From Anthoceros angustus (taxonomy: Eukaryota > Plantae > Anthocerotophyta): a DNA stretch of 64,000 nt. The notes beneath the pieces are model-generated. The model had not been told where the DNA came from, made no database searches, and saw nothing but the letters and a program-made list of their open reading frames with translations. Where the stretch lies: NCBI GenBank assembly GCA_010909165.1, contig MU008166.1, positions 992,001 through 1,056,000 on the forward strand. The letters run 5' to 3'. The position numbers and the translations under genes are program-made. Positions 1 through 64,000 of the stretch are shown here, piece by piece. Each line of letters opens with the position of its first letter. The stretch's first letter is position 1.

Positions 1-1974
1 TATAATCACCAAGCCAGAACTATGAAGTGCTCATCCAATAATAGTACTCATACCAACCAAGCTTGTTTACTCTAAAGTGCTCATCCAACTTTTGCAGCTG
101 AGTACTTCATACCGTTTTTAGGAAACACCCTCACATATATATAGACAAATAACGAAGATGAATAGCGATGTCTTTATGTTTCTTCGATAATGATTTTTAA
201 AATTTATTTTAAATATATATTATTAGAATGAATTTTATAATATAAAGTAAATCTTGATACACTCTTGATGAGCTTAAGTGCTAGTTGAATCAACATTATT
301 CATTTCAAGATGATTGAAAAATCTACTACATAAAGTTATCAAGTTTCGTTTGTTGTTGTGAAACTTTTTAAACAACATGAAAATATAATATAAATGCTAT
401 ATGAGTGTACAAAATTCTGAAAAATAATTTGAAACAAGAACATCAAGACAAATCGTTGTATCAAAACATTCGTGAAACATGTAGGTGATCATGAAAGGCC
501 TTTTTGGAACATGATCAAAGAGAGCTTTAGGGGGTTATCCCCCCTCGGTTCAGGGTAGATAGTTTTTCTCATCTCTTCTTTTTAATAAAGTCTCCATTGC
601 CTTTTGGAACATGATCAAAGAGAGCTTGTATAACTGATCTAGTCACAACGATGGGGAGTGCATTAATCTACATCTTGGAATTCAAGATGGGGATATTGGA
701 TAGGGTGGTCTTAGCGATGTGTTATATACTATAATTTTAAAACAAAGCTTTTCCAAGAATATGGGGTAGGAAAGGTTTTATCGATTGGTTCTATGCTATA
801 AGTTTAGAACAAACATTTCCGAGTATATGGGGTAGGAAAGGTCTTAACGATGGGTCCTATAGTATAACTTAGAACAAACCTTGTTGTTACTAATATGCTT
901 AACAAATATATATGCATACATGAGCGCATACATATATAAATGCATTTGCAACTTATGGACACATCCTAACATTGAACAATGAGCACAAGGTTCAAAGAAC
1001 ATGAACATGAGCGAATGTGTTTGTAGTAGGCTTGAATATATGCATAAAATAAACATATTTATTGCAAAGTCCATGCGATGTCCAAAAAGATGAGTGTATT
1101 CCATAGACTTTCCTCTTTTGTATATTGTACAACTCTACTTCATGAAGAAATATATTATATAATGACATTACAAGTTCTAAGTTCATGAGCACTTATCTCT
1201 AGACGTGGTCGTGCAGATACATTTTGGAGGAGGGTATCTCCACGTACGCGATGTATGGCCTATATGGGTGAACTCGGTAGTACGTACTCGCCGAATGGCT
1301 TAGACATGCGAGAATGTTTTGTTCTCGTATTCTGTTTTTTTGTTCTCGTATTCTGTTTTCAGCCTCTAAATCTAAAGAATATTAATGATACCACGAAAAC
1401 AAAACAAGCGAGATTCAAAGGACTTGAGAGGTGGATGGAGGCCACGTACTGGCGAGAGGTGGAAGAGTAACTTTCTCCAACTTAATCACAATCCGTCATA
1501 ATAACAGTTCAATTTAAAACCTAAGGAATTGTAGGCACTTGCACACAAATATTAAGATGTGTAATACATATCACAAGAAGACCAGCCAGCTAGGTACAAT
1601 CATCATATCGATGTCCATTTCACTATTTTTCATATGTTGCTTCCCCTTCTACAAGGGGATGGTGCCGTTCAGACCTGAAGTGGCTTCAGACCACCACACC
1701 TTAACCCTAGAACGCTGAATCAACTCATTTTGAGTCAATCCGTGTATGTTTCCAATCACTAATTTTTTTTTCGTGATGCGTCTGCATTGGGGACCTTTAA
1801 GCGAAGTATGCTGCATGGAAGTGGACCATGCCGGATTTTACAACGGAAAAAAAGAACCATGCCTCTCAACATTCAGAGCACATGGATCACAAAGATTCCA
1901 AGATATGCCAGTCAACAAGGCTTCTCTATTCCTAGTTCTACTTGTGCACTTATTTTTTTATAAGGAGATATGAT

Positions 1975-2210
1975 GTTTCAACATGGTAGGGAAATCGGTT
2001 AGGGTTGATATTTGTGAGGATAAATATTGTCCTCTAATGTTCTCGGGGAAAAATGTTTCGGCATGGTAGGGGACTCGATTGGGGTTGATATTTTGTGCGG
2101 ATGTATATTGACCTCTAATGTTTTCGGGGAAAAATGTTTAGGCATGGTAGGGGACTTAATTGGGGTTAATATTTTGTAAGGATGTCGATTGACCTCTAAT
2201 GTTCTCGGGA
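1975..2210. repeat. Three tandem ~80-bp repeats
   Basis: catggtaggg...gggttgatattt...ctctaatgtt(c/t)tcggg recurs at ~1982, ~2063 and ~2143. Confidence 0.8.
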
Positions 2211-5200
2211 TAAGATTTGCTTAATCGTGTGTTGTAATGAAATATAACCGATCAAAGATGCTTCAACAGGCACCTCATAAACGTAGGAGGAGGTGGCCAG
2301 CCAACTTTAGCGCCCTACTCCCAAAACAACAAGTGCCCCTCGGCAAATGGGATAATTTGGGAAGATAAGATTTGTGTGGAGGGATGAGCCCGATGATCCA
2401 AGCAAGCCGTGATCCCTTCTGCCCAAGCTATGACTTAAAGCGAGGAGCTGCATATGTTTGCTCAAGCGGAGAGTATCAACCAGCTCCTCTTCATCACGTT
2501 GGTGTGATTGGAAGCTGTCCTATCATCTGATTGTGGACGCTCCTCGTCACGCCCTACCAGTGTATGTAGTTGTCTCACCCACACGGCCTATCCGCCTGTC
2601 AAGAGCTTGTTGGAAGGAGTGCTTAGTTGATTAGTGGTCTTGTCAGATAGGTACATGTGTGGGTTTTCGTCACAGGTAGGGTAGCTGCATTCTCATGCAC
2701 CCCTTCCTCCTTGTGCTCTATGTGGCTGGAGAATTAGAGCGAGGAGCTCTTGCCAACAGACCATCTGTATCATCACAAAGGATTACAAGCTTATGTATTA
2801 CAAGTGCGTTTTGGAAAGTGATGGAAGGGTCTTGAGGAAGCTTGGCCAGTGTTGTTAGGCCGTGTTGAATTCCAATGATGTATGAGTAAAGGGCTGTTTG
2901 TGCTTTACCTTCAATGAGAAGGATATCTCACAAAAGCTGAAAGCTTTTCAGTTAAGTCAAGTTTTTATTTTACTAATGTTCACGCTGAAGAACTCATGCG
3001 ATGGAGTCTGGCACGCCCATCCATAGGACGACAAAATATACCGTATAATCAAATAACCGCAAATTTATGATGCTCAAGTAAATATCGGCTCATAATATCA
3101 AAATACTTCAATCATAAATGTACAAAAGTAAAACATCATATGACTCATGACTTCAAACGCTGATTTTTTAAACCTTTAAACGAATGATTGGGCCACAATA
3201 ATAGTACTTATACCGACCAAGCTTCGTAACTATGAAGTGCTCATCCAATAATAGTACTCATACCAACCAAGCTTGGTTACTCTAAAGTGCTCATCCAACC
3301 AGGTAGTTTGAGTACTTCATACCTATGTTTTTAGGAAACACCCTCACATATATATAGACAAATAACGAAGATGAATAGCGATGTCTTTATGTTTCTTCGA
3401 TAATGATTTTTAAAATTTATTTTAAATATATATTATTAGAATGAATTTTATAATATAAAGTAAATCTTGATACACTCTTGATGAGCTTAAGTGCTAGTTG
3501 AATCAACATTATTCATTTCAAGATGATTGAAAAATCTACTACATAAAGTTATCAAGTTTCGTTTGTTGTTGTGAAACTTTTTAAACAACATGAAAATATG
3601 ACTAATATGGTGAAATGCTATATGAGTGTACAAAATTCTGAAAAATAATTTGAAACAAGAACATCAAGACAAATCGTTGTATCAAAACATTCGTGAAACA
3701 TGTAGGTGATCATGAAAGGCCTTTTTGGAACATGATCAAAGAGAGCTTTAGGGGGTTATCCCCCCTCGGTTCAGGGTAGATAGTTTTTCTCATCTCTTCT
3801 TTTTAATAAAGTCTCCATTGCCTTTTGGAACATGATCAAAGAGAGCTTGTATAAGCGATCTAGTCAACGATGGGGAGTGCATTATTAATCTACATCTTGG
3901 AATTCAAGATGGGGATATTGGATAGGAGATGGTCTTATATACTATAATTTTAAAACAAAGCTTTTCCAAGAATATAGGAAAGGTTTTATCGATTGGTTCT
4001 ATGCTATAAGTTTAGAACAAACATTTCAGTATATAGGGTAGGAAAAGGTCTTAACGATGGGTCCTATAGTATAACTTAGAACAAACCTTGTTGTTACTAA
4101 TATGCTTAACAAATATATATGCATACATGAGCGCATACATATATAAATGCATTTGCAACTTATGGACACATCCTAACATTGAACAATGAGCACAAGGTTC
4201 AAGAACATGAACATGGCGAAATGTGTTTGTAGTAAACTTGAATATATGCATAAAATAAACATATTTATTGCAAAGTCCATGCGATGTCCAAAAAGATGAG
4301 TGTATTCCATAGACTTTCCTCTTTGTATATTGTACAACTCTACTCATGAAGAAATATATTATATAATGACTACAAGTTCTGAGCACTTATCTCTGGGCAT
4401 TGGTCGCAGAGTGGACCACATTTTGGAGGAGGGTATCTCCGATGCACGCGTATGCAGCCTATGGGTGAACTCTAGACGCATCACCGTCAATGGCTTAGAC
4501 ATGCGAGAATGTTTTGTTCTCGTGATTACGTTTTTTGTTCATTGATACATTTTCAGCCTCTAAATCTAAAGAATATTAATGACTACTCAAAACAAAACAA
4601 GCGAGATTCAAAAAAGGACTTGAGGAGAGGTGGATGGAGGCCACGTGTCTTGGCGAGAGGTGGAAGGAAGTAACTTTCTCCAACGATGCAATCAAGTATA
4701 GCAACCAGTTCAATAATGTACTAAAACCTAAAAACCGCACACAAATTGTATCTAAGATGTGTAAGATACATATCACAAGAATCACCAAGAAGACCAGCCA
4801 GCTAGGTACAATCAATGTATCGATGTACATTTCATCATATCGATTGTCCATTTATCTTTATCTTTGTGGGATGGTGCCAGTTTTACAAGTGGCTCGCACC
4901 ACCACCCAACCCCTTCTAGAAAAGGGGATGGTCAACTCATTTTCGAGTCAATCCAGACAGTGGTCTTGAGACCACCACACCTTAATTTTTTCGTGATGCG
5001 TCCGCATTGGGGACCTTGCTTCAGTATGTCGATCAAGTCCGTGGCGCTGATTTTATAACGGAAAGAACTATCTTCAATCACTCAGTATGAGGTGTCACAT
5101 GGATCACAAAGATTCCAAGATATGCGATCAACAAGGCTTCTCTATTCCTAGTTCTACTTGTGCACTTTTTTTATAAGGAGATATGATGTTTCAACATGGT

Positions 5201-5292
5201 AGGGAAATCGGTTAGGGTTGATATCACAGAGGATAAATATTTATCCCATCATGCAGTCAAAAGGCTTGCTCTTCGCATGGTAGGGACCATTA

Positions 5293-5708
5293 CGACTGTA
5301 CTCCCAGTCTTTCCATACATATTGTTAATCAAGCTGCCAGCAACAAACAAATCGACAGAGCCCTTGTTCTAAAATCTGTGCATGTAGCTGCCTACCGAGA
5401 TACAAAGCTGCCACATTTGCACATGCCTGTAGGAGGCACAAAATGTCACGCGTGTGAGTCTTGCCTTCTGCTTGCATAGCATTGTGCAGATGAAGGGCTT
5501 CCTGCCCCATACCCTGCTGGGAGTACCCTGCGATCATGGCATTCCATGTCACCACAGTTTTTTGTTCGAGTGTGTCAAACACACTCCGACCGAGCTTCAA
5601 GCTGCCGCACTTGGCATACATGTTCACCAAACTGTTGGCTACAAACACATCATCTTGATGTCCTTGTTCCCTGATCTGCACATGAAGCTCCTTCCCCTTT
5701 CCCAAAGC
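5293..5708 (-). pseudogene. Duplicated fragment (about one PLS triplet) of the neighbouring PPR gene, copy of 6822-7250
   Basis: Near-identical DNA to 6822-7250. ORF 5325..5705 reads GKELHVQIREQGHQDDVFVANSLVNMYAKCGSL...TWNAMIAGYSQQGMGQEALHLHNAMQAEG. Confidence 0.85.
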
Positions 5709-6171
5709 TTTTCAGTTAAGTCAAGCTTTTTTATTTACCTAATGTTCACGCTGAAGAACTCATGCGATGGAGTCTGGCACGCCCATCCATAGGACGACAA
5801 AATATACCGTATAATCAAATAACCGCGGGGGGAACTTTCCGATGGAGTCTGGCGTGCCCATCCCCGGGATGACATAATATTCTGTACAATGCTCCTCAAA
5901 TAACCGTGGAGGGAACTTTCCGCCCTGCGTTCGGCTCCCCGCTCGCTCGACGCTCGCTTCAGGGGACCTGAAACGCCTTAAAGGGACCATCCTGTGAACG
6001 GTGAGGCAGGGCCCTCCTCCAAATTATTTTTATAATTAATTATCGTTAAAAATATTTTAATCGATAAAAATAGCTGAAAAGCTGCTTAGGCGCGCCGGGG
6101 TTTAACTGGCACCGCTTCACATATCCTTTGCAGGACAGTTTAACCAACAAACACATTCGCCAGATACAAGC

Positions 6172-9100
6172 CTACATGTGGCCTTGCGTCCACTGGGGAT
6201 GCTTCTCATCCCCCACTAGAAAACTATGCACCAACCCGTTCCCGTCTGTCCACCAGCTCTGACCTGGCTGCTTCCATGCCCTAATCCTTTTTCTCCTTGA
6301 TTGCATCTTCTCTGCGCACTCCCACATCTGGACCCCGGTGTATATGTTTGCCATTAACACATACGCTGAGGCATCTTGGCTGTCTAGCTTCACTGTTTCA
6401 TTGAAAGCAAGGAATCCCACCTCGACATTGCACCACTTTCGACAAGCACCTAACAGAGTGCGCCAAACAGTGGCATTCGGCAGTCCAGGCATTTTTGTAA
6501 CTAAACCTAGTGCCTCATCCAGTTGTCCTGCTCGACCCAGGAGATCCACCAAGCATGTGTAGTGGTAAACCGTGGGACGGATGCCGTAGTGTCTGCTCAT
6601 AACCTCAAAATAGTCTCGGCCCTTGTTCACTAGACCTGCATGACTGCATGCTGTCAATACACTAAGGAATGTGATGGAGTCTGGCCATATGCCATTCTCC
6701 TTCATTCTCCGGACCAAGTCAAACACCACTTCACTGTCTCCTTGACAGGTGTAGCCTGCAATCAGTGCATTCCAGATGACGACGTCTCTTTCAGGCAACA
6801 TATCAAAAACTTGCTGTGCATCGACTGTACTCCCAGTCTTTCCATACATGTTAATCAAGCTGCCAGCAACAAACAAATCAGCTTGAAGCCCTTGTTCTAA
6901 AATCTGTGCATGTAGCTGCCTACCGAGATACAAAGCTGCCACATTTGCACATGCCTGTAGGAGGCACAAAAATGTCACGGTATCGGGTACAGTCTTGCCT
7001 TCTGCTTGCATAGCATTGTGCAGATGAAGGGCTTCCTGCCCCATACCCTGCTGGGAGTAATTTCAAGCATCATGGCATTCCATGTCACCTTATTAGTTTT
7101 TGGTCTGAGTGTGTCAAACACACACTGACTGAAAGCTTCAAGTCGCCGTGACTTGGCATACATGTTCACCAAACTGTTGGCTACAAACACATCATCTTGA
7201 TGTCCTTGTTCCCTGATCTGCACATGAAGCTCCTTCCCCTTTCCCAAAGCAGGGGCACCCACACTTGCACATGCCTGCAGGAGGGAGACAAATGTTACGG
7301 GATCTGGTACCGTCACTCCTTCTTCTTGCATAGCAATGTAGAGACCAAGAGCTTCCTGCAACATACCCTGCTGGGAATACCCTGCCATCATGGCATTCCA
7401 GATTACTAAATCTTTCCGACCAAGTTTGTCAAATACTCCTTGAGCATCTTCCAAACTCCCACACTTCGCATACATGTTCACCAAACTGCTTGCTACAATC
7501 ACATGAGCCTCATGCCCTTGTTCTCTGATCTGAGTATGAAGCTCCTTCCCATTCTCCAAAGCCAGAGTGCCCAAACTTGCACATGCCTGCAGCAGGCATA
7601 CAAATGTCACAGCATCAGGTACGGCCAAGCCTTCTTCTTCCATTGTGCGGTAGAGACAAAGGGCTTCCTGCCCCATGCCCTGCTGGGAATACCCTGCAAT
7701 CATGGCATTCCAAGTCACCAAATCCTTTTGACCAAGTCCATCAAACACACTCCGAGCATCTTTTAAGTTTCCACACTTTGAATACATGTCAATCAAGCTG
7801 CTGGCTACAAACATATCCACATCAAGACCTCGTCGTTCAATCTGAGTATGAAGCTCTTTCCCCTTGTCCAATGCCAGGGTGCCTGCAGTTGCACATACCT
7901 GCAGGAGGCACACAAATGTCATTGAATCTGGTGCAACAATGCCTTCTTCTTGCATCGCACTGTAGAGGCGGAGCGCTTCCTGCCCCATGTCATTCTGGGC
8001 ATACCCTCCCATCATGGCATTCCATGTCACAACATCTTTTTGACTAAGTCCATCAAAGACTCTCTCAGCATCTTCCAAGCTGCCACATCTTCCATACATG
8101 CTCACCAAACTGTTGGATACAAACAGATCACCTCCATATCCTTGTTCTCTAATCTGGGCATGGAGCTCCTTTCCATTCTCCAATGCTATGGTGCCCAAAC
8201 TTGCACATGCCTGCAGAAGGCACACAAATGTGACTGAATCGGGTAAAGCCATGCCTTCTGCTCTCATTGCACTGTAGAGAAGAAGGGCTTCCTGCCCCAT
8301 CCCCTGTTGGGAATACCCTCCTATCATGACATTCCACGTCACCACATCTTTTACGACAAGACTATCAAATAGTCTCTGAGCATCCTCCAAGCTGAGGCAC
8401 TTTGCATACATGTTCACCAAACTGTTTGCTACAAGCACATCAGATTCATGTCCCCGTTCTTTGATTTTCACATGAAGCTGCTTTCCCTCCTCCAATGCCA
8501 CAGCACCCATACTTGCACATGCCTGCAGAAGGCAGAGAAAAGTCACAAGATCGGGTTCCATGCTTTCTTCTAGCATAGAACTGTAGAGACTGAGAGCTTT
8601 CCAACCCATGCCTTGCTGTGAGTACCCTGCTATCATGGCATTCCACGTCACCACAGTTTTTTGACGAAGTCCCTCAAAGAGTATCTGAGCAGCATTCAAA
8701 CTGCCGCACTTTGCATACATGCTCACCAAACTGTTGGCTACCACCGTATCAACTTGATGTCCTCGTTCTTCAATTTGAGCATGAAGCTGCTTACCCTGCT
8801 CCAAAGCTGGGGCACCTATACTGGCACATGCCTGCAGGACGCACAGATATGTCACCGCATCTGGTACAGCCATGCCTTCTTCTAGCATAAGACCATAGAG
8901 ACGAAGGGCTTCCTGCCCCATGCCCTGCTGGGAATACCCTGCCATCATGGCATTCCAAGTGACCGCATCTTTTCGACCAAGTCCGTCAAACACTATCTCA
9001 GCATCTTCGATGCTGCCACACTTTGCATACATGTTCACCAAACTGCTGGTGACAAAAACATCAGCTTGATGGTTTTGTTCTCTGATTTGTGCATGAAGCT

Positions 9101-11543
9101 GCTTCCCCTTCGCTAAGGCGGGTGTGCCCACAGTTGCACATGCCTGCAACAGGCACACAAAAGTCACAGAATCAGCTACAGCCATACCTTCAGCTTGCAT
9201 TGCACAGTACAGATGAAGGGCTTCCTGCCCCATGCCCTGCTGGGGGTACCCTGCTATCATGGCATTCCACGTCACCACGTCTTTTTCACCCAGACCGCCA
9301 AACACAGTCTCAGCGTCCTTCAAGCTGCCACATTTTGAATACATCCTCACCAAACAACTGGTTACAAACTCGTTAGCATCATGCCCCTGTTCCATAATCT
9401 GTGCATGAAGCTGCTTCCCCCTCTCCAAAGCTGGGGTGCCCACACTTGCACATGCCTGCAAGAGGCACGCAAATGTGACAGAAGTGGGTACAGCTGAGCC
9501 TTCTTCTAGCATAGCACTGTAGAGAAGAAGCGCTTCCCGCCCCATGCCCTGCTGCAAATACCCCGCCATCATGGCATTCCATGTCACCACATCTTTTAGG
9601 CGAAGTCTGTCAAACACTCTCTGAGCATCTTCCAAGCTCCCACACTTTACGTACATGTTCACTAAACTGTTGGCTACAACCACATCAGCTTCATGTTCTC
9701 CTTCCTTGATTTGCGCATGGAGTTGCTTCCCCTTATCCAATGCCAGGGTGCCCAAACTTGCACACGCCTGCAGGAGGCACACGAATGTCACAGAATCGGG
9801 CATAGCGATGCCTTCTTCTCGCATAGCGGCATACAGACGTAGGGCTTCCAGTCCCATACCCTGATGGGAATACCCTGCTATCATGGCATTCCACGTCACT
9901 GAATCCTTTTCACCAAGTCCATCAAAAACCCTCTGAGCATCCCCCAAGCTGCCACAGTTTGCATACATGTTCACCAAACTGTTAGCTACAAACACATCAG
10001 CTTGGTATCCTTGATCACTGATCTGAGTATGGAGCCGTTTCCCTGTCTCTAATCCCATGGAGCCCACACTTGCACATGCCTGCAGGAGGCAGACAAATGT
10101 CACAGAATTGGGTACAGAGATGCTCTCTTCTTGCATGGCACTGTAGAGACGAAGGGCTTCCCGCCCCATCCCCTGCTGGGAGTACCCTGATATCATGGCA
10201 TTCCAGGTGACCACATTCTTTTCACCAAGTCCGTCAAACACTCTCTGGGCGTCCTTCAAACTGCCGCACTTTGCATACATGACCACCAGACTGTTGGCTA
10301 AAAACAAGCTACCTTGATAGCCCTTTTGTTTAATCTGCGCATGAAGCTGTTTCCCTTTCTCCAACATTGGAGTACCCACACTTGCACATGCACTCAGGAG
10401 GGATGCAAACGTCACGCAATCAGGTGCTGCAATCCCCTCTTTCAGCATAGCACTGTAGAGACCAAAGGCTTCCTGCCCCATGCCCTGCTGAGAATACCCG
10501 GATATCATGGCATTCCACGTCACTACATCCTTCTGGCCAAGACTGCCAAACACTCTTTGAGCGTTTTCCAGGCTGCCACACTTGGCATACATGTCCACCA
10601 AGCAACTCGAAACGAACAAATTAGGCCCAGCGCCATTGGCCAACACATCAGCATGCACCTGCTGCCCAGCTTTCAAGTCAGATCCCCTTGCACAAGCCTG
10701 AAGGGCTGCAACAAACACATGCCCATCTGGCTGCACCTTAGACCTGCGCATCCGATGATACAATTGTATTGCCTCCTTGTCTTGACCGTGTTTAACATGC
10801 GCCGAAATTATGGCAGACCACGTGAAGGAATCCGGTTCGGCAACGGCTTCAAACACGTCCATAGCATCTTGCAACCTGCCATGAGCAGCATACATTCGCA
10901 GAAAGTGGAAGCCCAGGAAGGTATCTGATTGATATCCCCTTTTCACAGCAAACGCATGCACGCGGCTACCCAGAGCCACATCCTGCTTAGCCACACATTT
11001 CCTCAAGACAGCATATAACAAAGATCCGGAAACACAATGGTCTGTCTGCAGACTAACTTCCAAAGCCTCAACAGCCTCGGTGAGATGGCCCTCTCGACAC
11101 AGCCATCTCACAGTTTCAGCCGTCACGCCCCCATCGTAACCTGCAGGCCTCCGGCGGTCCGGCACATGCATGGTCCTGTTGGAAGCACGACAACCCATCC
11201 CCGCATCCAAAGCAGCAAGCTGCGAATCCACCCAAGCTGGTTTGTACAAGTTGTTCAACCAGAGGACCTCTTGGGACTGCCGGTGCCGGAAGTCAGCAAG
11301 GAGGCCCTTCCCATTTTGCCTGTTATCCCACCAAAGTGCTGGGTCCCAGAAAAATTGTCGCCACAACTTCTCCTGACGACGGGCCTCGCCGGAAAACCCG
11401 TCCCCAGACAACCATCTTCGTGGACGGGCTGGCTGTCTTGCAAAGGTGCTGCATCTCCCGACTTGGTTGTGCGCCATCGGTTGGCTGCACGAAGTTAGAC
11501 GAGCTGGAGCTCTTTCCAGAAAACCCAGAACCCCAACAGCCAT
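6172..11543 (-). CDS. PLS-class pentatricopeptide repeat protein (organellar RNA-editing factor type): ~13 P1L1S1 triplets + P2L2S2 + E1/E2 + truncated DYW of the 'WW' PG-box type; one frameshift at ~7050-7150
   Basis: ORFs 6975..11897 and 6172..7044 join into a single intronless array with repeating VVTWNAMIAGY / VTFVCLLQACA / NSLVNMYAKCGSL motifs. The C-terminus reads HYTCLVDLLGRAG...WRTLLGAC...SAYVLMANIY...KQPGQSWW...HSFLVGDEKHPQ. The most plausible ATG is MAVGVLGFLERAP at 11543, which resembles a transit peptide. Confidence 0.93.
11217..11366 (-). other. OSB-type 'PDF-motif'-like segment in the PPR N-terminus
   Basis: LWRQFFWDPALWWDNRQNGKGLLADFRHRQSQEVLWLNNLYKPAWVDSQL matches the W..FF..P..WWDNR..K.....DFKHK...E.LWL.....P.WV pattern of organellar ssDNA-binding (OSB) proteins. 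Confidence 0.7.
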
Positions 11544-11626
11544 CGCTGCCACAACAAGCGGATGCAATACGCCCGAACACGTTGCTGAACACCATGATGC
11601 GCTCCTCAAGGTCGTCTGCCATACTG

Positions 11627-11692
11627 CACAAGGTGGCCTATGTAGTATGTAAGGTGTTACCACAAGGTGGCCTATGTAGTATGTAAGGTGTT
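11627..11692. repeat. Perfect 32-bp direct repeat (34-bp period) upstream of the probable PPR start
   Basis: cacaaggtggcctatgtagtatgtaaggtgtt at 11627 and 11661. Confidence 0.9.
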
Positions 11693-14449
11693 GTAACAGG
11701 GACCCATTGTTTCGTGTTTGGCCTCTCTTCTTCGAACTGTGTGTTGTCAAGCCGAGAGTCAATCGTCTATGCACGCACGCCTCCCCAATGTCCCATCCGT
11801 AGAGAGCACCCACGACGGCCAGTGCTGTTACGGACCACCAGTAAACACCTGAAGAGCATGGGGATGGGGATGGGGATGGGGATGGCGAACAACACACTAA
11901 TGGGCTTCAGCTAGCTAAACGGGAATCCCGTTTGTGGGTCGAAATAGGATCGGTGAGACCATCCGGGAGGAACAAGACGGGGAGTATGGTGTACCCATCT
12001 GCCAAACTTTCTGCAGCCTTCCTCTCACAAATGCGTCATATCGTATGTGACCATGTGACCATGTCCATGACATGCCAGATGTTATCAGGGCTGGCATCCG
12101 CGGCCGCAGCTACACCTCCTCGCCGGACACGGTCGAATTGTTCACCTTTCTTCCTGCTTGGTAATGCCGGGATAAGTGTATTTTCCCTTTGATTTTTAAA
12201 TAAGATATGTAATCCACTAAAAAACATTCCCTACCACTTGCTCCTCGCTAGACATGGCAAGAGTCTCATTCAGGTACGAGTCTAACTCCCTCACTCTGAT
12301 GCAAAGTGCAAAGCAATTGAATTGCACAGAGACCTGAGCTGGTCGCCCGCTACTTCACCGTGCTTGTAGGAGGAAAATCATGGGAAATTCCGAATTCAAC
12401 CTCTAGCGCCCACACTTATCCTAATCATTATCGTGAGCATTGGTTTTGGCCCCATGAGATCTCCGATTGTCGATCATGCGAAAATGGGTCATGCTACACA
12501 CTTGCTCACCTCAAACCAACTTTTCCTACAGACAAGGCATCCTCTCACTCTCCCTCAAACAAAGAAACCATACACCCACTCGTGGCCGCCTCCAGGGAAA
12601 AGCTAGTCAACCTCCGACCTACAATGACAACAGATGCTCGTGAGGCCCCCTGCCCCTCCCCACGGGTTGTAGGTAGGCCCACAATGGGCGACCAAGGACC
12701 CCGAATCTCAATCAAGTGGTTACTCACGCCTCACAGCTGCTGTCTCAGCTCCCTCATTGCCACTGGAGCCGACTTTTCAGCATGATTGGGACCCTCCCTT
12801 AGGCTCTACCTTGGGCCTTATGCTACTTTCTGCACCTTTCCTCTTCACCACATCCTCACACACCCACTCCACTCTCTACACACCTACTCCACTACTCCAT
12901 TGTACTCCACAACCTTCTACTCTAACACCACCCTCTGGCTCATTGATTTCGATTTCATTTTGCCTTACGATAATAATGCCTTACGAGGTCCACACCGCCT
13001 AGGGTCCACTCTTCAGAATCAACAAGTTCTTCCTGGGCTGCTGTCTAGTCGGGATTTGCACTGCATACAATGAGAACCTCCAGAGTCTTTTCCCGAGTCT
13101 CACCCTCAAGCCGTAGAGTTTCAGTAGGCATCGGCCACCCACCTAAAAGCTAAAGCAATTTCACAGCAATCATTCACAAGGAGCAATCTCTCACCCCTGC
13201 TGAGGTACTCCGCTGGGAGCGAGCCCTCCGCTAATTTCACCACCGCAAACCCCCCTACCTCTACGTATATTGCGTTAGCTTGTGCTGCTTCAAGACGAAA
13301 TTCCTTCACAAGGAGCAAAGGACTCGCGAGTTTGGGAGCGCAAGATGCGATTCTTTACTTCTCAAACTTGCCCCCTCTTACGGGTAGAGCCCATCACTGC
13401 GTCAAATTTCTTCCCGGCGCTAGACGCCTCAACTGACCCCAAGCTTCCTCTTCTTATTCTAATTGTTATTTATCGGCAAACATTAACTTTTGCTATCACG
13501 TTTGCTAGCTCATTCCTTGCAAATCCTATTATTTTGATGTAGTTCGCCTACCACTTGAGCCTTAATGGTCCCTTTAAAATGTGACTTTTTACCTACTCTA
13601 TGTTCCTACTTACAGTTGTCTCTTGATGAGCATTTAAGCGTTGTCTTTTTACTCTATGGCTACCTCCCCCAAAAGGAAATACCCACTCAAGTGCTTCCAT
13701 GCTCACAAACTATGCTAGGTCGATGGGTTCTTGACTAGACCCCCCTTTGTCTCCCTTGGCAGTTGGTTGCCCTTCCCCAAACAGAATGGACCTTGCCCTC
13801 TTAGCTGCAGGTTCATCTTCTTCATTGGGTCCTTCCCTTCGTCGAGGAGAAAACATGGTAATCCTGTAAGGAGGTTAATATACGAACCCCCTTTCGGTGT
13901 TGCAGAACCCCTTTGACGAAACCTACTCGGTACCTAAAACACGTAAAGCAATCACAGTCTCCTTACAATGGACCATTCTTGGCCCCCTAAGTCATGAACA
14001 ACACAATTGAGGCATACACACAACGACAATAGTAGCGGGCACGGATGAAGCCATGATGGAAGAGGGACGTTTTTAAATGTGCACTTGCAAAATGGCACCG
14101 ATAGACACATGGCATAATGAAGTTTATGTCTGAATCCTAATACATTGGATCCGGTTACTCATGCTATTCGGTCTCAACTGGGCCCCGAATAAGCGTAATC
14201 TAAAACTACAGCTAGGTTTCGACACGCCCTTCTTCACAAAACTGCCATTCTCACCCAAAGCGTTGTCCGTTGTTAACCTCCGCTTGGACGACGACGTGGA
14301 GGTTGCCATATGGTATCCAGCGTTGTCCTCCAACACGCCTGCCTCGGTCTTCATCCTCCGCACTCAAAGAAACAACTTGGGCCTTTGAACAATCCTTTTC
14401 ACTTATACAAACCTCCTTTGCCTGTAAATCGAAGGGCCTGCGATGGGGC

Positions 14450-17142
14450 TCAAGGTAAGCTCTTCTTCAAGATCCGGAGAACCTCGATCCGTGGATGCCT
14501 GGGGATGTATCCAAGACACCGTAAGTCCGCCTGATGGCGATACGCTTCCACATAGCAAGGCTCACTGCTTGTGCCACTTCCCGAGCATGCGCCCACCACC
14601 CGCCTCCTTCTTTTGAGAAGGTCTTGATCAATTTCATCATCGCCCAAGAGGCCTTTGGTATGGGCATACCACCAACTTGTCATGGGACACACCGCTTCTT
14701 TACCACGTTGTCATGTCCTATGACGGACCTCCCATTGTTGAAAGTGCCATGCATGGCATTCGCATCATCGAGCTCGATCCTTTGAACACCCATCTTCAAG
14801 CCCCATCCGATACCACATACTCCATCGCTTCAACCCCTATCATTGCTCATGTTAGTTTTATCCCACACGAAGACACCAGCCACCCTTCTTACACCACCGC
14901 GATCGATTCCGTGACTGTGGGCTTCCTCCACTCCATGCATGACAATCATGCGGAAGTCTTCGAGTTTTCTTGAAAACTGCTGAAAATCAGACTCAACATG
15001 GCATCCATCCGCTTGTCCATAGGCCCAATATCAAAGCCTCCGGGCACATCCATGACTGGTGTACCTCCTCACCAAGGTAGCCCGCATCTAAAATATCTCG
15101 CTTCCACTTGGTAATGAACCTCCTTCTACCAGAACAAGAAAATGTGCAGCCCTTCATGAAGATCAGATCCGCCATTACCGCTCGCCTTCCAAACTCTTCC
15201 AATTATTGATCTCGAAAATGAAATTTTAAAGTCCTCCGCATTTTCTGCAAGTTGTCTATATCCTTCAATTGCTGCAAAGGGCAAAAGAGTATAAGTGCAT
15301 ACACAGCGAATGCAATGCAACAGTATGCACTGTAGATCTCAAAGAGGCGCCGGCCCTCAAGGCCCCTTGAGTTCTATGGAGTGGACAGGCGCCGGCCGGG
15401 CCGGCCTTCAAGGCAAGTCCGGTCCCCACATCACATGTGGAAGTGGCCTCGCCACCGCCACCGCAAGAACGTTAGGTTTGTAATGCATACATATGAGAGA
15501 AGAAACGATGGGTAGTATGGCACACCTTCCCAAACGCCGTCTGAACCGAGCTATCATTTCACGAATGCAAAGGATATTCCACCTAACCTCTTCGAATGAT
15601 GAGCAGCCCAAGTGTTTACCATAGCCACTTGTATAACATGAAACTTCTTCCGTAAGGTAATCTCATCATCCATTTTAGGTCGATAATACAACACCTTCTG
15701 TACTGATGAGTATCCGACCGCACTCTCCAGGAACTTTGAACGATTTCCACGTTTTATAGCATATCCTTCTTAAATAAAAGGTCAACAACCTGAGCCTCCT
15801 CTTGTACCTTGCCTTTCTTCTTACTTGTTCCAGAACATGTTTTTCCGCAATTCAATTCTCCCATTTTGAAAATATTCGATCCACGTTGTCCCAAACCTTC
15901 CCTCCTGCTTGGCAATGCATAAGATGTGGGTCCGATTGTCCACCTTATTCCGCTTGTAAACATCGCCTTCCCGACCTCCGCGTCCTCAATCAAGCCCAAT
16001 ACAGATAGGTTGAATTTCCAATTCATGGTCATCCGACATCATCTCGCCTCGCAATAAATTCGCCCTCAAGTACCGACCGCTCAATGAAGGACATCTTCTT
16101 CCTTTGTTCGACATCGACAGTGGTGCTGGTACTGATTTCCGCCACCGTCACAATATACATGAGCTTCCACATATTGGAAGCGTGTTTTCCCCGGAGATAT
16201 ATCTCGCCAAATGTTTCATGGTCGCAAAGGTATGGTTCCCACCAAGAACGCCATAACATATTTCTTCGCTCGAACCTTTCCATCCAACTTGCGAGGTTGT
16301 CACACCTGCCGGGTCGATCATGCAAAGGAGAGGCAACACGCCTCCTCCTCAATCCTTCCTTCGATATTACACGAGCCAAATAATTTGCCCATGCCTCGCC
16401 CACTCTCCTTATCACAAGATCCGTGTAATATGGGATGCTGGTTTCAAATTCTCCAACTTCACTACTGCTTCGAACCACCTTCTTGGAGTAAGCCGAGTCC
16501 CGACTGTCAACGGGTCTCAGATCTTGATAGCATCCTCCACCTTTCCTCGTCTGTAAGAACATGAACAAGGGCAATGTTTTCCTGATGGTCCCCTTTTCCT
16601 TTATCCCTCTTCGACTTCTTCTTCCCACTCACCTACTACTACATCGCCACCGTCGTCGCTAGCAGAAAGACATCCGTAGAGCCGCTTTCGCTTTTCCACC
16701 GCTCCAACACATTGCCCCTGCTCCTCTTCCCTGGAGCGCCCGGCCGGGCGCCTCCTCCTCCTCCACAGTGGCGAGAGGGGGGCGCCCGGCGCCCTAGTCC
16801 ATCTCCACCCAACGGAATCGACAAACCAGCGTTTGGGGTCAGTCTTCCCCATCCGCCAGGGGGCGCGGCGGCGCGATTGTCATCCGTGATCGCGACGGTA
16901 GGAACACGTGAAGCCCCAATGTCTGCAAAGTTGAGGATGTCATCTTCATCCCTATCCTCATCTTGGTCACCTGACCCCTCTCCATCTGAAAGACCTAGCA
17001 CATCTGGGATCGGTCCATCCTCCTCGTCGGATGGTCCCAGTTCACTATCTGCATCCTGGTGCACAGGGCTATCTGCATCATCCTCATTTCTTTTTAGCTG
17101 GTCTCTCGCTCTCCTCATGGACAATACGCGCCTGTGTGCCAT
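14450..17142 (-). pseudogene. ParB/Srx-like + beta-class N4C/N6A DNA methyltransferase fusion gene, paralogue 1 (frameshifted as assembled; intron ~15272-15490)
   Basis: Motifs across frames, in order: GEAWANYLARVISK..PL.MIDP, then VLGGNHTFATMKHL (16230-16243; ParB-like), VMDVPGGFDIGPMDK (15042; motif IV position), FVWDKTN, MEYVV, MHGTFNNGRSVIGH, PYQRPLG, MMKLIKTFSKEG, ACSGSGT (~14570-14592; SAM-binding motif I). Confidence 0.75.
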
Positions 17143-17559
17143 AATAGTCTCCGACACCTTTCCACAAACACCATAAATTTTGAAGGGGGGGAATATACAA
17201 ACTTCCTTACAGGAAAAAATAACCCCTTTGACGGAAAAGGCACCATCCTCAAATTGCGGAAAATGGCTGGTTTGAGAATACAGACACCATCCGTATATAC
17301 AAACCCATAGCGGAACACCAAACTGAACAGGACATCCTCTACACGAACCCCACATGCTGCCGGCCGGCCGGCGCCATTGCGGATTGCAAACAAAGCACAT
17401 CGTAACATCAAAATTTCAGAAAAGTCACATCGTGAAATTTAAAAGGGTTCGGAAACATCCGGAACATGCAGGTGTTCTCATACTGGCAAAGCTAAACACC
17501 TACTCCATAAGCTGCAGGAGATTTGCTGTCGGTGTCTCGATGTTCTATCGTGAGGGCTT

Positions 17560-20135
17560 ACATGTGAGTCGACCATTTCATCCACCGCAACTGAATCTAC
17601 AACAAGTGCCAAATTACGCAAGCGCTCCATCTCCTGTGCGTCAAAGCTATCATTCTCATCTAAAGCCACACAGCAACGCAACTAGTGTCGTAGTCCCACT
17701 GCCTGAGCATGCATCAATAACCGAGTCTCCCTCCTTGGAGAATGTCCTCACGAGTTTCATCATAAGACCCAATGGTCTCTGGTATGGGCACACTACCAAC
17801 TTGTCATGAGACAGGTAAACCTATTTCTTTGACGGTAGGGTGTCCAATAACGGATCTTCCATTGTTGAAGGTCCCGTGCATCACATTGGGCATCATGGCA
17901 GCCCTGTCCTTCGCACATCCATCTTTCACACCCCATCCAACTGTAACGTATTCCACAGTCTCAAATCCTCCTCATCGTTGTTCATGTTAGTCTTATCCCA
18001 AATGAATGACACCAAGCCGCCTTTGGCACACCACTTCGCATAGCCTCCCTTACCGTATGGGCTTCTTCAACACCATGCATGATAATTCGAAGTCGTCATT
18101 TTCCGTTTTCTCCGAAACTTTGAAACACACCCCATCATTGGATAAATCCATTCGTTTGTCCATTGGCCCGATGTCAAATCCACGGGAACATCCATGACTA
18201 GAAGGGTGTATTTCCTTCCCTCAAAACCCACGCATGTCCGAGCGTTGCGGCTTCCACCATCGACTGTTTCTCGACGGAACATTGAATATCATGGAGTCCT
18301 TCTTCCAAGTCCTTGTCCAAAGCCCGCTGCTCATTCTCTAAGCCCTTCCAATTATTGATCTCGAAAATGAAATGCGGAAGTCGTCGCGCTTTGTCAAGAC
18401 CTCCACGTCCTTGATTCTGCCAAAAACAACTTAGAATCGCTCAAGCACACAACGCTATGCGTGGATGGCGGCCGGCCGGCGCCCCCTGATCAGCGTGGAG
18501 TGCGGGAGGCGCCGGCCGGCCGCCCTCACCTGCGAGCGAGGCGAGCGCCGGCCGGCCCCAGTGATCCATGGTGGGGCGCCGGTGGCCCTGAAATGAACAT
18601 GGAAAGAAGGTGCGGGAAAATGGCTTACCTTTCCGCAAATGCCGTTTGGAATCGCGAGCATTTCATCGAGTCTTTGGGGATACTCTGCCGAACCTCTTCA
18701 AAGAGAGCAACCAAGGTGTTTGCCATCGCCACTTGAATAATATGGAATTTCTTCGAAGAGATATATCGTCATCCATTCCTTTCGGTCAATGAGACACAAC
18801 ACTTTCTGTGCGGTGATAAGTATGTCTGCCCACACTCCCATTGGAATCCCTTGAAATGATTTCCAAGGCTTTGCAAGCATATCTTTTGGCTTCACATACG
18901 AGTCTATTTTGTTGGCCTCCTCGGTACTTTCCTTCACCTTGCTTGCTTGTCTTGCTATCACATGCTTCTTCTCCCAACTCCGCTTCCCACTTGGTAAAAA
19001 TCTTGTCTACATTTTCCCATACCCTACCCTCTTGTTTCGCATGCATAAAATATGGGTCTGTTGTCAACCTTGTTACATTTATAAACATCATCTTCGTGCT
19101 TCATCATCCTCAATAAGCCCCAACACCTTATACAAGTTGAATTTCCATGTCATGGTCATCGCACGACATCCGTTTCGCAATAATCAATTCATCACAAATA
19201 CCTCACCGCTCTATAAAATTCATCTTGCGCCGGACATAGTATTATGGTCGTGGCGGACTCGCATCTCTGTACGTTGAGACCACAGTACATGAGCCTCCAC
19301 ATATATTGAAACCGCTTTTGCGGAGATGTCGCAAGATGCTTCATTGCCGCATAAGTGTGGTTTCCTCCTACTCCCATGACATATTTTTGGCCGAATCTAC
19401 GCATCTAGCTTTTCCATGTCATCACACTCCGGATCAATCATACATAATAAAGGCCCTCTTCAATCCTCCTTTTTGATATAACACGCGCCAAATAATTGGC
19501 CCATGCTTCATCCACCCCGTGTCATGCATCGGTGTAGTGCGATGCGGTCGAAGGTTCTCCAATTTCACCAACTGTTTAATACTACCTTCTTCATATCTTC
19601 TCGACCGTGTCGGTCTTCATCCGGATAGCTTCGCAATCCTCTCCGATCTGTTGTCACATGAGCGGTGGGAATGTCACCCACATTTTCCACCCTCTGCGGT
19701 TGCCTTTCCTCTTTGCTTTTGCCTTAGGATGGTCCTCTCGTCATTCCTTCTTCTCCCATCTCCTTCAAAAAGCCTTCCTTTTCCCTTAGGTCCCTCCCTC
19801 CCAGGTCCTTGTTGTATCATGAGAGGCGGCGCCGGCCGGGCCCTCTCCTTCCCCGCCTTGGTGGGTGTGCCCGGCCTCACCCTTGGCTGCGAGCGCCGGG
19901 TGGCCGGGCGCCCCTCTACCTCTCCAGCCGATCAGCAACCCGGGTTTCATAAGGCATGAAAACCCCGCATCCTGTCCTCCTGCGCGTCCGAATTTTCTTC
20001 ATCGGTGTCCGGATATCGTGTCGGGCCATAGTCTTCATCCTCGGGCCAAATTGCCCTCCTCGTTCTCATTGTCCTTCTCTTCCTCCTCATCACGCACTCG
20101 GCTCTTGCGCCACGCATGACCCTCTGTCTTTGCAT
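17560..20135 (-). pseudogene. ParB/Srx-like + beta-class N4C/N6A DNA methyltransferase fusion gene, paralogue 2 (frameshifted as assembled; intron ~18418-18628)
   Basis: DEAWANYLARVISK..LLCMIDP; GVGGNHTYAAMKHL (19354-19368); KYTLLVMDVPxGFDIGPMDK (18184); FIWDKTN; VEYVTVGW; then in one frame PYQRPLGLMMKLVRTFSKEGDSVIDACSGSGTTTLV (~17680-17790), followed by RCCVALDEND..RL. Confidence 0.8.
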
Positions 20136-20178
20136 TGTTTGTGTGATTTCCGCACACGTCCGATGAATGCATTCCCCA

Positions 20179-21192
20179 TCACGAGCCTGCAATGAACAAT
20201 GCTCCTTTGTTAGAAGGCGGCGGAAAGCATAAAAAACGAAATAGGGTAAGGTTTGCGAATACCGATTGCTCCCGCCTGCATTCCCGAAACAGCTGCAAAA
20301 GCCTGGCAGGTTCGCATTTCTTGATAACAAGGTTGTTGAACCTGATTTCGAAAGCTCTGTATAGCTCGGGACCCTGGGGCACCGCATCGAATTCTTGAGG
20401 CCTTGTAATGCACAGTAACTGTGCTACTGGATCCCCATTTGACATGTCCAATGTTGCCCACACTAGCCACCCTGCCCTTGCCGTTGATTGTGCATCCTTG
20501 TAACCCATAATCCACGCGCTTGCAGCGTCAAAACATGCTCGTCTTACGGTTGCGGATCCTGAACAACCATCCAATCCTTGTCCAAGATCTTCACGCATCC
20601 ATCGTGCTCCAGGCCGAATGTAAATGTCTCCTCGGCGAGAAGGAATAGGAGCCACCCTCTTCCCACCCTTCTCCCCTTCTCTCCATGGCCTCCTGATTTT
20701 GTTGTGCTTGCCTTGCCGCCAGCTTCCAGACTTGAGTGCCTCACGCTGGAAGCGCCCGCTGCCGTCAGCTAGCATGTCCTCCCGACGGTCTTCCATCATC
20801 GGCATGCGCCTTCTCGCCACTGTCTTTGCTTTCCTCGCTCGCGTTTTCTTCGTCTTCTGCAGGCTCGGGGATCCGGGTTCGTCGCCCTGATCCTTCTTGC
20901 TTCTTCTTCCCATCGCCATCACCTTCAATTCAATACAAGAGCCATTGATGGGCCTTCCTTCTGCTAATTAGCGTCGCAATTCTACCACAAACACGTCAAT
21001 TGCACATGCAAACTGGAAAGTGAGAACCCAAAGCGAGAAGTTCATCTCCCTCGCCCAATTTCTCGTTGCTGCAATCAAGGGGTTAGAGATGGCGCTCCGC
21101 ATTCGTCTCCTCGAGGCGACCACACCGCGCTCACCGCTCCCTCTTGCACAAAGCTCAATTGCTCGCCGTTTGAGTGACCAGTTGCGCTCCAC
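20179..21192 (-). CDS. Unknown cargo ORF(s) of the element (basic, NLS-like N-terminal part; globular-looking C-terminal part)
   Basis: 249-aa ORF 20179..20928 plus an upstream ORF, co-oriented with and just upstream of MTase paralogue 2. No family recognised. Confidence 0.3.
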
Positions 21193-21499
21193 TCCGGTTT
21201 TGTTTGCCTAAACTTGCTATTTAAGCGCCTTTGTCGTTCACCTTTCCACCTTAATACATTTAGGGTTTGGTTACTCCAACTAGCCGATGGTTCGAACCCG
21301 GTGGAACATTATTAACGCCATCTTGTACATACAACGTCTACCGCTTTTTCCCATTGCGTTGGGTTTAAAAACCAAACATAATGACTTTCCGTTACTTGCC
21401 TCGCAAACATTAGGAACTTAACGACGTTTTCAACAATGGTTTTATATGGTTGGTGGTATATCAAAGCGGCCTCCGGAAGGCTTAGACATTTCCAACCTA

Positions 21500-24400
21500 T
21501 CTAATGTTGAATGAACCTTGCCTTCTTTCATTCCTCCACCGTCCAACCTCGGAAGGCGCCCAACAAAATGCTTCGCCACTCACTGCATAGGCGGCGATGT
21601 CGATCACTGCTTTGTCGAACGCCGTCGTCTTGGATGCGTTGTCGAGGGAGACATGTCCTCATTCCCCGTTTGATTGTGCGGGCATACTGCGGATGGTGAG
21701 GTCAATCCCAATATGAAGAGAACTTCCGTGCAGACGAGGAGAAGCGGACTGAATGCCCGGCGTCGCATGTTCCAAGACATCTCTCCCCACGCACTACGGG
21801 AAGGTGTGCTTTCACATTCTAATGGAGGTTGACTTTGTGAATTTTATCCTCTAAGTAAAGTCTTTGCATACCAGTACGCCGATTCGGAGGCCGACATCGC
21901 CTCGGCCTCCCTACCATTCCGAGGTGCCTGCCACGGACACCAAGAAATCTTAACCGGTATGCCGCCCTGGAGGGATCCCCATGCAAACAACGGTGTGAGC
22001 AAGCAGCTACCGCTAGAAACCGCCACTCCCAAGGTGGGCTCCGAATGCGTAGAGGCAGCTTGTTCATGCGGTGGAGTCCGCACGCACCATCGCAGAAGAA
22101 TGCGGCAATAAATGAGGCGATTTCGAGCACTCCGAGATCGACGCCATCTTATCACCCCAAACCATGAGTGAGACTTTGGTGTCTGCGAAAACTACGAGTG
22201 TCCGGTGCCAAGAGGCGAGCTGCGGGAGTCTCAATGAGGAAATGTGAAGTGGAAAGCATCAACATTGATTTTGAAGGCATGTTGCAATCGGATGTGTCTC
22301 CGCAGTTGACAAAAGAAAGGTTTCGTGAACAACGATATCGCTATTTACGGATGGGGAGGCGGGGCAGAAACATTTTGGAATCCTCATACGGGTTGTGCGA
22401 CAAGAGCTGGGTAACGCAAAAGTTGTTACTCATCTTGGGGCGGATCCTTTGATCTTGCTTGCCTTGAGGAAGAGTGTATTGCCTCGGCCACAGCGATATG
22501 AAGAGTTGAAGAGTAGAGTCATAGAATGCCGTGGGATGCTATGAGGCCGAATCCAAAAAGATCTCACCATGCATTAAGTGCAATAGCCTGGATGGACAAT
22601 GCTTTCCTCAACATGGTGAGAGACTTCCAAATATCGAGGTCTTCAACCTACCGACACATACACAAAACTAGAAATTTGGAGTGAATATAGGCATTGTGAA
22701 CAAAGAGGTCTGATGTGACTCGCTGGTTCTTGAAGCTATGGAAAGGGCACTTCAACAGGTAAAGATTCCAAAGTCTAGATTCTCTACTTGCTCGCTCTGC
22801 TGGATTGAAAACAACTATACGAAATACAATCTCAAAGGTTGATCAAGGTAAGTTACATTCTTTTCCTTATGTTTTCCATCGAGGGTGGTTGACCGTAGGC
22901 CAAACCCTCAATGGCGATTTGTATAGTATGTGTCAATATGCCCCCCGCTTCGGTGGGTCGGTGGGCGGTGGCCGGCGCCCACCATCTCACCATGTCCTTA
23001 GGATTATGTGTGGGTTCCCACAGTCATGGGCCGGGCCCCGTTCTAACCATGCATGTGCCTATCACATTGCTTGGGCCCGCCATGCAAGGCTATTACCATG
23101 TCGACCTTGCGAATGAGGTCGGTCTCGGCGCCGGTGGCGGCGCCCCACCGGCGCCTCCTTCCGCTTGAATGCGACAAATATGTTCCGCCCATTATATCCT
23201 TTGTTGTCGATCATGGGGGCGAGGTGGGGGTGAGGAAGGAGAAGTTGCGGTGTCCATGACATACATCCATGTGATGCTTACAACGTTGATTCTTGGACAT
23301 CATACTATGTTTTTATCTTGTAAGTTGTCAACTTTAAAGGGACTCAAAAACTATGTTGTGAATATGTTATATGCGCATCAAGCGACCTTTGGTGAAGATG
23401 ACAAAACACCGGAGCAAGAGTTATGTTGAACCACATAAGTATATGTTACTATGTATCGATGGCATGGACGAAGAAGAGAGATACCGCACATGTTGAGGTG
23501 GCCAAAAACCTAGGCGAAATGCATTTCCGTTCACGTGGTGCATGATCCACAACTACACCCACAAAGCCACGGCGTTTTTCGCCAACCTCGATGCCAATTT
23601 GACTATCGCGTCATTCAAGATGTCATCCACAACTATGATGGTGTGCTGCCCAAAGTTTTGTATTTGCAACTTGACAATACATGTCGGGAGAACAAGAATC
23701 AGCTATTATTTGCATATGAACATGCTCGTTGATATGGGCACGTTCGAAAAAGTGAAGGTGGGATTCCTTTGGTTGGTCACACTCATGATCAAATAGACGG
23801 ATGTTTTCGCTTCCAAAAGCCTTAAACACAAAGAAGCGCAGCGCTACCCGTGACACACATTGAGGCCTATACTCCCTCTCCGGTGAAGGTTACAGTGGAG
23901 GTTCAGTTCCGGACATATATGGCCAATCTGGGCGAGGAGGTGAAGTATGCGCAGCGGTGAAAAGTTGAATAATCATCATACCGGCACGTTCAAAATTACA
24001 GCGAGGACAAACGGCGCGGCAGTCACGATCATCGAGCAAAGCGGTATTCAACATCTCGCTTTGGGAAGCGGAGGCGAGTTTGGAGTTCTTAAATTTCGTT
24101 CCGATGCCATATGCGCCTTTGATGTCCTTACGTGCGGGATAAAAAGGAACATGAGAACCACTGTGGTGTGGCTCATTTGAAGGATGGGTTTGGAATGCGA
24201 CCTTATGTAGTAGAGTACAAGTGGTGGGAAGAATGCAGGTGACGACGAGATTGTTGTTGGAAAACCACATCGGCCTTGTTACGGACCGTCCTTGGAAATG
24301 GTTCTCCGTCTTTGAGGAGGAAGAGCAGCCTTCATGTACGATGAAGCTTTGCTAGAAGAAGCATTGTTGAGGAGCTTCCCCAGCGAGATATGTCAGGGCA

Positions 24401-24810
24401 TATCAAAACATTGGAAGGCAGCAGCGTGAAATGGCGCTTGAATGGCGATATTAAATCAAAAGGAATGTTCTCGCATGCCATGCACCAACATACAACAAAC
24501 CTTTACGGATTGGGAAAGTCACGGACGTGAGTTGGATGCACCACAACCTCACTTTCTTATCCACTGTATCGGACGAGATCATCTGACGTCTGGGCGGTAT
24601 GTGGAGGAATATATACTACGAGGAAGAGGTAACAAGATGGAGACTAGGGAAAAAGGTAATAAGGTATTTTATCCCAAAAACATACAGGTGGTCTATGTGA
24701 ATGATCTGTCATCCTTTATTACGGTTTTATTTTGAATGCGGAAACATTTGTATGCGGTGGACACAAAAAGGCGATCGAGGACAAATTGAGCGGTGCGGAT
24801 TCATACTGAC
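21500..24810 (+). pseudogene. Sola-like DDD/E transposase, copy 1 (frameshifted; probable intron from ~22848 to ~23370)
   Basis: WFLKLWK..F..VKIPKSRFSTCSLC (CxxC, ~22730-22800); IDGMD (23455-23469); LYLQLDNTCRENKNQ; GFL.VGHTHDQID (23775-23798). The start is approximate. Confidence 0.75.
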
Positions 24811-27800
24811 CCGGTCAAAGTGTGGCGGAGGATAGCGATGACAATATTGACGCTGGGCCAGCGATGACGAAGGCGTGAACTCGGGGGGACTAGCTATTGA
24901 GTGTGACTAGCCTCAACCATTCTCATTAGGGGTGTATGGATGTGGTCCCCACTTCATGTCGATGGCGCCCATCCTTTCCAACAAAGCGTACATGGCTGCG
25001 GTGGCCGGCGCCCTATTCCTCTTGCATTTGTTAGTGCATAACTTTATCTGAAATTGTAGAAGTGCAATGGCGGTTGCACATACCACTTGTTTTAGGCTGA
25101 ATATTGACGGACTATGTCCTGTGAATATGTTGCGTGAGTCCCGCAGTTTAGGGTATTTGTCTCCAACACCACGGCATGCAACATGACCCCCCACTGCAGG
25201 GTCCTGTTCTATTTCATTCCAAAGGAAGTGGTGACAATGCGGATAGCAAACATGTGGAATGTGCCCTTGTGGACAGTGGCGAGGGCGCCGGCCAGCCGGG
25301 GCCCCCTCATGCAACATGCCACGCCATACCACAGTGACGTGTTCCACTTCATTCTCCAGGAACTGGTGGCCAAGTGGATAGCAAACATGTTGCATGTGCC
25401 CCTCTACACATGGCGAGGCGGGGAGGCGGCCAGCCAGCGCCCCTCCCTCCTGCACTGTAATAGGCGAAGGATCACACATTAAACCGAAAAGCGAAATTTT
25501 CTTCCCACAATTTTGTTTTATGGATTGAACACATGATTTCATGACCCTTCCATAGTGGCGTTGGAATCGCGATGTGATAACTATTGCTAGACCGGCAAGC
25601 AGGTGTGCATTGTGGGTATTGTTTTGGCGAAACAAAGCGGTGTGAGAGGGTCACCCTTGATCATATATACCAACGGCTCGTATGATCGGGGCGGACCCTT
25701 TTTTTTTGTTTCCACAATAGCTGAACCCACATCTTTTAGACCCATCACCAACCCTCTTCGGTGATTATTCACAAAAACCCCCATCGAGCATATTCCCCCT
25801 TAAAATTTATGATGTTACTTTAACTTTTAACGATAAGTAAAGCTCTTCCTACACAGGGTGGCTGCAAAAGCATCCAACAGCCAACATGATGTAAATCATA
25901 GGAGTAAGCACATTACAATGGACACAAACTCAACAAAAAGGATTTCACATGTGAAGGGCAATTTTTGTACTTCTGATCGATTTGCCGCATTGCTTTAGAA
26001 ATACCTCGACAAGCTTCAGGAGGACCACATTTCTTAGCATAGAAACCCATGAATGACCCGAGCTCCCTTCCGCCCCTATACATTTGAGTCTTGAATCGAC
26101 ATCAAACTCTGCAAGGGCTTGTTGTGCAAAAGCAGTGAAGCGGATTCTTGCCGTCCATGTCGAAAGTCGCTTCCTTTACTACCCCATCCAGCCCTCGCTC
26201 TTTGGTTGGCGGTGCTCCGCAGCAACCCGCAATCCTGAATTTCAGCGGTGGAGTCAGGAAAACGCATTTTCCATCCTATAAAAGCTCTGCATCACCCATG
26301 TCACCATCGAGCGATTGGCGGGGATCGGTGAGCATTGAGGATGTGCGAATAATCACGGTCTCCTCGTATATGAAGAGGCGAAGGTAGGCGCTGTAGCCAG
26401 TATACAGAGGCTTTTAGCCATCTTCCCTCCGGCTTCCTCTTTCCACTGTCGTACTAGCGCCAGACGTCGAGGCCATGGTTGAAGCTTTACTGCCGATGCA
26501 TGTACCCAACTTTGGCTTTTTACCCAGTTCTTGATCACAGTCGCAGCCAGTCAGTCGCCACTCCACAGTCCCTCACTGCTGCGCACTGCCCATGCTTTGA
26601 TTTACTCCACACTTTACGGACTTCTACCTTGGGGCAGGAGAATTCGGTGGCAGGCTAGCCGCCCGCATCTCACGCCACATCCTTCTTGCTCCATCGCCCG
26701 CTTGCACGTTCTCCTGCAGCGAGGCCGGGGAGGATTGGCTAAATTCGTCGAAACAAGATTGCATCACCCTATACAAATTGGGCTTGGGGATGGAAGATGC
26801 GGAGGTCTCGCCAACGCGGGGATGCCTTGTACGCAGCTCCAATCTGAGAGAGAAAGCAGGCTCTCTCCTGAGCGCACCCGAAGATCTCTCCTCCTTCCGC
26901 ATGCGCCGCGCCGCCATAGCGGTGAGTGGAGTCCTCTCAAGCCAATTTTGTGGGCGTTACCAATCGCCCAGGCGGAAACCGACTGAAAGGCAAACACCCG
27001 TTACCGTAGGAGTCTGCTTAACCCCGGCCAGTTAAAGGGTTACCTCGACCCGCCATGAGCCAAGATTAGAAACCACGATGTCATGTGAAAGGCTTGGTGG
27101 TTATGGGCCCTTATTCTCATATGCACCTATTTGACCCATTGCGTGACTGTCCCTAAATCCCGGTGGAGGCGGTAGTACATTGTCATTCTTACTCCTTGCA
27201 TGCCTTTTGCTGCCGCGATACTCAACGCCTCATTGGATTTCCTCGCTAGATTATATGCCTGATGTGGCGTCGTGGGCGTGGGTCACTAATTGTTGGCGGT
27301 CCAGGGCCAAACCACTTGGGCCCAGTGTTCTCTTTGCAAGGAATCTAGCAAGGCCACGGTGGGCGAGGGGTGGTGGGTTTTAAGAAACAAGCCTCCTACG
27401 CCCTTTTAAAGGAGTCCAAAACACTTGCGTTGCAAAACCTCAGGAGGGTTGTATGGCCGATACTGGCGTGCAAATATATGAACTTGCGGTTAACAGCATT
27501 GCATTATGGCACCAAAATGATTGGAACATGGCTTTCAGTACTTTACCTTAGCACTTACGTCCTCCATATAAATCGTACATGTGTATTAACCATGGCGGCG
27601 AAATGCGATGGTAAAAATGATCGACGATCTCGCCGTCCTCGCATAGGAGTTAGTGTGTTATGGTGTGCAGTAGATCTTGGAGTCGCTGTAGCATACTGTG
27701 GAAGTGATGATATTAAGCACTTGTGCGGGGAAAACGGCAGCAGCGTCGAGAGTTGTCTTAACTTGAAGCTATCTTGCACATGGTATTCAGATGGCCTAGC

Positions 27801-27899
27801 GAAAACGCTGAACGCCTTCGACCATAGGCAAAGCGACTCAATGAGAGTTAGGAGGTTGAAGGGGCGCCTAATGTTCGCATGATTGCCTTGCCTGGCTTG

Positions 27900-28800
27900 T
27901 TAAGCCGTGATAGGTATATGGGAAAGGCCGAGACATACACGAGGTCCCAGGAGTTGCTAAGATAGTGGACCATGCGATGGGGGAAATTGTGAGCGGGGCG
28001 ATTTCAGGAACACCTCAGGAGGATCGATGTGCAAGATCGACCCCTTTCACAGAAACGGCGAAGTTATTCTGAGGGGACGTCGGAAGGACTCGTGCATTAT
28101 ATGTCAGCAGATGGGCAACCGGCGATGTCGTTGAGGAAGAGTGGGAGTGGACTGTTGTATTAGCGACTCACAAAACCTTGTTGCAATCAGTGCTTGCGAG
28201 GTGTGAAAGAAAGATTTCGAGAAGCGGTAAGGTATAGATTCATTAGAATGCAGACAAAGCATGAGGAACATTTCCTTGAGTCTCTAATTCCATAGCGACA
28301 AAGGCCAATGATGAGCAGGTGCCCGGTACATGAGTCAACCTTGTGTTGAGTTACGTATAGTTGTATTTCTAATCCTGCATAGAAAGTAAGTCCGAGAAGG
28401 CGGTTTGACCTTTGGGATCTTCCTCTCTTGTAGTTGCATTTCCATAGCTTTAAGAACCAAGCGTATGTGACATATTTGAGCCGTGACCCTTTCACTCTAA
28501 GTTTTGTCACAGGTGTGAAGACCATATTTCTAATTTTGTACGTGTCGGGAAGATTGAAAACCTCCACATTTTGGGGAGCCTCGTGACCATGTACATAAAA
28601 AGTACTTTCCATCAAGCTATAGCTTCTCGCGCATGCTGAGAGGCTGCTTGTATCAGGGTTTTGATGCGATCAAAACCATCCACGGTGAGTGCTATGAAAA
28701 GAACCCTAGCCTTTAACTCCTCATACAGTGTGTCCCACACAATAAACTCTCCCGAATGCCTTCCGTAGACAACAACTGCGTGATCGTCCTTGTCAGAACC
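27900..28800 (+). pseudogene. Sola-like transposase copy 2, 5' exon; the segment ~28320-28800 is inverted
   Basis: 28130-28300 (+) aligns to 22230-22400. 28330-28800 aligns on the minus strand to 22440-22850 (YEELKARV/YEELKSRV, NVEVFNLPDTY/NIEVFNLP, WFLKLWK). Confidence 0.7.
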
Positions 28801-30613
28801 TTTTTGGGCGTGAACTACCCATGGTTTGTCGGCCTGAGTCAGTCTTTGGTCACAGGTTTCAAGTTATTCGTCTTTGGTTGGAGGTTTGAAGCGCCCTTAT
28901 CTGGAGGAGGTTTAGAAGTAGCCTACCGGGTCGGCGCCCTTATATCCAGCGGAAGAGGGAGCAGGCCAAGTGGCTCAGCCGAGCAGATGCCTAGTCCATT
29001 GGGGGGCCCCTGCCCTCCCCACTCCCCCTACTAGAAAAGGCAGCCTATGTTACACTTTATGTTAAGATTTGGACCCCGGATGTAACACTTATGTTGCAAT
29101 TTTGGGGTCATGTAACACTTTTGGGCGCTTGTTACACTTTGGCTTGGAAACCAAACCGGAGTGTTTGTTGCAACCATGTTGCAAGTGTGTTACAATTTTG
29201 TTGAGATGAAGTGAGAGGCGCTTTTGTCCTCTCTCAAGATTGCAACAGTTGCAACATATAAAGTGTTACAAGAAAAGTCTTGTAACACTTTTGGAGGCTT
29301 GTAGAACCTCCTCCCCATCTACCTTCCTCCTTTACTACATTTACCATATAGAATACTTGGTTTCCTTATTACCTCGTATGAATACATATAAATAAATACA
29401 TGTATGCATACCTTTCAGAATCTGGTATTGGTAATATTCCATATACGATAATTTCCTATGACATACGGTTATATTTCATTTTGTATAAAACATTATCGAC
29501 ACCGCTAACGTCGTAAATTGTACACGTCCGGGATACTATACTTTGTATTCATCATTCACAACACGAAAACATGCGGATACATACATCCCACATTTCAGTG
29601 ACCTATTTTTGTGTCCGTCGCAACCTACCTTCTCTAGCGGGCGTTACGTGCGGCTTGTCCCCATGCCCATCGGCTTCTTGCCATGGCTCGCCCACCCTTC
29701 TTATCATTACTACTTTGTCCTTCCTAGGAGTTTGCTTTCTTGCCGTGGAGGTTCTTTCGCTCCATACAGGCGCTTCTTCATTTCTAATTTCCTACTCCTC
29801 GTATGCATGAGAAGGAAACCTCCTACAACCCCTGTTTTGCGATTTTCTTCCTCCCTTCCTCTTGCGTCCCGCGACCTTTCCCTTTCCATCGCATCCACCT
29901 CCCTTCCGGTCCCTCACGCGCACCGGTACAAACATCGCATGCATGCCCTTCATGGCATATAGTGGTGTGCAACGACCTTCAATTGCTTACCTTCGCACCC
30001 ATCTTGTTTTCTTATGTACCTCTTGCCCACAATGCTCCTTCCATCCTCGCTCTTTCCTGTGGCGCCCTGTCTGCAGCCGCTATGCCTCCAGCACCTCCCC
30101 GCTTTCCTCTTTCGGCCTCCACCTTTTGTCACGGTGGCGTAGCCTCCAATGGGGCCCCAGTGGAGGTCCATGCTTTCAACATCGGGTCGAGGTGTGTGTC
30201 GGCACGGTTAGGCACGCCCTCAATGTCGTCCCTTCCTCATACTGCGCCATTTGTTTTGGCGTTCGCCATCAACTGTACCCCTTTTGCCTCTTTCTCCCTC
30301 CCCTCGAAATTCCCTCATGGCTGCCACTCGCCTTTTGGCCCCACCACGACCATGGCGCTTGCGGACCCCGCCTCTCCTCCATTCGCCACCGCCTCTCCCT
30401 CTCCCACCCCATTTGTTCACAGCGCTGGACACATGCCCCCCTTTGGTGACGACACAATTGCCTCCCCGCTGAGCAATTCTCATCCGCCCTCCGATTCCAT
30501 CCCTCATGTCTTTCACTCGTCACTCCCTCGACCCCATCTCCGTCCACAATGTGCATTACGCGTCACTGGCGATGGGCACCCTCACACGCCCTTTACCAGG
30601 CCCTCTTGACACA

Positions 30614-31170
30614 CCCCTCCCGTGACCGGCATGGCCGCTGGTGATTCAAGTCCCTCCCTTGCGGCCAAGGCGCAGCTTGACGGTGACGGGCACACCCGTG
30701 GTCGTGTCGTCGGCCACCCCCTCTCCCTACACATCTTCTCACACTCTCGGCATTCACACTATCACCGGGCATGGGCGTTCCATCACCTTCGGGTGATCGT
30801 GGCGTCGTCGGCACCACGATCACATTGCCGTCATAGCCTCACTCTGGACTGTTTCCACCATCGCACCATCCCACCTTCGTGGCACCAAGCGCCCCTCCCC
30901 TCCTTCCGTGAACCGGCATGGCCGCTCTGGTGATTCCAAGTCCCTCCACCTCGGCCATGGCGCAGCACGGTGACGGCACACCAATTGTCCGTCACGCGCC
31001 TCTCCCTACACATCTTCTCACACTCTCGGCATTCACACTATCACCGGGCATGGGCGTTCCATCACCGGGTGATCGTGGCGTCGTCGGCACCACGATCACA
31101 TTGCCGTCATAGCCTCACTCCACTGTTTCCACCATCGCACCATCCCACCTTGGCGGACCAAGCGCCCTCC
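30614..31170. repeat. ~290-bp tandem duplication inside the CACTA element
   Basis: ccggcatggccgct..ggtgatt..aagtccctcc...ctccctacacatcttctcacactctcggcattcacactatcaccgggcatgggcg occurs at ~30625 and ~30912. Confidence 0.85.
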
Positions 31171-32999
31171 CTCCGTTTCTCTTTCGTGTTTTGTCTCCCC
31201 TCCTCTCCCAATGCATTCTACTCCCCGTCCTCCTACTTATCCCCCACATCCACACCACCACCTCCTGTGATGCCTCCCATCTTCCATCCTTGTCTAAATG
31301 CCACGGATCTGGATCCATCTCCAATTCCATGTCGTTCAACAAAATTCTCATCTCCCTTGTCCTCTGCCAGCCCGAACCTCTGGTTCCGGTTATTCCATGT
31401 CTTACCTGTATGAACTCGGCAGACCCGCCCACTCATGAGCCCCAGAGGTTGCATGGAGATCGTCCTCTTGACCTCCCAAATTCAGCCTCCTCTTGATTTG
31501 GGTACCTCCCATGCTTCTTCTCAAACCGAAGCACCCATCCACGCCCTCCCTTGCCCCAAGGGTTTGGCCCCACCCTCGTTTTGGCCAGCTCTCTTTTGCA
31601 AGTTCATACTTGATGGCTCGAACTTCCGTTCGTTGCAGCTCCATCCGAGCCCAGGCAAGGGCATCTTCCCACTCCTCCTCGTCCACCATGCTCGGCTTCT
31701 TCCGCTCCTCCCCTCCCCTCCCCTCCTCTCCTCTAATGCCGCTTTGCGGCCTCCACATCGAGAATTGCGCGTGCGAGTCATTTCGAAGTGTCGGCTTATC
31801 TTGGACTTCACCACCAGGTCGGGAAGGCTTGACACCGATTTCACTAACGTCCCTTCTCCCCTCGGGCGTCGCGCCATCTTGCCATGTTCCCCAGTTCATT
31901 CACAACCTTAGTCTTCACCAGTTTCAACAGCTCTTGCCTTGCTTGCTCGGACCCCGAACAACATCGGATTCCCTTCCCTTCCTCCTTTGCTTTTGCATTG
32001 CCTCCTTGACCATTTCACGCCATTCCTTTTATCAAGGTCACAAGTGCATCGTTGTCCACCTCAGACACCACTCCATCAGCATCCAGTTCCTGCACACCCT
32101 CCTCTCCCCTTGTCATCACACCTCCCCCTTGTCGAAACTGCCGTCGCCATTCCTCATCCAGTTCTTGTGCGTGTGTCGGCGCAGTCCGCAGACCCTGCCC
32201 CACGCGGGTTGCCCTGCCCTGTCCTCGGTTTTCAGTTTGCCTTCTCGCAGTCCCAACCACCTCCCGTGTTGCCATGGGCTGCCTCCACATGTCCTGCTGC
32301 ATGAACAGCTGCCAGCATGCCAAGCAAGGTGCATAGCGTCAAGCCAGCGCATCAACGTGTGTACAAATTGAACAAGGCGTTCTTGTCAATCCGGTCTCGA
32401 AACACCCACCTCATCGATAGCAAAGCATCGTCACCCTGCGTTCAATTCGCGACGCAATGCTCCAAGTCGCGTCTGTCGGGGGATATTCCACGTCTCCATG
32501 TCCTCAACCGCCATTGGTTGGCTGCCATGTTCCCTTGTCCCTCACAACTCTCCGTGTGTCTATGTAGGATGCGGTGGCACGTGAGGCCTTCGGATCGGAG
32601 GTGTTAGGTGGTGGGGTGGATGAGCGGTAGCTCGAGGCAGAGCTTGCCTCTCATCCTCCCCACCCACCTACGGATAGGCGTCGGCGGCAGCGTCGGCGGC
32701 CGCCGCGATGGTGCTCCTAGCGGGGTATCGATGTCCGCAAACTCACGCCCTTCCCTTCACATCCATTGCCCGTTCGGACGCCACCGCGCCATCTTGAAGG
32801 CATTGGCTTGCCCTTCACGATAGTTGCCAAGCCAAGGGTCGCCGCCAAAATTCAAAGCTCTTCATATGGAAAGCCTTTGTTTGCAAACTTCATTAAGCGT
32901 GTCATTGGAATCGGCGTCCTCGCATGCCCTTTCTCCCGTCATAATGACTAGTGTTTTATATTACGACAACTTGTAGTCCCTTGCCCACAATTGAGTGCG

Positions 33000-35900
33000 G
33001 ATCTAGAGGTCATCATTGCATATTGCCGATAATCGGTGTCCTCGTGAACACCGCCGACCACGGTATTTAGATTGTCACGTTACTGTCTTCCATTGGAGCC
33101 ACATTACGTTCATCGGAGTCAGGAGGTTACGCCCCATCTTCGTGTGTCGCGTTAGTTGTCTTCCAATGGAGCCACATTACATTACGTTCGTCGGTGGTCC
33201 GGAGGTTGCCCATCCTCGGCGTCCATAGGCCACATGCCATGCGCTATATGGCTCGTCCACTCGCTCGTGTCCCTCCATCCCTGGCCGGTGTGGACGCAGC
33301 GATGGCCACCTATGTTGTCATCCCGTCTGATCATACCTGCGTCACGATGGCGGACAAGCGGACCATCTATTGAGCGCACCACACACACAAACTTTCTCCG
33401 TGTTACAATGTCAAATCCGTTACGACTTTCGCATCGATGGCCTTGTCCCTCCGGTGACACTCGTACCATCTAACCTTCAACAAAATTGGCTTAAAATCAT
33501 GCGAACCGCGGAGTATTTGTTCTATGTGCGTAGAGCAGGCGCTCCTCTTCAATGTCGCCGCCCTGTCGATCATGAGAAACTTCGCTCACCGCATCCTTTG
33601 TACTCCGGCGGCGTTTGTCCCGCTTCGAGGTGGCCTTTGTTCCACATGTGGCTATATGCGCTGCAACGCAGCCCATCCATGATTGCGGTCACTTCAGGTC
33701 ATGCAAGGATGCCCATCCCATGCGTTCGAGCCCTTCTTCCATATATCCACCGCGAAAGTCCGTCGACCATCCGTGCACCGTTTGTCCTAACTTCTTCCTC
33801 GTACATGTCCAAGAAGCGGCGGCACCTCGTGATACAACACATATGTGTATGCTGGCGTGCCTCCACGGCATCCATAATGTACGACGGCCGACACCAGCAC
33901 CTTCTCCCCATACGTTCATCTGCGGTCCATGCTTCTCCCACGTGAGCGTAATAACGGCGGAGAAATGTCATGCCGAAATGCAAACTCTCCTCACGCATGT
34001 ACCCCACCGCTATCTGGACTCGGGTCTCGCCTGTCGCTTCACGGATCCTAAATACCTCTCCACGGGTACATCCACCTAGTGTGAACTGGGCCCAAAGCGG
34101 CCACCTCGTCCACTAAGTGTAATATGAGGTGGGTTGATATATCAAACATCTTCGGGGGAAATTGCTTCTCAAGAGAGCACATTACCCTCACTGCCTCTTC
34201 GCGCTGTGCTTGGATGTCCCGACTCGGTATCGTCCACTGGCAAATCCACCGGTAAAGGCGTCCTAGCTTTACAACCGCCTTGTACACCTCTGGCTCTATG
34301 CACCCCCGGAGGACGATGGGGAATATGATTTCCAACATAATGTGCCGATCATGGCATTTAGCCAACTTTCCGCTTTCCACCTTAGCTATGTTGGACCCAT
34401 AGCACATGGGCGACTTGATGCGTTTAATGCCCTCAATCACGGTCTTCAAGTCGATTTGGACAAAGCGTCACGGCGCTGCGGTATTGGCCATCGTCACCTC
34501 AGCCACAACCATCTTTTCCCCGCTTGCTACCATGTCCATGCGCGAAGCAATGTCATCTCGCTCTCCGTCGGCGTGTGCCATATGGCCTCTGCATTGTTTT
34601 TCCACGTGCATCACATCCTTTGGCGCCCACACAAGCATGTGGCCGATATGGCAGACTACGAACAAGGGCGACATTCTCCGGTTCCAAAGTTGCCCGGCCG
34701 GCGGGCGCTGCGGTGTCGCAGCTTCTCTGCGTGCCATATCCGTCACAATATCATCGAACGTTGGCGGCTTTGGTTTGGGTCGGAGGTCCGCCATCCATCA
34801 AACCAATCGCATCCTCCCACCGTCCCATTGGGCATTAGCCGGTAGCGATCCGACAAAGCGGGCTTTTCAAATCTCGGAATAGCGAGAATCAAGGTCCGCC
34901 CGATCGACGCTGCTTCCCTCTCACTTGCAATCCGGTGAGGTACCCAACCCGGGTAATCGGCAATGATGTGCGAGAATCAGCGTAACGAAATGCCTCTTAG
35001 GATGGTTTTCCGGCATTGAGAAATCTTCCATGTCCACCCCTCCATAACTCTTGAGTTCATCTACCGAGGTGCCATGTACACATCGAAATTTTTAACCATC
35101 CCGGCACAATCGGAGGCATGATGACATGCGTCCTTTGTCTGGGGTGGCATGTTGTGCACAAATACCAAAACCGCCATATGGACGTGTTTGCGGACACAAA
35201 GCAGGTTGAACGTCTGTGGATAATGCTAACCTCAAGTTCCTCGGCTCATCGCCGAAACCATCAAGCCATCTAGTGCTCTCCATGCCGGGTATCCGCCATC
35301 ATGGACATGTCCCCATTCTCGCTTTGCCTCCCGACATACCAAGTCATCAAGCGTGCTATTTCCGCCATTCAAACATGCGTTTGAGTCGCGGTTTCAAGGG
35401 AAAATGCCAGAGGACCTTCCGAGGACTCCCGACCCGTTCATCAAACCCATCCCTGAACCGCGGCGTCCCACACTTTGGGCAATGGTTGCAGTCCCCGTAC
35501 TCGCCCACGAGCGATCTTTCTCACAAGCATGGATTTTCTCATATCTGGGGCCAAATAGGTGCAACAGTGACTTGGCCTCGTACATGTCCTTCGGTAACTC
35601 GTTCGGAACTGGCAAAAAATCCACACTTAAGATCTTTAAGAGGGCTGTTAATGCGACGTCACTGATGTCAAACATGGTTTGCCAAGACAACAACAACAGT
35701 GTGGCGCTTAGCCGGCTCTCTTTCGCTTTCACCGCCTGTTCACACTGGTATAAAGGCGTCTCGCCAGCAGCGCGACAAGCAGCGGTTCTGTGCGCGGTTC
35801 CCTCCGTGCCAAGTGCATGATCAGTTGCTTCCAGCAAGTCGTCCACAGAGTGCATATGAGGTACCTCTTCACGTTCCGTTCCCTCGTCCATGCTCTCCAC

Positions 35901-36300
35901 ATCGGACGCCACTTTGGTCGCCCCCATTGCCTTGTCTCGCATTTCATACTCCTCGGGCCGTTTAGTGTGCGGTGGAGAGCGCCTTCAAGGCCTCCGCCCG
36001 TCTGTCCAAACTTGGCTCCGCAGTGCGAGATAAACCTCGATGCAAATTAGAGAGCAAATGCGGCAGCATGCGAGCTTACGCGGCGGAGCCGTGGCAGCAA
36101 GCGTGCGATCTTGAGATGTCGCTGGAATCCGCCGAGGTCGCCACACCGACGGCATGGACAAAACATGTAAACCTCATTTGCAAATCGGGGCATCTTGCAC
36201 GTGGTCCCGACCGGTGTCGACCTGGCGGCAATCAGGCGGCGCAGCACGGGGCAACCTATGAATGCGCAGACTACAATTCATGTCCAATTCACACGACACG
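33000..36300 (-). pseudogene. CACTA Tnp2/TnpD-type transposase (transposase-associated CPC motif, Transposase_21, DUF4218-like), frameshifted
   Basis: YMFCPCRRC; TPLY...SRLSATLLLL...PNELPKDMYEAK...YEKIHAC; FGDEPRNLRLALSTD; KCHDRHIMLE; CSLEKQFPPKMFDISTHLILHLVDEVAALGPVHTRWMYP. Confidence 0.9.
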
Positions 36301-39229
36301 CCTTGTAGGTGCGGGCATCACGCCGCAGAGCGTCACCTCCAAATCGAGAACCGGTCCTTCAACATTAGAGCACCTCGACGATGTGCCATGCACCTCGGGC
36401 GATGGAGTCGATGGGAGAGAATGGTTGTGGATTCACGCCATGTTCATCCCGGTGAGAGAGCGGCGGATGGGATGAATCATTGCATTGGCGGGATGTCCCG
36501 GCGAATAAACACTCCGACATTGAGCGCCGTCGGTGCGGTGGTGAGGTGGCGGCTATTGAAAGGAGGAGATGAGCAACGGCTAGCGGTGGCAGACCGGTCG
36601 CTCTGTCTACATGGCGTGAGTCATTGCACTTGCAAACATGTGTTGGGCTAAAACGGATGCCCCACCTCCTTCACAATTTTACATTCAAACCCGACGGAAG
36701 CGGTTGCATTGAAAGGAGCGGAAGATGCTCGGCAGCGCGCCCATCCTTGCCGAGCCACCTCCTTGATTTGCACCGTCCATAGCGAGGATAGTGTTGAGCT
36801 CATGCTCTCAAAGTCTCTATACAACTCCCATGTTGCGTGCGCCATTGCGGTGAAAGGCGGTGCACCCGGTGGCCGCAGTGTTCCATGCCGTCTCTTACGC
36901 CCCCAAGTCCATTCTTGAGGTGTGTAGCTTGACCATAGTGGCGCTTGGATGTGAAGCCCCCCCTGGCGGCGGTTGTTCTATCCAAACAATCGACTCAAGT
37001 TCTGCGAAATCCTCCACGGATCGTGGCCTGCAAAAGTGTAGCTCCGGTGCGACTTGCCTCTTCCTCCCATTGGGAAATTGCTGCGAGTTCGGCGGCCGTG
37101 GGGGACGGGCCGGCGCCCAAAGCGAATCCTCCCCGCTTCCCTCTCCCGTATCGGCATGGTCGGTGAAGGCGGGGAGTGTTGTGTCTGTTGCCTTCCCTTC
37201 CCTCTCAACCTCCCTTTCGCCTTCAACTTTCGAGGCTTGCGAAAGTCCCGCCCTTCCACCTCGATCCATCACGGTTTGGAGGCGGACACTTGTATAGTTT
37301 GTCGGTGCGGCCACTATCCGGAGGAGAACGCGCGATGGCAAAGGATCCCAAAGTTTGTGAATCCATATGGCATCCATCGGCTGCGGTGCACGATTGACAC
37401 GTCAAACATAAGTGGCGTGGGTGGCGGTGACATGTCATACGCTCCACGGTATGGATGGGCACCAACCCCTATCCATCCATTCCGCGAAGTGGACATGACA
37501 GTCATCGACTTTTATTGCGGTGTTGATGAGTAGTACCGCGTGGTACAAATGGAGGAATCACATTTCCCAACGCCGCCTTTAAGAATGGTGAAGTATACCC
37601 GAATGTGAGGTATAACTGGCCCCGAACACGATCGCCCAAGAGGCGGCAAAAGCCGGGGCGGCGGCCAAGCTTGCCTGTCCGCCGTGGCGTGGGCGGAGAG
37701 CAACCTCCGTCCATCGCCGCCGATGGCCATCGAGCGAGGCTGCAGCCCTCTTCCTCGATGGCCATCGTCGATTCGCGGCCGTGTGGCGGCAATATCCACA
37801 ATCCGCAATGTTGCAAGCAACATCGAAGGTGAGGAAATGAACGTTTGAGCAACATATAAAGAGAAATCCAAACATCCACGAGGTTCAAAGAAATGATCGC
37901 CCACAGTCACGGCTTGTGAAAGCGAGGTGCATACGATTTGTGCCCGACACCTTCCATGCCACATGAGGTTGGATACCATGCGCCACTCGTGACCATTGTG
38001 AGACTTCCACATTGCCACCCCAATGGCGGATTCCCAGTTGCATGCACACGAGACACGCCCACTAAGATGGGCGAGTGACGCCCCTCCGGTGCGCTTGGGG
38101 TCCTTGATGGCCATCGGCGATGGGGGCGGTGTGCCGGGAGATGGAGAGAACAACAAACCAATGGTGGTTCTCGGTTCCAGTCCGCACCGAGGGCGCCCTC
38201 CAACGCGAAGTTGGTTTCCTACACATGCCCATGGCAATTGCAGACGGATGAAGAGAGGAGGAGAGGGCAAGGGTTGGGAGTGGTGCGGCCTCCTCGACTA
38301 TTCCACAAGGGCGACCGCATCTGCTTGGAGGAGCAACAGATCGCCACAACCATGAAGCGGAGGCCCAGGCAAGGTCATTTAAACCGTGCATGCAGATGAG
38401 GGCCGCCGTGGGCAACCACTTGTGCGTCATGGCGAATGGAGGAAGCAGTCGAGGAATCTTTCATGTCGGTTCTGTAAAGCGAGCATGGCGAGCTTTCCGC
38501 TATCGATTTCCATGAATGACCACTATTGCAAGTTGCAATGAGGATGGCGGTCGGTTAGTGCGGGCATAGAGTGGCGCGGATTCCAATGCCGTGCTCTCTG
38601 CGTGATATGAAAAAAAAGGCCACAAACGTCCGTCTTCCGATGGCGTGAGGGTTGTCGTCATTGCGATTTTCACAATTTCAGCCATGTGTCATCCTCCACC
38701 ATGTCTCCTAGTTGATGGTCGGCGAGCGGCGCGACAGACATTATTCTCCGGCACGCTGATGATGGCGATCACGAGGATCTTATTCAGATATCTGTGGTTC
38801 AGCATCTCTTAGGCTGGTCAAAGAGGAGCGAGCTCGACTGCCATGCCATGCGGAAATGATGATCACGATCTTCCTTACATCACGGGGACATGGCCTGCCA
38901 AATGCTACCGTCACCATCACTTATTGGCAATGGCGCACACAGTGTGGACATTAGCGGTATCTTCACTTTGATGAAGGCAACCAAGTCAAGTGGGTTTTGT
39001 AGGATACATCATAGGGTTCGACCTACCACTTGTCCTTTTGTCATGGCATATGTATGCGGGCCATGTACTTGCAAGGATCATAATAGGCAGATGGGCGATG
39101 TTTATTGCCATTGTGGTTATAATGTCCGCCCGCAAAGGAAAGGCGGGGCCGAATGTAGGTGGCACTGGATGATCTCGCCCACTCTTTCCCTCCTCCACCC
39201 GTCACCACAAGGTTGACGGGAGTGAAATA

Positions 39230-40460
39230 ACTACTTGGACCATGGTCATTCCGATTGCATTGCGAACAATGGTCCTTGGTCATTGAAAAGTATTCAACTG
39301 ATCGCCCACATATGCATTAACCATCCTTGGACCATGGTCATTTCGATTGCATTGCGAACAATGGTCCTTGGCTTGAAAAGTATTCAACTGATCGCCCACA
39401 TATGCATTAACCATCCTTGGACCATGGTCATTTGGATTGCATTGCGAACAATGGTCCTTGGATCGAAAAGATGCTCAACAACATTCGAACACATATGCAT
39501 TAATCCTTGGACCATGGTCATTCGATTGCATTGAACAATGGTCCTTGGTCTCGAAAAGTACTCAAGCTTGATCATATGCATTAAGCGTCCTTGGACCATG
39601 GGCATTGCATTGCGAACAATGGTCCTTGGATCTCGAATAAGTAGTCAAGTTCCACCACATGTATATATCCTTGGAACATGGTCATTATGCATTGCGAACA
39701 ATGCTCCTTGGATCTCGAATAAGTAGTCAACACTTTGACCACATGTCAGAACCATCCTTGGACCATGGTCTTTTCAACTCACAAACCAACAACATCCATG
39801 GCCCATGGGCATCCGCTTTAAGTTGCCAAATTCGTCCTTGGGTCACGAATTATCATTACAAATCGCCTATATATGTATGGGGACATGCATTAACATCCTT
39901 GGACCATGGTCATTCGATTGCATTAACCATCCTTGGAACATGGTCATTATGCATTAACATCCTTGGACCATGGTCCAACTCAAACCAACACATCCATGGC
40001 CCATGGGCATCCGCAAGTTGCCAAATTCGTCCTTGGGTCACGAATTATCGTACAAATCGCCTATATATGCAGTATGGGGACATGCCAACGACGGCTGCGG
40101 GAAGCGACGTGCTGGTGCGAGCCATGTGGCACGGCAACACCATTCACCCATGCATTCATCATGGCGTCCTTGGTCACGAGAAGGCGTTCAAATCTGCCGC
40201 TATATATGAAGCATGGGGACATGGACATGGAGCAGTGATGTGCACACGGCTGCGTCTTTGAGCATCGCATGGCACTTGACATAGGTAAAAACCACGATTC
40301 GGACGTGATGTTCGTCATTGGCATTGCATGTTGAGCGGGCCATGGCGCATGAATGACCATACAACATCCTTGGCACATGGGCATCCGAGCTTTGTTACCA
40401 ATTGTCCTTGGGTCACAGTATTGCATGCGGGCTATATATGTGAAGCATGGGGACATGGGA
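39230..40460. repeat. Internal degenerate tandem array (~90-bp units built on ccttggaccatggtc / gcattgcgaacaatggtccttgg)
   Basis: Near-perfect 90-bp period at 39286/39376. Many further degenerate copies extend to ~40460. Confidence 0.85.
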
Positions 40461-40789
40461 GCTTCGTTCAAAGAGGTGACGGTGTCCGCCAAAAGGCGGC
40501 ATGGGGCATGCCATGGCGGACACATGGGTATTCGGGAGAACCGATGGAGGTGCGTGGCGAAACATGGCATCTTGTGGCAGGCAGTGGCATGTCCTTTCGT
40601 TCGCCCCTCCCTCCCTCCGTCACCACAAGGTTACCACCTTTAAAACCCATATCGTCGCTTGCGATTGCACTCGCTTGTCGCGGTTAGGTGCATCTGGCGT
40701 CGCGATTGGCGTGGTTCGGCTATGGTTTGGGACGTGGACTTGAAGATTTGGTGAGGGCGTTTTGCCTACAACCCGCTACCATAACCCGT

Positions 40790-42700
40790 GACTTGGATGG
40801 CGATGCGAAAGTGGTTGAGCGGAGAGGACGGAGGGCCCCCTATCTGCGCCCGATGGAGAGGCGGTGAAGGTTTGGAAAATGGAAGGGCGCCGGCGCCGTT
40901 TCGCATGGTCAAGTGGAATTGGACAACGGCCTCGGGGCGGGTGCCAAAGCCGAGGCAAGGCAAGCGATGTGGGCGTGTCGCCGCCTCTGCGAGCGGGAGT
41001 GGATGCCGGGAGGGTCCTTCCGTGGAGCCGAATGGAGGCATGGAGGGGCTTGCGGGAGGAGGCGCAACAGTGGAAGGTGTTGCCGATGAGGAGGCGGCGG
41101 CAACAAATCCTCCTCATTCCACGTCTTGTCTCCAAGAGGTGGGCGCTAACGGTGGAGCTTGTGGGTGCGAGGGGCGACACACCGAGCGGACTTTGAAAGG
41201 GCCCTCCACGCCGTTGAAGAGTACGAAATTGCAGGTGCGGAGGCCGGGTGGGCATGTGGAGGCGGAGAGGTCTTGCGAGGGGCGCACCTCTGGATGGCGG
41301 GAGGGATCGGGCTCTTCTAGAAGAGCTTATTTTTGGTGACCATGGAGACTCAAGGAGGCGGGCGGGAGGTCTTTCAAGGGCGCAAAGTGCGGCCTTTGGA
41401 GTTGATATTGCCAGGCGGCGGGGAGGAGGAGGCCACGAAACACCGCACATGGGTCGAGAGAGGCCTGAGGCGGGCGAGGACACCGGCTCGGAGGATGGTG
41501 GCGGGAGGAGGCGTGGGAGTGGAAAATGGTGGTGAAGAGGTGGGCGAGGACCTACCGACAACATTGGCAGGGAGATAGGGAGGCGAGAAAAGTTGGCGGT
41601 AAGCCACTTGGCGACATCATTGCCGTGTTGTGCTGCATGGTCGTGGGGGTTTACATGGCGTGAGCACTGTGTGATGGAGGGTGGGTGGAGAATGAAGATG
41701 AGGAGGAAGAGCCCATGGACGAGGAGGGGCGTCGGAAGGCCTTCCAGCGTGTTGGAGCTAGTGTGCGAAGATGCGATTGATGGTACCATGGTCCGACCAC
41801 GGCGAGACTTTGAGGGAGTTGGTGAGGAAGGTAGAGTACAGGTTCCCTAGTGTAGATCGCGAGGATATCGTGTCCGGGTTTGCGAGGGGCTTGGACAAGA
41901 AACCACAACGTTGGCAAGAAGGTGCGACAGTGCGGTTATTTGGAGGAGAAGGGAAAAGATGCGAAATGGCACCCTCCGACGTCGGCACCAAGGCGTGGAG
42001 ACGGCCGGTGGAGCAAGCGGTGGTGCGTTGCACAAGCACGGTGGTGTGTGGCCAACCCCACAACAAGCGCAACCCATTTCGACTTGCAAAGCACGAGCAT
42101 GGGACCAATCCATTTGGTCCCATGGGAGCAACAAAGAGTTCGAGAGAAGGTATGTTCAGCGGTGGGGAAGGGCGCCTTGACAAGAGTTGAAATGGGCTGC
42201 GAAACATGGATTGGAGCATGCGGGACTCTTGGAGTGGTATGGCGATAGATCGGGGCCTTGGTTGAATAGCTAGGCGTGGTCAAAAAGTGCGCATGTAGGA
42301 CATGAAGGCTGTGAGCGATGGCGTGTGTGCATGGCTGCAGTCGGAAGGGAAGGAAAATAATGTGCGGTGAAGGGCACGAAAAGATGGAAGGAACCATAGC
42401 ATGTCCCGAGGGGAAGGGAAGGGAAGGTGGAGCAGGAGGGCATCACACTCGGGTGATGTCGGAGGCGGTGGGGATGGTGTGGAAGGTGGGCGTGAGTGTG
42501 TTGCCACCCACAAGGCGAATCACAAGATCATCTCCAAAAGTGTGAGTTTGGTGGCAATGGCGGCGGGGATGAATTGAATGCGAGATCATTTTGCCTAGTG
42601 TAACTTCGCACGGTGAATATGCAGCCTATGGGGCCGAGTGCAAGGCACGAGCGTGGAGGTTAGTGGCTCGAATGCCGGCTCAAAGGGTCGACATGAGCGG
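40790..42700 (+). pseudogene. Second CACTA-borne ORF, possibly TnpA-like, frameshifted
   Basis: Purine-rich, coding-like plus-strand ORFs (e.g. 41771..42190 VPWSD..LRELVRKVEYRF...W) lie inside the element. The family assignment rests on context only. Confidence 0.3.
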
Positions 42701-44519
42701 GAGAAAGCAGGCGGGAGGTGCTAGGCCAAAAGGTCGAGCAAAAGGCAGCGGCTGAAGATGCAGGAGTCGGACTCGGATGGCCGAAGACATGGTGCTTCCC
42801 CTTGTGGTATGTGCAAGTCCATGTCGGCAATAAGCTGGATTGATTTGTCTTGTGGGCGCTCGTGGATTTTGATGCGGTTCCTTTCTTGCGGTTGTGCAAA
42901 GCGGGGAGCAAGCGGCAAATGAAACACGCACGAGCAAGCGCATGCGAGGACATTCACATCGCCGCCGCGCGTAGCGTGGTGGTGGAGGGAGTGCTTGCGA
43001 TGTGACAACACTGCGCTTGATTGGTAGTGCGTCGAGGGCGGGTCTGATCGATCCGCGAGCATGAAGGGAGATCGGCCTCATAGCCGCCACACATGTGGGC
43101 GGGCATTCCATAGTTACGTAGCGTTTACATTGTCCTTGATATGTTTTAGCCTTGTGGAATGAACCCGAAAACTATGGCATATGTCTTGCCGCATGTTCGT
43201 ATTTGAGCGGAAGTCTAGATAGGGAAAAGCACAAATGGGGCGTTTGAAGAAAGCGTAATGCGCATGTATCGCATTTGGTGGTAAATGTGATGAGGTATTT
43301 ATTAATCTATGAGGTGTATACTTATAACTATGGCATGGTTAGATATCTATGAATTTGTACCTATACATAAAGAGTATGTATTCATATATATATATATATA
43401 TATACGTGTTGATCATGTATGTAGGATTATACGAATACATCGGCCCAACCGTATATATAAATGGACATATAAATAATGTAGAATCCTACTATACATAATT
43501 AGGCGATATGAGGGTTTGTTTGTGTATATGGGGCTTGAAAAGAAAACCAGTGTGGACATAGGGTGCATTGAAGAGGGAAGATGGAAAGAGAATGATACCT
43601 ACGAGGAGATAGAGTTCTGGTAATGTAGGAAAAGCAAGAAGGAAGAATAAAATCTGGTGGGAGAGGGAGCTCATTGTCACAATCATATGGCAACACAAGA
43701 GGGAAACAATAAAGAAATGGGTGTCATCCGGAGCATTAACTAGGAGTGTGAGGTGAAAGGTGAGACCAAGAGCATGTTGTTAAGATGGTAAGAGAAAGTG
43801 GAAAACAAAATCACAAACTTAACACCAAACCAACAAACTTGATGACAAGCTCTTAATGGCGAGGTGTAAGGTCAAGAGACCACTTGCATGTTGTTAAGAT
43901 GGTGAGAGAAGGTGGAGGGAAAATCACAAACTTAACACCAAGCCACCTAACTTTTGGGTGTACCACATGGAAAGTGTTACATGAAATTGTAACAAAGGAC
44001 TATAACATAAGCAAGTTTTCATTCTATATGTTTGAAATCATAAACAAGGCTAGCGAGAGGGAGGTTGTACTTAGGAGGGTGAGGTGATGAGAGAGAGAGC
44101 CAGGTTCATGTTAAGATGGTGACAGCATGAGAAGGGAATAGTGTCAATCTTAATACCAAGCCTAAATAGCATGTTGCAATTTGGAAGTGTTACATGAAAT
44201 TGCAATAACGACTGTAACATAGGCTGCCTTTTCTAGTAGGGTCCCTCCCCTCCCTATCTCTGTGAAAGAGGCCGTGGCCGGCGCATGTCGATAGCGGAGG
44301 GTGCCTAATGTCGCCGGCCCGAGCCGGAGGAGGAACTCCATAAGTACTGACCCCGGGTCCCCCCTACGCCGAAAGACAGCCCTCATGTGAAGTATATGTG
44401 TAATAGTAAATGACAGTGACATGACTAGAGTGCTTTCAAGAAAGTTTTGGCTCCATGAAGTTGTTGTTTGTAGCGGTGAAATATCGGGGCGCGTTGGGGC
44501 GCAGTGTCTTGCGAGAGCA

Positions 44520-46480
44520 GACGAAGATGGCCAAACACGGGAGCAAAAGTTCTGAGAGATCCTCATAAGTACATATTCATCTATAGATGGAATGGACGGA
44601 AAAAGGTACCACACTTTTGAGGTGGCCAAGAAGCACTTGAATGAGGAGTCCGTATCTACATCACGTAGTTGGGTGTATGATTCACAACTACACGTATAAA
44701 GCGAGGCCTTCTTGCATTCGCAAATTTGAGCGCCAATTTTGACTATCAACATTATAATGGATGTGATACACAACTACGAAGGAGTATTAGAAGGTTTTAT
44801 ACTTGCAATTGGACAACACTTGTCGGAGAACAAGAATCAACTTCTTTTGCATGTCCCGAACATGTTAGTGGATATGGGACATTTGAGAAAGTAAAGGTGG
44901 GGTTTCTTCTCGTTGGACATACTCATGATCAAATTGACCAAATGTTTTCATGTTTTCAAAGAGCTTGAAACACGAAGCTCATACTCTCCCGCATTGGCGG
45001 CAATTTTGAAAGAGGCGTACACTCCAACACGGATGTGAAGGTATTAACGGAGGTTCGGACTTCCGCTCCTATGTTTGGCCGTTCGACAAGGGGATGGACG
45101 CCACACATGAGTCAAGGTGCGTAAATTGAACAACCTATCATTCCAAAGCATTCAAAATTACAAGAGAAGAAAACTCGACCGTGGCCTTGTGATATTAGAA
45201 GGTTTTATACTTACAATTGGACAACACTTGTCGGAGAACAAGAATCAACTTCTTTTGCATATCCGAACATGTTAGTGGATATGGGAACTTTTGAGAAAGT
45301 AAAGGTGGGGTTTCCTTCTCGTTGGACATACTCATGATCAAATTGACCAAATGTTTTCATGTTTTCAAGAGCTTGAAACACGAAGCTCATACTCTCCGCA
45401 TTGGCGGCAATTTTGAAAAGGCACTCCAACACGGATGTGAAGGTATTAACGGAGGTTCGGACTTCCTCCTATGTTTGGCCGTTCGACAAGGGGATGGGCG
45501 TAAGCATGGTGCTCTGATGCGAGTGAACAACCTATCATTCCAGCACCAGTTCAAAATTACAAGAGAAGAAAAACCTGACCGTGGCCTTGTGACAGTCATT
45601 AGAAGCAAACAATATTCGACATCACCACAATGGGAAACGGAAGCCGGTTTGGATTTTTTGAAGTTTGTCCCATCCAGCGACGTAACCGCGCACGGCTGAC
45701 ATCCCTTCGTGCCTGTGATAAGAAAGGCACGTCGTCAGGGTTATCCCCAACCGAAGGTGTGGCTCACTTGAAGGAGGGCCTCTCGGCGCTTAGACCATAT
45801 GTCATTGCAGAGGAATATAAATGGTGGGAAGAATTTTGGGTGGACCAAGAGGAGATCGCTGTTATTGTGGAGAATAATATAGGGCTCGCACTCCAAGACG
45901 CAAGTGGTTTTCGCGATCAAGTTGAAGAAAGCCGGTTCTTCACGTGCACGATGAGGCGTTGCTAGAGGAGGCTTTACTCGGGGACCTTCCCCAACGGATA
46001 TGTACCTTGGTGCATATCAAACCGTTGTTAGACAAGAACAAGAAACTGCCCGGTTGAATGGTGACATTGCGGAAATAAGGAAAGACATGTTTATTGCAGT
46101 CCCCTGCACCACTGACAGACAGAACAGGCCGTTTTGGATTGGCAGGGTCATTGATGTTCACTTAGATGCACCAGATCCTCACTTTGTCGTTCATTGGTAC
46201 ATGACTGAGCACACAGATGCGTATGAAGGAAGGTATGTTGAAGAATTTATAATCCGACATGAAGGGAACCAGGCTGTGACCAAACCAGGGAAAAAAGGAG
46301 GAAAGCTAATTTGCACAAAAACGTACAAAAGGTTTTTGTGAACAAAACGGTGATCATATATTATGGTTTCAACTTGAATGCTCGCAAACATTTATATGCT
46401 GTGGACAAGAAGGCGATAAAACAAAATTAAATGAATTGCGCTTTACATGTACTAGCCAAAGTGGCCCGGAAGATAGTGAA
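44520..46480 (+). pseudogene. Sola-like transposase copy 2, catalytic 3' exon (with ~408-bp internal tandem duplication)
   Basis: IDGMD (44583-44597), LYLQLDNTC.ENKNQ and FEKVKVGFLLVGHTHDQIDQMFS. The C-terminal RPFWIGRV...FVVHWY...GRYVEE part is homologous to 24480-24620. Confidence 0.8.
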
Positions 46481-47521
46481 GATAGTGGTGGTGATGCGAG
46501 CCTTGCGATGATTGGAATTAAGACGATCATGAACATGTGTGCCAGGGTCTTTTGTCTTATTTAGACACAAATTTTCTTCCCTTCATCTCCATAAGTTCCA
46601 ATAGATTCTGCAAATACTGTTATTGTCTGTGCATGGCTATTTTTCCCAGCCCGCACTTACCCAGAAAACCGGTGTATTCCGCCAAGTGTAGCCATTATTA
46701 TTCAGTTACAAAGAGCAGCGTGGAAACCAGCCTTCGGCCGCAGACCCTGAATTCCATATGAGGAGACATCGACGGAAGATGGTGTTAATCTGCAACACGC
46801 ATTGCAGACGAAGCGTTAACCAAACCACAATATTGTTTGTATTTCTAAGGGCTAGTCCTAAGTGACCTGTCTCAGTGCATGACTTCTCTGCATGTTACGG
46901 TTCACCCCAACACGCGGGGAACATTATTTCTCTTCCACGTGTACAATGGGGGCGACAAGTCACCAGCGTCAATGGGTGTCCATGGACGAGGAGTGAAGAG
47001 GGCGCCGGTCGGCCGGCGCCCGCTTTACACACCAGCATGATAATTGTGTTTTCCAGAAAACAAGGGGCCCACATTGACCCTGGACCATTGTACTTATGGC
47101 AGGCGAGAGGTTCACTTGATAAAAAAGGACCCGCGCACCATGTTTTTCGCTTGCTGTTTTACCGCCTTTATCATCACCGCATAAACGACGTCCAGGGTCC
47201 GAATTGGATCCAAATGGATGTATGAGGGGTTATCAAAACCCTTTGCCTGGAGCTCCTTGATCGACACACGAAATTTGCGTCTACGGCAAATGGACACCCT
47301 ATTTTTTGAGGCTTTTTTGGACCACAAGATTGAAAACCCTAAATGCAGACCCATTGGAAACCCTCATTGCCGAATAAAAGGCAGAAAACCCCCATGGTGC
47401 ATATTAACCTCCTTACGGGATTACCATGTTAGAAGCTGGCCCTGCCTTCCTCTCGTCCATCATCCTAGCCTCAGGGCTGGAATCTTCCCGGTCTCCCACC
47501 AATTTACCGGGGGTAGCAACC

Positions 47522-47700
47522 TGTTGGATATATAAAGCCAACCTTAGTTAAGCGTAGTTAATTAAGGGTTAGGCGAAACGTTGTGTAGGCTAATCTATAA
47601 AAGGATTCCCAAAGAACAATTTTAAAAACCTCATTTTTTAATAGAAGAGTTTGCATAAGTGTTTTTGACGCTGATCACAAAACAAACATGGTATCAGAGC
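47522..47700 (+). mobile_element. Short LTR-like sequence (TG...CA, 47522-47688) followed by a tRNA-iMet primer-binding site
   Basis: ...aaacaCA-type end at 47688 directly followed by TGGTATCAGAGC (47689-47700). The candidate start is tgttgga at 47522. No second LTR or pol gene was seen. Confidence 0.6.
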
Positions 47701-47719
47701 AAACCACTTGCTCTTTTGA

Positions 47720-50700
47720 TGATACCTTGAGAACCCCGAGATTAAGCTATGCGCTGCGTAGGTCAGGGTTAAATCTTCCCTTCACCCCAGTCCGTATCAC
47801 CACTTACGGTAGCGATTTACATTCGTCTTACATTACTGCGTCTGGTGATATGTAAGCGTTTAGGGACTCATTCTCGTCCCAAGATTCTCTCTCTCTCTCC
47901 CTCTTGGCTCCTTCATCCTTCCCCTCTGTTGCTCTCGTCCGCACCCAGGGGGGCCCAGTTGAAATTGCGAGTCCGGTGTGTGTGGGTTGCAGCACCTCCG
48001 CGTTGCGTTCCCCAATCCGTCCAATTCGGGCTCTGGCCTCACGGTGGTGGTTAACTGCCCGCTCCGGTCAGCCCGGCGTCGGGCTCACCGCCTGAAGGCG
48101 GGGGTCCCGGGTTCTCCACACCTGCACTCACCACCACGCGTTAGGGTCTATCACCAGAACCTAGATCATTCTCTCCGGAGTAGTCCGCCTGCTCGGTGAC
48201 TCGAGACTCGCGTTAGTACTGGACTCACAAAAATCTGCAAGTGTAACGGGGCATCAACCCCAAAAGAAAGATCACTTTACTGAGATGGCAACCCCCCTCT
48301 TATACTACGCTCCGAGGTAGTGCCTTTATTACACTCCTAAATCGGCCTTATTGCCTCACTGTACGCTGAGTGGCCCTAGTTCCCAGTGGCTATCTCTCTA
48401 CGGTGGTGGTACATTGACGACTAAATCGGCGGCAATCCTAGCTCGGCGCTGAGGCGCCCAATTGGATTATCCTTGACCCCAAAGTCATGAGGCCCTTCCC
48501 CTACCTCTAACCACAGCCAGTGCGCCCCTGGGGTGGGTGACAGCAGTTGTTACTATGAAGTCCTCCTCCTCATGTCCCTGGTGGGACCCGTCCCTCGTCG
48601 TCAGGTCGTGGTCGAGCGACCCCAGACCAAGTCAGGTCCCGGCCGGAGGCCGGACTTCCGAGTCCGCCCTTACCTCCAGAGTCCGGACCATTGGGTCCGT
48701 CCCCTCCTTCGGAGTCCGGACCACTAGGTCCGTCCTCTCCTCTGGAGTCCGGACCACTAGAACCGGACCCTCCTCAGGCATCCGGACTTCCAAGTCCGGA
48801 GCCGCCCCTGGTGTCCTGACTTTCAAGCCTGGACCCGCCTCCTGGGATCCCCCATCTCCCTGTGCCATCTCCTCCTCCGGAGCACCTTCCTCTACACCCC
48901 CCATGCTGGGCGCTGGGTGCGGTGGACCTACCTCTTGCTCCGTCGTTGCTGCTCCGCCGTCTTCTCCTGACGGCCTCCCATCCGTCTGGCCCTCCTCGCT
49001 GCTGCTCTCATCCCCGAACAGGGCGCCCAAGTTCCCTGCAGCCTGAAGCTGAGGCCACCGCCAAGACTGACCAGGACCACTACCATAGGAACCTGAATCG
49101 TTGGAGGGAGGCGGCTGGAGCAGCCACAGCTCGCCTGAAGAAGGAGCAAGTAGCCGCAAAGCAAGCACGCAAGGTCCATGGGGCAGAAATGGAGATGCGG
49201 CTGAGGAAGCTCGGGGACCTTCGGAGGCAGCTCCAAGAGATGGGAGAGGCGCGCCAGGACATGGAGGGCCATAAGGAGACCCTGGAGCTACGGCTCCAGG
49301 TGGTGGAAGAAGGAACGGGCTTAGGACAGATTGGGGACCACGAGCAGGAGATAGAGAGGCTCCAGCTCTGCCTGAGAATAGAGGAGAGTCATCGGCGAAG
49401 CAAGGAATTGGACGTCGCAGAGCTTGAGAGGGAGTTAACCGATGCCAATCGTTTGATTGAACTCCCAGGTTGGTTGGAGAAAGACATGGCAGTCCTGAGC
49501 CAGAAAGTGACGGGCCATGAACGCTAGCAGAAAAAGGAGTAGAAGTTGCTGGTCCGTCTGCGAAAGGCGGAAGGAGAGGCCTAATGGCGGAGACCGCCTA
49601 CGAAGGGAGGGGAGATGATAGCCAGAAGCGGCGGAGATGGCAGAAACCTCCATAGCCGCTTCTCGAGATCTTTGTAGAGCAAAGCAGAGGACCTCGGCCG
49701 AGCTCAACAAGCCGCAGCACTGGACTACCAGAGAACCTCTGGAGATGGGAATACAGAGTGCTCTAAGCCCACGTAGAGGAGGCCATCCAGCTGGTCGACT
49801 CGGACTTCGTGTACTACCACGCGGAGCTCCTGAGAGCGGTGGGGGCAGTCCTCCAGGCTGCTGAGGTTGCAGGGCCACCATAGGAGTCGGAGGGGACCTG
49901 GAGAGAAGAAGGTGTAGGAGAAAGTAGGCTCCCTTCGGTTGAGCCTCCAACGCCTGGCTCTGCTCCCTCCATGCGGTTTCGACCAAATCCCGGGCCTCCG
50001 CCGACACGCTTCCTTGCCGCCGCCCCCTTGCCGCTTAGGGTCCTCCGCTGCTCGAGCCTCCACAGGCGTGCTTCAACGTTTCACTTTGAGTACCTGCTGC
50101 CTCTTGTTGGGCGGACCTTACCTCCGTCTCCACCGTCCGACGCTTCTCGTCCTCGATCCAGCTTGCTTCTCTTCTTCCAACTCCATGGCCGCTCCTTCCT
50201 ACCACAGCAGCGAGCCTCGCGCCCTTGTGCCTGGCTCCCTCTTCTCTCGTAATTTTCTAAAGCTACAGCTGCCTTCTCTTCACTCCGGCGTCCACCCCAA
50301 TCGCGTCGCCGCCGCCACCCAGGGCTTGCTCCTGGCATCTTCTCCTTGCTCTTGCCACAACACGAGGTGCCTTTTCTTCTTGTTGTAGCTTGTGGGAGCT
50401 CGCGCTCTAGTGCTTGCAAACCGTAGGCGCGCCGCTTCCCAAGTGCCATGACTCCGCTCTCTTGCACCTCGCATGCAACTGCAGGGACTCTAACTGCAAG
50501 AGAGAAAAGGGTGAGTGGGGGCCCAGTTTGGGAAGTAAGACCTTCCAAACCTGGATCGCCGTTAGATGGGTGCCACGTAGCACCTTCCTCACCATCGATA
50601 TGGGAAATAATGATTTCCCATATTGCCTTATCATAAACTGGTATTTCCTGATTACTTAATTTCCCTTAATTATCCTAATTATCTTGAATTGCCTCTAATT

Positions 50701-50745
50701 CCCCTATTTAAGACCTATTTATCCTAATCCGGCCACTGATCACAT
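47720..50745. mobile_element. Retroelement-like remnant with a coiled-coil ORF (48862-49527 +) and 33-bp tandem repeats (~48650-48800)
   Basis: E/R/L-rich heptad ORF; gtccggaccactag..ccg..cc.tcct..gg repeats; tgtaacgggg LTR-like start at 48242. No RT or integrase motifs. Confidence 0.35.
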
Positions 50746-53049
50746 ATATAGTTGCCCTACCATGTTCCATACTCGAACAACCTATGCTCGTGGGTTGTTA
50801 CCTATCGCAGTAGGTGCACCCCTATGATGGTAGGTGCCGACCTACGGACTACATTTGGCTCCTACCTTGCTCTTCCGAAGGCCATTTCGCCTCGTTTCTT
50901 CTTCCCTAAGCTTCCCACCTTCCCTCCTAATACTATCCTGCAACTCCAGTTCTAAAAGAACCAAAAAGTTCTGACACATTCCCTTTAGATCGTTCCTGAT
51001 CAAAAGAAATTGGGCTTGTTCCAAAACGAACCCACTTGATCCAGTGACCCAAACTTTTGCGTTCCACAGTGCTCTACTCGCAGCTCGCATAACTCGCCGT
51101 CAACTATCGCATGACAGGCCGTATGTGGTAGAAAACTTTCTGCCTCACAACTTGGGCTTTGGTGTTCGGATGTTATCATTCAAGTTTTTTCTTGCGTTTA
51201 GGGTTTTTCTTACATACATACACATGTTTCTGTTTGGCTGGAACACACATGCACATGCTTTTTGGACATGTCTGCCTCTGCACCCAAAGGCCCCAGATAT
51301 TCGCTCCCGTTCGATGAATACAAATGCAACGGCTCACCATCAGGTGTCCAATTTGATGGCTGGGGTTTATGGTTACATGTTCAAAAGTGTGCCACCTACA
51401 CTATGCATCTGGTCTGCGTGCCAACAAGTTGGCCAACCAAGATGATGCCAGAGGGTGCAAACCGTGCAAAGGTCCCTCCCTCTCCTCGCTTCTTTGATTG
51501 GATTGAACACAAATGCTGTAAGTAAAGCTATTCAGATCCGGCAGTAGATTTCTCAAGGTGCATTACACTCTCACATGATCAAGCTTAACTAACATTACTT
51601 CTACATGAATGTTTAAGTACAGGAAGGCTGCACGATGACATAGCATTCTACGATTCAGCAGTGAAGAAGCTACTCATGCGTCCTGAAGGTGGTAGTTGGC
51701 TTTCAGCATGCTCTAACTTCTTGGCTGCAAAGCACACCATCACATACTAATGTCCCTTGCACAGTGCAGGTGCATTGACATTGCAATCTCTTGCAGATTG
51801 CCCGGGCAGCAAACTCACCTTTATCTAATTCCTATCCAGCAATGTGTTCTCGGTTGCCTAGGTGGGGGAGGGTGAAAGTGTGTTCACCCAATACTTGTTT
51901 CGAAGTAGGTCCATGAACTGAGAGTCTTAAGAGCACTTGAAATATGTTATGTCCAAAGGGTAATACTGCAAGAACCATACAACGATCGTCATACACAAGC
52001 ACACAAACCGTAACCTTCCTTCATATGGTTATGAAATCAGTCATGGTATATACCTGCTTGCAATGAACTCCGAAGTCCTCAAACTTGTTCAGCCATGGTA
52101 CGTACGTGCTTGCAATGAAGTTTGAAGTCCTCAAACTTGTTCAGTGTTATCGTTTGGTACTCCAATACTAAGGCTGCTGAAGGTGTGCTCAAGGTTACTC
52201 AAGGTCTACATATGGATGCTGCAGAGGCTTATGGGTCCCATACTTTGTGGCTCAAGTTGAGGTTCGCGAGGGTTAATGAGATGGGTGCTTGCTAGAACGT
52301 GCAAGCGCCAATGTTCCCATAGCCCTAAGAAGGAAAAACATGTGTATTGCACACGCAAAAAGATTCTTGACGCACCTCCTAACGACATCAATACATAGGG
52401 GGCAGCCCCCCGACCCATGTTGTCAAGTGTATGACTTGAGAAGTTTTCCCGCCATATGCGGCCACAAAATCTCTTATGCAACCCTCAATAAAAACCCTTG
52501 GTGTAAAGGTGACAAATTGGGTATTCCAAATCACGTTTATTGGAGCTACTTTCTAGTAGGTAGTCACATAGAAAGTACCTTGAAAGTTTTTGTGATAATA
52601 ATAATTATCTCTGTGCTATATTTTTCATATATGTGGTATCATTTTTATCCTACAACAATACGTAGTCTTTTTAGTTTATCTTTGGATAAATTATATTATT
52701 TTTCATTTAATAAATATGAATTATATGTTATTGTAAAATATTCTCTCTCTCTAGACATTCACCCCACGTTCTAAAATCGCAGTCGAGCGTGGCGCGCCTC
52801 GACTGCACGTTCGGGAGCAATGTGAACGGTGCTTGGTGGACCGGTATGTACTAGACGTTGCAATCTTGTCCCGGAGTCTGTAAAGTGGCCCCATTGCGCC
52901 TAGTGACTTTGGCTGCTCCCGGACACTTTGATGGAACAGGTCCGCAATTGGAGGCCGGATGCGTGGAATCTGCAACACTTGCCTGACCAGGGGCTTTGTC
53001 GGATCGTGAGCTTCCTATCTCCCAAGGTTGTCGGGTCATTGGCTTGTGT

Positions 53050-56000
53050 GAGCAGGTAAGCGTGAATTTGTTAGTTTTAGCTCGATGCAAGCTTCCTTAC
53101 TTTATTGTGGGTCGATTTTCTGGATGGAAATGTTGGGACGACTTCTGTAGGTTGTCAATGCATACCCTTGTGCGGTGTCGCTTACTCCGTGTAGCACTCT
53201 TCCCCGTTTCACCTTATTGCACCTTTATACACGTCCAAGCTGTTTTGCTCTCAAATTCACGAATGTGAGGGGCTTGGGTGCTCAGACAGAGTAGCTAGTG
53301 TAGATTCTGGATGTAACAATGCTGTCCGCTGTTGAGGTATACGAGGATGGAGTCTTGTTCTCATGGTTGCTTGAGACTGTATCTCTGACGTTCTTGGCTG
53401 AATGAAGAGCCTCCGTGGATGGTCTTGTGCATGGAGAAGAACAGTGGGCTGACTGAGAACACGGGTCCATGGAAGTCCAACTTTGGGGAAGTATGTAGCC
53501 CACAGTTCATCGACACCATGCACGGGAGTACGAGACTATGGGTGTTTGCGTTTAAATGAGCAGAGTGGTTCTCCTTTTCTGACAAGCGTTTGTTGCTGAC
53601 CCGTTGGGGTCTGCAGGTTACGTCCTATGAACCAATTTGGCAACCTTGTATACCAAGACCCCACTGCACCTCGATGGTGGGTATTTTCCTCGTCGAGGGT
53701 TGCTTCTCTCTTATGCTGAGGGATGAGGGCAACTGCCAATTTTGGAAGGCTTCGTGGCTCCTGAACGTATTGAGCGTGGTGAAAACGTTACTACAGAAGA
53801 GTTTTGTTTGCTGTATGGTAGATGCAGACCTGTAAGATCTCTGCTCCTCCCAAGGTTTTCTGTATGAGTGTAACTTAGTGAACGACGTGCTTACAGCCAC
53901 GACATGGCAGGTTCTGGTTACTGACCTTATTTAGGACTGGCCAGCGAAAGGCTCCTGCTCTATGGCTCAACTGGTTGACAAATACGGTAATGTTGCATTT
54001 AAAGTTGGTTAGTCTCGTGGCAAGAAAGGAAGCGAAAGGTTATGCCACTTACACGGCCCCAGCGACATGATGAGAAGCCGCTTATGTATTTGACCCCAAG
54101 GTGAGAGCATTCTACCTTGTCTCCGATGTTTCACGGGTGGAGAGGGATACTGTTTGTAGCTGATGCTGTTGCTGGATGCTCTTTGTGAACCTTTCAGGGG
54201 CAAGATTCCTGTGATGTAAGTCACTTGCATCTGACGATTTGGGAACTATGCCTGAGCACCGTTGGAAGACTACAAAGGGCCATCGTTATTTTCTGAAGAT
54301 CATCTGGGACTACTAGATTAGGGGCGTGCTCCTATTCGTCAGCTGGTAATCTAAGCCCGTAGATCTGGGGCGTTATGGCATGTGGTTGTGGGTCCTGCTC
54401 TCTCAAGCGCCTAAAATATGTTGTTATCTGGTCGAAAGGCGTAGGCAACTGTCAGTAGTCATATCTGAAGCCTTGGGGTCTGTGCAGGCGACTGTGGAGC
54501 ATGAAGAACCATACGTTGTGCCTCTTGTATAGTTTGATGTTAACAGGAGTTATTGCTGGTTGTATCCTCGATGGTGTAATTTTTTAGAACCTGAATGGAC
54601 TATGGTCTGGGAATTTGAGCATACAGATGGGTTTTGTACCCTCCTGGGAGAGTGCCAGCTGTGAACGTACGTGTGGATGAAGATGAGGATCATGTTGACT
54701 TTGACGAGCCCATCTCTCTGCAGGTGCTCACATCACCATAGATGCAATGTCGTTGCTGTTTGGAGGGTCTGACTGTTTTGTGTGGTGGCTTTTTCTCCTT
54801 GTGCTCCTAAAACTTGCTGTTGATCCTTGTAGGTGTTCTGTTTGATCGATTGAGAGTTTAACACCAGCTGGATTTTAACATCTTCTTCAGGGAGATCAGT
54901 CACAGGTGGAGAATCATCTTCTGACTCCTACAGGCAGCGGAATCACTTACCCCGAAAGGGAGGAGTCCAACGTTGTAGCTTGGGATGGTGTTGGTGACAT
55001 CCCAAGTGCTGGAGGACAGGTGACTACTTCGATGAAGAAGCGTATGCGAGAGATGGAGAAGCAGGAACTAAGAATCCGTACAAGGTGGTCTAGATTTGCT
55101 AAACGAACTGCTGATGAGCAGGAAGGTGTTGGTAAAAAGGATGTATTCTGCCCATACATGAGCATGGAGTGCTGCATGGGAAAGATGGCGCAAGTGTAGG
55201 AATCATAACGCTTGCCTTGTGCAGACCTCACGTGTGGGCCAGAATTTGGTGCCATTGTGGCAGCTCAAGTCTGTAAGGTTGGAACAGATGCTGTGGCTGT
55301 AAAACTGTATAAGCGACAGGATCTCACAAGTGGTGACATGATGGCATAGCATCCTATCTTGGTCAGCAAGTTCGGAACCTTCACAATGGGGACATTGTAG
55401 GTGAGGAGATGCGCACACATGTGAAGGAGGGAAGGGTACAGAGATGTGGGCTCGCTTGAAATAGATCCCCTTCCAAAGCCAAGTCCAGGGAAGTGGTCTT
55501 GCATAGTGCCTGGCCATGGCAAAAGTTTGTGGGTGTTTTGCGAGCGAGTGGTACATATCTTGCTTCTACCAAACTGTGGCTTTAAAAGGTTATATACGCC
55601 ATGCTCAAGGATGACTGGATGTTGCCCAATGTGTGAGCAGGGAATGATTCCTGATAATCTGTCGAAACATGTTGACTCCTATCTTCCAAACGATCCAGCA
55701 GCTGTTACTGATTTTTTCAAGGTTTGTTTGTTCGATCACGTTCAAAGCATACTTGAACTTATTCGCTTTTACATGTGTCCATCACACGCTCGTCATCTCT
55801 GCCTTTGCAGACTGAGGGCGACAGAGCCACAACTGTACAGGCCCCAGTCTGGATATACATGGACATCATGCTGAACAACGTTCAGATGGCCCCAAAACCT
55901 TGAGCAGAGAATTGGGAGTCTGTCCGAGTACAGGCAGGGGCCGGTTAAGCACATGAGAGATTTCGGCGAGACCTGAATCCGGGTTGGTATCATGTTATCC

Positions 56001-56523
56001 TTGGTGGTGTTAAAGGTGGAGGAGTAAGTGCGCTCGGGGGATCCTTCACATGACTTCATAGCAACACACATACTAGGGACATGTTCCAAGGAGAGACATC
56101 CCCATGATGCAAGGCGTTCGTACAAGAGTACTATCTGCTTATCTGAGCGACATCCCATCGAAGGCGGGCCTGGAGCTTGACGACATGTGGAGGAGGCATG
56201 ATGAGGGAAAGGCTGAGCAGAGGCCAATGCAGGGCACGGGTGATGGTAAAAACAAGCGTGTGGTGTGTGTGTGTGCTTCTGGCAGGTGCTACATTCTTGT
56301 GGACAGGCCTGGGTTCGGGAAAGTGCTGTTCCAGGAGGTGAGAGAAGCCTTGCGAAGTGTCGAAATGTGGGAGGAGGTTGAGGAGCAGGTGCCGGGGTCC
56401 CTCAACGACGGGCAGCAGCAGCAGACTTGTGGGGAGCGGGGCGGTGGGCATGGCATGCTCGCCTTCACCCTCACCCTCACCCTCAGCCTCAGCCTCACCC
56501 TCACCCACAGGCAGCAGCGGTAA
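53050..56523 (+). other. Possible multi-exon host gene or gene remnant of unknown function
   Basis: Several GT-AG bounded coding-like blocks, e.g. VNVRVDEDEDHVDFDEPISLQ|gt ~54660-54723 and cag|VENHLLTPTGSGITYP... 54906-55199. No continuous model could be built. Confidence 0.3.
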
Positions 56524-57588
56524 GGAGACTTGTGCCGGCCGAAATTTGTGACAGCGAGGGCAAAGGTCCCGATTTCTTAGATTCTTTCCGCCTGAGCCCT
56601 CCACTCCAACAGCATGACAAAGACGTGGTGATTGTAGCCTCGCGAGCTCTCCTAGTAGAGCAACACCTAATCCTAGCCCCCTGGTACGAAATTGAAGACG
56701 TGAAGCAGACGACGCACAGTAGAAGTACTGCTTCTTACATACTCGTGGGCGGCGACCGGCCCCGCACCCGCACCCGCACCCGCCAGGTGGGCGCCGCCCG
56801 AGCCCCGCCCCGACGTGGCCCCGTATCTAAATATCTCGCCTCCCTTCCGCGCCCGCGTCGGAAACGAGCTGTTTCCATCCATGTCCTTTCGCCCTTTTCC
56901 GAGTAGGTGAAGACGAAGGCGCAGGGGCCGCCACACCCCGGCAGTCCGCAAGTCCCCAGTCCGCACACACTGCCAGCGCTTCGCCACTGGCACCAGTTGC
57001 CAGGCCTTGTGCGGCCGTAGCCGCGTCTGACGAAACTCGAAAGTACGCGTGCGAAGTTGACCGCTGGGGGTCTCGAACTCCCGTCTCCGCCTTACCAGGG
57101 CACGTCGGCTATCCACAACGCCGCCTGGGGCCTGGGGCCTGGTGCCGAGAGCCAAAAAAAACACCCTCCTCGCTTCGTTAAATATAGGTGGGAAAAGCGC
57201 AAAAACTGGGTCGCAGTGCTTCCAGTCAGTGCCATCTGATCGCCCTCACCCCGGCCGTGGCCGGTGGCCACGTAACAGGCTTCAGTGCAGCGCATCAGCC
57301 GGGTTGGAGCGACGCTGCCTTGGCCCAACATTCTGCACCGAATCCGCACATTTTTAACGCATTTATGGGAGCCCCCCTTCCCACGTGTTCAGGTGCCTTT
57401 GACGAGGCTGAGGCTGAGGCTGAGGCTGATGCTGGCCACCCGGACCCGGGCCCGGGCCCCGGGGCCCCGACCCTACGTATTCGTATTCCGGTACTGCGTA
57501 CACTACAATACCCCGGATACCCCGGACACGGGGACGGGGGCGGGGAAATGCAGTGATTTAGCGTATCAGGGTTAAGTTAGGGCTATGT

Positions 57589-57712
57589 CGGTGAGGGCGA
57601 GGGTTAGGGCTAGGGTTAGGGTTAGGGCTCGGGTTCGGGTTCGGGTTCGGGTTCGGGTTCAATAAAACGAGCGAGGGAGGGAGGGAGGGAAGGAAGGAAG
57701 GAAGGAAAGCGG
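57589..57712. repeat. Simple-repeat tract: (TTAGGG)-like, (GGGTTC)n, (GGAA)n
   Basis: gggttagggctagggttagggttagggctcgggttcgggttcgggttcgggttc directly visible. Confidence 0.8.
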
Positions 57713-57880
57713 AAGGTAGTATGTGGGCGGGCGGGCAATAATGGTAATGAGGGGGGCCGGGTCGGGGGTCGGGGGTCGAGGGACGAGGATGGGATCCTGT
57801 CACGGTCAAGGCGGGCCGACGCTGGCCCATGCCGTTGGTGTGGGACGCCAGGCCCTACTTGCCTGGCCCTACTGGCCCGC

Positions 57881-57932
57881 GACACGTGCTGGGCCTTCGT
57901 GCCACGTGAGCGGACCTAACCGCATACGTGTC
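57881..57932. promoter_or_regulatory. Cluster of three ABRE/G-box motifs upstream of the NAC gene
   Basis: GACACGTG (57881), GCCACGTG (57901) and TACGTGTC (57925) lie within 52 bp. Confidence 0.45.
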
Positions 57933-60900
57933 GCGCCCGCAGAAGCTCCTGTTAACACTTGATAAACAACGAGAGGCCCCACCGGCCCCAAAGCCGGCCG
58001 GGCCCTTCACTGCCTAAAGGGCCATTACACGTCTCCTAAATTTGATGAGCCCGCGCGGGCGAAGCGAAATAGAATATGTCAGATGGGTTGTGCATGCATC
58101 ATGCCTACCTACCTCTAAAATGTCGCTCTCTGTGCTACATGGTGGGTGCCGGATTGCCGGATTCAGCCAACCCCCTGCCACCTTCGCCCCGAAGGATTTG
58201 GGCGTTTGGGGCATGTCCTAACCACTTTTCTTCTCCTTGCCGCCCCTTCCCTCGTAACCAGTAACCCGCATCCATCCATCCATCCATCCATCCTGGGATC
58301 CTCCTTCTCTCATCCTACTGTTTTCCTCCTTTTTCACTAATAAACAAACAAACATCTCACACACCTTGCCATCTGCGCTGACAAAGAAAGGAAGAAAACA
58401 AAAAGTGGAATAAGGCCCAGAATTAGGGGACGATGGTAGATAAGTATACCAGCCCAGCCCATTGTCCATTCCTTTCCTCCGCCTCCGCGAAGGAGTACGG
58501 GTGGGGATGATCCAGACGAGGCCGGATAATGGACATGGTCAAAGGAGGGAATCCCGCGGGAGCGGGGTTAGGGTTTGACGGAGTGCACTCGCACTCGAAT
58601 CAACGTGATGCTCATGATTGTGCCGGGGCGTACGCCCCTAATACATGAATGTGGCTGATAATTGGGGGGCGATGATGATGACGCCACCCCATCTTCCCAG
58701 TTCCCATCCCTTCCTCCTCCGGGAAGCGGTTACGCTAACGCTAAGCCCGGGCTGTTAAGAATCGGTTACGTTAAGGTTTTAAGCGGGGTGGGCCCGGGGG
58801 CCGGCACGAGGAGCAGCCGCGGGTACCTGCTGCGGCCTCCAGATTTAGCAGCGGAGGAGGCGGCCAGGAGGCGCGACCGGGCCACCGGGCGACCGGCTGA
58901 CCGGCTGACCGGGTTGCGGCTGCAGGGGGGAAAGGCAAGGCCGGTCAGCGCGGCCCCAGGCAAGCAGCAGCTACATTAGCGGGCGCGGGCGCGGGCGCGG
59001 GCGTGACATAACAGAGGGTTGGCTGTTAGCACATAAATGTCGGAATGCGGCAAAAGAACAATAACAAGTGTCGCCGGGGCAACAGGCGAGCGCAGGCTTC
59101 CCGACTCCGAACTTGTGCGCCTGTGGTGGGTAATGATTTGCGCGCATGCGGAAATGCGCTGCTACTGGCCGCCTCGGAGGATACCATGGGCGGCGAATGT
59201 GGAAGGCGAGAAGGAAACAGCCCAGGTGGCCTGTTTCCGCTGGCCCATTCTTCCCTTGGGGGCAGCGCCACAGACTCCCCCTGCCGTTATGATGATGATG
59301 CCATTTTCCTTCCCTTCCCTTCCTTCCTCCTCTCCTCCGCCTCCCGCCTCCCGCCTCGTAAGTCAACACGAAAACCGTGTTGCCGCGACGGGCTGCGTGA
59401 CCGGCCGGGTGACCGGCTGCCACGGGCCGCAGCCACGAGGCAAGGCTGGATGATGGGGACGGGTTGCGACGTGGCGCTGCCGCAGGCTTCATCCGCGCGG
59501 CCTTCTTTCTTCCGTTTTACGCAGGGGCGGGGGCAAGGGAGGGGAGTTTAGTGTTAGTTTTTGGGTTAGCGTTAGTTTTGGAGTCGGCGTTCCGGTGAGG
59601 TGAGGTGAGGTGAGGTGAGGGGAGGAGAGAGGCGGCCCGGCCCGGCCCGCCAGCCCGCCAGCCCGCCCGCCGCCCACGTACCTTTTGACTGAAGATGCGA
59701 GAAGGTGCATGGCTGCCCATGGGCATTGGCGGAGGTGGAAGTGGGTCGTGAAAGTGGGCAGATGCCGGTGCTAGAGCAGAGCAGAGCTGAGCGGAGCAGA
59801 GCAGAGAGATGGTGGGGCTCGAAGTGGGCAACAGGATCGCTAATTAGTCGGGCCTCGAGGTCACGACAAGCGACCTGGGCTTTCGACAAAAGCGCATTCT
59901 TCGTTGCTTGCTTCAAGAAGGAAGGAGGAGTGGCTGCTGCGCTTTCGCTCTTGTGGCACGTTCTTGCTTCCTGCTGAGCTTTGGGCTGCTGCCGCTGCTG
60001 GATTGGGCTCAGCTTCTTGCTTGGCTCGCCTTGCCTTGCTGGGCTGCCAGCGGAGTTCTGGGCTGGGCTGGGCTGGGCTTGCTTGCGTTTGATTTGCCGG
60101 AGTCTGCCTCCTTTGCCTTGCATGGTGCATGGTGCATGGGGCGGGGTGTGGGGACTGGGGGAATATCCGGACGCTTCTCCTGCTGCCGCTTGCTTGCCTG
60201 CTCGCTTGCTTGCGCGGCCCAGGCTTCGTGTCGAGAGGAGAGGGGGGTTGAATGATCTGGGCGGGTGAGGCTGCGTACAAGAGACAAACGGGAGGTGGGA
60301 TCCCAGGCTCCGTGGGGGGAGTTGCGCGCCGGGAGAGAGAGAGAGAGAGAGAGAGCGGAGGTTGATAAGCCCCGCTCCAGCTGCTTCTCTCGCTTTGTAG
60401 TAGAATAGAGATCTGGGAGGGAGGTAAGGGAAGGGAAGGGAAGGGAGTAAGGCAAGCTTGGTAAGCAAGGCAGGAAGAAAGCGAGGAAGAGAGCGAGGAG
60501 ACGCGCTGAGACGTCAGTCAATTGGCTAATTGCTCGCTGCTGCCAGTTGGAATTAGGCTGCAGCGGACGGAAGCTTGCTTCTCGGCTTCGGCTTCTGCTT
60601 CTGCCTCTCCTCTCCTCTCCTCTCCTCTCCTCTCTTCTCTTCTCGTCTTCTGCTCATCGCCCAATTCAGCACGCTTCTCAGGCAGCCTTAACTTTGCGCT
60701 AAGCCGGCGCCTTCGCCTTCCCATCCATTCCCACTGCTGCTGTGCCTGCTGCCTGATGTACGGTTCTCGGGGACCCGGTGCGGAATTGGGGAGCAAGAGA
60801 GTAAGGGTGAGCGTGAGCTCGGGCCATCGCCAATGGTTGCAGAGCTGAAAGCGGGGAATCCTTGTCGCGCCCACGCTGCCTGCTCCACCTTGGGGAGGAG

Positions 60901-61121
60901 AAGATCGCCTGCTTTCCGCACTGCTTTAGAATGTCAAGACCACCCAGGCTGAGACAGAGGTGAAGCTCAACCTTTGTCTTGTCACGTGCGCACTGCACAG
61001 CAACTGTACACTGTCCCCATATATACAGGAGACGAGGCGATCTGGAAGGAAGGGATTTGTGCGCAGGCCGTGAATTCAATCCTTCATCCGGCTTCCCACT
61101 CGCATCCCGCATCGGGAGCGC

Positions 61122-63327
61122 ATGAGCTGCATCATGACCGGAGCAGGAGCAGGAGGAGGAGGAGGCGGAGGCGGAACAGGAGCTGGAGGCCCTGCTGCGC
61201 AGCTGCAGCTGCCGCCCGGCTTCAGGTTCCACCCCACCGATGAGGAATTGGTGGTGCACTACCTGTCCAAGAAGGCGAATTCGCATCCCTTCTCGCTGCC
61301 CGTGATTGCGGAAATTGATCTCTACAAGTTCGATCCCTGGGACTTGCCAGGTCGGATGATCTTCCACCCTCTCCTCTCCTCTCCTCTCCTCTGCTTTTGC
61401 TTTGCTTCTTTCATTGCTTGATTGCTTCCTTGCTTTCCTTCCTTGTTGCCCGGTGCAACAACAACGACAACACCAACAACAACAACAACAACAATAACCA
61501 CGACAACAAAGGATTGACGTGGTTCATGTGCTTGTTTGTGGGTGCAGAGAGGGCGATTTTCGGGGAGAGGGAGTGGTACTTCTTCAGTCCCAGAGACCGG
61601 AAGTATCCCAACGGGGCCAGGCCCAACAGAGCTGCAGCCTCTGGCTACTGGAAGGCCACGGGGACCGACAAGCCCATCCACACCTTCGGGGGGGCGCAGA
61701 AGATTGGAGTGAAGAAGGCGCTGGTGTTCTACAAAGGGCGGGCTCCCAAGGGCGTGAAGACCAACTGGATCATGCACGAGTACCGCCTGGCGGACAGCCA
61801 TGGCTCCACCAACTCCTCCTCGCTGCCCAGCAGGAAGGGCTCCCTGCGGGTAAGGCCGTGATCCTTCCAGGAAGCTCGCCGTGCCTCGCTTGCGATTGCT
61901 TGGGAAGGTTTGCCATTGGCAATGCAATCTGAATGCCTTTGCCTGACCGGAGTCTTGTGTTGTGGCCGCAGCTGGACGACTGGGTGCTGTGCCGAATCTA
62001 CAAGAAGAGCACCAATGCGCAGAGGGCGGGGAAGGAGCGGGACAACTCGTCCTGCGTGGAGGAGGTGCTGGCGTCCCTGCCGGAGATTGATGACCCCAAG
62101 CTGGTGCTGCCGCGGCTGGGCTCCTTCGATGCCTTCATGGAGGCGTCGCCGGAGGACCACGTCATGGGGAGCTTCTTCTCCGGGGAGAATTCGTCGGAGG
62201 ATCACCTCGGGGAGGAGTCGGAGCGCACTCTGAATTGCTCCATCAAGTCGGAGATCGCGAGCCAGAGCGTGGTGGGGGGGAAGCGGATGGGGGTCAACTC
62301 GCCCGCCAGCTCCATCAACCAGAAGAACAACAGCGGCAACACCAATAGCCTCATGGCCAGCAGCAGCACCGTCACCACTTCCAACATCTTCGACGCCGTC
62401 TTCCCCGACAACAACAGCGACCACGACGCCAAGCGCGCGCGATTCATGAACGAAGCTGGCCATGTGGATCAAGCCCACAACAACAACAACAGCGCTAGCG
62501 GCAGCAGCTGGAAGTGGCGCGGGCAAGCCCAGGCCGGGCCGCAGGGATTCCACCAATCCGAGGTGAAGGGGATGATGGTCAATCCGTTGAGAGGGAATGG
62601 AAACGGGGCTGCGGCTCTCAATGCGCACGAGCTCAACGAGCTGCTGTCCAGGGCCAGCACCAACGCCATGGGCAACCGCTTTCTGGGCGGAGGAGGAGGA
62701 GGAGGAGGAGGAGCGGCTCAGATTCTCAATCCCAACCTCTTGAGCCTTCCTCAGGGTCTGAATCTTCCTTCTCACCAGATGATGTCTGACAACCTGAGGA
62801 CCCATCAGGCTGCGGCGGCCCATCAGGCGGCTGCTGCTGCTGCTGCCGCAGCAGCAGCAGCCCCTCAGGCTCCTCTGAGCCAGACGGGGTCTCAGGCGGA
62901 GCATCAGTCTGTCATGGGACATGCCACTGTTGCTGCTGCCGCTCAGGGCTTGAACTTCCCCAGGCCGGAGTTTGAGGATGAGGCGCAGAGCAGCTTCAGG
63001 TCGTCTCCGGCCAACCGCAGCAACTTGACTACGGTCTTTCCTGCTCCTGCTGCTAACGCGGATGACCAGAGCTTGGACTCCATCGCCTACGGGATGCCCA
63101 CTGCTGATGGGCAGAGGGGGGAGGGGGACCTGTCCGGGCAGAGCAGGAGCATGCTGGGGCCGCTCCATCCTTTGCAGCATCAAGACAGCCTCGTGTCTCT
63201 GCTGGGAGGTGGATACCTGCCCAGCCTGGCTACCCACGGGCCTTACCAGCTTCACAGCCATCGCAGTGGTTCCTTCTACGACTTGATCATGGGCCAGGAT
63301 GTCGCCACTGGCCAGAGAGTGAACTGA
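61122..63327 (+). CDS. NAC-domain transcription factor, stress-responsive (ATAF/ANAC019-RD26-like); exons 61122-61350, 61548-61849, 61972-63327 (628 aa)
   Basis: [104 protein letters not shown] introns at the conserved NAC positions keep the frame (1887 nt). Confidence 0.97.
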
Positions 63328-64000
63328 CATGACACGCCTCCTGCTGGCTGCAGCCTGCAGCTAGTCTGTTGGTTTGACAACGTTCCCACGGCGCACACCG
63401 ATTCCAGACACAGGTTGCACATATGGTAGGAGATGGAGCAGGCTTCGTCGTCACTAGTCTGCTTCCGACGTACACGGCGAGGAGGAGGTCTTCTCAAGGT
63501 TTGTTCATTTGTTGCTGTGACATGACATTCAAGTCTAGAGGCCTCGACATGATTCCACCCACAAGTGAGCATGAGGGTACGGTATGGAAGAAGGAGACAA
63601 TGCCATGGGATCTTTCGGCAACCTTCCTTCTCTTTCGCATATATAAGTGCAGGGAAGTGAGCAAGGGGTTTTGGCATTGCAGCAGACGTGAAGGATTAGT
63701 CTGCAGGCAGCAAAGTATAAGAGCTGGGAGGGCTTCCTGCAGACCTTCCAGATCAGCGGCGATGTGCATCCTATCCTCCACAGCATCTGGCAGGCTTACG
63801 ATTCGCCCCCAACAACGCACGACAGTCACAACACACTTACAACAGTCAGCTTCAAGCTGCGAGGGGTCTTAACATCCATCAGCTCATCACCGACCATCTC
63901 CACGTCAATCTTCAGCAGCGATGAGTTTGGCGGCAGCAAGGCAACATCAGGATCCAAGCTTCAAGTGCCCGAGCAAATGAGGTTTGATTGTTCAACTTTT

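Follow-up and report, generated by a model that had tools for sequence, protein, structure and literature searches.

Two nested Sola1-type transposons of Anthoceros angustus with a methyltransferase-fold cargo gene kept by purifying selection

Organization of the nested elements

The window analysed here, a stretch of 64,000 nucleotides of Anthoceros angustus (contig MU008166.1), contains a nested pair of Sola1-type transposons, the inner element, E2, being inserted inside the outer one, E1 (Table 1). Both follow the same plan over about 8.7-9.3 kb: a TIR, a cargo gene on the minus strand, a transposase on the plus strand and the second TIR. The TIRs of E2 pair over about 28-30 bp, with gaps, and the pattern AACA..TAA..AAGG..AATAT is common to the ends of E2 and E1; a fuzzy pattern built from these four ends matched those four ends only. 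No TSD was seen for E2, and folding of the TIR hairpins gave nothing unusual. No signal of CpG protection was found within the elements, the CpG o/e being 0.79-0.88 against 0.87 in the CACTA-like element. The insertion of E2 splits gene A, the cargo gene of E1, and leaves its 5' exon beyond the far end of E2. E1 is broken further by the CACTA-like element, an inversion and a duplication.

Table 1. Features of the nested elements (window coordinates)
Feature	Position	Strand	Remarks
E1, outer element	13852-47430		30-bp TIRs, 4-bp TSD AGAA; carries gene A and transposase 2
E1 left TSD, AGAA	13848-13851		identical to right copy, 47431-47434
E1 left TIR	13852-13881	+	30 bp, begins AACATGG; 29/30 complementary to 47401-47430
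Gene A last exon	14450-15271	-	beta-class amino-methyltransferase domain, frameshifted; 3' end approximate; motif series DVPGG (DVP 15042), VWDK 14857, QRP 14649, FSKEG 14605, ACSGSG 14573
Gene A candidate intron (GT-AG)	15272-15525	-	two GGCGCCGGCC sites inside
Gene A middle exon	15526-17166	-	acidic/low-complexity linker and conserved N-terminal domain; WANYLARVI 16365-16391, MIDP 16310, GGNHT 16229, YVEAH
GGCGCCGGCC dispersed sites, Sola DNA	15346-47020		17 sites, 10 exact, in 18.4 kb
E2, inner element	17167-25816		8650 bp; E1-related TIRs; carries gene B and transposase 1
E2 left TIR	17167-17196	+	in 5' part of gene A; pairs with 25789-25816
Gene B last exon	17600-18416	-	beta-class amino-methyltransferase domain; 3' end approximate; motif series DVP[R]G after a 1-nt gap (DVP 18184), IWDK 17992, QRP 17773, FSKEG 17728, DACSGSG (ACSGSG 17695), CVALD 17658
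Gene B candidate intron (GT-AG)	18417-18628	-	four GGCGCCGGCC-like sites inside
Gene B middle exon	18629-20186	-	conserved N-terminal domain (ParB-like by eye); WANYLARVI 19477, MIDP 19430, GGNHT 19354
Gene B candidate 76-bp intron	20187-20262	-	
Gene B 5' exon	20241-20928	-	basic N-terminus; ORF 20179-20928; homologous to 25953-26384(-)
Transposase 1 (E2)	21580-24800	+	Sola1-type, frameshifted; intron about 22848 to about 23330; IDGMD 23455, LDNT 23670, GHTHDQID 23775
E2 right TIR	25789-25816	-	
Gene A 5' exon	25953-26384	-	severed from the rest by E2
Transposase 2 (E1), 5' part	27997-28302	+	
Inverted piece of transposase 2	28296-28831	-	7-bp inverted microhomology CGACAAA at 28296 and 28825
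CACTA-like element	29026-44241		15.2 kb; 29-bp perfect TIR starting CCCTA; 3-bp TSD TCC; within transposase 2 intron
Transposase 2 catalytic exon	44520-46450	+	IDGMD 44583, LDNT, GHTHDQID; 408-bp tandem duplication at 44785-45592
E1 right TIR	47401-47430	-	followed by TSD AGAA, 47431-47434

The first-pass annotation had described two tandem paralogues divergent from one transposase, an arrangement that has to be replaced: gene A belongs to the outer element, which has its own transposase (27997-28753 and 44520-46450). A single transposase with a tandemly duplicated gene next to it was rejected, the nesting being shown, and the CACTA-like element was discarded as carrier of the cargo genes, as it has its own TIR and TSD and sits in an intron of transposase 2. 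A separate mini-element at 13852-17214, suggested by an inverted match, was rejected because the E2 TIR begins at position 17167 and gene A extends past the inner element.

The transposase motif series, CSLC, IDGMD, LQLDNTCRENKN and VGHTHDQID, is by eye that of the Sola1-1_Ec32 transposase, and a piece of transposase 1 (23514-23729(+)) matches DUF7869 (E=2.8e-9). By this comparison the Sola-like DDD/E transposase of the annotation is Sola1-type. The 5' part of transposase 2 aligns to transposase 1 at 22116-22383 (score 95 against 33 shuffled) and its inverted piece does so on the minus strand (171 against 30), the junction continuing the transposase 1 sequence; over 447 codons the catalytic exon shares 64% identity with transposase 1. 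Of the Sola1 traits, TIRs are present in both elements, the 4-bp TSD in E1 only, and DDD transposase motifs of the Sola1 type are found. The one E1 target site, AGAA, departs from the AWWT preference of classic Sola1 that is quoted, after Bao 2009, in PMC3845634.

The linkage of cargo gene and transposase occurs twice in the window, once per element family, and the transposases of the two families share 64% identity. Adjacency by chance is very unlikely, and the proposal that these genes are transposon cargo is borne out, each lying inside TIRs and opposite its own Sola1-type transposase. We hold the anatomy and the cargo status of both genes, as described, with high confidence. Among 27 DUF7869 transposase loci from metagenomes, on contigs that are mostly short, none has a methyltransferase beside it, so the cargo is probably lineage-specific.

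The cargo genes and the dispersed motif

The motifs on which the annotation was based were found by six-frame translation in both minus-strand genes, scattered over shifting frames; CVALD is clear in gene B and present in gene A in a degenerate form only. Exons and pieces were searched separately, and local alignments were made between pairs of natural copies, every break being marked. In such frameshift-aware alignments the protein identity of genes A and B is 63% for the N-terminal exon (301 codons) and 67% for the methyltransferase exon (233 codons), and the severed 5' exon of gene A aligns to the 5' exon of gene B (score 93 against 40-42 shuffled). The GT-AG intron candidates preceding the last exons occupy the same codon position in gene A as in gene B, which is consistent with the predicted splicing. 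Codons with a single difference gave synonymous to nonsynonymous ratios of 72:16 in the methyltransferase exon and 75:36 in the N-terminal exon; neutral simulations passed through the same aligner gave about 33:58. Purifying selection has thus kept both cargo domains while the two families diverged.

The longest clean stretch of gene B (17659-17820(-)) matches the Pfam family N6_N4_Mtase (E=3.6e-8), and the Pfam, PHROG and PDB matches of the cargo methyltransferase are to beta-class enzymes only. When the methyltransferase alignment was used to scan metagenomes and viruses it gave no matches, and the only family-level relatives found, P0005, P0006 and P0022, all come from run SRR33208241. The last exon of gene B aligns to P0005/P0022 with frameshift-aware scores of 178/203 (47/43 shuffled) and that of gene A with 106/115 (46/57 shuffled). 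The AlphaFold model of P0005, with a mean pLDDT of 50 and 70-82 in the core, matches the beta-class enzymes M.MboIIA, CcrM, M1.HpyAVI, RsrI, N4CMT and PvuII. Since both exons align to these relatives across the domain and the P0005 model is beta-class, the motif order noted at first (IV before I) is confirmed, together with the PF01555 match; the fold itself is that predicted for the relative. The SAM-binding motif DxCxGxG is retained in all family members. Motif IV departs from the canonical catalytic (D/N/S)PP(Y/F/W), which appears neither in the two genes nor in the three relatives: it reads DVPGG in gene A, probably DVP[R]G in gene B, across a 1-nt gap, and DLPRG in P0005, P0006 and P0022. 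It lacks the aromatic residue, which in the SPPY of N4CMT is a tyrosine stacking the target base. With a motif IV that reads D-V-P-(R/G)-G instead of (D/S)PPY, the cargo protein is at most a putative 4mC/6mA writer.

The ParB/Srx identity given at first to the N-terminal domain was not supported by any profile or structure search. Searches of Pfam, PHROG, NCBIfam, PDB and ESM Atlas and pairwise tests, among them a comparison with two ParB_N domains, returned no ParB match for queries that are short, frameshifted pieces, the only ones searchable; homolog searches with these pieces were likewise blank. One ESM Atlas match to PMD, with 150-155 shared features only, was taken as chance. By eye, GGNHT occupies the place of DG(H/R)RR in ParB; the domain is a probable DNA-binding one and putatively ParB-like.

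A 10-bp motif, GGCGCCGGCC, has 23 matches in the window when one mismatch is allowed, where 3.8 would be expected, a number reached in 0 of 100 shuffles. Outside Sola DNA there are six sites, one of them exact, in the other 45.6 kb. Most of the sites within the elements are intronic (in the two cargo genes and in the two transposases) or lie in linkers and in subterminal DNA near the right ends. This layout would be expected for binding sites of an element-encoded protein, by analogy with those proposed for Bostrychia PAG3, and GGCGCCGGCC is a candidate binding or target site of such a protein, for which the cargo protein would be a plausible choice.

Explanations for the present copies and for the cargo protein

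Between 25 and 44 frameshift marks were counted per aligned exon pair, with 1-3 stops per exon pair from an aligner that penalises stops. These copies may be long-dead fossils in which the frameshifts are real decay and nothing is expressed today, a possible but somewhat doubtful reading. It draws on the number of frameshift marks, on the depletion of CWG in the TE DNA and on E1, which is dead whatever the error rate because of its structure (the nested E2, the CACTA-like insertion and the inversion). Against it speak the scarcity of stops and the simulations: with neutral decay, at 8:1 substitutions per indel, there were 3-11 stops and an identity of 47%, whereas with read-type error, which fits the pattern better, there were 1-5 stops and an identity of about 61%. 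Moreover, near-identical duplicates differ by about as many gaps as substitutions (14 gaps to 18 mismatches, and 76 to 105), with transitions about equal to transversions, and a host PPR gene is clean over 4.8 kb, garbled over about 100 bp where a duplicate exists, and then clean again. The assembly rests on nanopore reads, and for its polishing Illumina reads were restricted to those of k-mer depth 60-165, a filter that could leave repeats under-polished. A collapse of CWG to CG as the source of the frameshifts was rejected here (4 seen, 3.7 expected). Long-read consensus error is thus, in our judgement, a somewhat better explanation than decay for the frameshifts of E2, and given such error E2 may be intact. 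The fossil reading bears in any case on the state of the present copy and leaves the design of the family untouched.

With regard to function, the favoured explanation, which we consider fairly probable, is that these are two related Sola1-type families whose cargo, a ParB-like domain with a beta-class fold, acts on the DNA of its own element. E2 inserted itself into E1, and a CACTA-like insertion and an inversion broke E1 further. The cargo protein, a probable DNA-binding, ParB-like N-terminus fused to a beta-class amino-methyltransferase fold, would bind the dispersed GGCGCCGGCC sites on the element and would probably place an amino-methyl mark (4mC or 6mA) at or near them, and the mark might keep the chromatin of the element usable or blunt host 5mC silencing. 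The same self-marking hypothesis has been published for Ectocarpus (PMC12477816) and Bostrychia (bioRxiv 10.1101/2025.02.11.637652). The TIRs, TSD and nesting, the gene pair seen twice, the selection, the beta-class matches, the conserved DxCxGxG and the enrichment of the motif all speak for it; against it stand motif IV without its aromatic residue, the N-terminus without a ParB profile match, E2 without a TSD, the 27 metagenome transposase loci without a methyltransferase, and the contigs of the three relatives (3-4.6 kb), which contain neither a transposase nor GGCGCCGGCC. Judged from the sequence, self-marking by a catalytically active cargo enzyme is accordingly proposed as a tentative and nearly balanced reading. 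Its fullest form, in which the frameshifts are assembly errors, E2 is intact and possibly mobile, and its enzyme, with a new D-x-P-R catalytic motif, is active, binds GGCGCCGGCC and writes its own 4mC/6mA to counter host 5mC silencing, is decidedly unlikely. The domain could instead be catalytically dead, a module that binds DNA or SAM within a protein that would be a structural helper of transposition, binding internal sites, pairing the ends or shielding the DNA; it would then resemble the N6A-MTase domains of DIRS1, which are described as likely inactive (PMC4738411). The non-canonical D-x-P-R motif in all relatives is in its favour, but purifying selection has conserved the catalytic Asp, the second Pro and the whole of SAM-binding motif I, and the Arg could take over the stacking role of the aromatic residue; we regard a dead module as unlikely. 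An active enzyme with another substrate (RNA, host DNA at large or rival elements), with the GC-rich GGCGCCGGCC as a transposase or host-factor site unrelated to the cargo, is quite improbable. Eukaryotic amino-methyltransferases have switched to RNA several times, and the relatives' contigs without GGCGCCGGCC would suit such a substrate. Enzymes that act on adenine typically have a D at motif IV, and GGCGCCGGCC contains no adenine, so that it cannot itself be a 6mA target. The closest folds are nevertheless those of DNA enzymes, and GGCGCCGGCC is concentrated in both elements, including the introns of both genes. Chance adjacency, contamination or a chimeric contig is extremely unlikely: the inversion and the tandem duplications could be assembly artefacts, yet the same divergent pair occurs twice, each time in its own TIRs, the TSD of E1 is exact, the flanks hold plant PPR and NAC genes, which agrees with the plant origin first assumed, and no bacterial, phage or viral locus was found to match the N-terminal domain or the TIR.

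Relation to known systems

The pairing described here had been presented as new, a claim that was overstated because it is already published for Ectocarpus, whose Sola1-1_Ec32 is a Sola1 element with a divergent gene combining a ParB-like domain and an N4C/N6A methyltransferase (PMC12477816, Genome Biol 2025). The Anthoceros elements share with it the transposase motifs (C-x-x-C region, first Asp in xDGxx, (V/L)DNTxxENKN, VGHTHxQIDQ), the fusion accessory gene opposite the transposase and inside the TIRs, in both E1 and E2, and the AAC-starting termini, 4-bp TSD ending in A and nested insertions; the TSDs of Sola1-1_Ec32 are also biased to end in A and also depart from AWWT (PMC12477816). They differ from it in the land-plant host, in length (8.7-9.3 kb as opposed to 21.5 kb), in the TIR (30 bp as opposed to 282 bp) and possibly in the D-V-P-R-G motif and GGCGCCGGCC sites, and their N-terminus is ParB-like by eye whereas a ParB-like domain is published for Ec32. 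The Plavaka (EnSpm) elements of Bostrychia are DNA transposons as well; their accessory genes PAG2/PAG3 supply a methylase (PF01555) together with a ParB-like binding domain, and repeated internal sites have been proposed as their self-binding sites (bioRxiv 10.1101/2025.02.11.637652); unlike E1 and E2 they belong to another superfamily and have, in separate genes, the methylase fused to SET and the ParB domain fused to a 2OG oxygenase.

Marchantia DN4MT1a/b and bdelloid N4CMT are further cases of a beta-class amino-methyltransferase fold in a eukaryote. They are, however, host genes with the canonical (T)SPPY (TSPPY in DN4MT1, and in N4CMT an SPPY whose tyrosine stacks the target base) and shown 4mC activity, whereas the cargo is TE-borne, with D-x-P-R and a putative activity. 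The suggested link of the cargo to these enzymes is not supported, the cargo genes having neither (T)SPPY nor a host-gene context. The phage ParB-N6_N4_Mtase fusions of ParB-terminase loci show the same domain order, and the P0005 model matches their clusters with a TM of 0.54-0.55 over the methyltransferase part; in sequence they align to the cargo only in the C-terminal motif-I region, at 35-55%. Unlike the phage fusions, the plant cargo genes appear to have introns, and their N-terminus is without a match to the two ParB_N domains.

Brown, red and green algae are on record as having transposon-borne genes of the ParB-like/methyltransferase type, and in the literature no paper was found on land-plant copies or on a functional test of such genes. 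The locus is a real, well-defined pair of Sola1-type elements, one nested in the other, whose methyltransferase-fold cargo is under selection and whose basic design is not new. What is added here is that the nesting has been resolved, that a candidate recognition motif has been quantified and that there is evidence for the frameshifts being possible artefacts. Two plant families with a selected gene and a common candidate motif turn the published self-marking idea into a concrete assay. Moreover, should the frameshifts prove to be sequencing errors, many of the copies that are called dead in the assembly may be alive, and with an E2 that actively marks itself a transposon-encoded self-marking system would be shown in plants for the first time.

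Methyltransferase relatives in run SRR33208241

Run SRR33208241 alone yielded three methyltransferase relatives of the DLPRG type (named after their motif IV), located on contigs L001, L002 and L003. Neither the window's conserved N-terminal domain nor its transposase was matched on these contigs of 3-4.6 kb. The frame is open across the methyltransferase domain in two of the three relatives.

Irregularities in the left flank

The PPR gene (see the table) contains a single garbled, frameshifted patch at ~7060-7150 and has a partial duplicate, 91% identical, at 5293-5708; this irregularity is probably an assembly error. At 1-5241 of the window there is a direct duplication of ~2 kb (8-2028 vs 3216-5241). 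Its two copies are 100% identical in some stretches and rich in gaps in the stretches between, and it resembles an overlap that was left unpolished.

Features of the window
Feature	Window	Strand	Characteristics
PLS-class PPR gene	6100-11897	-	E-type C-terminus
CACTA-like element, 15.2 kb	29026-44241		perfect 29-bp TIR, start CCCTA; TSD TCC
NAC transcription factor gene	61397-63327	+	Pfam NAM, E=2.5e-28

Transposable-element DNA

The CACTA-like element includes a tandem array of 90-bp units (~39230-40060), one exact copy of the 10-bp candidate binding or target motif GGCGCCGGCC at 37108, and a TnpD-like piece assigned by eye (35394-35942, minus strand), for which a Pfam search returned no match. 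Just inside the left TIR of E2, the inner Sola1-type transposon, 17183-17214 forms an inverted match (78%) with 13862-13893 in the left TIR region of the outer E1, and the right subterminal region of E2 carries a tandem duplication of 133 bp, 74% identical, at 25175-25443. Across 13852-47430, CAG/CTG is depleted in every transposable-element part (o/e 0.42-0.73); CpG is not depleted in these parts, with o/e of 0.79-0.88 against a lower 0.54 in the left flank.
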